DNA from: Pseudovirgaria hyperparasitica
Taxonomy: Eukaryota
Reading direction: 5' to 3' (one strand)
DNA length: 64,000 nucleotides
NCBI GenBank assembly: GCA_010093815.1
Contig: ML996565.1
Positions within the stretch are counted from its first letter, which is position 1; each line of letters starts with the position of its first letter. The notes under the pieces were generated by a model, which saw only the letters and a program-made list of their open reading frames with translations, did not search any database and was not told the origin of the DNA. Positions 1 to 64,000 of the stretch are shown in pieces. Position numbers and translations under genes: made by a program.

Positions 1-107
1 AGCATCGTAGCTGCGACAGAATGATCATCCTCTTGTCTCGATTTGTTTGCTATCATACAACGTGAAAACTGTTCCCTCAATCCTAGTTGAGCTGTCCCGA
101 GGCTTTC

Positions 108-1301
108 ATGGCTGACATACCACGCAATAACGCGTTTTATGCTGAAGAAATAGCTGATGCTGATGCTAGTGGTGAGACAGCCTTTGTGTCGATGACTGAT
201 ACCGATACGTCCGCATATCACGAAACAGCTCTGCAAGCTATCGACCCGGACAGTAATCCTGTCGCTACCGAGCCCGAGACATTCTCCCAAGCTGTAGAAA
301 GTGCTTCACAACAACTGAGGAACGAACTCGCCAGGAGCCGGGCTGTGGAGTCCTTCTCTACCACCGATACTGACCCTTCCGACTACCAGGAACAGGCCAT
401 CGAGAGCTACGCAGCATCGCAAATGGATACGACAACTCCAAGAGCGGAACAACGACCGCAATTCTCCGAGACAACGAGTACAGATGTTCAACTAAAAAGC
501 CAGTTATGCTCTCCACTCGCTTCACTAGCTCCTGCTCAGCCAAGTTCACGATCAGTTACAGTTCAGTACATTCCTACAGAGAACGCGTATGATAAATGGT
601 CGGCAGTTTATGATAGCGACGGAAATGTCCTTCAAGCAATCGATGATCTCGAATTAGAGCAATGGCTCCCACAGTTTCTCGACCTCGCCTGTAGATCAGT
701 CTCAACCCCAGCAACCACGATTCTAGACGTGGGGTGTGGTACCGGCCGCAACACAGCCAAGGTCTTCGCCGTACAAACCTCGACAAATTGCCCTACCCAT
801 GTGACAGGTATCGACCTGTCGTCAGGTATGCTCACAGTTGCAGAGAAGAAGCTTCGACCTTTTGCAACCGAAAACGTCACACTCGAGCTCGTTCACGCCG
901 ACCTGTTCTCGCCCTCCACATTGCCAAGCCTACCTCTCGGTGATGCACTGATCTCAACTTTGGTCCTCGAACACATCGAACTCGACCCTTACTTCCGTGT
1001 TCTGTCTTCACTTTTGCGTCCGGGAGGCTACGCTCTGGTCACAAACATGCACAAAGAGATGGGGATGCAAACGCAAGCAGGTTTCAATGCGACCGACGGA
1101 ACAAAGATCAGGGGTACGAGCTGGGCACACGGACTACCAGAGACGATCCGGGCTGCACACAAAGAGGGACTGGAGCTTGTTGGAAATGCGAGAGAGAGAA
1201 GTGTTGAGGAGAGCATGATAGGCAATCAGGTCGGAGAACGAGGGAGGAAATGGATCGGTGTCAATATTTGGTATGGGTTGGTACTACGCAAAAAGCAATA
1301 G
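108..1301 (+). CDS. Class I SAM-dependent methyltransferase with acidic, repetitive N-terminal extension
   Basis: Intronless ORF, ATG at 108; motif I ILDVGCGTGR, GIDLSSGML, STLVLEH and LRPGG motifs. Confidence 0.9.
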   Translation: MADIPRNNAFYAEEIADADASGETAFVSMTDTDTSAYHETALQAIDPDSNPVATEPETFSQAVESASQQLRNELARSRAVESFSTTDTDPSDYQEQAIESYAASQMDTTTPRAEQRPQFSETTSTDVQLKSQLCSPLASLAPAQPSSRSVTVQYIPTENAYDKWSAVYDSDGNVLQAIDDLELEQWLPQFLDLACRSVSTPATTILDVGCGTGRNTAKVFAVQTSTNCPTHVTGIDLSSGMLTVAEKKLRPFATENVTLELVHADLFSPSTLPSLPLGDALISTLVLEHIELDPYFRVLSSLLRPGGYALVTNMHKEMGMQTQAGFNATDGTKIRGTSWAHGLPETIRAAHKEGLELVGNARERSVEESMIGNQVGERGRKWIGVNIWYGLVLRKKQ

Positions 1302-3703
1302 CTGCGATGATAGCCTTCTTTGTTGCAGACTCATGTACAACTTAGCCTAGCTCGGCATCTCCCAAAGAGTACGTAGCCTCCACGCTGTGATCTGGCTGCT
1401 CCGGCATTTCGATGTTGTCTTTGGAATATAGATGAACGAGTCCATATATATTTACTACCCTTCTTGTGCAGACAGACCGTAAGTGATGTAAATACGTACT
1501 TGACCGCACATTCTACCCAGTGGTGCATTCTTTGATATGTGATCCTGTTCTGATGTAAGTAAGACAGTCAACGACCCCGCTAGCTTGGTAAGTAAGAGCG
1601 CATCAAGTAATCACTCAGGGCTAAAACTGTGGTCTTAGTAAGCGCATTGTGCAATATGCTGGATCATATGCCTTCCCAGGCGGACACGATGAGACCGTTG
1701 GTGGATCGATAGGATATATGATGTGACGCTTAGAGACTGTGCCGCTACTAAATATAGATCACTCTCATGATTTCTGTAGAGATGTGCGGTGGATCTGCAT
1801 ATACGCTAGACAAAGCGCTACCGGGTCACAGTCATCGGATCATTGTATTGATGAGATATTGACGTTGTGAGGCTTTTTCAAGCAAAGTGATGAATTGACA
1901 TGGAAAACAATATATAGATGAGGGGAAAGCTGGTCATAGTGAAACAATGTGAGTATGAACTGATAATACCCTGATTGGGTTCATAGCTTTACTGCCACTC
2001 CAGTTGTGTCTTACCGTAGACTTCGTTGTCATGTTAATAATGTTCATTGCTGAGGTCGTTTTAACGACATTTCTGCTATGATATCCACAGAATAGTTGAG
2101 TAGACTGCTAAACGGCTGCAAGGTCTTCTGGTCAGAATGGGTATGTTGACACCACCGGATCTGGATGGTTCTCCGAAGTTTGTGCATTAATCAGGTTTAC
2201 TCGAAAGAAGATTGGCGCCGGTTCTTATGACGTCTTTCTGGTGCTCAACAGCTTAGGACCTGTTTCGAAACATGATGGATTAGCTGTGCTTGTCTCCGGA
2301 TCTTATTCCGCCTTGGCTATTAGTCACATTACTACTCACATTACGAGTGCCACCCGTGACGCCTACCGACCGATGAGACGGATATCGAGTGACTTTAAAA
2401 AACACTGGACTGGTCATCAGGAGGGTGTAAGTACCTTGCTTAGCTCGAGTCATGGGTAGAGTGTGATGTGGACTGGGATTGGTAATAGAGCGTCAGGGGC
2501 TGAGGCGAGGCGGATGGATGGATGGTCTAGCGTATCGATAGCTTGCCTATCAGTGCAGGGGTGGATGGCGGTCGCGGTCGTAATTGTAAGATCGCAGACG
2601 GAATGTTGACGTGATACACTACCCTTTCTTTGGTACTACTTTGACATGGGGAATGATGTACAATGAAGTATCGACAGTCGAGCCTGCGGTATGTGTAGGA
2701 CGACATGTCTTAGACAGCGGCACTTCTGATGACGGGGCCAGAGTGATATTGCTAAATATTGACAAGGCCCCAGGAGAAGATGTCGTTTTTTGATGGTCGA
2801 TCATCGCATTCACTGACGGGAGCACGGATGTACAGGCGGGCCGCCGTCGCCAGTAATACTGGCACTGGGACCAAAACCAACACTGGCTGGCATTCACTGC
2901 TAACCGTTGCTGCTACCATGATACTCTCCACTGGCACTTGGGGGCTTGCCAGCTCATCGTGCATAAAACATTACCGCATCTGCCACCGGTACCTGAAAAT
3001 CGTCTATAAACTACTGCTGGCCCTCGCGAATGCCACCGCAGTTTGTCCTCGTACACAGCTCTTTCTCTTTCTCTCTCTCTCCTTTTCCCCCTACATCAGC
3101 AGAATGAATGGCTGGTTCGACGCGCAGGAATGATGAGATGGGGAGTCCGCATGGGCTGAGGGGTTGATGCTCCTCGTGATGAAGGCTCGCAGCCAATCAG
3201 CAGCCCGAGACTACCACCACAACAAAAGTCGCTGTACCCAACTCGGTTCGTCTGCTCGCAGCCATGAGCATTCTTCTCGCTCTCTTTCTAATTCTCTCCC
3301 TCTACATCCCCCCCCTTCTGACCCCCCTCTGACTCCCTCTGACGTTGCTCCATGCACTTCTGACTTGCTCACGCCTGTCCATCGCCGCCGCGGCAGGCTG
3401 CCCGGGAAAGCGCTAGGCCTGGAAATGGCATAGAATCGCTCGTTCCCAGGTAGGTCTCGTCTCGTAGTGGAGGGGGGAGGGGGTGCCTGACATGCGTCCT
3501 GTATGTCCGGTTTCCTCGCTGCTCTCTTGTCTGTCCAGCTCCATTCTCCATTTCCGTCTTGCTCTGGTCATAACCGTGTGTATATTCGCATCTCCAGCTT
3601 TGTCTACGCATTCATACATACATACCCCTGACCGTGCCGTGCTGCTGTATGCGCATTCCATCATAACGCGCTATTCTCTATCGGGGTTTCCATCAGACCC
3701 GCA

Positions 3704-4699
3704 ATGTGCTGGTTTCCATTATTCAAATCTTCCAAGCGCCGGAAAAAGGCTCCGAGCAAAAGAGAAAGCGTGTCTGAGAAGAGCGCATATGACGACCAAG
3801 ACGACCGTCGTCGGGGGAGGAGACAGTCGCACCAGGCGCAAAGCGCGCACTACAACACCTTTGGCGCAGCCGATCCCCTGCGCTCACATAAACCGCATTT
3901 ACGAGTCGACGTGCCGGATCGAGTGAATCGTCATGTCCGAGTCCATCTGCCGTCGTCGTCGACAGAAATGCTACTAAACCCACGGCCAGAGCGCTCGCGC
4001 CAGCACCGCCAGCGACATCACCGCTCCACCACCACTTTACGCGGACGAGGAGCGAAGCGCGATCCTCCAGTAAAGACGAAGCGCAAGCCGCCTGGCCAGA
4101 CGAAGAAAATGCCGTCCAGCAAGTCCGCGCAGAAACAGGAGTGGCAGCGTATCCCGTCTCCGTCATCGGCGTCGACCTCGACCTCGTCTCGCAAACACAG
4201 AAGACACCACACGACGACACAACCGCAACAACGACAACAACAACAGCCACAGCCGCAAGACTACACTCACTACACCCAGCCCTACTATGAAACAGCACAA
4301 TATCGCCACTACTACGACCAATACCGCCAATACTACCAGCAGCAGCAGCATTACTACACTCAATATCAGCAAACCCAGACCCCGGCATATACACGTTCAC
4401 ACTCTCGCACACGCTCCAATTCCCGCCCAAACACATCTGCCCGCCGCGCGCAGCCAACTCCCGACACGCGCTTCGCCGTGCGTGCAGCCACAAATACCGC
4501 CCTGGAGCGCATCCGCCGCGACGCATTCACGCGCTCCCCACCACAGGCGCAGCAACCCGCACTCCGGCGTACGCGGGCTACAGTTGACACTGCGCAGACG
4601 CCGTTTCATTGGGATTGTGTGGCCGACGCAAGTTCGAGTGCCAGAGCGAGTGCGAGTGTGGGTGCGTCTGGACAGCAGAGGCGGCTGCGACGACTGTGA
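3704..4699 (+). CDS. Hypothetical low-complexity protein (basic/Ser-rich with Gln/Tyr-rich segment)
   Basis: 331-aa ATG-started ORF in a GC-rich segment flanked by pyrimidine-rich leader and AT-richer trailer; no recognisable domain. Confidence 0.6.
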   Translation: MCWFPLFKSSKRRKKAPSKRESVSEKSAYDDQDDRRRGRRQSHQAQSAHYNTFGAADPLRSHKPHLRVDVPDRVNRHVRVHLPSSSTEMLLNPRPERSRQHRQRHHRSTTTLRGRGAKRDPPVKTKRKPPGQTKKMPSSKSAQKQEWQRIPSPSSASTSTSSRKHRRHHTTTQPQQRQQQQPQPQDYTHYTQPYYETAQYRHYYDQYRQYYQQQQHYYTQYQQTQTPAYTRSHSRTRSNSRPNTSARRAQPTPDTRFAVRAATNTALERIRRDAFTRSPPQAQQPALRRTRATVDTAQTPFHWDCVADASSSARASASVGASGQQRRLRRL

Positions 4700-5419
4700 G
4701 GTTTATGGATAGAGCTTTTGAGTGGGCGTGGAGTACAGATTAAAGGGGTTGAGGTATAGATTTCGTGCACAGAGAGGTTCCACTTAGGCGATCTTCTCTT
4801 TCGTTTCCTTTCTTGGGTCTCTGGGTTTCATCATTTGGTGTTTACATAGCATATTGACCCCCGGTGACAACAGGAGGCGCATACATTGTTCATATCAGCT
4901 AATGCATGGGGGTGTCCTGGAGTTATGATTGCACAGTTCAAGTCCGTGGCGTGAAGCTGGACGCGAGTAACAATATGAACTAAGAAACATCAAGACTGCA
5001 GGTAATTATAGGTCTAGGTATTGATATCTTATCTTATCACGTTACTTTTTGGTCTTCATTATTGAATCAAGATTTTTATACGCTTTGCTCTTTTGAAACT
5101 CTCGGTTCTTTTACGATTCTAATTCAATGCCAACTGATTCTTTTGAAGAGTTGTTCTCTTGGAGGGTATCCTAAGTAACGTATGTATCGTCATATTCGTA
5201 CAGCATATATACTTTCTCTCATCTCCACTGAGCGTCAAGCGCGAAGTCATGTTTAGTAATACACATATCAACAAAATGGTACCATATCCCATTTTCCTAT
5301 CATATGCCATCTTTCCTACGCTATGGTATTCCTCCTATGCTATCCCCTTATATCTCACCTCCGCTTCGCTTTTCCTCTCCTTTCCCTCCTCCCCCCTCTC
5401 CCTCCTCGCCCCTCCCCAC

Positions 5420-6613
5420 TCATGCATGAAAACGCCGCGCATGCGGATGCCCAATCGCGCGCTTCCGGACAATGGCACCGTTCGAGCACGTCGTGCCTGC
5501 AGCCACATTCTGCGCCGTGCCCGTGCCCCCTAGACAGATTGCAAACTGCGACGGTCCGAAACACGCCACTTGCCCGTCTGGCACGCCAGCGCACGAGCCA
5601 GTACCCGCGCCAGCATCTTGGGAAGGCGCCGGAGCAGGAGCAGGAGCAGGAGCAGGCGCCGGGTCCGCGGGTGCAGGTGCGGGCGTGTCGACGGGGGCGT
5701 CGACGGGAGTATCAGTGTCAGCGGACGGAGGAGTAGGGATAGGTGCGGAGTCAGGTGTGGACGGGGCGCCGCCCTGGGCACCACCCTGGAAGCCGCAGCC
5801 GCCGGTGAGTTCGGGAGTCAGTTTGACGGCTGGGTCCATGACGACGGAGGTGCCACGGTGCCCTTCGGGGATGTTGAGGTCGAAGCCCTCGGTGGCGAGC
5901 CCGGTGTCTGGGCATGTGCCAACGCCGGCGGCATTGGCGACGTAGATCTGGGGAAGACTGTCGGTGTAGGACTTATCGTCGGCGCCGCCGGTGATGGTGA
6001 TGGGTGCGCAGTCCATGTACATTTCGCGGTTGCCGATCTTGCTGTTTCGGAGGTCAGTTGTGGGAAAGGGGTGGCAGAATTTGTGAGGGGAAGCTTACTT
6101 GAACCATGTCCAGGCGAAAGTCGCCTGACCGTTCGGGAGTTCGGCTGGGATGGGCACCTGGAATGTACGCAGACACTCTTTTCCGGAGTCGTTGCCACAC
6201 TGCGTCCCACCCGGAGCCTTAACCTCGTTGATCGGGGTAGTCTCGTTGATATTACCGACTGCATCGCCGGGACAGCCTCCGAGGATGGTGTGGATGACCT
6301 TCCAATCGGCTGGGTTTTTTGACGGAGTGGAGTCGTAGTTCACGGCGAACTGACACGATCCACCCCCATGCAGAGCACTTCCATCAAAGGAGACGGGAAT
6401 CGTAGAGCCAGCAACAACGTCCGTGAGCCCACCCGCTTGTGGTATGGTGGCGCCCTTGCAGGGAAAGTTAGATGGTCCCTTCGGATTGAGAGGGGCGTTG
6501 GGGGTTTGAGCGATGTTGGCAAAGGGGACAGGGCTGATCATCACGATATGGGCGTGAGCAGCAGAGGTGAGCAAGAGGGCCAAGTTGGCCAGAGCGACGC
6601 GTGAGAGGACCAT
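5420..6613 (-). CDS. AA11 lytic polysaccharide monooxygenase (chitin-active family) with Pro/Ala linker and Cys-containing C-terminal module
   Basis: Signal peptide MVLSRVALANLALLLTSAAHA then N-terminal His (HIVMISPVP), FPCK, HGGGSCQ; intron 6042-6098 (GTAAGC..CTGAC..CAG) restores WTWFNKIGNREMYMDCA; C-terminal C..DGQVAC..FAIC..VAAGTTC module. Confidence 0.92.
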
Positions 6614-7460
6614 GTTCAAAAATTGAAAAGCTTTCTTAAGCTTACTGAAAGATAGAATCGCCAAGGACAGGATGTTCGCACTGGGCAGAACGGGTATATT
6701 GATATGAAGATAATGGATGTACTTCCGTGAAAGAAGGAATGAACGGGTTGCTCCAGGCAGACCACTTGTATACAGAGAGCTAAAGGAGTGTAGAGAATGG
6801 TGGATTGGGGAGGATATGGTGGATGGAGGGCGAAAGTATATATACCAACCAAGCTTTGCACCATCGCACTTACAGTGTGCTGACTGACGTTGTACAATGC
6901 TAGCATTGTTTGTTTGTTTCAGCACGCGCTTCACAGCCAGAGCGAAGCGCTGCCGACACCCAATGGTGTGGAGTGAGATCGTCCGGCACGACAAATGTTA
7001 AAGTGTCGTCCATCCTGGCGGCAAGGCGCATCATAGGGCAAATCATGCACGTTGGGTTCGGTCTTGTGCTTTATCGGACATTATAGTCTGGCCCGACGTT
7101 ACAGACAAACCGAAAGTAAGCACCGCGGAGTCATCCACAAGGAGGCGAGCGACCGATATAGCAGAGTTACCATACTTCCCAAGAAGTCCACTGTTGATGT
7201 TGAAGTGGTTCATGGTGGATGGATTGAGAGTGTGTGTTCGCTTCACAGACGTTGCCACTTGCAGCGGTAGTGAGGCTGAAGGAGGCGCAGGCCGCCACAA
7301 ACCACGACACAACTCTCACAACATGGCGGCAGATTATTAATTAGTGACTCGGTGATAGCGAGGCAGCGCCTGGTCAGGACGCATGAAAGCGTCCAGGCAA
7401 GCCGCATGACAACAATTCATGCACTGCACTACGGACTGCTCTGTGGAGTCTGGCCATGGA

Positions 7461-7486
7461 CGAACGAAACGAAACGAAACGAAACG
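7461..7486. repeat. (GAAAC)n microsatellite
   Basis: cgaacgaaacgaaacgaaacgaaacg read directly. Confidence 0.85.
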
Positions 7487-8277
7487 TACTGAAGAGTGAA
7501 GCCCTCCTTTTGCCCGACCCACGAGAACAAGGCATCCCGATCCAACAAACATTGGCAACACTGTATAATAGTTGTGCTATGCAGTACGTGCTACTGTGGC
7601 GGCACCAGCATTACACGCCACGAACCATGGTGCGGAGTGGGAGAGAGCATCGAATCGGTCCTCACAACGGCCTTGTCCCACCCATAACCTGCGACTTAGC
7701 GCACACTCTAACGCCCGGAGTCTACAACCCAGTTGAAGCAGGTGATAGGCAAGTCTTTTTATTCACGCGCGAGAGGCAGATATTCATCAAATGGATGTGT
7801 TAAGGTTGGTCGAGAGGTTGTGGGCCAAGGGGCTACTATCCATTCATAGGTCAAGGGGTGAGGTTTGAACTTTGACCCTGCCAGTGCCAAGGGCGCCTAG
7901 AGGCTTCATCTGTCCGTCTACCAACAGTCCTTTTGTCTCCAAGTCTCTGACAGCCATCCACCGCTAAGCCAAACTATAAGTACTTTACCGATTTTCGGGA
8001 TGAGGAGGAGGATGGAGCGAGTTGCTGAAAGGGGGAAGGCAAGGGGCAGAGACGGTGGCCAAGGCCTCGATAGAAGGAAAGTGGAACTACACTAATTATC
8101 GCGTTTGATGCTCGACACTACCAATACAACGAGACGTGTGCGGGTCCGTCAATGCGACATTATTATGTGGTATCCATAGTAATTACTATTTTTCTCGGAC
8201 GTATGTTGCGTTGCTCATACTACAGGACTGCGGCACGTGGAAACTAGGACGAAGTGCCGACTAGTGAGGACACCATC

Positions 8278-8783
8278 CCGTCGTTTTCCTAGAACCTGAG
8301 TCACTTAGCATTTTTTAATTTCACGCGTGTGTTTATACACCCTAATTAGATAGTTATTTTACCTCTCTACCTCTATATAAGGGTCTATATATAATAATAT
8401 CTATATAGACTTATAGAGTAGAGTAAGGCGATTAATCCTATATATCTTTTAAGCTCTATACTCTCTAATTTACTCTATAATAAGAGGGTATAGTTTCTTA
8501 GAGAAGAGGAAGAAGATAGTTTTCCTCGAACCTAACGCGGTTTTCGCACGGCCCTCTTCTAAGAACTTTTTAAGATCCTTCTCTATCTCTTTAGAAGAAC
8601 TTTATAAGAATAAAATAAACTTATAAAGGGATAGAGGTATATCTAATTAATTATTATATCTACTTTTTAAAGCTCTTAAATACTTATAATAGACGTAAAA
8701 GTAGAAAGAGCTCTAGGTATAAAGATGGGAGAGAGAACAAGCGCGTGCTTGTGCTAGTGACTCATGTTCTAGGAAAACGACGG
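8278..8783. mobile_element. MITE-like non-autonomous TIR DNA transposon, RIP-mutated interior
   Basis: Left end CCGTCGTTTTCCTAGAACCTGAGTCACTTAGCA (8278-8310) matches reverse complement of 8752-8783 (CCGTCGTTTTCCTAGAACATGAGTCACTAGCA) with one mismatch and one indel; interior AT-rich, TpA-rich, almost no CpA/TpG. Confidence 0.8.
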
Positions 8784-8966
8784 ATGGATCATCCCGCTTC
8801 TGCTCTGCAAGGAATCAACCTTCGTTCACTTTCACTGTGTACACACAAAAGTCGAGGGTCTGGTAGGATTCGTCTGGTAGACATGGCTATTCTAGTATCA
8901 TTCATGTATGGTAGAGCGAGGGCGTCCAGCTCCCCGTCAACCACACAGCACAAGCCCTCCCACCCG

Positions 8967-9555
8967 TCAGTACCTGCGGTGGAAGTCCTCTAGCAAGATT
9001 CGGACGATCCCGCCAGCCTTTGCCGCGTCTAGAGGATAATAGAGTTTCTTCGAATGGGTGTATTTTGCGAGCTCAGCGAAGGACTTGAACACCTTGACTT
9101 CGCGTCCAAGGCGGCGAGCGTTCATCAGGTCCACCAGATTCACAAACACTTCGGTCCTGAGAGCCTTCAAATGCAATCAGTATATCGCCGAACTGACTGC
9201 CGAATCAACGCACCTTCTTACACTTCGATATCGAAACTGGCACAGGATCAATCCGAACCTCACGGCACAAAGTCTGCCAGCTCTCTAGTTTCGAAGCTTT
9301 GTCTTCGAAGAAAGAGTTGATTTCTTCTTGGAAAGCTTCGCATTTCTGATCGGCGTATTGGTCACGGTTTCGGATCTTGCCTTTTTTATCGACCCAGCCC
9401 TGGTGCTTGGCTAGACGAGCGAATTCCGTCTTTAGGCTAACTCCGTAGTCTGGAACAAATCCATGATCACGGAACGACTCGAAATATACGTTGTGATAGG
9501 TCTCGGCAGACTCTTTGATATGAAGACCCTGTAAGAGGTAGGAAAGGGTTGTCAT
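8967..9555 (-). CDS. Conserved fungal hypothetical protein
   Basis: Two exons joined by intron ~9165-9213 (GTGCGT..AAG): EFARLAKHQGW...LESWQTLCREV..P.SISKCKK|ALRTEVFVNLVDL..F.S.AEL..YT, a pattern typical of a widespread uncharacterised fungal family. Confidence 0.8.
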
Positions 9556-10310
9556 TGCGTTATATCCTGGTCGAAGGACATTCTGGTTACCAAGTGGATG
9601 GCCAGTTCTGTCTTTTTCATATACCAGGCCCCAATGGAAGCACTTGGACTTTCTCGTACATTCGATGGGTTTTTTGATTCACCATACCACTTCATGCCTT
9701 GCGGTGTATGCAGTTATTGAGCGCGTGCTTGCTTGGAATGCATAGCATGCACGCTACAACTATACGTCCCATCCGGTCCTTCGGCCATTGGACAGGCAAG
9801 TATCTCGCTATTGGCTATCTTGTTGGTCTGAATTGAACATGGCTGAGATATACTGCCAGGATTGGTTCATGGATCTGAATCATTGGCTACAATTTTCCCA
9901 GATTGTTCACCGTGCACGGATCGGGGGTTCAATACAAGGGCCGAGGCGATGCATCTGCAGCCGCCACAGAGTACACTTCCACGCATGACGCAGTCACCCC
10001 GGAAAGGCGACTACTGACAACTTGTACACCCTTATCATACATATACTTGACTGCGCCACAAGGTCTGCTCATTGGACAGCCTGACCGGTCAAGATTTCGT
10101 TTCCTCTCCGCCCCTGTCAATGTTCTACATGATGCACTTCGGAGGCGCACAGCAAGGCTTATCGCGTCTCGTGGCATACCTTCATTGGCCACCATCAGCA
10201 ACTGTCTATAAAGCCGTGCAGAAGACGGCACGTGACATAACCTCTAGTCATGATATTCATAAACGCTGGGACTAGCTTGTTGTCGGCCTGGCAATCGATG
10301 AGGAACAGAG

Positions 10311-11841
10311 GTGTTCCATTTGCATAAGTTACATGACCTGAACATGGCCACAGCTGAACACAAAGAAGAGGCCTTGAAGGCTGCATTGGTGACTCTTGAG
10401 ACGGCGGCGAAAAGTGTCTTTAAGCACTCCAAGACCATTCGGGATCTTCAGAACGTCAACGACGAACTTGCGAGATTAAAGGATGAGGTTGCAAGCAAAG
10501 TGGACTTGATAGCTAGTCGAGACTCTCAGATTGCCGGTCACGATGCCTTGTATGCTCAGATGCGGCAGACGTTTGCAGACCAGTACCGGGAATGGAAAGA
10601 AGACCAGACGAAATGGGACAGAGCTAGAAAGGATCTAGAGAACGGGCTCCAGAACAAGAATCAGAAGCTAGAGCGCCTGCAAAAGCAGCATGAAGTCAAG
10701 TATTTGGCCGCCGACGCGCAAATAAGTGAGTTGAAAGGCTCGTTGAAAAGGTCGGAAGAGGAATATGACAGAGTACGAAACTCCTTGCGACAGTTCAATG
10801 CCAGTATAGGTCTTGAATCGCTTGATCATAGCGTCCTGTAAGTCACCGCACATGACACTCGCACGAGCTTACTACGTCTTAGGGCAATGGAATTCCGCAA
10901 TCTCTCGAATAGACTACACGAGATCTCGTTAAATTGGGCGGGAAGTGCTCCAGGGCAAAAGCCAAATCAGGTGCGCATACAACGAGCGGTAATTGGCATC
11001 TACGAACTGATTGAAGATAAAGGAAACGACAGACTATTCCCCGCCATCGCGAGCAACCATAGTCAAGTCTTTTGAACCCCTGAGAATACCATTTCCAGTC
11101 CCTATAAGCAAGTCGGATGCCTCTAAAGTATTGCGTGCTGCAGCGTTCGAATTCATCGTCTGTCATTTTCTAACCGCCGAGATCTTCCGTGTTCTTCCGC
11201 CGGCATATCCGTTCGAGCGAGGCCCGATCGAAGACTTCTTGGCCGAACTTGTAACCCGAGACCCAGGACTGGAAAGCCTGCTCCGTCCTGCGCTCATATC
11301 TGCTGCCGGCAAGGAACGAGTAGATCAAGAAACTATCGCGAGCACCATGGCTAGGGAGACGCTGGAGGTCTGTAGACAGTCCATACCCCATTTCCACCCG
11401 ACCGAGGACCTTGAGATGGTAACCCAGAGCTTCTTCGTATCATGTCTCGACACATGGATGCGAGCGCAAAGATGTCGCAGACGTGTAGTCGCGAGTTCAA
11501 TCGTCGACACGCCCATGAGTCAATGGAACCCTTGGGACGCCCTCGGATCTCCAGTCGAGCCGGACACGGAAAATCAAGCGATGCAAACAGAGCCGCTCGA
11601 CCCCGAAGTTGTCCTGTTCCCACAAATAGTCGCCACTGACATGGCGGGAAAGCCTTCTGGCGTATTGTTTGAAGGGTGCCTCATGTGGGGAGATGAGCTG
11701 CTAGTGATGCAGGGGAGACTGGAATATCGACGATTTTGTGATAAGAAAAGGGCCCGGCGCGATAGTATGATGTCGAAAAGGAGAGACAGCTTGGCTAGTA
11801 GAGATACTCCCACCAGAGTCGAGGAGCGGAAAAGAGCTTAA
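10311..11841 (+). CDS. Multi-exon coiled-coil hypothetical protein (5' end unresolved)
   Basis: Heptad-rich ORF 10311-10837, GTAAGT intron ~10838-10882, second intron from 10971, long 3' exon with VVLFPQIV motif ending at 11841. Confidence 0.65.
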
Positions 11842-12109
11842 GTCAGGCTGGAGGTCTGGCATCCCTTTCGATCGTCTGAGGCTGCGAATTTCTAGTAGTT
11901 GTTCGTGTCACTAGCGAAGATACCATAATAAGCTCGGTTATATGTATTAGCTCCCCAGAGGTGCCGTGCGCCTCTAGCATGGCATTAGGAGCTCTGATTT
12001 CTTATTTACTTTGGAGAATGGTCCTAGCGGGATTTGAAGGTTTCATCTAATCGAGCCATCATCCTGGATGTGGTTCCTTCTATACACAGGTTTACATGAT
12101 CCACCTTAC

Positions 12110-12330
12110 AAATTATACGAGTATCTAATTTAAGTGTCTATAATCTCTATGATAAGTCATATATCTATAACGGAGCCTTTTTATAGAAATAGTCGACTAA
12201 ATTAATTATAATTCTTATAACGCCTTAGGTTTACCTTAGAATGCTTAGCAGATACTCGAACATATGTCGATTAATAAAGAGATTAGACTTAGGTATAGAA
12301 GTAAAGTAGTAGGGGATAAACTTAGAGATC
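12110..12330. repeat. RIP-like AT-rich relic of a repeat
   Basis: Strong TpA excess and CpA/TpG depletion, stops in all frames; no terminal repeats found. Confidence 0.5.
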
Positions 12331-12830
12331 TTGGTTGTCAAAATCACGCATAAGTACTCACCCGGTAATTCTTATTGGTAGGTGAATCTCAAAACCGAAG
12401 CTAATAGATTTTATTAGCGCGGGCCGATTGCAAAGTTGCGGCTATATGTCTAATATCACTATTTATGGACTAGACGGAGCAGGTAGGACAGGGATCACTT
12501 GGAACACTACCCAGGCTCTACTATGGCCTATAAGTAAGGATTGATAGAAAGGCTCAGAGGTCCCTATAGCCAGTATCATTCCTACATATTCATACTTGAC
12601 GTTCTCAGGAATAATTCGAGTTACCTCCTATCTACGCTCTTATCCACTCCTGGCTGGTTATAATATGGTTTCTCTCACGCTCTCCGTCGTCCTAATCTCT
12701 ACGTTCTTTCTACCATGCATGCCTTACCCAAGATGAACCTCCTCGTCAGCCTCTTCCTAAGTACTATCACCTACATCATTCATGTACCGAAGATCGCCTG
12801 TTAGCAGAGTCTATTGCAGAATCTTTTCAT

Positions 12831-13583
12831 ATGGCATTCCGGGGTGCCAAACGTCTAACTGAGATGGAAAAATTTTATTCGATTGGGCTAGATTTAAATA
12901 TACATGAACTGGTGGGGGGCACATGGAAAGAATGGCGCGAAGTTCAACATCTCCAGGGATCAGCTCAAGTTACGCTAAGGAACATTTTCTATACACTTGG
13001 TATCAAATACGACCCTAAATATCCCGAGTCTGAAAAGTATGCACGGGAAGCGTGGCTTATTATGCAATCAATCGGGGGGCTGGTCCGGTCTCCGGATCTA
13101 GAAGCTAGTAAGGTGCGCATCTATTGCGATGATGATGCTCGCTGGATAAAACCGGCTCCCGCCGAAGTGTCTGGAAGGAGGGACAAAAATGGTCTACTCC
13201 CGAAGAACGCTCTCTTTAGCAAGGCTCTGGGAGATCGAGTTCAAACAGATCACCATCTTTATTTCGACATCGAGCAAAACCTAGATGGTAGTCAGCCGTG
13301 GCGCTCCGTTAGGGGTACGCCGCCCTGTCGTCAAGGGCGATTCAGTGTTGAAAAAGAGCTTGGGTATCTCAGGCTCATTCGGGAGACCTCTGGTGATAAA
13401 TATGAGGTAGTATTATGCAGGTATTTGTTCACCACGACCGGAGCTAGCTCATTCAAGAGACTGAGACACCAGTGGGGCTTGGGCGCGCCTTTGAGTCTTG
13501 CTAGGAACGAGGTTCTCTCTCTATCGTTTATGACTAGTCTATTCCTCCTAAGGATCCTAGTAGAAGGACAGCGTGAGTTTTAG
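12831..13583 (+). CDS. Hypothetical protein or gene relic
   Basis: 250-aa ATG ORF embedded in a TAG/CTA-rich degenerate zone; no confident domain. Confidence 0.35.
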   Translation: MAFRGAKRLTEMEKFYSIGLDLNIHELVGGTWKEWREVQHLQGSAQVTLRNIFYTLGIKYDPKYPESEKYAREAWLIMQSIGGLVRSPDLEASKVRIYCDDDARWIKPAPAEVSGRRDKNGLLPKNALFSKALGDRVQTDHHLYFDIEQNLDGSQPWRSVRGTPPCRQGRFSVEKELGYLRLIRETSGDKYEVVLCRYLFTTTGASSFKRLRHQWGLGAPLSLARNEVLSLSFMTSLFLLRILVEGQREF

Positions 13584-14192
13584 TTTCTATTGAAAAAAGT
13601 CTACTAATGAATAGGTATAGTAACACGTAGGCGTCCTAACGTACCAAACGAAGATGGGAAGACATGGCAAGATATAATATTACGGCCTCAAGAAACGAGC
13701 GCAAACTCTCCACTAAGCTACGGTAAGTTCAAATACCTGATTGTATTTACCCACTAATAAAAATTTAGCATACTTCGGCTTGCTTTCTTACCTAGCAGAC
13801 TTCGGAGTGGAGCTAAGTGAGGATGATAACCAGGCTAGAGCCGGTACATTAGTCGATGTGAATAATCGCTAGAAAGGCTCATGAGGATTATGGCCCGTTA
13901 TTAGTAAACTGGGAACTCTCGTGTAAATATTACGGTCGCTAGACCTTAGTCTGGTGGTGATATCGAGGATTACAATGATGGCACATAGATACTCCCATCT
14001 CAGACTACTAGCCGCAAGGGCTGTTCTATAGTCATCATAGGAGGAGGCATTTCGATTATCTGCCTTGTCTCCATAATACGAACAGACGCTTTTCACATCA
14101 GCCTTGGATAGTTTCGCGTTCTGTTTGCCTATTGCTATCTAAGTCGATTGATTCTTGTTCATGGACCGCGCTAGCTATTTCTTTCAATGCAT

Positions 14193-15171
14193 CTAAGGAA
14201 ACTTATAGCCACAACCCACATTGTACAACGAGCTTGCAAGGAGCAGATTGCTGTACTGGATATGGGCGCCGTTGATCGGGTTGTCGCCAAAGTCTTGTGC
14301 TTGACTGCATCCCTGTCGATAATCTCAGTTACCCATATAGAAGTCATTCGAGGGGGGAGGGAAACTCACAGTCGGCTCCTGACCTGAACAGATGTATGTA
14401 TTTGACTGCGATACCTGACCGTTCGCTGCACTCTCCCAGTACTCAGTGCCATGGTGCTGAAAGCCAAGCAATTGAGGAGGAATCTGAGGCACGCCATCGT
14501 TCTGATGTGTGACGCGGAAGTACCGAGAAGTGGGAATGAGGCGCTGGATGTATGTGGAAAATGCTGGATTGCCATTACGGGGCTCGCCAAACGTGTAGAC
14601 GCTCAACTGCTTGCCTTGAGCTGCGAGTGATGTTGAAGCAAGAGATGCAAGGCCTCCGCCTAGAGAGTGACCGGTCACGGTAAGTTTGTATCCAGAATTG
14701 CTTGACAGGGCGCTGGTGACGGTGTTTGACACATCGTTGGCAATGGATGCGTAGGCGTCTTGGAAGCCTTGATGGACTTGGCATCCTGAGCACGATGTTC
14801 CTGGTAGGGTGAGTTGCGTGAGGGTGAACAGAAAATCGGTATCCAAGTCCAGAGGAGTAGATGTACCGCGGAAGGCGAGAACCAACTCTTTTGCTGCTGT
14901 GTCGCGGAAAAGGTAGGCCTGAGTGTTAGTTGCCGTCCCGTTGAAGAACTTTAAGATCGTAGAGCCTGATGGAGGTTTTGGGCAGTTATTGGCGTATGCA
15001 GCGGCCGCAAAGTTGCTGTATCGGACAATGTTGTTGTATACATCTCCGGAAACTGTAGATCTGGTCAATGACGGTTAGAGTACCGATGCTGAGAAGACGA
15101 CGTTTACCTGCTGTTTGTGCGTTCACAGCAGCCGCTGTGAGGGCAGTCAATGCTAGAGAGTAGAACTGCAT
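14193..15171 (-). CDS. Secreted class-3 lipase / feruloyl esterase A (FaeA)-like alpha/beta hydrolase
   Basis: Signal peptide MQFYSLALTALTAAAVNA; introns 15053-15107 and 14313-14369; LAFRGT, VHQGF, nucleophile GHSLGG, YTFGEPRNGN, RVTHQNDGVPQIPP, catalytic His in PINGAHIQY in last exon. Confidence 0.9.
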
Positions 15172-15624
15172 TATGTTTATGACCTCTATTCAGTATGATC
15201 CAGTATCAGGTCAGATTGGCAAACACGGTGGCAGATGGGTTGTGGCCGATATCAGTCCTGCTCAAGCAGCACTCCACTGCAGCTCACATGGAAGCACATA
15301 TTTCACATGTTGTCACATCGGCATATGTATCCGAACGTGAATGCACGTTGATGCCCCGGAAAGCTCATGGCGCAGTCTAGCGACAAGTTAGCCATCAGAC
15401 GGTTGCATTTTAAAGATGGTTAGCTTTGTGTTGTATGGAACGCTAGCTAAAAGTCGTTGTAACTCTATTTCGCCAACGACAAGGAGTATGCGTTCAACAC
15501 AGAACGGTCTCACATGCTTGAACAGGAGATGTTTACTTGTTCCCAGCTTACCATCGTGTATCTTCGACATGCTAATCATCGCTCTTCCCATCCTTCTTCA
15601 ACTCGTGTCGACCTTGCGAACACC

Positions 15625-16202
15625 ATGTTATTCACCCAGCTCATTGTCACGCTTTGCGTTGGCATCGCTTTCGCTGCCGACGCGAACAGCGTAGTTGCCA
15701 TTATCAAGAATGTCCAAATCAACACAAATCAACTGAACCTCGACGTCCAGAGATACAATGGTGGAGTTGCAGGCCTCCCCTACGCGCTCCAGGTCCAGCA
15801 AGACGCAGTGCTCACCCACGAGCAGATCGTCCTTGGAATCACAGAGGCCAACAATTCTGCGCCATTCGGAGAGCCAGGCAGCTTCAACGTTGCCGGTGCA
15901 TTCCTCGACCTGTCGAATACCGTCACACAGACCCTGCGGAACGTGTCCAGCAAGCAAGCCGCATTCAAAGATCTCAGGCCTATCGTGCTTGCCAGTCTAT
16001 ATCAACTCCAGCAAGATACAAGGGACTTCGGGGCTGCGTCAATTGCCAAGCTTGCTGCTCTTGAGGCCGCAGCAGCACCATTGGTTGTGCAGAATCTGGT
16101 CAACGAGTTCAATAATGCTATCATGGCATATGGAGGAAAGGGTAAGTCTCTTCTTCATTGCGGGATTAACTCAGTCACTGACTAAGATATGCAGCAACAT
16201 GA
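15625..16202 (+). CDS. HsbA / cell-wall mannoprotein Mp1p family secreted protein (copy 1)
   Basis: Signal peptide MLFTQLIVTLCVGIAFA; amphipathic helical pattern, LNLDVQRYNGG, SAPF, K.AAF, V..SL..L...T..FG, F..AI.AY; probable intron 16142-16194 with 8-nt last exon. Confidence 0.8.
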
Positions 16203-16689
16203 AGGTAGTGATGATTGATGAGGTGTCTTAAATCGACTCATTTCTACAAGATAGCGTGGGCATAAGACACAAGACTTTTGAACTCTGTGCCAATACTTCA
16301 AAACAGTGCTCGTGATGTTCTGCCGTGATTGTACGTATAAGGCTACTGATAACCACTCCTTCTTCTCAGATGTATTGTTGTTCAAGTGATCCATGCAACG
16401 GAGCGTGCTGAAAACAACACATCAAACTCACATGTCTCCGTGATCGACCTCGGGGTCCCGCAGCGGGCCTGTCGATCTCTATTATAATGCTTCCTAGGCC
16501 TCTGATAGCGGGACCCTATCTGCAGCTAAGTATCAAAGGGGCAAGCCTTTGAGTGTTAGCGGGATATATCTAGACCCATAACAGTATAGAATCTGGGGTA
16601 AATCTGGGGTATCACAAGCCAAATGATATTGATTCCTTGATCGTGCATCGCACACTGCGTGTAGTTCATCACATTGCAGGACGTTACAG

Positions 16690-16695
16690 CCGAGG
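16690..16695. promoter_or_regulatory. Putative FarA/CTF1 site CCGAGG upstream of HsbA copy 2 (second site CCTCGG at 16448-16453)
   Basis: Exact match to the FarA consensus ~166 bp upstream of the ATG; a 6-mer, so chance occurrence is possible. Confidence 0.45.
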
Positions 16696-16855
16696 CAGAG
16701 CCATCAATCAGAAGCCACAACATCGACGAGTGGGGATTGATGGAGAATCAATCAACCAAGACGATCAAAAGATCCCTTGATTACCTCCATTCAGAACAGT
16801 ACAGTACCTAACTCCACAAACTGACCGAGTAACGACAACATCACCACCGACTACC

Positions 16856-17410
16856 ATGAAGCTTCACACGTCCATCCTGCTTCTAGCCGCGAGCACGCTC
16901 AGCACCGCCCTCGCAATCGAGGCACGCGCAGCCCAAGATGTGCTGAACGACATCTCGCAGATCAAGACGCAAACCGCGACCGTCCAGCGCGACATTGACG
17001 CATTCCAAGGCGGGCCCGCGAGCGCCGTGCAGGCCCTCCAAATCAAGACTGACTCCGACACCCTCCAGAAGACGATCCAAAAGGGCTCGACAGACGCACG
17101 CAACTCTGCCTCCTTCACCGACAACGAATCTGCCGCGATTGCCAATGCCGTGACGGGACTCCAGACGAGTATCTTCAAGGTCTTGAACTCTCTAGTTGCG
17201 AAGAAGGCAGGGTTCGAGACAGCGATCTTTGGATCCAGCGCGGTGCCGATTGTGCATGATACGCTCGTGGGCTTGAGGGCTGATACGGGGTATTTTGGGG
17301 GCAACGTGACTCAGAAGCTGACTCCGCAGATTGCGAAGTTGAGCCCCTTGATCGTGTCGAACATCGATTTTCACTTTGTGAGGGCTGTAGATGCGTTTTC
17401 TTCGGGTTAG
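16856..17410 (+). CDS. HsbA / Mp1p family secreted protein (copy 2)
   Basis: Intronless 184 aa; signal peptide; DVLNDI..I......DIDAFQGG, SASFTDNES..I, LNSLVAKKAGF, IDFHF.RAVDAFS typical of HsbA. Confidence 0.9.
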   Translation: MKLHTSILLLAASTLSTALAIEARAAQDVLNDISQIKTQTATVQRDIDAFQGGPASAVQALQIKTDSDTLQKTIQKGSTDARNSASFTDNESAAIANAVTGLQTSIFKVLNSLVAKKAGFETAIFGSSAVPIVHDTLVGLRADTGYFGGNVTQKLTPQIAKLSPLIVSNIDFHFVRAVDAFSSG

Positions 17411-18563
17411 GGCGGGAGAACATCTGAATGAGACAGAAGTAAAATACGAAGATGTTACGAGGTCTGACTGCTTTTTTCACGATGGATGATGAGATAGTAA
17501 TCATAACGTGTTCGAGCAAACTCGTGTTGGCCAATACTTTGCCATCTGCTACTATAAATGTGTTCATACTGTTGGAATTGGCAATGTGAACAGTCACACC
17601 TGCTACTTACAGGAACGCCTATATAAACTGGCGACTCAACAACTCTTTCTAATGCATCCTTCCATACCACTACATCACATTCACACCGAATGCTGGTTCT
17701 TTTTAAATACAGTTCATAGGGATATCGACAATTACGTGAATCAATTTACATCGTCAGAATACATGATATCAGCCATGCACTCTGTGTACAGCCAAGGAGA
17801 CCGACTACAAGGTCCCTCGGAGAAAGGTCGCACACATGCTCGTAGTCCGCAGCGATCCTTTCGCGAGAATGACAGTACGACTCACTGCGCAAATTATTAC
17901 GAAAAAGGATCTACATCGGGCAGTCCCCAGTCCGAAGCAACTATACTGTGCCTAACCAGCAGCAGTATCACGAGCACGCTTGAAGCCCCCCCCAATCAAC
18001 GTCTTTCTTGCCAAGTCAGATCAAGTCTGGCACAGCGGAGCGTTCACACTCGGCTCAGGCTCTCGAGGCGCTAACGTGGAACTTAAAATGCAACGTTGTC
18101 AAGAGACACTTTTGTTATGGCCAATGGGACTGGACTTGAAAGGCTCCGGTGCAGTGCGGTCCTGGCTAGATAGCAGTAAGCTTATTTTAGCGTTACCCCA
18201 GACTTTCTTGCTACTACGGATCGTCAGCGTGTGGGGAAGTTTGGGGGATATTGGGGGGCATTCTTGATTTCCCTGTGGATGTTGCTTGTAAGTGCGACGC
18301 CTTAAATCTCAACAGATGCTGGCGTGGGTTGTTATGTCTGTATGCCCAAGGCCAGCATTCGAGAATGACGATGTTCGGATATCGAGACGAGCAAGAACTG
18401 CTTCTGCCAAATGATGATTACGGTCATTTAGCTCTGTCCTCTTTCAGAATGCCGATCTCAAGGCTGCGGTGCAGTAGCACGTCGATCACTGTCACCATCC
18501 CTGCTGAATCGCCGCAGATCTTCGCTGAATAGGAGTGCCCCAAGTGCCGTCTTCAGTACAACA

Positions 18564-18569
18564 CCGAGG
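18564..18569. promoter_or_regulatory. Putative FarA/CTF1 site CCGAGG upstream of HsbA copy 3, with TATAAA at ~18633
   Basis: Exact consensus ~190 bp upstream of the ATG, upstream of a TATA-like box. Confidence 0.45.
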
Positions 18570-18754
18570 CGATCAAAGTCGCAATTGAGTCTCCACGATC
18601 AGACCAAAGCATGTGGAGCCAAACTGACAGGATATAAAACGGGTCTGACAACCGCATCCAACTCGAATCTTCCCCAGCAAGCACAACGAGAACATCCCCA
18701 CCCCAAAAGCACAGACATATCTCATCTCTCTCTCAAGAAAGACAGAAAAAAAAA

Positions 18755-19285
18755 ATGCAATTTTCCTCGCTCTTCACCGTCTTCCTCGCCGGCGTCGCCC
18801 TCGCGGCCCCGGCCTCGACCACAGCAAACAAGAAGCGCGACCTCGCCACCATCACCGCCGCCTTCACCGACATCCAGAACAAAGTCGGCTCGCTCGACAC
18901 CGCCGTCAAGGCCTACCAAGCCGACCTCACAGACGTGTACAACGCGTCCCAGGACGTCCTCGCCTCCGTCGACAGCGGCAACACCAAGGTAGCCGCCACC
19001 TCGCCCGTCACGCTGTCCGAGGCGCTCAAGGTCGCCAACCAGGCCGACGCGCTGACAAAGGTCATCAACACGGCCGTCGACGACGCGCTGGCCAAGAAAT
19101 CCGCGTTTGACGCGTCCGATGCCTCCTCTACCGTCGCCGAGGTCTTGAATGACTTCAAGGCTTCCGCTACCAAGTTTGGCGCCACGGTCAAGTCCAAGGT
19201 GCCTGCTAATGCGCAGTCTATTGCCCAGGGCAAGATCGATAACATCATCAAGGCTATTCAGCGGGGTATTGATGGCTTTGCTTAG
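18755..19285 (+). CDS. HsbA / Mp1p family secreted protein (copy 3)
   Basis: Signal peptide, Kex2-type KKRD, LDTAVKAY, LSEAL, L.AKKSAF, KSKVP, IQRGIDGFA; very strong C/G third-position bias. Confidence 0.92.
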   Translation: MQFSSLFTVFLAGVALAAPASTTANKKRDLATITAAFTDIQNKVGSLDTAVKAYQADLTDVYNASQDVLASVDSGNTKVAATSPVTLSEALKVANQADALTKVINTAVDDALAKKSAFDASDASSTVAEVLNDFKASATKFGATVKSKVPANAQSIAQGKIDNIIKAIQRGIDGFA

Positions 19286-19345
19286 AGTGCTTGAGGCCGT
19301 GTGGGGAAGCTTGAAGTGCGCCGGTTGCGCTTGCCCCTTGCCCTT

Positions 19346-19346
<1 letters not shown>

Positions 19347-19380
<34 letters not shown>
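19347..19380. repeat. (TG)n microsatellite in 3' region of HsbA copy 3
   Basis: Perfect GT dinucleotide run read directly. Confidence 0.95.
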
Positions 19381-19381
<1 letters not shown>

Positions 19382-19984
19382 GGGGGTGGGTAGCAATTCT
19401 TGTATATAGCGCAAAGTAATGTTGGTAGTAACGTCAAACAAAGAAGTAAAACTTGAAAATCCATCACGTGTCTTGTGTGTCTTTGTCATTTATCATCCCT
19501 TGCTCGTGACTTGGCTGTCTCGTTTACCAAGACGTCAATGATAGGCCAAGTAGGCCCCCTAGATATCCTTCATCAAGCTAAATTCTAAGGCAACGTACCC
19601 CTTTAAAAGACGCACGAACACAAAGTTGAGATAGGCTCGAGGGGCATGCATCCATCCGGATATCCGGATTAGAAGGATATCCATGCCGAGTCCGTGCCGA
19701 GAGTAATTAACAAAAACAAAGAGTGCTTCCCTCCCTCCGTCCATCCATCCATCAATCCCTCCTCGCTTGCTGTAATATATGACCTCCCCCTCTCTCTGCC
19801 TCTCCCACAGTCACTTGCAACACCATAGAAAAAAGTCTTTGCACGGAAAATGATATTCGTATACAACAAGCAAGCCACACTACAAGCCTTTCATATGCCT
19901 GCCGTAGCAGGTCACCGTCCACCCAGTATTTACACCCGAACCAAGCTCACAACATGCACTGTATACAGGCTCTGCCCCAATTTC

Positions 19985-22900
19985 TTATCCCCTCCTCACA
20001 CTCCCAAACCCCCTCTTCAGCATCTCCTGCACCTCCTCATGCCGTCTCGGCCTCACACCCTCGGCCTGCTGGGTGCTCGGCTGTATCTGCGCCTCGTCCG
20101 CGGTCCTCGTCCTCAGCAGCTCCTGCATCTCGCGCTCCTGCTCCTCCATGGCCTTCTGCTCTTCTTCGATCTTCCGGGCACGCTTCACAGCCTCGCCGTC
20201 CTGGCCCTCCAGGGCGTAGCCCCAGCTTGCTTGCAGTATGTTCGCGCTCGCTTCCTCGAGGCGGCGCTTGATGGCGGGATTCTGTTCGAGGGCCTGGAAG
20301 GTGTCGACGTCGTCGGGGAAGTAGGCTTTCCGTGCGGCGCTCACGGCGATCTCGAAGAGCGTGCAGGCCGCGATGATGAGTAGGAGGATTGTCCACCATA
20401 GCAAGCTGCGGCCGAAGCGATCGAAGAAGGCGCCTTTGACCTTGTATATGATGTTGTTGTGGTAAGTGCCAGCCAGAATGATGTTCCAGAGGAACCAACC
20501 GCCGACACTACAGAATGCACTGATAGCTGGCATGTACGTCTTGTGATGCGTCTCGAGCAGTTGGAGTTTTATCGTGATCAAGATTACGACAGACGAAAAC
20601 GTTAGTTGGCCCATGGCGAAAAGCGTGCTGTCGCGACTGAAATCAACTTCGCCGTAGAGACCCCACATTGTCCACCAAACGACCATGGCTTCGGCCACAC
20701 CCATGAACATCCAGCCGAGGTAAAGCTTGAAATTGAAGCCACCGTTGCGTTGGCCCTTCGTGTACAGCTCAGGAACAGCAAGAAGGGTTGACGCGGCGAG
20801 ATCTTTCTCGAATATGCCGATAAAGATGACAGGGAGAGAGGTGAAGAGGGTGTTGAACATGGAAAGCGACCACGATTCGTAGAGGGAGGTGCCAGTGTAG
20901 CCGGCATAACGTTGGTAGAGGGCTTGAGTCATGTAGAACAGCTTTGTCATGTTAGCCGTTGTATATAAGCAGGAAGGAGAAGGAAGGGAGACAGTGCATA
21001 CCATTTCTTTCCAGAACGTCGCGACCGTGTACTTGCAAGTGCGGATGTAGTTCCACCGGCCGTGACACAGTAGAAGCTTTACAAGAAAGCGAAACTGTCC
21101 GATGCTGTAGTCGCTGACTCGAGCTGCTTGGAGACCTTCCTTGCCAGCAATGCCAATGCCGACATGTGCTTCTTGAATCATGGCAATATCATTCGCTCCA
21201 TCTCCAATGGCCAGTGTGATACTCTTCTTTACCCGTTTTCGAATAGCTTTGACCAAAAGGGCCTTCTGAGACGGTGACGCACGACAACAAATTACGCTAT
21301 CAACAAGGATAGCCAAATCGAAGAACAGCGCTGAGAGTGGCGGAGAAGTAAGAATGTATGACAAGGTCTGGCCATCCACGACGACCACCGAGTGGGCAAC
21401 ATGTCCACTATTGATATCGACTATGCCAGCCGCGATGTTTTGTTCAACCTCTCCAGCCTCATTGTCCAGAACTGTGACTGTTGAGTAGTCTTTGATCAGT
21501 CGGCAAGAGTGTCCGATATTGATCGCGGTCTCTCGCTTGTCGCCCGTGAGCATCCACATCTTGATGTTGGCTCTCCGAAGTTTATCGATTGCTTCTGGAA
21601 CCCCCTTTTGTAGTTTGTCTTCAATAGCGGTCGCACCTGTAAGCTCTAGGTTCTGCTCAATCAGATCACCGGCCTTCTCAATCAATTCTGTTCGATCCAC
21701 AAGACTAGTTGTGGCATCGAGATATATTTTCTTCCAGCCTTGATAGTCTTGCTCGTTAAGAAAGCGATGCCCATACAGCAAGGTCCGAAGACCTTCTGTT
21801 GCAAAGTCGTTGATATGTTGGAAAGTGCGTTCGAGAACAGCAGGCTCGTCAGCTACCAACGACTCCTCGACCATCTCGTCGAGATCGTCGAGTATCATGG
21901 AGCTTCGAGCGTCCGACATGGCCAGAGATTGCCTCTGAAGCTGCGTGGATGGCCGGGGCGTGTAGAATGCCTCGTCCTCGACGACATCCATATCTACATC
22001 TCTTTCTCTCTGACTCAACCAGGAATCGAGCTCGTCTCTGGGAGACTGCATTCCAATCCCGTTACCAACCGAAGACTGACGAGCGCCAGACATGCTGAAA
22101 CTGGACCTGCCCATGCTGCCCATGCTCTTTCGCCCAAAAGTCCCACTGAGACGTCCAATGCTACTCTTACGATCAAACTGTTCGCTTCGTCTGGCTATGG
22201 CATGCTGTGCCTCCAGACTTTTGCGCTTCGAAGCTCTGCGTTCGACTTCTCCGACCTTTTGGTTGGCCAGACTTGATAGCCGCAGCCGTTGCATGACGAA
22301 ACTGTCGGCGCCCTTGCAGAACATACAAAGACGCTGGTCAGGGAAACGCACAATAATTGACATGCGTTTGCGCTTGCTCGTAAATTCAATCACATCCAGA
22401 ACCTCGTATATCTCGGTAATCTCTTCTCCACCTGGTGTTATGGGTACAATCTTTAATGTGATCGTGCCGACATCTCTGTTAATAACCATGAAACCCAGTT
22501 CCTGCGCTGCTCGCACCAAAGCAAGCTCGTCTGGCGAAGAGGCTTGAAAGTCAATCTCCCCATTGTCCTTCTTCTCAGGGAGACATGTGTGGCATAGCGC
22601 TATTGACAGCAGGAACAGTCTGGCTTTCTTCGCGAACTTGGTGTGCGGCTTGCGCTGAATGTACCGAATCAAGTCGGTGGATAACATCTCTGTTTGATGC
22701 CGTGCTGGTCTCGCGGTTGAGCGCCAGGTGACGGATCGCTGAGTCTCGTTGACGCCTTCGCGCTCTGGAGACTCGCGCTCCGGCGATTCACCTTCAAGAC
22801 CATGTCGGATCATTTGACTCGACTTCCGACGCAGAGAATGAAGGCTTTTCCGAGGCTTTTCTACTTTCTCCTTCCCTTTGACGCGTTTCTTCTTCATACG

Positions 22901-25156
22901 CGGCCCGGCATTACCTGTATCGACTATGTCTAGGTTATGCAACCAAGCTGTCCCGGCGACACTTATCTTGCGAAATTTCATCATGTTGTCTGTGAGTGTA
23001 CCTGTCTTGTCCGAGAATACATAGCTAGGTATGGATTAGTGCCTGGTGCGCTAGAAGCTTGGAGCTATGGGAACATACCTGACTTGGCCGAGCTCTTCGT
23101 TGATCGTAGATGTCCTGGCCTCACATGGTGTATCGCTTACGGGATCGTACATATCGATATCGTTGAAAAAGTACATTTGAGCAACTTTGACAATCTCCAA
23201 ACTCACGTACAAGCTCAAGGGAATGAGCGTGTTGAACATGATAATGAAGCTTGCCAAGATTGGAAAAAAGGCCACGCCAGCGTTGGTCAGATACCAGGAT
23301 TTGTCTTCTAGGCTGTCCCAGATTTGATACGCGACGGTATTGAAGATGGCAAGGGCAACGACGAATATGACAACCAAGAGGACAATCTTGTTGACAATTG
23401 ATTGTAGTGCCGGTGCTTTGATTCGTGGGTTCTTATTGGCATTCATCCGAATTCTGCATTCTTCGCCAGTATAGATGACCATTCCGACCGCGTCTGGCGT
23501 GTTTCGCAGCACACTACCCCGATATATCACCTCGGCGCTTGTAAGTGGTGAGGTTTTCCCATTGACAGTCACCCTCCCCTCAAAGTTGTAGAGGTCAAGG
23601 TTTGGATCCTCCACGACAAATTTTGCCTGACAGTTGACGATATCGTGCGATGACTTGCAGATCTCCTGTATTGAGGCTGTAGCTTGCTTGCTTTTCAGGT
23701 TCGTCTCGCCATCCAGAGCCATGGTTTCCACATACGCGATTCCGTTTGGCCCACTTGACTGCAGAACGACCAGATCCGCCGGGGCGGCATCGTCTCGATT
23801 CAGTTTGACCACATCGCCAACCCTAATATCCTGCCACTTGGTAGATGCCCAGTGTATTGGGCCAACGTTCGGGGTCCCACTGATTTCTTCGTCAGTCGAC
23901 AATCTCGTGGCCGTAGGCTGGTAGGCATGCAGGATCTTGGCATCTCGTTTGTTCTCAGCCTTGTCCAATCTATACCGACGCAGGTCATCATAGCCCTCCT
24001 TTGCAATGGACAAACTGACGAAGAACATGAGCGGTACGATAGTGGTAAAAGTCCCCGTGGTACTGAGACCGGGTATCAACTGCAAAATACTAATACAAAG
24101 AAAGTAGAAGTTGGCAAGCTTCGAGAATTGCGCGAAGAGTTGACGCGGCACAAAATTCCACGCGTTGTAACGGGTCGATCGGATATTGTTTGCGATGAAG
24201 TTCTTGTTCGTCCTTTCATCAACCAGGTTCGTTTTTCGGAATGGATCCAAGTCGATATGTCTACCGTCTTTGCTGGGTGGGATGTCGTGTATTCGGAGGA
24301 CAAACTTCCTCGCGCGAGTATACACGCGCTTGAATTGTTTGTATGCGGTATTGTGGCGCGCTTTGTCCGCTATCCAAGACTCATAGTTGGGCAGTGCTGC
24401 GAGACCCAGCGTAGTCTTCTTGTCCTTCGGCTGTTCCACTTGCGGCTCGATGAAGTCGAAATCGTCTGGAGCAACGGTAGATATCGTCGTCGTAACAGAC
24501 TTTTTACTTGCTCTCGAGTCCTGCCGTAAGGGTACATTTTGCGATGACTGTGAACCTGCACCTTCCTGCAATTCGATTACGGAACCATGATCCGGACTAT
24601 TTATCGAGCCCTCCACATTTCTATGAAACAGGGTTCTCCGCAAGGAATAGCCACGATTGCGCGTCGCAGGCGAAACAGGAGAACGTGGCGATGGTGAACT
24701 AGACGGCGAGCGTGCGCTGAGAGTAAACGGTGACTGAACTGCTGCTTGTCCACGTACAGGGACACTGCCAATCGACGCAGCTCGCGTATTGATCGAAAGG
24801 TCTGGTGTACCTGGTCGCAGCTTTGTCGATGCAGGGTTCCTTGACATTACTTCTTGTATGGATGCGCCCCGAGGGTTGGGCGGTATGGGCTGTTCACTAC
24901 GTTCGACATCGGCAGAAAAACGGACACGGTGTCCTGCCTCTGCCAGCGAGGGTCTTCGACCGTTGTCGACAGCGGTCGAGTGTGTCTCATTCCGACTCCC
25001 ATCATCTGCATTACTCCGCGACACGACCGAGTGTAGTCCATCTCTCAAATCACCGTCCAAGTCTACATCGTCTCTTTCAGGCTGGGCAAAAGACCTACGC
25101 CGCAGACCATCCGAGGAACCGCCGCGGCCGCCGCCTGGAGAAGTTGGCGCAGACAT
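19985..25156 (-). CDS. DNF3: P4-type ATPase phospholipid flippase, Dnf3-like
   Basis: LDGETNLK, IPLSLYVSLE, EELGQV|SYVFSDKTGTLT across intron 23025-23078, SSPDE, EFTSKRKRMS, LTGDKRETA, GDGAND; second intron 20942-21001. Confidence 0.93.
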
Positions 25157-26169
25157 TGTTGCTCTTCATTGGCCATGCGAGACATGGGAAACTTGAGTGT
25201 TGGGCTTTAAAAAGTGGAGGAGCGAGCGAGCGAGCGATCTGGTATGTGTGGTGTGCGAAGAAGACTGAGCGTAGAGAGAGAGAATGAGGTAATAGGTGGT
25301 GGAGAAGGCTGAGGCTAGTAAGTAGTACGTAGGACAGATCTCACGAGTATGTGCGCAAGCCTCATAACATCATTCTATACTTATTAGTGGTCCGGCGGCA
25401 GCGGCCCCACGACCATATCACACTCTCTGAGACTGAGGGCAATTCTGCCGACTGCGCGGCAAAATCTCTACAGACGCGAGAAAAAACTTCGGATTGATTA
25501 TTGTACGCATGCAAGAATCTTTATCTGCTATGCATGCAGTGCAGTCCAAGTCTAGCAATTCACGCTCCAAGGGTCCCTTCCCCTCCCGCCCTCCGATTAT
25601 GGCCGCGCCCGCAGCCTCCTCCATGTGCGGGTGCTGGGTTGCAGGTGGGGCGGCATCTGATACTGCGCCACACCTATTTTTAGCGTGCGTGCGTTCGTCC
25701 ATTGGAATATGTCTGCAACCTGCCCAATTCACGTCTCGCTTTCACTTCTGACCCTTAAAAGTTCGACACCTGGAAAGAAAGCCGGTCAGTCTATTACTTT
25801 TATCTAGAAAAAAAAGTGCAATGGCTCGTGGCCTAGACTTGAGCTACGCACGACTAGAGTCTGCTTCCTCAACCCGCAAACGCTGTCATGGACAATATGG
25901 AGCGGGTAATTACTTAGCCAGGTTGTTGAGAATCCGCTTCCAAAGACGGGGGAATTGACAGGCTTTGGGCGTTAGTGGATGTTCTACTGGGAGGGCCCTT
26001 AGAATACATGCAGGAGCTATGTGTAGGCGCAGGAGCAAAATGTGGAGAGAGATGGGTTAGGTTAAAGAAGAGAAGGTTTTTTTTTTCTGTAAATGGCTAT
26101 CATGAGGCTCGTGGATATTAAAATGACACGCTATGTATTTCGAACTATGAAGGGTGCGGACTACCAGGG

Positions 26170-27693
26170 TTACACCCGGTCGTTATGACTGACCAGACTG
26201 GCCTCATCGTCAGTCTTGATCTCAAATGCATGTTCCACTCTGATCACTCCAGCTTCCATAGATCTCCCCCGACCTAGATCGACAGGACTGTCCGGAGCGG
26301 CCGTAGTCCGCACTCCCGTCTCCCGGACCCGGACGCCGCCTTTGTGAAGAGATTCGAGTTTGTTGTCATTGCCGTACTTGAGGTAGTGACGGGAGCGATT
26401 GCTGGAACCGCCGAGGCCGGGAAATATCCTGACCAAGACCATGCGAACAGTTGGCAGGCAGGCGCAGATGATGCCAAAGGCAACTTCGATGATGGTCCAC
26501 TTGATGACGTCGTAGTAATGCCACGTGACATTGAAGGAGGAAGCAAAGTGAAGGAGAGTTTTGAAACGAACGATGGACACGATGGTGACGCTGTAGGTTT
26601 GTGTGGGTCAGTATCTTGTCTGGTGGCACGCTCAGGAGTAAGAAAGGGGAGGAGAGACGTACAAACTTCCCACGCAAAACATGATACCAACGCCGATCTT
26701 CTTCTTCCAGTTGATATTGAGGGTGCGTAGTTGCCACAGTGGGATGCCCAGAATCCACAAGTCGAGCGCGATGCTCATGACGCCATGTGAGGTGGCGAGA
26801 GGAGTCGTGTTGATGCACTTGCCCTTATGCAAGCCATCCCAACCGTCCCAGAAGTGGCTGATGGGCTGACACTGGAATATGGCGGTCAGGAAGTAGGCGA
26901 GACCCCAAACTGTGCAGAACATGATGGAAGTCCAGAGTAGTCGTTGGACGCCCTGACTAGGAAATATGCGTAGGTAGAAGAAGATCAGGGAGAGCTTCTG
27001 CATCGCAATTTGGACGAAGTAGAGCCAGGTAAGGTGGTAGGAGAACTTGATGGACTTTGTGATCTGCTCTGGCTCTAGAGTCCATATATCCTTACCCATG
27101 CCATGGGCAGATGTGCCGTAGACAAGGATGACTGCGGTTGGAATAACGCTGAGGGCACCGACAATCACAGTCCAGTCATCCCATCCGAGAGGTATGCGTG
27201 CGACGAAGACTTTGAAGAAGATCCGTACGACGACGAAGACAGCAAGAAGGACTATGTGTATGTTGGTGATGACAACCAACTCCGGTGCTCTGTTGCGGAT
27301 AGGGGCGCCGCATAGAGTGGCGCTTACATTCTGCGCGACTGTGCTATCCTGTCAGTGTTTGGACTCGATGACACAAAAGAGAATTTAGAGGGTGAACCCA
27401 ACGGGATAGGCATACCGAGAGATTCAGGGATAGTGCACGATTGCATCACACAGGTAGACACATTCGCGTTGAATGCAGCATTTGAGCAAACACATGATAG
27501 GTCTGTCAAAGAGGGACATGTCTCGGGAGACAGGGCAGCAGCGGTACATTTCAGCTGGCAAGGAGAATTAGCCAGGGACAGACGAAGCAAGTGAAAAGAC
27601 AAGGTGGTACTTACGGCACATTCAGGCGGGGTTTGCTGTGCAATGACGAGAGCAGACCACAGTGAGCATAGCAACAAGAAGAAGCGAAGACAT
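26170..27693 (-). CDS. CFEM-domain PTH11-like integral membrane receptor (ATG out of frame with exon 1)
   Basis: Signal peptide, CFEM cysteines (PPECA|LKC..C..DLSCVC..CVMQSC..LCG), GWDDW, GMGKDIW, YLRIFP, FQCQPI, IEVAFGIICACLP; introns 27555-27614, ~27342-27415 and ~26593-26662. Confidence 0.85.
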
Positions 27694-28356
27694 TCTTGGA
27701 AAGTGGAGGTTAGATGTGCCAGGGAGGATTGCAGGGGAACCCCGGGACGGTCACAGGTCGTAGACAGGGAACCGCAGTTTGCTGAAGAGAACGGATAGTA
27801 GACAGGAAGCCGGGGGAGGGCGAGAAGATATGGATGATGGATGATATAGCAGGATCCATGGCGTTGTCATGCCGGCACTTAAGAACAAAGTGCGATCTAG
27901 AAGTTGATAGGGGGATTGTGTAGCAAGTAGCCAAGTCGGTCGCGGGTCGCAAGTAGCGGCAGGCCAGAGCGTGGGAATTAGGTTTAGTACAAAGGGACGG
28001 GTTGTGGCGAGGAAAGGCCAGGATCACCGTTGAACGCCGATGGTTACTCAGCTAGGTAAAGTGAACGAGGACGGAGAAATAGGAAGAGGATTTCGCTAAA
28101 GGCAAAAAGGCAGAGAGGATGAAGGGAGAATGGATGACGGATATTGGGGGAGAAGGGAAAAGTGGAGAAGATGGGGAGTTGAGAGGTTGAGCCAGTGTTT
28201 AGCCGCAGCAGAGGAGAGCACGCTGTCTGTGACTTTGTGTTGCAGATACCTGGTGGTGGCTCGTGCGCCTTTGCCAAGAACAGTTCGTCCACAACGATGG
28301 GCTCCGGGGAATCTCTCACAGGTACAGTAGAATGGAATGGGATAGACGCCACACAA

Positions 28357-28535
28357 CACACTCACAGATACACACAGACACACACAGACACACTCCTACG
28401 CACACAGACACACTTCTAGACACTCAGACACACTCACAGATACACACAGACACACACAGACACACTCCTACGCACACAGACACACTTCTAGACACTCAGA
28501 CACACTCATACACACACAGACACACCCAGACACAC
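28357..28535. repeat. CA-rich minisatellite: 72-bp unit duplicated, built of ~10-bp CACACACAGA subunits
   Basis: ctcctacgcacacagacacacttctagacactcaga occurs at 28393 and 28465 (period 72). Confidence 0.9.
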
Positions 28536-28852
28536 GGAACAACCACCCTCCAACCAATAGCCGTGGCTGCGTCTGATGCGAGACACTAAAATACGGAGTG
28601 CAAGGTTTCGACTAGAGACGCCTAGCAGCCAACGACCTCCTGCACGGGCTACAGTACCTATTACTCTACCAGTCTACCTTGGCAGGCAACGCCCAAGAAG
28701 CCCAGTCCTTCGATGTTGCCCCTATCCTTTGGTAGCTTTGATAGGTCTGTGTTGCTGGTAATAGGTGGTAAAGCAAGAAGAAGGATCCCCCACACTTGCA
28801 AAAGTCGCGTTCCTCGATGTCGGAAATAAGGGGACAGGTCAGTGCGAATTGT

Positions 28853-28880
28853 GGGCAACGCCAACGCCAACGCCAACGCC
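28853..28880. repeat. (CCAACG)n hexamer repeat
   Basis: gcaacgccaacgccaacgccaacgcc read directly. Confidence 0.85.
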
Positions 28881-29372
28881 ATGGAACCAGCGCCAACGCC
28901 GTGCAGAGAGTCGTCGTCGTCTGTGTGTGGTTCGTGTCTCACAACACCACTCTCACACGCGCGTTCGCGGATTCACAATCGCATCATGTATGCATGAAGA
29001 TCAAACGTGCATCATAGAGTATATGGTAGTGTGGAGTGTGTCGTCCAAGCGAGCATCCGTGCCTGAGCGCCATGACCGGCAGTTCCCTTTGACCTCAGCT
29101 GTGCCTGCATACCTCCCGCAGACCTCATCCCTACTGATGATAATCGTCCAGGTCCACACCCCAGCTACAGTACTGTACTCCCAGATCCACTTACCTCCAC
29201 TTTTCCCAGGCATGAGCTGCAGGGCCAAGGGCATGGGAATAGAAGCTTGAAGGTAGGTACCAGCTGCAGGCAGTTTAGGGCTACAGGGCTACATAGGTGG
29301 GTAATTCCCTGCCTGCTTGCGCCAACGACACAGCTGGTATGTGGTTGTGGTGGTTGTGGTTACGGTGGTGAG

Positions 29373-29448
29373 GAGCCCCAGAGCCCCAGAGCCCCAGAGC
29401 CCCAGAGCCCCAGAGCCCCAGAGCCCCAGAGCCCCAGAGCCCCAGAGC
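29373..29448. repeat. (GAGCCCCA)9 octamer tandem repeat
   Basis: Nine perfect copies plus partial GAGC. Confidence 0.95.
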
Positions 29449-30557
29449 GCTGGTCCCTGGTGCCTTGAAGGTGTTCCCGTCCTTCCACGTTAGACGGGTA
29501 GTAGGGAGCTATACTAATCAGCCGGCTGGTCCCAGATCTACGCACCTCACCGGCCGTCTACTCTAGGGTCTAACACCGTCTCTTGCCTGCGTGGAGAGTC
29601 GAGAATGCTAATGCTGGAGGCCGAACATCTACCCAGCTCTCCCCAAACGCCCCAAAAGAGGTGCGCACTCTTGAGACTGCCCAGTGATCGTTGTTTTGGC
29701 TGTTGGTGTAGTAGTCAACAAAGTGAGATTTTAGCTCCCGCAACCTACCATTTCACCCCCTGTCTGTCTGTCCTCGCTCTACCCAAGCCAGAAGAAAACT
29801 CCTCGGCAGCCCCGTGCAAAACAGATAGTTCCATGTCTTGTCCGTACCATCATCGAACCGGCATGCAGCAGGCGTCGTCGTATTAAGCGGTAGACGCGCT
29901 TGGTGTATTATCATCTCTTTCTAGCAGACCGACTAATTACGACTATCCTAATTACTGTAGTCTTTGCCCTCCTACTCTACTCCTCTCTCGTTTCCATCCA
30001 TGATCCGTCCATCTAGCCCATCGAGCACCCCCCCTTCAGCCATGTCCGTCCCGTCGTCCATGGCCATCTACCCATCCAACAACCACGTTCCACGGATCCA
30101 TCCATGTCCCGTCGTCCCGTCGTCACTTCAACCTTCTCGCTACCACCACTTCTCACACAGACACACACACACACTCTCTCTCTCTCTCCCTCCCATCAGC
30201 ACATTATCCATACATCTCCCATCAAGCCCCCTCTATCCCTAATCCTGTCTAGCTGCCCTGGCCCTGGCCCTCGCCCTCGCCCTCGTCCTCTACGCAGTGT
30301 CGTGAGATCAACATTACTACACGGCCGACGATGACGGTCAAAGGCATCCCATCGTGCACGCCTCACCATTAGTCCTGACCATTAATTAGTCCTGTTCCTA
30401 GCCTGTTCCTAGTCCTTTCTAGTTCGACATACTAATCACCCACACCCACCACCATTCCCCCGTCCGCTGGGACGCGGTTCGGAGCGAAACATCTCGATAC
30501 GGTCCGGAAGAAAAGTCCAGCATTCGAGACGCCGCGCGCCTTCTGTCCATATCTATT

Positions 30558-30629
30558 CGTGCGTGCGTGCGTGCGTGCGTGCTCATGTTGCTTATCTTTC
30601 TTTACTCATCATCATCATCATCATCATCC
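30558..30629. repeat. (GCGT)n and (CAT)n microsatellites
   Basis: gtgcgtgcgtgcgtgcgtgcgtgc at ~30559 and catcatcat run at ~30607. Confidence 0.85.
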
Positions 30630-30949
30630 ATCTGGCTAATTATTGGCTGAGAGAGGAAGAGAGCAAAGGCGCATGCATTCATCGGAAGAGCCGGATTGAG
30701 CCGAGAGACAATCAAAATACGAACATCGATAGCTCGGCTAATCAGCTCGGACATTTAATCATCTTTCTTCTCTACTACCTATATTCATCTCTCTTCACAG
30801 TCAATCCCTCGTCATAATACTCGGTCGGCACTACTACTCTATTCAATCACTGCATTCTTGCTAACCAAGATCCTCCCTTCTTACTAGAGGTCACTTAGTA
30901 CTAGGTATGTACCCCCACTGCCAATCATTTCACCGCCTCTTCTCTTTTC

Positions 30950-33729
30950 TCAACAGTCTGCCGCCTCTGGCTCTGGCTCTGGGCCTCTGCTACCACTCTC
31001 TGCCTCCTCCGTACTTGCCTCCTCATAGCTCAGTGCGCTGACCGTACTCGCCTGCTGGCTCAGCGCTGGCCGACCGCTGCCAACTTCAGGCCTGAGTCTA
31101 TTATCGTGTGCCCGCTCCATCTGCTCCCTGACCGTCTGTGTGTTCCAGAACGCATAGCTCTGCTTATCCTTGACCCACATCGGATTCACTTCACTGTCAA
31201 ACACACTACTCTCCTTCTGATCACTATTCCCTCCCTTCTTCTTCCCCGATGCCAGACTCGATCCCGCGGGCGACTTGCGCGGTGAGACGCTTCGATTCTT
31301 GCTGTGTGTCCCGCCGTTTCGGAGCGCCAGACTGTCCGCGCTGCCGCTGGGCTGGATTTCTTGACGCCACGACATGATCCGCTCCTGTGGCGGTTGCGTG
31401 CTCGTGGAATCGCGTCTGCCTGACCGTTTGCTCTGTATCGACATCGTGCGCCCGCCCATCTTCTTCGAGAAGGTCGACGATGTTTCCCACGCATCGTTGC
31501 GGCGCTTCTGGTATGCACAGTCTTGCCGAAACACTTTAATGCTGCCACTGTAGTCCGCCGTGACCATGATGTTGCCGTCATTGTGCACTGACCGTGCAAT
31601 ATACGCTGGCGATTCCTCCGCACGTTTGAACTTGCTCCCACCTGCCGCTGTAGCGCTCTGCTCTGCTTCTGTCGGCGCTTGCGACGATACAAATGATTCT
31701 GCTTTGCTGACCAGCGTCACCGGCGGAGGGTTGCATATGTCATACACTGGATCTTCAGACCGGCTCAGCAGCTGCCGCGTCGACGTGGGTGCCATGATGG
31801 CGCACGTTGAAATGCTTGTGTGCGCCTCAAACATCTCCACCGCATGCTGATTGCGTTTCTCGCTCTCCGACGCCGTCGTGGAGAAGATGTACGCTTTCCG
31901 GTCTTCACTGCCAGTGATGACGTAACTCGCGTCTGGGCTGAACGATGCTCGTATCTGACTCTGGTTGTTCTCGTGTCCTTTGTACTTTGCTTCAAGATTC
32001 TTGTCCCGGAGATTGTAAAGACGGATCCGAGAGTCGTTGCTAGTCACCAGTATCTTCACCTCTCCACTGTTACTGTCTGCTGGAACACATACTGCTTGGA
32101 TCCCCGTGATCTTTGAGCCTTTGGCATTCTTCCCGTGTGCCGACTTGACATGCATCTGCGTCTGATACTTCAGCCCCTCCGTCTCGTAGAACTGGCAGAG
32201 ACCATTAAGTGTGCCCGCAATAGCTGTTTTGCCATCAGGAGTGAATGACACTGCTGTGATCATGTCTGGCAGCTGTGCCCAGTATGCCACATTCTTGTCT
32301 GGTATACTCCATAGTCGCAGCTTTGTGTCCAGCGAGCCGGCCAAGAAGAACCTATCATCTCTCGGATGGAATTGGATCGACGGTACAAAGTCCGCATGCT
32401 TGAACGTACAAAGACATTCTGGCCTACTGACGTGCCATAATCGTACAGTCTTGTCCATCGACGACGACAACAAGAAGTTGTTCTGATCGTGCATTAGCCG
32501 TCACTTTTCGTGCCCAACAATGCTCGCATCACACTTACCTTGCTCCAGCTTAGGTCAAGGATGGTAGATGTGTGCCCTTCGTACTCCTGAACGGCCTTCT
32601 TTTGAAACACGGGTGCGCTCAGATGTTGTGCTTGGCCAGCAGCAGCCTCTTCCTTTTCGTGAAATCTTCTCTCCTCGGCACTTGACAATGTCGCCCAGAT
32701 CCGCAGTATTCTGTCTTGCCCCCCCGCAGCTAGGTACTTCCCGTCCCTGCTGAACTCCATCGCCCACGTGGGATTGCCGCTGCCATTATCGTCCGTCTCG
32801 CGCCTTGAAGTCTGACTGCCATTTGGTCCCATCGACTGTTTTTTCTTCGTAGCGCGCGAACACAACTCTTGCGCTAGGAACACCCGGTCAAACTCCTTTT
32901 CCTTTTTGCATCTTGCTCTTACTTTGATATATGCCGGCGGTTGTGGATGTTTCGGAAGGAAGCCGAGATTCTCGATGGGCTGCGAGAAGATTTCCGCTTC
33001 CTTGCCCTCAAGTCGTTCAGCATCGCCAAGTTCAGAGTCCTTGTCTCCCACAGATTCTGCGCCTGATTTCTTCTTGTTACCTCCTATGAACCGGCTAAGG
33101 AATGAAACACCTTTCCTATGCAAATGCCAGTCAGCCGATATTCGCCTCCGGGTTGGGGCACCAAGATTTCCACTGCATCTGTTGCCTACTTTTTGTCCTT
33201 GTTTGTCCCAAAGCTGTCTACTCTAGGCGATTCCACCGATTTCTTTATTTCGGGAGTGCCATCGGCTGGGGTGCCTGGTCGAGAGGTGGAGTCATGGGTT
33301 GTCGATCGAAGTTTCTCTGCGATTGGAGTCCCTGTTTTGGTGCGTTTTAGGATATGCTGATGTTATACAAAGGTTAGGGCATTGGAGGAGAAGTTGTAGG
33401 TAGCGATCACTGACTTGCGACAGGGGATCAATAGCAGGCGGAGCACCATCTTGCGCGTCTTCTGTGTCCGGAAAAGGAGTATTCGTAAGCGACTTCGTGG
33501 GTGAGCTCGTGCTAGTTCTGGACGGAGCTACATAAACAGAGTCAGAGGTATGGATAGATGTAATTGTCGATGCCTGCCACGAACCTCGGTCGCCCGATCG
33601 CCGAGGGCGTACAAGATTCTCTTTGAACGCCTCATCGGCCGACAAGGTGTGGAATTTTGGCGACGGAAAAGGAGCAGAGGTTGTGTGATGAGGCGAGGTC
33701 ACCTTCAGTTTCGGAAGGGAATCGGCCAT
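30950..33729 (-). CDS. WD40-repeat protein, WDR44/yeast Dgr2-Ymr102c-like
   Basis: FLAQEL, WAMEFSRDGKYLAAGGQD, GHTSTILDLSWSK|NNFLLSSSMDKTVRLWH, FHPRDDRFFLAGSLD, SNDSRIRLY; introns 33357-33414, ~33116-33189, 32483-32538. Confidence 0.92.
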
Positions 33730-34571
33730 TGCGGGACGATTAACAGCGGAGTCGGGAGCTGACGACAATTGACATTCTCGATAACGCAGCAGGAGAATGT
33801 CGAAGATTGCTGACGGAGGCTAACGTCCTGCAGGTCTCAAGGCGCCATCTGCAAAAGGTATGCGACTGGCATCAGACGGGGGTGAGACGATAATGTCTAC
33901 GCCGCAGAATCTCGTAGATAATGGTTCCCGGATACGGCGGAATATACAAACGGAAATCTCGGGATGATTATTAGTCGTTTTCTGGAGAATGATTAGTTGA
34001 CGAGATGCCCAGGACGCCTGACGTGCATGCAGAGCTCGTGGCAGGATGGAAGGAGTTAATACCTGGTAATAATGATACCCCGGTACCTCAGGCACCTCTG
34101 TCACACCTAAGGCCGACACGTCCACCACGCTGACGTCATATCTGAAATTCCTGGGCTGGGGAAAATTCGATGGAAGATTAAATCTCTCTACCAAGCAACA
34201 AAGAAATCCATGGCTCGTTTTCCTATTGAATCATGCAAAATCTATATACACATCCAGACATGATATCGTCTGCAAATGAACCTTGAAATGCCGGTACTCA
34301 ACCTTCTCGACACAGCGCCGCTGACGCTCTTTTCTCTGCAAGACATCACCCACATAATTAGCCGCCTCAGCCTTGCCCTCGGGTTGTCGCCCAAAACATC
34401 CATGCTAAGCTCCACTCTTAGCTTTTGGCTAATGCTTGATTTGCCGTATTATCATATAATACACTGACGCCGACATAGACCAGCTTTATCCTGCTGGCAC
34501 CATCGCATCCCTTCCATGGAGATCTGTAGTCGCCTCTCTTGACTATCTTTGGTTCCCTCATTCAAAACGCC

Positions 34572-36173
34572 ATGTCAGTCTTTGACAATCCAGATCCTTT
34601 TGGCGGAAGCAGAGATTCTCAGGCCCACCAACACGATATCTCAAATGTCATACCTACCGAGCATAGCCGACCAACGCCGGCGTCAGAGGACAGAATGTCC
34701 AGCCGTACCTCAAATGACAGTAGATTTCTCATGGCTAGAACTACGAGCGACCGAGAGTATCAAGATGACGTTGAGCATAACAGTAGCAATGTGATGGACA
34801 AGCTCAAAACTGCCGCCGGTGACTTCCAGGCCGGTGTCGTTGACACGGTCCGGTCCGCAAGGCACAGATTCCACTTGGATGGCGTTCATGCTACTGGCGT
34901 CAGCAGATTCCTCAACCCTACAAATGTTCGCATGCGCGTCCGCTTTCACGACTCACAGCACGGTTCGAGAGAAGAGGAGCTCATGTGGCGCGCTCGAGAC
35001 AATCGCAAAGGTCGCAATTCCATTGCTGTCCCAAGACTATCAACTGACCACAGCACTGATGCCTCATTCATCCCGATGCAATACACACCCAGGATGACGC
35101 AGAATATCAGAGGCATTGGCAAGATCTTCTATAAGATGTTCTTCACCTTCCCATATTGGGATATGGCTTACTGGAGTGGCATGACCTATTCAATAGGGTC
35201 TGCTCTATTCGTTGTTGATGGCGTGTTGGCTTGGGGCGCCGTCGCATATGGTGAAGAGTTCGTCTCACGCTCCGCTGAGACCTATGGAGGTCCCTTATCG
35301 TTCTTCATTGGGGCTCTATTTTACCAGGTCGGAGCCGTGGCTGCCTATCTCGAGGCCGTCAATGATGGCTCGTTTCACGGTGCAGCGATGCGTCGCCTTC
35401 TCGAAGGACATGAGGACGACGACAAGAAAATGTTTGACGAGAAGGTCCGTCACTTCTTCAGTCATTTGAATCCAGCACACCGTCATAGTGAGGAAAAGTA
35501 TACGTATCAACTAGATCCCGAAGCTGGATGGCGAGCCAAGGAGGCACCACGCCAACTTCGTCCTGCTCCGAACTATCCTCCTGGTAAAGAGCCAGCTCAT
35601 CGTCGTGGTGGAGTGGATCACGGCGGCGAACAAGGTCAAGAGAGCATCTACATGTCTTGGAGATGGTGGCCGACGTGGAGAGCCGTTCGAACGCATCATA
35701 TCTACTCTATCGGTTGGTTGGCCACTACCATCCAACTGTTTGGTGTGACCATGTACGGTGTGACTGCCATTGTCATCCTTCCCGGCATTCTTGACAGCCT
35801 GGCTTGGTGGCAAACACTTGGTGCTTTTTGGGTTCCTCAACTCATTGCAGCCTCATGCTTTTTAATCGCTAGTCTAATGTTTATGCTCGAGACACAAACT
35901 GCGTGGTGGAGACCGGAACCCAAGGTTCTTGGATGGTGGGTCGGTTTCTGGGCCACCGTTGGCTCCGTCGGATTCGAGCTTATTGCTGTATTCGGCATCG
36001 TCGGTCATAAGCAGTCGTGGGGAAAATATCAGAGTGATTTGGCGACCATCTGGGGATCGGCTGCATACTTCATTTGCAGTTTCTTGCAGTGGTACGAAGC
36101 CATGGACAAGAACCCTATCGAAGAGCTGTTCAACGATCCTGGCGAGATAGAATCTTCACAGATCTTCATCTAG
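34572..36173 (+). CDS. Conserved fungal integral membrane protein of unknown function
   Basis: Intronless ORF from ATG 34572; WRARDNRKGR motif, ~7 hydrophobic segments, GWWVGFW..VGSVGF and WGSAAY...S.LQWYEA. Confidence 0.85.
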   Translation: MSVFDNPDPFGGSRDSQAHQHDISNVIPTEHSRPTPASEDRMSSRTSNDSRFLMARTTSDREYQDDVEHNSSNVMDKLKTAAGDFQAGVVDTVRSARHRFHLDGVHATGVSRFLNPTNVRMRVRFHDSQHGSREEELMWRARDNRKGRNSIAVPRLSTDHSTDASFIPMQYTPRMTQNIRGIGKIFYKMFFTFPYWDMAYWSGMTYSIGSALFVVDGVLAWGAVAYGEEFVSRSAETYGGPLSFFIGALFYQVGAVAAYLEAVNDGSFHGAAMRRLLEGHEDDDKKMFDEKVRHFFSHLNPAHRHSEEKYTYQLDPEAGWRAKEAPRQLRPAPNYPPGKEPAHRRGGVDHGGEQGQESIYMSWRWWPTWRAVRTHHIYSIGWLATTIQLFGVTMYGVTAIVILPGILDSLAWWQTLGAFWVPQLIAASCFLIASLMFMLETQTAWWRPEPKVLGWWVGFWATVGSVGFELIAVFGIVGHKQSWGKYQSDLATIWGSAAYFICSFLQWYEAMDKNPIEELFNDPGEIESSQIFI

Positions 36174-38560
36174 ACTGGTGCTCATGTTTTATGGTCCTGA
36201 GCTTGACATCACCCTTTTCCACGTACTGGCCACCGTCTGCAGCACCACCTGTTGAATCCCATTGAACCCAGAACGGACTTGAAGTCGTCATCGGCAGGTA
36301 GGTTGCTTCAGTAGGCACACCCATGAGAAGGTGATGTAAGTGATGCGCATGCGTAGTAGGTGAGGTCAGGACGGCCCGCCCGCCCATACTCAAGACACGA
36401 AGAATGCGATCAATCTTGATCAAGAAGATCTTCTCCTCTAGACCTGATACGCCAAACTGACGAAGACATCCGCCCCGAATGCAACAGATTCGAGCGTGGC
36501 GATGCTCAAAGCGACAAGCTCATGAAGCAACTTCCAGAGCCATCTTCTCAAACGTGACATGTTGCAAAGCCGTGTTGGTCAAAGCGATCCCGGTTGGAGT
36601 GGTGATGATACCTACTGCCTTTAACGAGGACGAATAATCTTCATTCCAGAGCTCACTTTTCGAGAAATTGAGCAACTTGTGATTGTGTCACCCAGCACCT
36701 CATACATAACCTGCTACGTCGGTCGTTGAGCCCGACTTACGCATTTAACGCCTCCAACTGGCATAGTTGGGCGTATGGAAAATCTCCGAGCGGAATAAAT
36801 TTCGTCCCAACGACATGTGAAGCATTCCTCCATGCCAGAATCCTTAAGAGAATAGAGAAGCTTTCAACGTAGCACGCAGCAGTTTGCCAGTTCTAATCTA
36901 GTTCCATTGAATTTGAAGGATCAATTGACAACATCGAAGACGTTCTATTTATCCTTTATCCCCAGTTCTACTTGACTACAGCCAATCAGGATTTATCAAC
37001 TGCTCTATCGGCTCTTGGGTTCTAGGCACGGTACTACTATCACTAATATGTATTGATCGTCGGCCCTGCGCCGCCCGCAGACCCATGGAGCAGCTCAAGC
37101 TAAACCTCTTAGGGCTTCGTGCAATGAAATCTAGACACGTCTAGCCCTGCCTACTGGTTCAGACCTTCAGCAATTATTCCAGTGACAACGATGTTCCGAG
37201 AGCCAAGAGAGGGGGCTACGAAGGATTTATATATCACCCCTTGCGCCGCGAACTTGTGGATTGCCCAACGTTTATCGACCTATTTCACTCTTATATTTTC
37301 AGTATCTAAATTGGGGGCATACGATACCCTTAACTATTTGCCCAGCGCCTGCGTCGCTTCTATGAACGTCCGAGAATTCACATAAAAACTGCGCCGACAT
37401 TTGCTTTACTGCTAGTCCACACAAAGTCTCTTCGCCCACCGTACCCCGCAACATGACCGCACATACGTCCACGCATCAAAGGCACCCAAATATACCCTGC
37501 ACTACGTGCTCTCTCCTGCCCAGGACATCGAGGAACTCCACGTATCTTGCCCAAGTCAATTCATTACGGCACCCACCAAGAACGAAGCATGTACATATCC
37601 CGTCTTCGACATCGTCTACCTACGATCGGAGTGCATCCCTCGATTCCATTTCGGAACCATCACGAAAGAATGACTCACCAGGGGTTTGTCAACGTCCTGG
37701 CCGGGGTGTTAGGTTCGCGAACCGGAGTGTACCGCGGTTAGTCCCGATGTCGATGTTTCTATGTGCAATGTGGACATGGGTGAGAGAGCACCTTGGAGGT
37801 AAGGGATCACGGCAGAGGTCAAGGAGGTTGTTGTGAGGATGAATTGGTATGCAGGATGCACAACATATATCGCATCTAGGCTTAGACCACGTGCGAAGCA
37901 GGAGAAGAGGTCGACGCTTCCTGGTCAAAGGTGTACCAGGATGCCGAGAACACGTACGTTCTCGATCCCAGCAGCCACTATACATGCAGTATTGCAGGAC
38001 GCCTCAAGTCATGAAGTCAAACTCCGCCCAAGCGAATCGTGCTGATTGATATCCACCAAGCATAACAAATGACGCTGTTTCCGTTCATTCTCATCATCAA
38101 AACACCTCTCCCAACCATCCCCGGCCTTCCTTCGTTTGCTACACAGAAGACCAGCATGTCTCTCAGATTGTTCGGATCAACCTTTGTTCCAAGTTACAAT
38201 GGTTCGCTTTTCATCGATTTCAGAGTCCGATCCTATTCTTTGGCGACTCTGAACGAGTATGGTCGTGAGTTTGGCCTCCAACACACGCTCCATGGCACCC
38301 TAGAAACTACGCTACCACCCACGGCTTGTTTTGCCTACTTTTTGAATTTTTTTTCCAGCTCGATTTCTCTTTGCATATCACGAAAAATAATCAGTCCAAC
38401 AAAGCAACCCATCATCACTCATCAATCTTTCTACGATCTTTCAACAATTTGCCCTTCATACAACAACCAATTCGCACACCTAGCATCAGAACGATACACA
38501 TCAGTCTACTCGAGCATCCGATAAGTCACGATAGGGCTTGAGAATATACAGGCACCCACG

Positions 38561-39439
38561 ATGTCATCGCCGTCACGCGTCTCCTCAGTTTCCACCTCGC
38601 CTGCCGGGGTCCCCAAGCAGAACAACTCGGATCGGTCTGTCTCTATATCTCCCATTGACCTAAACGCTGCCACGTCGTCCAATACGCCGACAAGCCCTTC
38701 CACTTCAGCGCTCACGACGCCGTCTTCGGCACCAGTCTCCTCCTTCCTTGCCTTACCTGCCGAAATACGCAACCGAATCTACTTTGATACCCTTATCTCC
38801 CAATCAGTCATCGACCTAAATGCCACCACCTCTCCCTCAACATTCACAAACACCCCTATGTCACCGCCCTCCCACGCCCTTGCCATACTCGCCGTCAATA
38901 AGCAAGTCCACGCCGAAGCCTTCCCAGTATATCTTCATAACAACCGCTTCCGCTACCTCGTATCGGGGCCAAATGCCGACGACGTCATTGGAAACGGCGC
39001 AACCATCGACTTCCTCATGCGCGTCCCCAGCCTCGAAATAACCTTCGTCCTCGGCACAACGCCAATCCCAGTCTACGGCCACGCCGAAGAGCAGGGCCTA
39101 TGCTGTGCCGCACTATACATAGCGTCTTTGCTCTCGTATTCGACAAGCCTCAAAGACATAAAGATCCATTTTGAGGACGCGCGCGAGACAACGGGCAATT
39201 GGAACACACTTGTGCTGTCGCCCGGTCGCCTGTGTAAATGTCTTCTGGAGCCCTTTCGCAAGATCCGTGTTAGTGGGCGGGCTGTAATTACGTTCAGTAA
39301 GTGGTGGGTTGAGGAGAAGTCGCCCACGTGTCACGTAGAGGATTATGTGCCAGCACCACCGCACGGTATGGAGTGGGAGTGGAGGGACAGACTAAAGGCC
39401 GATATTGAAGGGGCCGTGGACACGGATGGGAATGGTTGA
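38561..39439 (+). CDS. F-box-like/2EXR-type motif protein
   Basis: SFLALPAEIRNRIY followed by AILAVNKQVHAEA..YLHNNRF, hallmark of expanded Dothideomycete-type F-box-like families. Confidence 0.8.
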   Translation: MSSPSRVSSVSTSPAGVPKQNNSDRSVSISPIDLNAATSSNTPTSPSTSALTTPSSAPVSSFLALPAEIRNRIYFDTLISQSVIDLNATTSPSTFTNTPMSPPSHALAILAVNKQVHAEAFPVYLHNNRFRYLVSGPNADDVIGNGATIDFLMRVPSLEITFVLGTTPIPVYGHAEEQGLCCAALYIASLLSYSTSLKDIKIHFEDARETTGNWNTLVLSPGRLCKCLLEPFRKIRVSGRAVITFSKWWVEEKSPTCHVEDYVPAPPHGMEWEWRDRLKADIEGAVDTDGNG

Positions 39440-40055
39440 TGTGAAAGAATGGTTCCATGGAGGATGCAGTTATGAGTTCTTGAAGTTCATTCTGCAAGGT
39501 TCGGTAATTATGCTCATGAAGACTGCTTGGTGTAATCTATAGGTTAAGCTTGTAGATACTGTTTGGTATAAGTTGGTCTTCAAATGGGATGAGAGAAATC
39601 TGTAATAACCATAGAATGACTTTGAGCCATCAATATCGTGAGCAATGTTGAAATAGCTTGGGTGATTCAAGTGATGGAACCTACGTGGGTAATTTGGGCA
39701 ACTCAAACAATGAAAACTGTATACAAAATGGGCTGGCTATTCCTCATTCTAACAGTCTATAAATGCAGCCAATAAACACTATATTTTCAGTCACTGTGAA
39801 GCCACCAGGTGTGTACGACTTAGCATTCTCCAATCAATGGATATATCCCATCCTTGCTACGAGCTATCCCCGTTGTGGTCACCTGCTTCTTTAAGCAGCG
39901 CGACTCTTCCTGCCTGTTTGACAAAGTTCTGCTTACGAGATGTAGCGGAATCCCGGAGCCATTGGGAGGGAAGCTGGCAACACCTATAAACTTCAAATTT
40001 AGTCATGGTCTCTATCTTCTCCTTTGCAATGTTGTCTCAAGCTCTTGCACAAAGT

Positions 40056-42164
40056 CTAAAATCCCAAATCATCTCCTCCCAACGCACTATAGCCCTCGTC
40101 AGGCCAGTTCCAGGATGCCAAGCTCTCGATTCCGATTCCGGTACACATTCTAGTATCCAAAGGGCCCAAATCCTCCTCCAAGCTACTGCTCACACCGAAT
40201 TCATCCACGTCGGAACCAACGCCATCCATTGTCGCCTGGACGGCCTCACTCAATGTCCCCGCAAGCACATACCCGAATTCCCGCCCCACACATTCCAGCC
40301 TCTCCATAATCCAGGTCTTCTGCGCCCACCCGTGAGCCATGATACCAGCGAAGCACAGTGGCCATATAATCTGCCCAGCGCTGATGAGGCGTGCATAGCG
40401 GCCATTAGGGGCACCTGAAGTCGCAAAATGAAGCGTTGGAAGGTTGGGATTCCTTGCTGTCGATGCGATAGCTGGAGGTCTGCTCAAAGAGGAAGACTCC
40501 ATCTGCGGTGGGCTAATACCTGCAGATGAGGAAGTGCTCCCTGGTGTATCGACGATCAGATAGTCTGGTATCGTATTCATGGAGCTTACTGGCGGTGATG
40601 GAGGCATCTCGCGATAACCTATATGGAAGGGTGTAGCCGCACAAATATCGTCAATAACATCTTGAATCTGCGCACGGGTATTCGGTAGCTGGGTCCAGAG
40701 CGTTTCAAACTCACTCGACCAGCCAGCGCTCAGCTGTGTACATATCATCACCTGTCTCATTGTGAACAAACGAAGAGTCCGGAAGTGGGCCCAGTCATTT
40801 GCCACCCAAAAGGACGTATATTGGTGTACTGTAGGCTTGTATATATCGGGCGAGGCGATGGACAGAGTGTGGGTGGTATATTCATGGCCAAGGGGAAGTT
40901 GCGATGGCCGGGATGCTAGGGCAGCAGAGAGTGATATTAGTGACGATACGATGGCGGATGCTTCTGACGTAGCAGGATATGCGAATGAAGCGTGTGACTG
41001 GAGGGTTGTGATGCGTATCTGGAGCATGAGAGCGGTGCAAGTATGCCTCCAGAGGATTTCGCGAGGAGTAAGCGAGGGTTTCACGGTAAGAGCAGAGTAG
41101 AGGTGTTCAAGTATTTTGATGTCGAATGCAAGAGGGGCCTCGAAGCACACGAAATGGTACATCTAACGACATTGTCAGATTTCCAGAACAAGTTCCTGGT
41201 AGATAGGAAAATATCGTCCAATACTGCGTCGAAAGACTTTCTTAGTTGTGCGATCATATATGCTTCTGTCTTTCATGTGCTGTCGCCGCATATATTGGTC
41301 GGCATAGGGAAAGAAAAAGAGAGATAGTGGTACTCACCGCTTGGGAGATGAGACCGCAGAGCAGTCTTTGGGTGATGGGATCTGAGTATTCGGTTTCTTG
41401 TAGGCCCTGTACGATAGACGCTGCCGCGGTGATATGCCAAGCAAGTCCTGGAGTGGGCACTCCAGTCATTCCCTGCGTCGGTCAGATTAGCTAGACTCGT
41501 GAGACGCAGAATCAATGTTTCTACCACTATACCTCGTATATGTTGAGCACGAAGATGCAGGTTATTATTTCGTTGCTGTTTATTGACTTCGACCTCTCGC
41601 TGGCGACGAGTTCTCTTGCGAGTCTAGAGCTTTCTGATACATGACCAGGGAACTGTTATCGTTGACAGCGCCTTTCCCATCCCGAGCAGCTAATGCGATT
41701 ACGAGAGCAGTCAGTGCAGGTCGTATCGGCGACCCTTCTCTCATGCTCTTATACAGATCCCTAAAATTCGCCAAGCTGCCACCGAAAATACCCTCGGCTT
41801 GAGGAAACTGGGTGATATCTTGGAAGAACTTCTCTAGATACAGGTCGGTAAGGACTAGACCCGGAGATATACCGTATTTCGACATTTCTATAGAGATTGC
41901 TGCTGCGCGTGCTAGCGGGTCCGGAGGCTTCGGTCCGGAGTGAGTCCTATGGCGTTTGGGTGTGTCTAGGTTCCGAGCCGGTGATATCAGTCGGTATCCC
42001 TTACATTCTCGATGCGCCTTGATACATCTACCGCAGATAGGTTTAGCTTCATCGCACTGTATTCAGGATCAGAGTAGTATAGCATATTCTAGCACATAAC
42101 AAACCTTTACTTTGCGAGCAATGCACGTAATGCATCCAGTACTAGCTTTGCCAGTATAGACCAT
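40056..42164 (-). pseudogene. Zn(II)2Cys6 transcription factor with a -1 frameshift near 41625 (pseudogene or assembly error)
   Basis: MVYTGKASTGCITCIARKVK|CDEAKPICGRCIKAHRECKGY across intron 42057-42104; frame stops at 41580, but a shift at GCTCTAGACTC restores YQKALRLARELV...NEIITCIFVLNIYE followed by a GT donor; downstream exons open to 40056 (IIWPL motif). Confidence 0.75.
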
Positions 42165-42263
42165 CTCGTATATGTCTCGCAATGTACAAGCTCGCAAGCT
42201 CCTCGTGGTGACATTACGAGTGTACGCTGCGTGTGAGTCCGGTCAGTACATTTAAGTCACGAC

Positions 42264-42622
42264 TTCGGGTCCGACATGTGGTGAGGAGCCACAGTATGAT
42301 GAGAGACGTGAGGCTGACCGCTCCCCATGCGCACATAGCATCTCTGCTTTGGAACTAGCGAAGGTCTTCGATTGGCTGGATTTTCCCTTGTCAAAGGCCG
42401 TCGATGTCTTGGTTTGAAGAAGCTTCTTGATATGTCAAACTTTAAACACCAAACACCGCAGCCAAGCCATTGCATCTTCGGTTAGTTCACATCAAGGAGG
42501 CACCAGCCCAATTTGCGACGTTCTCTCTGAGTAATTGACGTTAATATCATCCATCTTGTGCGATTATAGAGACATAGAAGCAGAGAAGGGAGTTCTGTTT
42601 CATCTCCTCCATCGGACCCGAA
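42264..42622. promoter_or_regulatory. Two inverted copies of an 11-bp CGG-N2-CCG element in the bidirectional promoter of the two Zn2Cys6 genes
   Basis: TTCGGGTCCGA at 42264-42274 and its exact reverse complement TCGGACCCGAA at 42612-42622. Confidence 0.4.
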
Positions 42623-43069
42623 TCACTCAATCACCCAGAGCGCGCCGTGTGCTTAGGCTGTCTTATTCGCTGTAACCAGTTTTCAGACGGATTTTCACGA
42701 GGCTCGTGCTTAGATGATGTGGTGCGTAGGAAACGCAGACTTGAGCCTGACCAACCTATAGCAAATGCTGAATGATGTTGCAACAAATCCACGGAGGCAT
42801 GTCTCAAGAGAAACATGATAAGGAGACAAGGATCATGCCGCAATCGCAAACTTGACCCAACGCTTGGCATAACGCGCTAGTCTGTACGGGGCTTCTAAGA
42901 TTGCAATACTAACCTATTATGGTTACGTTTTCGCAAAACACGTGACACTCAGCATCCTTCGACGCATCATCGAGCCGTCTCACCTCCTTTGCACATCGAT
43001 GCAGATGTTGTATAGATATGGATCTACATCTAAAAGCCATCGGAAGTACATGATTCAAATTCCGGTGTG

Positions 43070-44859
43070 ATGGTAAATCCAGGCAAGCCAAGCACGGGCT
43101 GCTACACATGCCGGAAACGGCGCATCAAGGTAAGCATAGCGTAGCCTTTTGCAGCCGAAACCGGTTACCACGCTGATGATTGCATGTGGCAGTGCGATGA
43201 ACGTAGACCTTTCTGTTTTCGATGCGAAAAGTCCCGCCGAGTTTGCTATGGCTATCGCGGTGAGCATGATCATGTTTTCCGCTCCGAGAATGTGGTTTCC
43301 AGGGGGCATGCAACAATCCACCGACAACGGACGATGTTCGAATATGTGACTAGCATGAATGGCTTCACAGATCCCACTGCACACTCTTTCTTTCCAGTCG
43401 ACCCAGAGTCTTTGGTACTGCTACATCTTTTCAGTCATGCGGAATGGAAGGAGAACAGCATTTTGTTGATTGCCAAGGACATGCGGCAGAATGCTTTACC
43501 ATCATCGCCAATCACGCCCATCACAACGGCGTTTGCTTGGGTGAATGCGCCTCTGAGTCCTTACACTACTAACTCATTCGATCATGCTCGAATTAAGTAT
43601 ACGGAAGCAGTGGTCAAAATGCGAAAGATGCTTGAGGACCCCTCTCAAGCTTCGAACAACGAGCTTCTCTTATCTATGGTCATGCTTGCTATGCTAGAGG
43701 TAGCTATACTGTGATGAAACACACCGGGTAAACGACTTCAGACTGACGCCTTTAAGGTTGCTATCGGAAATTCTGCGCGGCCCAACGAAGGTGTTCTGAC
43801 TCACCTCCGAGGGGCTGTACATTTCGTTGAGGAGACTCGAAAGATGTCTCATTTGAGAGGTGCTATGAGTCTTATAGAGGCTACAAAGAATGATGGCACT
43901 TCGGAGGCCTTCAACCCCCTGATACTAGCAGTAATGATGATACATCTGGTACGACACGTAGCTATCTGAGTTGTCCCAAATCAGTGCTAAAACCTATTCA
44001 GATATTGGCATGGATCGTCAATCCACTACCCCATGCACTACAGATGCATGCGGCCATGAAAAATTTCAGTCTTACAGCAGGACCTCTGTTACGTCTACCG
44101 ACTTTCTTTGCCCGTCTGACACAGCTTGGGGTCACTACTGCAGAGGTTCACACTGAGCTCAGATCATATCGAGCAACGCAATGGGCCGGAGTCACCGACG
44201 AGAAACTTGCTCGACTATACTCAAAGTGCTGCCGGCTAGCATGCCGACTGTCGAAGGCAATCCCTCAGAATTATTGTGTTGATGAAACGTGCCCAGTGGA
44301 GAGTGAGCCTCTGAAATTTAACGACACGTGGGACAACCCGAACCAGCGAGACTGGAGTATATGGGGCCGCAGAGATTTTAGCACTGTATGCCTATACCGA
44401 ATAATCGTTTGCGTCGCATCGCGTCGATGCATTGCACGTATGATGGATGCAATGTCTTTTGACGACCCAAATGCTATCTACCATATGATCGCCTTGGAGG
44501 ATGCCGACAACAAAGTGAAGAACCTCCTCTCACTGGCCTGCCAAGACATTTTTGATATGGTACCACATTTCTTCGACGCATCTTGCCCACCGAGTCCCAT
44601 CCCAAAGGACGCGGGCTCGGGGGATGACAATATGGCTTTCTGGGGTGTACAAAAACCAAAGATAGGCGCATACCTGCTCATGATGCCATTGAGAGCTATC
44701 ATGTCCATACCGGAGCTTCCACAGGAGACCTATGACAAGGTTGTCTCGATTGCCGTCCAACTTTCCCAGGGAACAGGCATAGATTTGGAATACATAATGG
44801 TAAGATTGTGCGGAAATCTGTTTGAGGAGGATGCCCGAACAAACTGCTTTTTCACATGA
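43070..44859 (+). CDS. Zn(II)2Cys6 fungal transcription factor
   Basis: MVNPGKPSTGCYTCRKRRIK|CDERRPFCFRCEKSRRVCYGY across intron 43130-43192; Y.EAV...NNELLLSMVMLAMLE, HLRGA, GAYLLMMPL; further introns ~43700-43756 and ~43949-44001. Confidence 0.9.
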
Positions 44860-45269
44860 AGAGCAGTAATACGGTCGGCATGGGCTGGCAAAATGTTTCC
44901 TGCTGCTCACTGCACTAGCACAGTGAAGCAGCAAATATCTATTTCGTCCTCTTATGGCATATAAGGGACACTCAGTACACCCCGTCAATGCAGGCTATGA
45001 ACATCAACCCACTGAAGTTTCATCGATCGGTAACACGAAAAGCAGTTCTTCTACACCTTCCACGGTTGAACAGGGAGTTGACTACACAAGTCTTCACTAC
45101 CGGGTCGTCACCTTACGTTATCAAACTGATTCACTAAACCCCAACACGCTCCCTCAGACGCATTGTTCAGCCGACCCGGCATTTCGCCACTAGCTACCTC
45201 CACTCCTTAACCTTCCCTTTACCTCTGGTTCAGGGCACAATTGCTGCACGGCATCTGTGGCACCTCAAC

Positions 45270-46997
45270 ATGGCTTCACAGGAACCTGAAAGAGATCGCT
45301 TTGCAAATCCAACTGCTATACAGGAACCTGACAAAGAGCTGTTCGCAACTCCGTCTGCAGCGCAAGAATTCCACCACTCTTTCGCTACCCCAAAGCGCAA
45401 GCTATCCAGAAAGGATGTGAACCGCGATTGGCCAATCGAGCCTAAATCTCCTCCAGATACCAGCCCAAAGCAAGCTCTCCGAGTAGAGCTACCCAACATC
45501 TCCCCATACTCACAGTCGACCGAGAGTTTTCTCGAAATGGATTCAAGCATGCTGCGTGACGATCCGCCGAACAGCGTTGTAGATGAGACGGAGACATTTC
45601 TTTGGGACTCGCCGCTACCTTCATCATCTATGATCGACGAAGACGACAAAGGGCCGCAGGACCAAGCGCAAAATCATGAATCGCATGTTGTACCTTCTTC
45701 CGTGGAGGACGAGCGCTCGAGTTCGTCAGCTCTAGTTGATTTGATCGACTTGACCGAGCACGATGACATCAACACCGATCTACTGTCGCACACAAATGAA
45801 AATTCCATCTACCATACAACGTCGTCTGATGATGAGTGCCCAGCACACATGTCCGAGGGTTACATCGAAGCAGGTTCTCCTCCAAGTACCCCAACACTCG
45901 GATCTCGCATTCTAGCACGCAGTCCAAGCAGCCGCCTAGAGACAGCTTTTCATCTACAAATACCAAGTGAGGAGTTCCTGAGCCCATTCGACCATGCAGT
46001 AAAAAGCGACAATTCAAACACTTCCCTCAGCAGCCCTGCCATCCTCGCTCCTACCCCAGCGTCTGCACATGAGCAGAAACACTCGCCATTTCCTACACAG
46101 CCTCATACTGCCAGCTTCGACTGTGAGACTGTCCGCTTAGGAAAATTCAAGAATACATCGTCGTCTATTTTGACGAAGGACATAGTTGAATCAGAGGAAC
46201 ATCAGTTGAAGAGAAAGATCAGTCAGGTTGACAAACCTATCGAGCATTCGCCCGTGAAGATGCTGCGCAAGGACTCAGACATGAGTGAACTTCATCTTGA
46301 TATTGACCTTGCACTTTCACCTCCCTCTCGCATGTCTAAGATTGTCAAATGGCTTACCAAATTTATTTTCACTATGACCGGAACTCTTCTTGTCAGTTTC
46401 TCAGGCTGGCTCATCGATCAAGTCAGGTTGAGCGATAATAGGCCAAACGTTTATGGATACGTCATCTTGAGCTCCATATTCTTCCTGGGGTACAAGCTTA
46501 TACTTTACGGTAGGCCGTCTGATGAGGTGGGCGCACCCACGGGTGGTGATACGTTCGAGGGACTGGCGCGACAGGTTGACAAAGAGTTGGAAGACAAACT
46601 TCAAGACAGTGCGAAGACCCAGATGAGCAATGAATATGTTAAGATCAATGCGAAGGAAGCGCAAGGACGAGTCGGAAAGCAAGTAGTCAAGTCTAAAGAG
46701 AAGCACAATGGACCGAAGAAGCCTACAGCATCCGAGCCGAAGCGTTCCACGAAAGGTGGCCTGCCTAAAGACTCTCTAGATTCAGGTCACAAGTGTAGCG
46801 CTGCATTGTCCGACAGGGGTACGCGTAGCAAAGATCAGACTTGCAAAAGCCAACCTACAGGAGTCAAACCTGCGAAGAAGAACGTTACCCGAACGATCGA
46901 GGACGAGGAGGAAAACCTTGATGATCAGCTCGAATGGGCGTATAACATGCGAAAGGAAAAAAACGCCCTTAGGGCACGAGCGGCTGTTAAGGATTAG
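45270..46997 (+). CDS. Hypothetical protein, acidic/Ser-Pro-rich N-terminus, two predicted TM helices, Lys-rich C-terminus
   Basis: 575-aa ATG ORF; hydrophobic segments FIFTMTGTLLVSFSGWLI and VYGYVILSSIFFLGYKLILY. Confidence 0.7.
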   Translation: MASQEPERDRFANPTAIQEPDKELFATPSAAQEFHHSFATPKRKLSRKDVNRDWPIEPKSPPDTSPKQALRVELPNISPYSQSTESFLEMDSSMLRDDPPNSVVDETETFLWDSPLPSSSMIDEDDKGPQDQAQNHESHVVPSSVEDERSSSSALVDLIDLTEHDDINTDLLSHTNENSIYHTTSSDDECPAHMSEGYIEAGSPPSTPTLGSRILARSPSSRLETAFHLQIPSEEFLSPFDHAVKSDNSNTSLSSPAILAPTPASAHEQKHSPFPTQPHTASFDCETVRLGKFKNTSSSILTKDIVESEEHQLKRKISQVDKPIEHSPVKMLRKDSDMSELHLDIDLALSPPSRMSKIVKWLTKFIFTMTGTLLVSFSGWLIDQVRLSDNRPNVYGYVILSSIFFLGYKLILYGRPSDEVGAPTGGDTFEGLARQVDKELEDKLQDSAKTQMSNEYVKINAKEAQGRVGKQVVKSKEKHNGPKKPTASEPKRSTKGGLPKDSLDSGHKCSAALSDRGTRSKDQTCKSQPTGVKPAKKNVTRTIEDEEENLDDQLEWAYNMRKEKNALRARAAVKD

Positions 46998-47296
46998 CGT
47001 AACTGACGGAAGGTTGTTGGCCAACACAATCCGTCGTGATTGCCTACATAAAGGAGCGACTACATCTACGCATGCTAATCGCTATCCATTCAATTGAGCT
47101 ATTTGAGAAGGAAGGAATAGTAGGAAACTGTACACTATAAATGCTTAATGAAAGCTCTACTCGAGGATGATTGTAATGCTACAATATGAAGTATTGACTG
47201 ACCGGAATATGCGAGGTTCCAACTCACAATGATGCTGGTCACATCAATACTGACTGTTCCATCGAAATCCACCTCCGTTTCCGGCAAACATAGAGA

Positions 47297-47306
47297 ACCT
47301 CGGCTA
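47297..47306. promoter_or_regulatory. Putative FarA site ACCTCGGCTA upstream of thioesterase
   Basis: CCTCGG core ~137 bp upstream of ATG; same 10-mer upstream of PEX11C. Confidence 0.55.
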
Positions 47307-47434
47307 TACTAAATACCCAACTCGGGAAAAGATGTCCAATCAACAAACCACATCAGTTCATCACGTAATTGTTCTGCTATTATTATGTTCTTGACCATGT
47401 TACAGGAGTATCAAAGTGTACAAAGTATCCCAAC

Positions 47435-48178
47435 ATGTCGGACTTCGCCAACGGCGCCATCGGCTTTGACGTCAGCATCGCAGACCCGGTCGCGCGGATT
47501 CAAAGCTTCATCGACAAATGGCATCAAGCAAAGGACTACAACGTATGGCTACCCATCTATAACTTCTTACCCTCATGTCTGTCTCAGACGATTGCCTTGC
47601 ACATCTAACACGCCCAGGGCTTCGACGCCGCCTTGATGCGTCACATTCGCATCATTTCCACCTCTCTATCCCCTTCTTCTTCTTCATCCAGTCCTGGCGT
47701 TGATGACATGTCCTATCCTGCAACAGTTGCCACAGCAAAATTCACTCTCCTCACCATCCCTGCTCTCTGTAACCCCATGAGTCGCATGCATGGTGGCGCC
47801 GTCGCTCTGCTCGTCGACATGGCAACCACAATGACGACGGCAGTGATCAGCAAGGAGGGATGGTGGGAATTCGGCGGGGTGAGTAGGAAGTTGGCAGTCA
47901 CTTACTTGCGGCCAATTCTGGGGGATGCAGAGATCACGATTCTGTGCGAGTTGAGGAGTGTGGGAAAGCGGTTGAGTGCGTACAGCCCTTTCTTTTCCCT
48001 CTTTGGTCGTGGCTAGGAAGGGTATATGTATGATGGCCCGCGAGGCGTGTGGACGCTGACTTGTCCAGCGTTTTGTCAATGTCTCATCGAAGACGAGCAG
48101 GGAAATCTGTTAGCGGTTGGCGAGCATGATAAAAGCGCGTTGAGCACGTCGGATCCAAGCCGCAAAAGCAAGATGTGA
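47435..48178 (+). CDS. PaaI/4HBT hot-dog acyl-CoA thioesterase (Acot13-like), C-terminal PTS1 SKM
   Basis: CNPMSRMHGGAVALLVDMATT, GGVSRKLAVTYLRP, VGKRL; introns 47543-47617 and 47976-48068; ends GEHDK...RKSKM*. Confidence 0.88.
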
Positions 48179-48379
48179 CAAATTGCTATCACAGAGTGCT
48201 GGCTGGTGAGGGGACCGCAAAGGTTGGGGGTCTCTGCCCAACTCGCGCGCTGGTTGAGGCCCATAGAGTCATACGTAATCGTAGTTCAACCCATAATTTG
48301 GGGTAGAAATCTAGTAAGACTTGATAGGCAGTGGTATCGGAAAATGACGTCGCTATATAGATGTTAACAAAAAGACAGT

Positions 48380-51037
48380 TCAAGTCTTATCCTCTCTAGC
48401 TACTTCCACAAAGCTTTCGCTTCCTTCTCTTGCCCACACATGAATTCCAGGTCCAGTGCCATTTTCATACCACTCTCCTCCCCCATATCCGGGCCAGCCG
48501 GTATACCCACCAACTGCTCCCCTCATATATGGCACAACCTCCTCGCCAATCCTCATCTTTAGTGTGCCCACCTTGCGCAGCCACTCCCAAGTACTTACAT
48601 AAGCATGCGCCCGTGCATGAAAGTTGCCCGGCGCGCGCGTCTGCTCCTGTGCCACAGCAGCATTCCGTCCGAGCGAGGTGTTGTTCAGAAGACATCGCAT
48701 GGTAAACGCAAAGGGGCGATTGGAGAATATTACCGGGAGCGAGAAAATGGCAAGGAGCGTGTAGAGCACGAGAAGAACAATGCCGGGAATGGCATAGACA
48801 GCGTGAAAAGACAAACGAGGAGCGCGGACTTGGACATACGTCTGGTGTGTCAAAGAATCCTGGCCGATCTCCTCCATCGACGGATGCATTTTGGTCCCTA
48901 CCGTCACACTCGCCATGATGTCGGTCCATACCAAGCTTAGTATATCAGCACTGCCCTCGGCGGTCTTGCTCATCTCCGCCCACTTGCTTCGTAAAGCAAG
49001 ACAATGTAGGCCCGAGTAATTTGGCAGCCACATCTGGTCCGTGGCAAATGCGGATGTGAGAACTTGGGTCAGAACACCTCGCGGTGCGATTGTGCCTGCT
49101 AACATGTCTTTGAGGTTGACATCTGCGCGCCCGGAGCCTGTCGCAGTCATTTGCCAGCGTGCGGGCGAAGATGGTGGGAGGAGGAATGTCGGTGCACGAA
49201 CATATGTATAGCCTGGTGTGTCTGCTTCCGCAGGCGAGACGAGGCCCCATAAGGGGGTTGATAGCGCTGACTCTTTGCCCGGAGAACGCCAGTCTTCAGT
49301 TGCCCAAAGAGGATACTCGGATTCGCTGGCATAAGATTTGTCTCTAAGCGCCGTGACTTTAGTGTTATCCAGGGATGGGGTAGCAGAGGAATTGTGGGTG
49401 TAAGAGATGGTCTTGACAGAGGCGCGGACGGTGCCTGCGCAGATGCGGATGCTAGTTTTCCACCGAGAGCCCGCTTCTTCCTCAAGTACAGATCCGGAGT
49501 CGATGCGATACGGTGAACTGAGGAAGTAGCTGCATGCCATAGTGGGCGTGCCGTCGAAGGTGCTTTGGTCGCTGGCGCCGCCAGTGCAAAAATGCTGGAG
49601 CTGGGTGAGGAGGTAGGCGGCGTATTGGTACGGATATTGCTCAGCGATATCAAGTCGGCCAGTTGGTGTGTTTAATGAACCATCTGTATTCATGGTTACT
49701 ATAGGTAAGCCATACCAAGACACGTCTAGACTGGTGCTTGTCGGCTTAAGAGGGAATAGCAGGGTGCTGAGACTGCTGTTCATGGCTTGGAGGTCGAGGG
49801 GATATCGTCCGCTGGTTGTTGGATCTGTGATGTTGAATATCATACTAAGCAGTTTGTTTTGAACTTGGGCAACTTCGGTCGCGCGTGTTTGAACGTCCAA
49901 ACTCTCGATACCTTGGGAGATGGACTTCAAATCCCCAGACCACATGTTCGAAAAGCCACCGTCATCGACGAGTTCCACATCGGTCAACGGAAAATCATCA
50001 GGGTCATCCCCAGGTTGAAGGGTCATTTCGAAAGACAGGTTTGTACTGGCACAAGACAGATCTGGTGCTACCCAGAGAATGTCTTCCTCCCAAGTAGCTG
50101 ACACCTCTGGAGCCGAGTGATTGCGATATCCGATCCCGCCGTGCTCCATATCCACGACGTTGCCTTCAATGAGCATAGTGCCATAGCCAAGCGGAATAAG
50201 ATTGTTGACCTGTCGGTATAAGCCAGACACATAAGGTTGATTGGAGTCGATATTTGCGGAGAAGGATCGTTTCCAAAATCTGTACTGGAGATCGAAGATG
50301 CTAGCCACGGTCGACACTTTTGAGTAGCTTGTGAAGAATCTCCAGATATCCTGCGGAATATCTGCTGTGGAGGGCTGGACCTGTAGGACCCCCCCTCTCA
50401 CAGAAACGGTAACATTTGGACCATCGATTGCCGCTCCAGGGCAAACCTGAGTTGGAGATCCACAATCCCGGGAGAGCGGTTTTTCTGGTCGGTGTTGAGT
50501 GGCTTTGCCGAACGACGTTACATCGCGAAGATAGCTAAATTCGACTGTTTGATTTCCAACGATCTGGACTTCTTCATGAAAGCCCAGAGGTGTGACAATA
50601 CCGGCAACCAGAGTGAGTAAACTAAGAAGTCCACCGGTGAAGACCATGCTCGTGACGCGCCTTTCCACATTCCTTACTGCAGCAGAGTCTGTGCGAAGTA
50701 GCGACGGCCATGACGAAGAATGCAGCTGGCGAGCTATGACAGACCTGCAAGATCCTCAGTACATGGATGGAGCATCTGGAGCAGACGGAGTACTGACCAT
50801 GTCGCAGCCGAGGCCTCTTTATTATGATATCTGAGGAGGAACAGGCCTACCAGTAGAGGAATCGTATATGTGGCTAGTACAAGAGTCAAATACGGTCCAG
50901 TTAAGCTTGAGTGCGCCTCATCCGCCAAATGGCTTGCTCCTCGTATTTTTCAGTAGTCGAAAATACTCACCAATTTGTGTGCCAAGAGCAAGTAAACCAG
51001 ACGCCTGCCCAACACTCAGTGAGCGTATATTGTCCAT
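48380..51037 (-). CDS. Large conserved fungal membrane protein of unknown function
   Basis: MDNIRSLSVGQASGLLA, AATW|SV.ARQLHSSSWPSLLRTDSA after splicing, VAGIVTPLG, IFDLQYR, EG.VVDM..GGIGYRNH, C-terminal TM and TSLGR. Confidence 0.82.
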
Positions 51038-51746
51038 AAAGTCATAATCTCATCAAAATACGGCGCACAGCTCAATCATGCGTGCTGACTGTGAAGATCC
51101 AGCGAAGAGAATTGCAGAGAAAAGAAGAAAAGGGCGCCGCAATTGAGCAATGTCAAAGCTTTCCCTATACATGACGGAGGCCAATCCTGGCCCCCATACG
51201 AGCAGTTGAACAATGCATTTTCGCCCCAATGAGCTTTGCGAGAGACAGCCACTACGATAATTTAGTGTCTATTTCTGGCGAACTTGTATGGATTTGCGTT
51301 TCAGAGGTGAGGAAAGGGGACATTGAACAAAGACGTTGCTCTGAACCCTGCACCTTGTCGGGGGTTGCAACATCATTGACAGATGGTTGGTAGTCACGAA
51401 TATGATAGGATAGCTGCATCTGTTGTGCCGTGCCTCAGGCTGAATACGGGGTTGACTGGACAGCCTGCAACAAGAGGAGGGGTGATTACGATGAGATGAG
51501 TGAGCTGCAAGGAATAGCGTCCATCCATCTAGTGGTACAACGACTCTATAAAAGATCCCACTACAGAAGAGATGATGTTGTAGTGCTGAACGGCTCGAGG
51601 GGACTTTGAGGGATATTATGTGTATGTACAGCGTGCTTAATGTCAGTAGGTAACATAGAATTCTCTACATATATGTTACCTTGACGCATTACCTCGCTGG
51701 ACTATCTTTGGGTATTCTTAACCTCATAGCTGACGGAGATACGAGC

Positions 51747-52935
51747 CTAAGCACCGCCTTGCTCCTCTATAATGCGCCTGTTTAGGACGATCTTTTGTAA
51801 AATCTTATCAGCACCTTTTTCGACCAAGAGCCTCGCGGCCTCAATCCCGAACTCCTCCGCATCATGATTCGTTGCAACCTTCTTTGTCAGCTGGATTTCC
51901 GCAGACTCCTCGCCCTCTAGGCCCACCACAATCGCCTTCATTGTTAGATCGTCCGTGAATCGACTCTCTCCCTGCACCGCAGCCCCGGCGTGATCATAGT
52001 CGGCTGCAGGCTGGACACCGGTTGCAACGCCATCTTTGACCTTTCGCCAACTCGTTTCCACCCCGATGGGTACACTACACCCACCCTCTAGTGTCCTCAT
52101 CAAGCTGCGCTCCGCGAGGCACGCCTTGGTGGTCCATGGACACTGTATCTTCTCTAGTAATTTCTGAGTCGCTATGTCCTCGCTTTTAATCTCAATCCCG
52201 ATCGCGCCTTGGCCAACTGCATGTAGTACATTGCCTTCGTCCGGGTTGCTACTCAGGTTACTCGAGATCCGGTTTCCCAAACCCAGCCGAAGTATACCGG
52301 CAGCAGCCAGGATGATGGCCGCGTATTCTGAGTCTGGCGCATCGAGTTTGGCGAGTCGTGTACCGACGTTACCGCGCAGGTTGGCGAATTTGAGGTGCTT
52401 ATAGCGCAGCTTGAGTTGTGCAGAACGACGGAGGGAGGATGTACCAATGACAGAACCTTCAGGAAGGGTGGCGAGGGTCTTGTGAGTTTCAGCGTATTTT
52501 GGGTGAATTATTACGGCGTCACGGGCGTCCGCGCGAGGGAGGATCGCGCCAATTTTCATGTTTTGGGGGAGCTGGGTGGGCATGTCTATACTGATTGTTA
52601 GAGTGTGCTCAAGCTGTGAGTAGACTAGGTGCAATCTTGCCCTTCAGAGAGTGAACAATGAGGTCCAGCTTTCCCTGGTCGAGGAGGACTTCGAGCTCAT
52701 GTGTCCACAAGTTCTTTGCGTTCATTTCATGCAGCGCCGTCTTCTTGTCCGCGTCGCCGAGATTGGTGTCGATAGCCACGGTCTCATATGTCCGACCTGG
52801 CCATGCTTCACGCAGGGCACGCTCCGTAATTGTTGTTTGCATTCGTGCTAATGCTGACCGCCGGGTGCCCATTCGAATTGCATCGGGGACCCCAGCAGTC
52901 GGCACTGAGGGTGTCTCTGTGGCCGTGGCGGCCAT
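51747..52935 (-). CDS. HEM3: Porphobilinogen deaminase (hydroxymethylbilane synthase)
   Basis: GTRRSALA, KNLWTHELE, VHSLK|DMPT across GC-AG intron 52586-52640, GTSSLRR, LRGNVGTRLAKLD, AVGQGA, LEGGCSVPIG. Confidence 0.96.
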
Positions 52936-53211
52936 TGTGAAGATTTGGTAGATCAATTAATGCCGGAAAGCGCAATGAAGGACGAAGGAACCTTGGAGAC
53001 TAGACAGTTGAGAAGGATGGAGAAATTATATATTGTGAAGTCCTCAGATGGACAGCAACATAAGTCGAACATGATGCATTTGCGCCACTTCAACCAACCG
53101 CGGGGCAGTCGTTCAGCCTCCCCGCTGTGGCTATTTGGAAGTAGATTGATTGTTGGCCTGAGAATTAAGGCACTAAGCCTACTGCTCGGCTTCCGCTCAC
53201 GGCTCACAGGG

Positions 53212-53221
53212 ACCTCGGCTA
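53212..53221. promoter_or_regulatory. Putative FarA site ACCTCGGCTA upstream of PEX11C
   Basis: CCTCGG core ~141 bp upstream of ATG in the HEM3/PEX11C divergent promoter. Confidence 0.55.
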
Positions 53222-53353
53222 GCCTTGATGTTAGCGATCCAACCTTTATGCTCAAACTCATGCCAGGGCTAATTATGCCCTGAAATTCGCGTCTACAAAC
53301 GCTGGACACTTATATCATCATACCGGGACCTCTCATCCGTTTAAGCCGCGAAA

Positions 53354-54274
53354 ATGGCATCCTTTCCTCCAGCTTCCAACCTCAAGAAGCTGCAATCTCT
53401 CATCCATGCGCACACTGTATCCTCCCTCAACACAACCGACACTCTCCTCCTCCGAGCCTCTAAGCTCTTCTCTACCCCGGCCGGCATTGACAGTGCGCTC
53501 CTCACGCTCCAATACACCCTGAAGTTTGCCTCGAAGCGGCTTCAAGCCCGCCTTGAATCCCAACTCGCTGCGCTCGCCGAGAGCATCGCGTCGAAAGCCG
53601 AAGGCGCTCTACTGCCAGGCGAGACCATCGTAGCGGAAGTCCCCAGTCCGCCCGGCGCAAAGCGCATCGCGAAGCTGAGTGAGGGCGCGGGCAATCTGAG
53701 TGCAAAGATAAGCGATGTGCGGATGTTTATGAGACTATGGGGCTTGTTGGGCATGTACGCATGGGCTCGAAGCACCTATGCGGCGCCGCCGAAGGATACT
53801 ATTTTGAAAGCGATTGCATGGGGGCAGATCACCGTGATGACCGCTTTCCAGTTCCTCGAGAACGCTGTTTATCTCGCTAGTCAGGGCGTATTGAATGGTG
53901 AGGGCTGGCTGGGCGAGGCAGGGGCGCGGAGAAAGGGAGACTGGATGGTCAAGTCGTGTCAGTGCTGGGTTGCGTATATCGGTTTAGACTTTGTGAGATT
54001 GGGATATGAGTGGTATAAAGAAAGGAATGGGTTGAATGAGGAGGTTGTGAGTGGTAATGTAGAGAAAGAGAAGGAATTCAAGATGGCGGCGCTGCAGCGC
54101 ACGAAGGATAGGAATGCGTTATGGTGGAGGCAATTTGTGAAGCAAGCAGCATACTCGCCGATGGCGCTGCATTATAGTGTTACAACACCGCTGATATCGG
54201 ATACTACGATTGGATGGACTGGTATGATTGCGGGAATCTCAGGGTTGATGCATTTGTGGAGGCAGACAGCATGA
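53354..54274 (+). CDS. Peroxisomal biogenesis factor 11 family (Pex11C-like)
   Basis: STPAGIDSALLTLQYT, SDVRMFMRLWGL, FQFLENAVYLASQGVL, AAYSPMALHYS, C-terminal W.QTA. Confidence 0.85.
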   Translation: MASFPPASNLKKLQSLIHAHTVSSLNTTDTLLLRASKLFSTPAGIDSALLTLQYTLKFASKRLQARLESQLAALAESIASKAEGALLPGETIVAEVPSPPGAKRIAKLSEGAGNLSAKISDVRMFMRLWGLLGMYAWARSTYAAPPKDTILKAIAWGQITVMTAFQFLENAVYLASQGVLNGEGWLGEAGARRKGDWMVKSCQCWVAYIGLDFVRLGYEWYKERNGLNEEVVSGNVEKEKEFKMAALQRTKDRNALWWRQFVKQAAYSPMALHYSVTTPLISDTTIGWTGMIAGISGLMHLWRQTA

Positions 54275-54639
54275 ATGGAGGGGCAACATTAATCCGCAAC
54301 ATGAGCAGCCATCGAATAGTGTCCTCTCTGTGTTTGTCTTGCTGGCTTACTAGCAATTCTTGTGGTGAAATCGCAATGTATCTTACTTTCGTATATATTG
54401 CCTTCTCTTTGGCGATGAGACATTCGAATCAAGGCACTGCGCCCTTGCTCCATGACTATGTTCCTGACAGAAGTTTACTCCTCACCGGATGGTGCTATTC
54501 TGTGTACTTGCACTCCGTATCCAAGTCAGTCAGCAAGTCACTGCCGGATATCGGCCTCTGATTAACGCCGTCTCCGCCTATGCCACTGAGTCTGGATAAT
54601 TGATATGCACCCAACCAAGACTAAGATTGGCCCTCACAG

Positions 54640-57122
54640 TCAACGTCTGTTCTCGAGCCACTTGTCAGCTTCGTCCCAGGTACCTTTGTCCTTGACGAGA
54701 TCTCCCGCAACCTTGACGCCGGCATAGACCTAAGAATACGTTAGTGGTAGTCTCAGGCAAGTGTATTGCTAACTTACGGCATCCCAAAGATGGAAGGCAG
54801 TATTCAGGTCGCCTAGCAAGTCTTGACACTGTGGGAACCAATATTGTTTGGCGTTGGCTTTAACGTCGAGCTTAGCATCGTCTGAGGTGGGATCTTCGCT
54901 CCCAGAGAGCTCATCCAAGTAGGATTTGACCGCAACACCGAGTGCGCAATCATTAGGAAGGAGGAATGGGAGCCTATCAATTCAGTCGGACATTCAGCCA
55001 TAGCGGAAGCGTCTAGGACTTACTCTAAGCCAAGATCAGTCAATTCATCGAAACCTCGGTCAGCGTCTCCATTCAGAAGCAGTGTCACTAAGGAGACCTC
55101 GGCTAGGTCTCTTAGGCTCGAGCGGAGAGTTGATATTATAGAGTGATATCCTAGCAGGTTGCGACTCAGCGGGCCGGTGAATCCAATCGCATTGTGTTGC
55201 AACTTGCCAAGACAAGCGATGCGTGATACTAGAGATACAAACTCCTTATCCTTATCTGAGATAAAGGTCAGTATGAGTCGGACACTCGAAATTTCCGTTG
55301 GTGAATGCCATACCGTTACCGCGACCTGGTCCCCCACTGTAGTCAAACATTTTCGCCGTGTTTAAAAGGTTCATGCGTAAGAGCTCCACAGCCAGCACCG
55401 CAGCTTCTTCGAGCTCAGGTTCACCAGAAAGTTCTTTGAGAATTGCGTGGAGGACTTTTCCCCAGCGGGTCAATTGGTGTTTGTTATCGATATATTCCCT
55501 CATGTGCAAGAACCTCCACACTGCATTATCAAGAATCTCCTCCTTGGTGTTTAGACGAGCGAGATCTTTCGGGTCCATCCCTTTAGGTGTGATGGTGCTT
55601 TGTGCGAAGTCGGCGTCGTTCAGACTCTTGATAGCGAAGGAAAGAACCCCGGAACCCTTTGCTCGGTCAGCCAATGCTATATGTGTATCGAGATTGGGTT
55701 ACAAACTTTGTGTTTTGTTGTCTGGCTCTGAATGGAATCCTTCCTAACATTCCACGAACCAATCAATGGACGGGGATCTGACCATTCTTTCACATTTAGC
55801 GATTTTTCATGATTTTGGTTGAACCAGGTTGTCAGGACAACGTCTTTGTGTTGATAGACTCGATGGAGTGAGTAGGTGAGGAGGGACAATGCGGCAGTGC
55901 GAATCGGCAGTAGTTGCTCACGAACTAGCCGACGGTAGTACTCTGACGTGCCATTGTCGACCGGCGGAAGTTCGATGATTTGTCCTGAGGTGCGCCAGGT
56001 CAGGACTCGGGGTGAGATGACGCCTCTTGAGAGATAGAAATATAGCTCGTCTGGAAGCCGTTGTCCAAGGATTTCATGCATATCACCGGGCGCCTGTTCA
56101 ACGTCGAATGATTCGATAGTTCCTTCTCTTGTGAGTACAATGTGGTGCTTGATAGCAAGCCTACTCTTGCGATAGTTGTCAACGTATCCCAGCCTCTGTA
56201 TTTGAGGATCCTCCTGGTAGTTCATGCAAACAGATATGCCGGTGCGTCCCGCACTCTGCATCATGTCTAGTGCGCCCTTGATTTTGAGTTGTTTACGGCT
56301 CTCGAGGAGGGGGAAGGTTGGTAGTATGGAGGTTCCAGATAGCAAGCAAGCGTCTACAAACATATCAGGCGTTATGCTGCCAAGGTCTTGGATGCATCGA
56401 TGTCTTCGGATCAGAGTGACACGTCCTTCTTCGAAGTCGAATCCAGTAATGACCTTGTCCACGTCGAACAGGAGGACTTCGGAGGAGCCAGCAATCGCTT
56501 GGATAGTGTCACTCATGCGCGAGCTGAGGTAGGCAAGCTATGCATTGTCAGACTATACTACAGCTCTCGCACGTCAATCTGCTGACCTGTGCGCACGCGC
56601 TGTACGGTGCGATCTGAAAGCGGACGTTCTGTTCGCGTAGTATGGACTGGAAGTACTTTAAGAGATCCAGGACAGTGACTGTGTCTGAGAAATGTTAGTC
56701 CTTTTATGTAGTAAAGAGGCGTCGGGGTCGCAGCGTATACTTGACTTCCTAAACATATCTACAGCCTTCTCAGCCTGATGGGCATCGTAGAGTTTCCATG
56801 CCTCTTCATTCACGCGTGCCGACTCTTCGGCCTTTCGAAAGAGCTCATCTTTGTTTTTTGCGCCCACATCCAGGCCAGGAAAGACGAAGAATGGTGTTAT
56901 GCCGGCATTAGCGAAGCGCTGGAGATCCTCGTGTAATTGTCTCTTCATACCAAAGGGTAGTCCCCCGACGGCTGGCAGTAATGGCTCTCGACATTGTGGG
57001 TCATCTAGTACGCGGGTCTTGAGGTAATCTGCGGCTTCGATCGCAATTGTGCAGCCCTTCAAATCATCGAGAGAGCTATGCTCCAGCAGATCAACAGTCC
57101 ACTCTTGGAAATCGCGTATCAT
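54640..57122 (-). CDS. MKT1: Mkt1 post-transcriptional regulator (XPG/PIN-like N-terminus, MKT1 N and C domains)
   Basis: MIRDFQEW, EPLLPAVGGLPF, PFFVFPGL, APYSACAQ|LAYL, GQRLPDELYFYLSRG, WRFLHMREY, LT.WGK, GFTGPLSRNLL; multi-exon, stop at 54640. Confidence 0.92.
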
Positions 57123-57508
57123 CCTGGGCAAATCCACCTGTGGTGACAACAGGCACCGCTAGACAATCGAATAGGGATCGTTCCGCGACCAATGAGAGTT
57201 CCTTTCGTGGCGAAGTGTGTGTTAGAGAGGGAAGTGTGGTAGGATGCTGCGTGTTTCTGGGATCGTGTGTTGCTGTGAGTGTCACCCACTTTTATAAAGC
57301 TCAAGCTCCCACTCCACAAAAGTAATACCTGAGCTTAGGTACCTACACCCCTCCAGGCCTGCTAACCGTATTGGGAGTTAGCGCCCAGACCTTCCTCCAC
57401 GGGCATGTATGACCCATCCATGCATCCATGTCTCTACGCCCGGGCAGTTCATGTCTTCTGCCCAAAGTTAAATAGATCAATCATCACGCACATCATTGTT
57501 ACCGAAAG

Positions 57509-58579
57509 ATGCCTGCGAGTACAACCAAAAACGCTGCTCAGATACCTGTCATCGATATTTCTACCGTAAACGATAGAACTGCAAGCGCTCTACTGGATGC
57601 TGCAGCGACGTTTGGCTTCGTGTTTGTAAAATACAATGGTACATCCATCACGCCACAGGCTGTTGATGACATGTTTGACACGGCGCGGACGTTCTTCAAC
57701 TCTCCTGTCGATGTAAAGAAGCTAGCCACAATCAACAGCAATAGTTCCCACAAAAACCGAGGGTGGCTTTCGATGCATACAGAAAACCTCGACCCGGCAA
57801 GAAACAAACGCGGGGACTTCAAAGAGGCCTTCAACCTTGGAGAGTTCGTTAACGGCAAAGCAGACCAACCTCTACCTCCACCTTTGGCGAGGGAGGAGAG
57901 CCGTATTGGTCAATTTGCAGACCAATGCCATGAGCTCTGTAATCAGATCTTACGTTTGTTCGCCAGAGCTCTCGACATACCCAGAGACGAGGGCGGTGAG
58001 ACCTGGTTCTCGCAACGACATGATCGAAGTAAAGGACCTTCCGGAAGTGTGCTTCGGCTGCTCTACTACCCAGCGTATGGAGGAGATGCTACGTCCGAAG
58101 ACATACGTGCTGGTGCTCACAGCGACTATGGTTCTATCACGCTGCTGTTCCGTCTACCTGGTCAACCGGGATTGGAGATCCTTACACCGTCTAATGATTG
58201 GTCTGCTGTACCTCTGAATCCTCTCAATGACAAGGACTTGCCCGTTCTCGTGAATATCGGAGACTTGCTATCCTACTGGACGAATGGTCTACTCAAATCT
58301 ACAGTACATCGTGTCGTCTTTCCGACACCATCCGTAGACCCGGGCAATGATGCAGCTGGCGAAGATCGTTATTCAATAGCATACTTCTGTCACCCTGAAG
58401 ATGATGCAAGACTTGTACCGGTGCCTAGCAAGAGAGTTCAGCTGAGGCATGAGCTTATCAAGAGGGAAGGTGTCGGGTTCGGAGGGGGCGCTGGCGCGCC
58501 TGGGGAAGACGGAAATGTCCTCACTGCAAGGGGACATCTTGACAGACGACTCAAGGCTACGTATGGAATGAAAGGGTGA
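57509..58579 (+). CDS. 2-oxoglutarate/Fe(II)-dependent oxygenase (IPNS/DIOX_N type)
   Basis: IPVIDIS, NRGW, DFKEAFN, LRLLYYP, RAGAHSDYGSITLL (HxD), STVHRV, RYSIAYF (RxS). Confidence 0.93.
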   Translation: MPASTTKNAAQIPVIDISTVNDRTASALLDAAATFGFVFVKYNGTSITPQAVDDMFDTARTFFNSPVDVKKLATINSNSSHKNRGWLSMHTENLDPARNKRGDFKEAFNLGEFVNGKADQPLPPPLAREESRIGQFADQCHELCNQILRLFARALDIPRDEGGETWFSQRHDRSKGPSGSVLRLLYYPAYGGDATSEDIRAGAHSDYGSITLLFRLPGQPGLEILTPSNDWSAVPLNPLNDKDLPVLVNIGDLLSYWTNGLLKSTVHRVVFPTPSVDPGNDAAGEDRYSIAYFCHPEDDARLVPVPSKRVQLRHELIKREGVGFGGGAGAPGEDGNVLTARGHLDRRLKATYGMKG

Positions 58580-59015
58580 TGGCTGGCAGGATTTGAGTTA
58601 TTAGCCTCATACGATGACTATCTTGATCGTTTATTACACACTATCTGGAGCATGTGAAGCGGTGTAGTAAGATAGCCTGTTCCACAGGCAAAGTATTCCG
58701 TAAGTTGCTAAGATGTGGCACGGAATAGTAATGGTTGATTGGAATTGGTAAGCACGTACAATTGATTGGAAGTATCAGCTATAGTCAGGCTTGCTAATCC
58801 CGAGGTTTGATTAGAAAACTTAACAGCATTCATGGCGTTAGCAACTGTGCCTCAGGCAACAAGAATGATATCCGGTTATTCCGCTCCACGAATAGCCAAT
58901 CAGCATGCATGACATCACAAGCACATAATATCTCATATGTATAAGGTGTATGGCTGAGCCGCGGACCACGGGCGTCCGGGACCTAAACTTGGAAGTGTAT
59001 GACGAATCGACGAAT

Positions 59016-59034
59016 GTATATATATATATATATA
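59016..59034. repeat. (TA)n microsatellite / TATA region upstream of GFA gene
   Basis: tatatatatatatatata read directly. Confidence 0.8.
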
Positions 59035-59112
59035 ACGAGTCGAAACTGTCCAGCACTGTCCTCATGCCAGTCTGCACTACCTCCTTTACCCTGACCAATC
59101 ATCACAGTCAAT

Positions 59113-59720
59113 ATGACTTCCGCATCTGCATCTGAAGCCGCAAAGAGAGGAGGCTCATACTTTCCTCTGGGAGGAGAGTCGCTTCCTGACGGACAAGCCA
59201 CGGCGACATGTTACTGCGGGGACGTCCAACTTGCCTTTGTAAACTCAGACTCCCGTCAGCTGCTGTATGCATCATCAAATTGTTGATAGCTGACTATAGT
59301 GTGCAGCCCGTCGAAGGCGAAGGCTTTGTTGACTCATTTCTTTGTAACTGTACCGATTGTCGCAAAGTCACAGCTTCGTGTTTCGCGTCCAACTTCATTA
59401 TCGCAGACACACATCTCATGCATACGCGTGGGCACGAAAAGCTCGCCAAATTCACCATGAACAAGACTATCGATACAGGCAATGCCATGACCAATGTGTG
59501 GTGCCAAACCTGTGGCACCCTCATGTATCGTGTAAGTAGTGGATTTCCCGGGAAAAGCATTCTCCGACTCGGAACCGTGGACGACTTTAACCTTGTGGAG
59601 ACGAAGCTGAAACCGAGGGTGGAGCAGTTCGTCAAGGATCGCGTTGGCTGGTCGAGTGGAGGTGCTCAGGGAGGTGTCCAGCAAGAACAAGGTAACTTTT
59701 ACGACAGCCGGAAGAGTTAG
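59113..59720 (+). CDS. GFA / CENP-V (Mss4-like) zinc-binding protein
   Basis: ATCYCGDVQLAF|PVEG across intron 59239-59306; CNCTDCRK, WCQTCGT, LRLGTVDD, KPRVEQFVKDRVGW. Confidence 0.92.
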
Positions 59721-60249
59721 TGATGGCCACGACAGAATCCACAGACGATGGGTGATTGAAGTTGACTGGTGTGTAGAGAAGACGACCGGGAGCAAGACGT
59801 CTGCGCGGATCTAAACAAAGGACCGTATCTACCAGGAGCCACCGTCCAATCGTAGCTCCGAGAGCTATATGATGCCTAGGTATTCATAGGTATCCATATA
59901 GTTGGAATATGATATGCCTGCATAGAGCGGCCCGTTTGAAATCGAATATCTGCAGGACAATTAGTATACCTAGTAGTGACACGACGTTGGGCCAATACCG
60001 GCGTCGCAGGAGGTCACTGTCAACATGTCACTCTCATGATGCACCCGCCACACCCCACCTGCACAGCCACCACAGCTGCACCAAAGTTTACTTCCATCAA
60101 TTCACACATCCACGGAAGTCTGACCTTGACACAGACCTCTTAAATCTCCGCCCACACCTACCACCCTCATTGCCGCATTTTCAACATGCTCCTCTTCCTC
60201 TCCACATCATCCTGCAAGGCGTCGTCGCCTCCGGATCTTCGACTCGGAC

Positions 60250-62952
60250 ATGTGGCTCATTCTCGCCCTCGTCCTTTCCGCTCTTCCCTCCGCATACACG
60301 TCTGCAGCTAGTGCCGCGTCCGAAATGCCTCGAGGTGACCACAGCCAGTCGAGCATAGTTGCTGCTGCAGGCGACAAGTTCGTAATTCCAGGATGGCAGC
60401 TCCAATCCTCTCGAAATGCTACTGATACTCCTGAGCATATTTCGAGACCAGGTTTCGACACTTCTACATGGCTGAATGTGTCCCCAAGAACTACAGTCTT
60501 TGCGGGCTTTCTCGAAAATCGCGTCTATCATGATACCGACCTCTTCTTTTCGGACAACCTCAACAAGACCGTCGACTACTCCAGATACAATGTGCCGTTC
60601 TATTACCGTTATGAGTTCCATGTCGAGACGCAGTCTAGCCAACGATACTTCCTCCAGACCCACGGCATAACTTCGCGAGCCCAAATCCATCTCAATGGTG
60701 GAATGCTAGCCGATGAGTACACACAGGTGGGCGCATATGGAGGCTCTAAGTACGACATCACAGAACACCTGCTAAAGGACAATTGCTTGCTCATTACTGC
60801 CTTTCCCACAAACTATCTTCGCGACTTTGCATTGGGCTTTATAGACTGGAACCCTTACCCTCCCGACAATGGCACTGGTGTCTGGCGCGATATTGAGATT
60901 TACCAGACCGGCAAGGTATCCTTGTCGACCCTGCGAGTTGCTACAGACTTCGCTCCTGATAATCCCACGACAGTAGACCCCGCTTCCGTCAACATCGAGA
61001 TTGTCACCGATGTTACAAATCATTGTGACAATGTCGTTAGTACTGTCCTCACTGCCGAAGTTCGGGACTTCCCCTACAGAGACGACTCACTCGTAACCAC
61101 CAAATCAACCACTGTGACTCTACAGCCTGGAGAGCAAAAATCAGTTCGCGTACCACTTACCCTTGAAAAACCCAAGATATGGTGGCCAAGTGGTTGGGGC
61201 TCCCAGCATCTCTACATAGCATCGCTTTCTGCCACTATCTCGAATCAGACCACCGACATCGCCCCTCCTGTCCGATTCGGTATCCGGAACGTCGTTTCCC
61301 GCGTCAATGCTCACAATGACACCTCATTCACTGTTAACGGCCACCCATTCTTCGTACTTGGTGCCGGCTATACTCCCGACCTATTCTCCCGCTTCTCTCA
61401 GTCCGAATTGTATGTCCAATTCCAACGCGTCCTCGATATGGGCCTAAACACAATCCGGCTAGAAGGCAAGCAATCTCATCCTGACCTCTACTCCCTTGCC
61501 GACTATATTGGTCTCATGGTGTTACCTGGGTGGGAATGCTGCGATAAATGGGAGGGCTGGACGTATAATGACGAAGCAAACGGCGAGAAGTGGGTTGATG
61601 CTGATTACACTACCGCAAATGTATCGATGCGCCATGAGGCCGCCATGATGCAGACACATCCAAGCGTTCTTGGGTTCCTCGTCGGCAGCGACTATTGGCC
61701 CGACGATCGCGCAACATCCATCTACGTCGACGCCTTAAAAGCATTTGATTGGCAAAACCCCATTATTGCAAGTGCTGCGAAACGTGGGTACCCGGAGCTA
61801 CTCGGCCCAAGTGGTATGAAGATGGAAGGCCCCTACGACTGGGTGCCGCCAAACTACTGGGCTTCCGACAAATCCGGCGCCGCATTCGGGTTTGGATCGG
61901 AACTGGGAGCCGGTGTCGGTACGCCTGACATCGCATCGCTTCGGAAATTCCTCTCTGAAGAAGACCTGCGAGATCTATGGACGGCACCTGAGAAAGGACT
62001 GTATCATATGTCGACAAATGTATCGCAGTTCTATACGCGTAAAATCTATAACAACGCCCTATACGCGCGCTACGGAGCTCCTTCGTCGCTAGAAGACTAT
62101 CTACTGAAGGTAGGGATCATGGACTACGAAGCGACGCGCGCCCAGTTCGAAGCCTATAGCATGCGGAAATCAGCTGACCACCCGGCGACCGGCTTGATAT
62201 ACTGGATGTTGAACAACGCCTGGCCGAGCTTGCATTGGCAGCTGTTCGACTACTATCTCAAGCCAACTGCAGCATACTATGGGGTCAAGAATGCCCTGAG
62301 AATGGAGAATGCCGCATTCGATTACGGCGATGGGAGCGTGTGGGTGTATAGCCACCTGCCGTTCACCTCAGGGACACGAAGTGTCGCTGTGGACGTTATT
62401 GACCTGAAAGGAAATGAGCTTGCACACCATGAGAAAAAATTTGACCTGTTGGCGAACAGAGCGCAGCAAGTCATTGAGCACCTGAACATACCTACTGATG
62501 CTGGTGTCGTCGCCCTCAGAATTATCATGAAGAATGAAGACGACAGAGTCTTGAGTCGCAGCGTTTACACACTCCCTCCTTCTCCAGACGCTCTCGATTG
62601 GGATGCTTCGACGTGGTATCACACGCCCGTCTCGAAATACGCCGATTTGACATGCCTCTTCCACATGGGTCAGTCAAAGATTGCTCTCAAATCTCTCGGT
62701 TCATCGTATAATAATATATCTGGGGAGGCTACCTGGGAAGTCAATAACACAGCGAAAGTCCCGGCATTCTTCATTAAGTTTAACATCGTAGATGGGAGTG
62801 GTAAAGATGTTAGTAGTGCAGTGTGGGAAGATAACTTTGTAACATTATGGCCAGGGGAGAGTATAAACGTCAATGTAAGGTGGAGGGGAGCGGACCGGGT
62901 GAGTGTCATGGTGGAGGGATTGAATATAGACAGGGTAGAGCTGGAAATCTAG
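60250..62952 (+). CDS. Secreted GH2 exo-beta-D-glucosaminidase (CsxA/GlsA-like)
   Basis: Signal peptide; FIDWNPYPPDNGTGVWR, GLNTIRLEGK, GWECCDKWE, GSD, GMKMEGPYDWVPP, FGSELGAG, YWMLNNAWPSLHW. Confidence 0.93.
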   Translation: MWLILALVLSALPSAYTSAASAASEMPRGDHSQSSIVAAAGDKFVIPGWQLQSSRNATDTPEHISRPGFDTSTWLNVSPRTTVFAGFLENRVYHDTDLFFSDNLNKTVDYSRYNVPFYYRYEFHVETQSSQRYFLQTHGITSRAQIHLNGGMLADEYTQVGAYGGSKYDITEHLLKDNCLLITAFPTNYLRDFALGFIDWNPYPPDNGTGVWRDIEIYQTGKVSLSTLRVATDFAPDNPTTVDPASVNIEIVTDVTNHCDNVVSTVLTAEVRDFPYRDDSLVTTKSTTVTLQPGEQKSVRVPLTLEKPKIWWPSGWGSQHLYIASLSATISNQTTDIAPPVRFGIRNVVSRVNAHNDTSFTVNGHPFFVLGAGYTPDLFSRFSQSELYVQFQRVLDMGLNTIRLEGKQSHPDLYSLADYIGLMVLPGWECCDKWEGWTYNDEANGEKWVDADYTTANVSMRHEAAMMQTHPSVLGFLVGSDYWPDDRATSIYVDALKAFDWQNPIIASAAKRGYPELLGPSGMKMEGPYDWVPPNYWASDKSGAAFGFGSELGAGVGTPDIASLRKFLSEEDLRDLWTAPEKGLYHMSTNVSQFYTRKIYNNALYARYGAPSSLEDYLLKVGIMDYEATRAQFEAYSMRKSADHPATGLIYWMLNNAWPSLHWQLFDYYLKPTAAYYGVKNALRMENAAFDYGDGSVWVYSHLPFTSGTRSVAVDVIDLKGNELAHHEKKFDLLANRAQQVIEHLNIPTDAGVVALRIIMKNEDDRVLSRSVYTLPPSPDALDWDASTWYHTPVSKYADLTCLFHMGQSKIALKSLGSSYNNISGEATWEVNNTAKVPAFFIKFNIVDGSGKDVSSAVWEDNFVTLWPGESINVNVRWRGADRVSVMVEGLNIDRVELEI

Positions 62953-63648
62953 ATGGTGTTACTGGGTTTAACGTATCACGATAATCAAACAGACTAAAAA
63001 GCCGTCACTGTCATTGTTATTTCTTTATCCCATCATACCAGATGGATAGCGTTCACACGCGCCCAATATTCACAACCTGAAACTCCAATCATAACGTATC
63101 GTATAAGCATTCAAATCACATCTCGAGATCTGTGTCCAAGCAAAGCCTTGGGAGTCAAGTACCGAATACTTATTCCCAATCCCTGTTTCGATACTTTAAC
63201 ATAGCTCTCTTGAAAGACCACTTATCGATGCATTGTCTTAGTGTGATTGTGATCTGTATGCGCCCGATGAGGCTTTAAGAGCTCCTGTAAATGATAGATT
63301 TTGAGCACGTTTTTCCAGCCACTTGTTTCTGCAACACTGCTTGAGATTCAATAGGCTTTACGAGTATACAAAGAAGCACTCACGAGAAGCTTCAATGGGA
63401 AAGGTCGAGATTGACTAGAACAACGTCGTAGGCGCTTTATTGAGGTTGCTCACTGATCGGCTGCTCCTATTTATTATGGAGCCATGTCCATAGGGTTTGG
63501 GACGATGCACTGTGTCGAGAACGATAAGGGCCACACCGTATGATCAAGTACATTCCTTTCAAGCCTGTTAATTCCTCTAGCGGTTTTGATTGTTTGTATG
63601 TGAATACCTCCACTCATTAGCTCGAATGAGAGATATGAGCTTATAGCT

Positions 63649-64000
63649 CTACACATCTAGTTCAACCCTTTCTGTCCGAAGTATCTCTTTCATCTCATCG
63701 TACAGCTTCGAATTCGGAACCATCCATCTTCTACCTCCACGGAAAGTCTTTCTCCGCAGCCTATTGACGTAAGGGATTAGTGGCTGGTAATACGGTGTAA
63801 AGAGCCTCTTTGTATCGTTTATGTCAATCCTTCTCGGCACCATGAGTACCAGCCTTTAGCGTAGCTAGTTTTAGGTCGTTTTCATAGTTCCAGCAGTCAT
63901 ACTCTGTTGCTCCTATAGTATTATTACCCGGCCCGTCATAGTGAATGCATAACCAGAACAACACCCAGAAGAACGACTCTCTAGGTCGTGCATGTAAGAA
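63649..64000 (-). pseudogene. 3' end of a fungal-specific FunK1-type protein kinase pseudogene (continues beyond window)
   Basis: Reverse strand reads SYMHDLE[+AG]SFFWVLFWLCIHYDGP...WNYE...[shift]FTPYYQPLIPYVNRLRRKTF.GG.RW...LY.EM.EILR, with two frameshifts. Confidence 0.75.

Follow-up and report, generated by a model that had tools for sequence, protein, structure and literature searches.

Does the secreted lipase gene that lies beside three HsbA genes in Pseudovirgaria hyperparasitica belong to a linked enzyme-recruiter system, and if so, which of the HsbA proteins is its partner? Since 2006, HsbA has been invoked to account for how hydrolases, cutinases among them, are recruited to hydrophobic solids such as biodegradable plastics and the cuticles of plants and insects; our search of the literature on HsbA found no binding partner, interface, or genetic coupling. 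An earlier note on this DNA had proposed a linked cluster of the lipase with all three HsbA genes and knew of no description of such a cluster; our literature search likewise found no linked or cognate lipase-HsbA pair. The window analyzed here is the whole 64,000-nucleotide stretch of contig ML996565.1 (assembly GCA_010093815.1) in which the locus lies; at the protein level it is 99-100% identical to P. hyperparasitica.

The lipase (start codon at 15171, minus strand) and HsbA1 (start codon at 15625, plus strand) are arranged head-to-head with 453 bp between start codons (Table 1), matching the secreted GHSLGG lipase and ~450-bp divergent promoter of the earlier note. Its family assignments also held in Pfam scans, where every match exceeded the curated cut-off: Lipase_3 (PF01764; cut-off 22) in the main lipase exon ORF (14328-15074, minus strand; 126.2 bits, E 1.1e-36), and HsbA (PF12296; cut-off 33.5) in the ORFs of HsbA1 (15625-16182; 74.3 bits, E 1.5e-20), HsbA2 (16856-17407; 87.5 bits, E 1.3e-24), and HsbA3 (18755-19282; 83.3 bits, E 2.5e-23). 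Database proteins P0001 (288 aa; 99% identical) and P0121 (174 aa) agree with the lipase and HsbA1 models, and the N-termini of both proteins appear hydrophobic and signal-peptide-like. All four genes lie under spliced transcript contigs from two runs of one sample; these contigs extend to 15418 on the lipase side and 15507 on the HsbA1 side, positions that are contig ends and not mapped transcript starts. Because the contigs reveal a 53-nt 3' intron in HsbA1 (16142-16194), the protein ends in ...AYGGKAT at 174 aa and not where the longer ORF ends.

Table 1. Features of the lipase-HsbA locus, in window coordinates.
Feature	Position	Strand	Basis or remark
Lipase/esterase gene, class 3, secreted, 288 aa	14193..15171	-	Pfam and transcript contigs; = P0001
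Lipase exons	15108-15171, 14370-15052, 14193-14312	-	Transcript contigs read against sequence
Lipase introns (n=2)	14313-14369 and 15053-15107	-	Transcript contigs
Divergent intergenic region, 453 bp, common to lipase and HsbA1	15172..15624	.	
HsbA1, 174 aa, = P0121	15625..16202	+	Exons 15625-16141 and 16195-16202
HsbA2, 184 aa, diverged tandem paralogue	16856..17410	+	Intronless; transcript contig 16715-17532
HsbA3, 176 aa, most diverged tandem paralogue	18755..19285	+	Intronless; transcript contig 18421-19320

The closest solved relative of the lipase is Aspergillus niger FaeA (structures 1uwc, 1usw, and 2bjh; for 1uwc, E 1.3e-50 over residues 21-272). The nucleophile Ser151 sits within GHSLGG (P0001 residues 149-154), and the triad Ser151/Asp207/His266, invariant across 20 clade members, aligns in 1uwc with the Ser of GHSLG, the Asp of NDG, and the His of AH. 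Elsewhere the two enzymes part: in the alignment with 1uwc the lipase has Phe where FaeA has Tyr80 and Tyr100, and Pro/Asp/Phe in place of the polar flap residues Asp71/Gln75/Thr78. The motif VHGGY of canonical FaeA is VHxGF in the lipase clade (here VHQGF), and the tail after the catalytic His is 22 residues long in the clade versus 13 in canonical FaeA. This clade of 55 rows is separate from FaeA (SH-aLRT 100), and many of the lipase orthologues carry the annotation 'ferulic acid esterase A faeA'. According to the accessible text of PMC1660568, Tyr100, which replaces a lipase Phe, and the flap residue Tyr80 are sites of functional shift in FaeA. Since the lipase lacks these residues, feruloyl esters are unlikely targets, and with lipase-state residues at the shift sites the enzyme can probably not be counted among genuine feruloyl esterases. 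The FaeA likeness seen earlier stands as to nearest relative, whereas feruloyl esters become an improbable substrate; cuticle, wax, or polyester may be the substrate.

HsbA1 as modeled is a five-helix bundle of the Mp1p/AFMP4P type: its AF2 model (pLDDT 86.5) was matched by Foldseek to 5j5l (TM 0.82/0.94, rmsd 1.0), and a profile match to Mp1p/AFMP4P structures (5csd, 5fb7, 5ecf, 3l1n, 5j5k/5j5l) had an E of 5.6e-17. Mp1p-type wall mannoproteins bear a C-terminal Ser/Thr-rich region and an anchor signal. Neither was found in HsbA1, HsbA2, or HsbA3, which end 4 to 15 residues past helix 5. In source databases such proteins go by the name 'antigenic cell wall galactomannoprotein'. Pairwise identity is 30-31% between HsbA1 and HsbA2 and 21-22% between HsbA3 and the other two, and we found no DNA-level repeat joining the three genes; together, these low identities and the absence of a repeat fit old duplications. 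GC content across the region is ~0.50, and there is therefore no sign of RIP, so the earlier picture of three co-oriented, highly diverged, and undamaged old duplicates is upheld. P0136, an HsbA2 orthologue with 67% identity, and P0122, an HsbA1 orthologue, are both encoded on one contig of 2544 bp. HsbA2 and HsbA3, as old tandem paralogues, probably work unattached, binding surfaces or lipids.

Linkage of the lipase to HsbA1 recurs in other fungi, which argues that the association of enzyme and HsbA exceeds chance. We counted as linked any HsbA1-subfamily member and clade lipase with consecutive identifiers or on contigs of exactly equal size. By this measure at least 11 of the 28 HsbA1-subfamily clusters examined were linked to a clade lipase, among 120 lipases listed of 750 matches. 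In Zasmidium cellare ATCC 36951 the lipase KAF2165861 adjoins the HsbA gene KAF2165862, and in a second Z. cellare strain the lipase PRZ48_014817 and HsbA PRZ48_014816 are neighbors. Further pairs share contigs of 3849, 3856, 6330, 8610, 23057, 32418, and 118967 bp, and in A. lucknowensis (388062 bp) and Neofusicoccum parvum (559853 bp) a lipase and an HsbA1-subfamily gene lie on one contig; for the three large contigs (119-560 kb), co-location does not imply adjacency. Among the matches listed, all 12 linked lipases fall inside the 55-row clade, scattered over its branches in the tree, whereas the other 47 rows include no linked lipase. Orientation was read at two loci, that of P. hyperparasitica and a metagenome locus (L039) in which HsbA genes lie 1 kb from a clade lipase, on its 3' side; linkage can thus persist where no promoter is shared. 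The synteny expected by the earlier note was recovered only in part, however: for 10 of the 28 clusters, all on contigs of at least 15 kb, no equal-sized contig appeared among the 120 lipases listed of 750 matches, so lipase-HsbA1 linkage may not be universal. Clusters with no match include a second HsbA1-subfamily paralogue of P. hyperparasitica itself (P0127). What these counts point to as the conserved unit is the lipase together with HsbA1.

Structure prediction supports direct binding between the lipase and HsbA1. The pair scored 0.85, 0.86, and 0.85 versus 0.00 for the best of three controls, where the score is the model's own confidence, computed from single sequences; in calibration, 51 of 78 solved complexes attained the mark, as did 2 of 108 mismatched pairs. 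At least 95% of contacts were common to the runs, with partner pLDDT of at least 92. On the lipase side the predicted interface consists of the clade-specific C-terminal tail and the active-site rim; on the HsbA1 side, helices 2 and 4 and the C-terminus surround that tail. Contacts are also predicted at Thr85 (which we take to be the position of the AnFaeA oxyanion Thr68), at the flap start (85-91), and at the loop carrying the catalytic His266 (259-268), while Ser151 and the remainder of the flap are absent from the confident contacts. The flap and tail are the lowest-confidence parts of the lipase monomer model. A hydrophobic tail placed against an amphipathic bundle could in itself yield an artefactual complex score.

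Conservation within the HsbA1 subfamily is concentrated at the predicted interface (mean 0.78 versus 0.61 for the rest, p 0.001), where 11 of 26 positions are invariant compared with 19 of 131 elsewhere (p 0.002). HsbA1 orthologues are 62-88% identical at these positions and 36-59% identical elsewhere. Lipase interface residues, by comparison, show no extra conservation (0.68 versus 0.68 for the rest). Because HsbA2 and HsbA3 keep only 6 (23%) and 2 (8%) of the 26 interface residues, a module with three recruiters is unsupported; what survives of the proposed enzyme-plus-recruiter cluster is the lipase and HsbA1, for which both the recurrent linkage and the complex score speak.

Taken as a single explanation, the one toward which we lean on balance is a lipase from a sister clade to the type-A feruloyl esterases that has gained a hydrophobic 22-residue C-terminal tail and that forms, with a cognate HsbA1, the conserved core of the locus, most likely as a 1:1 extracellular complex; HsbA2 and HsbA3 would stand apart. 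The two genes would be transcribed divergently from one 453-bp region and their products would meet outside the cell, where HsbA1 helices 2 and 4 and the C-terminus would clasp the lipase tail and touch the flap start and catalytic-His loop. By analogy with A. oryzae HsbA, HsbA1 may tether the lipase to the surface of a hydrophobic substrate and influence how readily the active site is reached; by analogy with Mp1p/AFMP4P, it may take up the released acyl chain. It may have one or both roles. In pancreatic lipase, a small non-catalytic protein, colipase, binds beside the lid and anchors the enzyme at the lipid interface; its fold and lineage are unrelated, and the parallel is one of analogy only. 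Tentatively, HsbA1-subfamily proteins might even serve a widespread ascomycete clade of class-3 lipases as colipase-like small subunits that the enzymes cannot do without. The bundle would clasp the C-terminal tail and flap, dock the complex on waxy or polyester surfaces, and hand acyl chains from its cavity to the active site or back; the clade would take in Dothideomycetes and Aspergillus and, possibly, Hypocreales that infect insects.

Alternatively, the two genes may be co-regulated neighbors whose products form no physical complex, held together by a shared bidirectional promoter, with HsbA1 a general secreted surface or lipid binder that prepares hydrophobic substrates for attack by many enzymes, a role resembling that proposed for HsbA with cutinases. 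Co-regulation without linkage of HsbA and lipolytic genes is described in A. oryzae and A. nidulans (accessible text of PMC4117967), in A. niger (accessible text of PMC3415456), and in Venturia inaequalis (PMC9632046), and in A. oryzae hsbA and lipolytic genes, the class-3 lipase mdlB among them, are under the common control of FarA (accessible parts of PMC9394342, PMC3415456, and PMC4117967). The lack of extra conservation on the lipase side would also suit neighbors of this kind. We nevertheless regard this as rather unlikely, given the complex score against controls, the subfamily-specific HsbA1 motifs that fall on the predicted interface, the clade-specific lipase tail, and the linkage at L039, where no promoter is shared.

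Physical contact could also mean that the dedicated task of HsbA1 is to inhibit the lipase, keep it latent, or help it fold, covering the active-site rim until the substrate is reached or guarding the producer's membranes; bacterial lipase foldases and lipase-immunity pairs offer analogues. The predicted contacts at Thr85, the flap start, and the His266 loop would fit such a role, as would the low confidence of flap and tail in the lipase monomer model, and the elements contacted are said to confine the FaeA active site (accessible text of PMC1660568). Ser151 and most of the flap lie outside the confident contacts, however, and proteins of the HsbA family, known to adsorb to surfaces, recruit enzymes, and bind fatty acids, are not known to inhibit or fold an enzyme; we consider this explanation improbable. 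Least probable in our judgment is an ordinary cluster of secreted-protein genes, in which a genuine feruloyl esterase of type A, with plant cell walls as its target, happens to adjoin unrelated HsbA cell-wall antigens. The frequent 'faeA' annotation of orthologues, A. niger FaeA as best solved relative, and the galactomannoprotein label of the HsbA proteins all point that way, but the Phe residues at the Tyr80 and Tyr100 positions, the differences from FaeA at flap positions 71 and 78, the ending of all three HsbA proteins just past the helical domain, and the recurrence of the linkage argue against it.

Several characterized systems resemble parts of this proposal. In A. oryzae, HsbA attaches to PBSA by adsorption and recruits CutL1 (Ohtaki 2006, as cited in accessible parts of PMC9394342, PMC3415456, and PMC4117967); there too a small secreted member of PF12296 works alongside a secreted ester hydrolase on solid hydrophobic material. 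That enzyme is a cutinase, and those parts describe no linkage, specific interface, or cognate subfamily, whereas the two P. hyperparasitica genes are neighbors, their pairing is conserved, and a defined heterodimer of their products is predicted. The ligand-binding domains of Talaromyces marneffei Mp1p and A. fumigatus AFMP4P, which share the family and fold of HsbA1, enclose palmitic or arachidonic acid. Their structures are titled as domains of larger proteins (6j6f holds two in one 313-residue chain), unlike the three single-domain HsbA proteins here (174-184 aa, no C-terminal extension), one of which is predicted to bind an enzyme. Yarrowia lipolytica UP1-4 are secreted Mp1p-like helical barrels that trap fatty acids freed by extracellular lipases and carry a conserved surface patch, for which the authors suggest an unidentified partner; the accessible text reports ~10% identity to Mp1p and no enzyme partner or gene linkage (PMC9526294). 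The nearest functioning parallel to the proposed complex, also a secreted fungal enzyme with a small helix-bundle partner, is the Pleurotus eryngii 'novel laccase' PeNL (8paq). Its ~17-kDa helix-bundle small subunit pairs with it 1:1 as a heterodimer, touches the loops that bind substrate, and makes the enzyme more stable and more active (accessible text of PMC10443355). PeNL is, however, a multicopper oxidase, and the fold likeness of its subunit to HsbA1 is weak (TM 0.53, rmsd 6.0) and is known as likeness, not homology.

The conserved pair and its predicted interface offer a concrete system of two small secreted proteins with a deletable tail and with HsbA2 and HsbA3 as controls, and the pairing may help explain how HsbA-type proteins bring enzymes to waxy surfaces. 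If the pairing is true, part of HsbA paralogue diversity would reflect cognate partners for particular enzymes, the 'ferulic acid esterase A' annotation widespread in the lipase clade would be corrected, and enzyme-plus-anchor pairs would become available for polyester or wax degradation. Were the colipase-like version to hold, it would provide the first defined enzyme-binding mode of any HsbA/Mp1p protein and the first fungal lipase-cofactor pair.

The motif CCTCGG, the FarA/CTF1 site, was not found in the lipase-HsbA1 intergenic region (15172-15624), which counts against the favored explanation. Two copies, at 16448 and 16690, precede HsbA2, and two more, at 17815 and 18564, lie ahead of the HsbA3 coding sequence. 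Across the window it was observed 37 times versus 28 expected, a count reached by 6 of 100 shuffles.

The best-supported unit in this region is a proposed cognate secreted pair: the lipase and its divergent neighbour HsbA1. The gene content described in the earlier note was borne out: a lipase with GHSLGG in its 288-aa protein, a start codon set back to back with that of HsbA1 across 453 bp (the divergent promoter had been put at ~450 bp), and three genes matching Pfam HsbA (see table). The copies were also rightly called highly diverged, with protein pairs at 30–31%, 21% and 22% identity; a repeat search of the region found no DNA repeat joining the three HsbA genes, only short matches, and GC is ~0.50 across the whole four-gene region. 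The best database matches to the lipase and HsbA1 are proteins of Pseudovirgaria hyperparasitica (99–100% identity), a species in the dothideomycete order Acrospermales.

Features of the lipase–HsbA region and other genes in the window
Feature	Position	Strand	Introns	Transcript contig	Pfam match
Class-I methyltransferase-domain gene	87-1298	+
Expressed gene	12696-14087	+	13573-13620; about 13722-13767	ends 14087	none
Lipase	14193-15171	-	14313-14369; 15053-15107	14103 to 15418	Lipase_3 (main exon), E 1.1e-36
HsbA1	15625-16202	+	16142-16194	from 15507	HsbA PF12296, E 1.5e-20
Tandem 11-nt unit (x2)	16590-16611
HsbA2	16856-17410	+	none	16715-17532	HsbA PF12296, E 1.3e-24
Inverted near-copy of 11-nt unit	18194-18205
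HsbA3	18755-19285	+	none	18421-19320	HsbA PF12296, E 2.5e-23
GT/CA microsatellite	19321-19393
Phospholipid-translocating P-type ATPase (flippase)	19985-25165	-			PhoLip_ATPase_N, PhoLip_ATPase_C, E1-E2_ATPase, Cation_ATPase
Pth11-like gene	26635-27866	-			CFEM, fungal rhodopsin-type 7TM
WD40-repeat gene	30953-33222	-

Transcript evidence comes from two coded runs of a single sample, whose contigs skip GT..AG introns and are therefore read as transcript assemblies; run depths were not used to rank genes, and uncovered parts were left uninterpreted. Such contigs cover the lipase and all three HsbA genes, so all four are expressed in that sample, from which co-regulation does not follow. Splicing of the HsbA1 intron gives a protein of 174 aa with the C-terminus AYGGKAT. 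Between the lipase and HsbA1 contigs at most 88 bp lacks cover, contig ends being distinct from mapped transcript ends. Beyond the lipase lies an expressed gene with two small introns; its transcript contig and that of the lipase, on the opposite strand, end 16 bp apart.

Structure prediction supports binding between the lipase and HsbA1, short of demonstrating it. With mature lipase (19–288) and HsbA1 (18–174) supplied as single sequences without alignments, three runs gave complex scores of 0.85, 0.86 and 0.85, versus 0.00 for the best of three controls; in calibration, 51 of 78 solved complexes attain the mark for this score, against 2 of 108 mismatched pairs, and among eukaryotes the figures are 39 of 65 for solved pairs without a like older complex and 2 of 126 for unrelated pairs. 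Agreement between the runs is at least 95% of contacts, with partner pLDDT of at least 92. Confident HsbA1 contacts fall in 47–66 (helix 2), 116–130 (helix 4) and 171–174; those of the lipase are 43, 85–91 (a Thr and the flap start), 259–268 (the catalytic-His loop) and 273–288, a clade-specific tail. We take the Thr to occupy the position of the AnFaeA oxyanion Thr68. In the lipase monomer model, flap and tail have the lowest confidence (block pLDDT 58–77), a comparison with the complex that is just suggestive since the monomer came from a different predictor.

The HsbA1 subfamily is more conserved at the predicted interface (mean 0.78 versus 0.61 for the rest, p 0.001), with 11 of 26 contact positions invariant versus 19 of 131 others (p 0.002), and orthologues are 62–88% identical at contacts and 36–59% outside them. 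Lipase-side contacts are not enriched in conservation (0.68 versus 0.68 for the rest). The earlier note had cast all three HsbA proteins as recruiters or lipid carriers linked to the enzyme: HsbA1 stands as the predicted partner, but HsbA2 and HsbA3 keep just 6 and 2 of the 26 contact residues, each below its overall identity. A rival explanation is that the lipase and HsbA1 are co-regulated without binding, which their back-to-back starts would suit; the complex score counts against it.

Known activities of the HsbA family suggest two roles for HsbA1 in the proposed pair. HsbA adsorbs to polyester and recruits CutL1 (passages in PMC9394342), and HsbA1 may similarly modulate the lid region of the lipase as well as tether the enzyme to a hydrophobic substrate. 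HsbA1 may also take up the acyl chain released by the lipase: family structures hold a fatty acid inside the helix bundle (AFMP4P with arachidonic or palmitic acid). A profile of the HsbA sequences matches, with E-values as low as 5.6e-17, A. fumigatus AFMP4P and the ligand-binding domains of Mp1p, and the AlphaFold2 model of HsbA1 (five helices, pLDDT 86.5) fits arachidonic- or palmitic-acid-bound AFMP4P with TM 0.82/0.94. Alternatively, HsbA1 could be an inhibitor or folding helper of the lipase; contacts at the catalytic-His loop would be compatible with this, whereas the family activities point to tethering and acyl uptake. A working precedent for the pair is the small subunit of the Pleurotus 'novel laccases', a helix bundle that forms a 1:1 heterodimer, contacts substrate loops, and stabilises and activates its enzyme (passages in PMC10443355), although its fold likeness to HsbA1 is weak.

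All three HsbA proteins end directly past helix 5, which makes them short proteins of a single domain. The subfamily of HsbA1 is small and separate, with the invariant motifs LQVQ.DAV, L.P.VL..LY.L and YGG: a search of 1.84 billion representatives returned 23 proteins at E 1e-30 or better, with HsbA2 at 9.7e-22, and a profile from a mixed HsbA alignment added only the HsbA2 orthologue P0136 among the matches listed (8000 candidates). The ESM Atlas matches held HsbA clusters only and no fused lipase–HsbA form. A second P. hyperparasitica paralogue of this subfamily (P0127, on a 395646-bp contig) is 47% identical to HsbA1 overall and has the same residue at 21 of the 26 interface positions.

A further rival is that the lipase is an ordinary FaeA and the HsbA genes are unrelated neighbours. 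The closest solved structure is indeed A. niger feruloyl esterase A (1uwc, E 1.3e-50), ahead of fungal lipases at ~1e-35, and alignment with it shows the triad positions conserved (Ser151, Asp207, His266). The lipase-to-FaeA functional shift has been tied to flap Tyr80 and Asp71, and to Tyr100 in place of a lipase-conserved Phe (passages in PMC1660568); at these positions the lipase has Phe, Pro and Phe, and thus, as judged from the alignment, is without the residues of the shift. Among 120 matches listed of 750, relatives of the lipase have VHxGF and a 22-residue tail past the catalytic His, versus VHGGY and 13 residues in canonical FaeA, and P0001 (the lipase itself) is the sole P. hyperparasitica protein. 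A quick maximum-likelihood tree built on 102 rows places these relatives in a single clade (55 rows, SH-aLRT 100) apart from canonical FaeA. 'FaeA-like' therefore describes the nearest solved relative but not the shift residues or the clade, and the database name 'ferulic acid esterase A', borne by many clade members, is doubtful given Phe/Pro/Phe.

As to unrelated neighbours, linkage recurs in part, read elsewhere from consecutive identifiers or contigs of exactly equal size. Orthologues of both genes have consecutive accessions in Zasmidium cellare ATCC 36951 (Mycosphaerellales) and consecutive locus tags in a second strain (PRZ48_014817, PRZ48_014816). Among 28 HsbA1-subfamily clusters compared with lipases (9 from the first homologue search, 19 from later ones), 11 are linked to a listed lipase by one sign or the other; the equal-size contigs are of 3849, 3856, 6330, 8610, 23057, 32418 and 118967 bp, and of 388062 bp in A. 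lucknowensis and 559853 bp in Neofusicoccum parvum. Ten others lie on contigs of at least 15 kb but have no partner among the lipases listed (120 of 750), so linkage may not hold throughout the subfamily; the remaining 7 are on contigs below 10 kb, too short for a verdict. All 12 linked lipases, including that of the window, fall inside the 55-row clade, scattered over its branches. Adjacency is proven only for the window, Z. cellare (by numbering) and the metagenome contig L039; other cases are same-contig.

L039 was the one locus of 80 metagenome loci with HsbA ORFs, which lie ~1 kb past the 3' end of a lipase belonging to the 55-row clade; its positions 1–4136 form an inverted duplication (lipase 3' end, HsbA, then mirrored HsbA and lipase 3' end), either a real palindrome or an assembly artefact. 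L004, L006 and L010 have no HsbA within their flanks, and their lipases (48–49% identical) are of the VHGGY type with matches ending ahead of the tail; they were assigned to a different subclade and not counted against the linkage. L001–L003, in the lipase clade, span 1.0–1.3 kb without flanks. One 2544-bp contig carries orthologues of both HsbA1 (62% identity) and HsbA2 (67%). Published work reports HsbA as co-expressed with cutinases, lipases or faeA (passages in PMC4117967, PMC3415456, PMC5602860, PMC9632046, PMC13562122, PMC4859500). In agreement with the earlier note, we found no description of a linked lipase–HsbA pair, nor of a defined HsbA–enzyme interface, in the accessible portions of full-text literature outside subscription journals and supplements.

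A motif scan found no copy of CCTCGG, which we take to be the FarA-type site, in the 453 bp common to the lipase and HsbA1; two copies precede the HsbA2 coding sequence and two that of HsbA3, and the whole window has 37 versus 28 expected, a count reached by 6 of 100 shuffles. This site is tied to FarA control of cutL1, mdlB, tglA and hsbA in A. oryzae (passages in PMC4117967); FarA control through the lipase/HsbA1 promoter is unsupported by the scan. The repeat search also located the unit AATCTGGGGTA in tandem before HsbA2, with an inverted near-copy before HsbA3. CTGGGG matches the CreA consensus, a fit that could be chance.

Immediately 3' of HsbA3 is a dinucleotide microsatellite, read as THTHTH/VCVCVC in ORF translations, and the large flippase gene lies directly downstream. 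The Pth11-like gene is ~7 kb from HsbA3, a proximity that may be chance given how many receptors of this type these fungi have. In A. niger, straw induces hsbA, faeA and several lipases along with a pth11 homologue (passages in PMC3415456). The methyltransferase-domain and WD40-repeat genes are unrelated to the lipase/HsbA finding.
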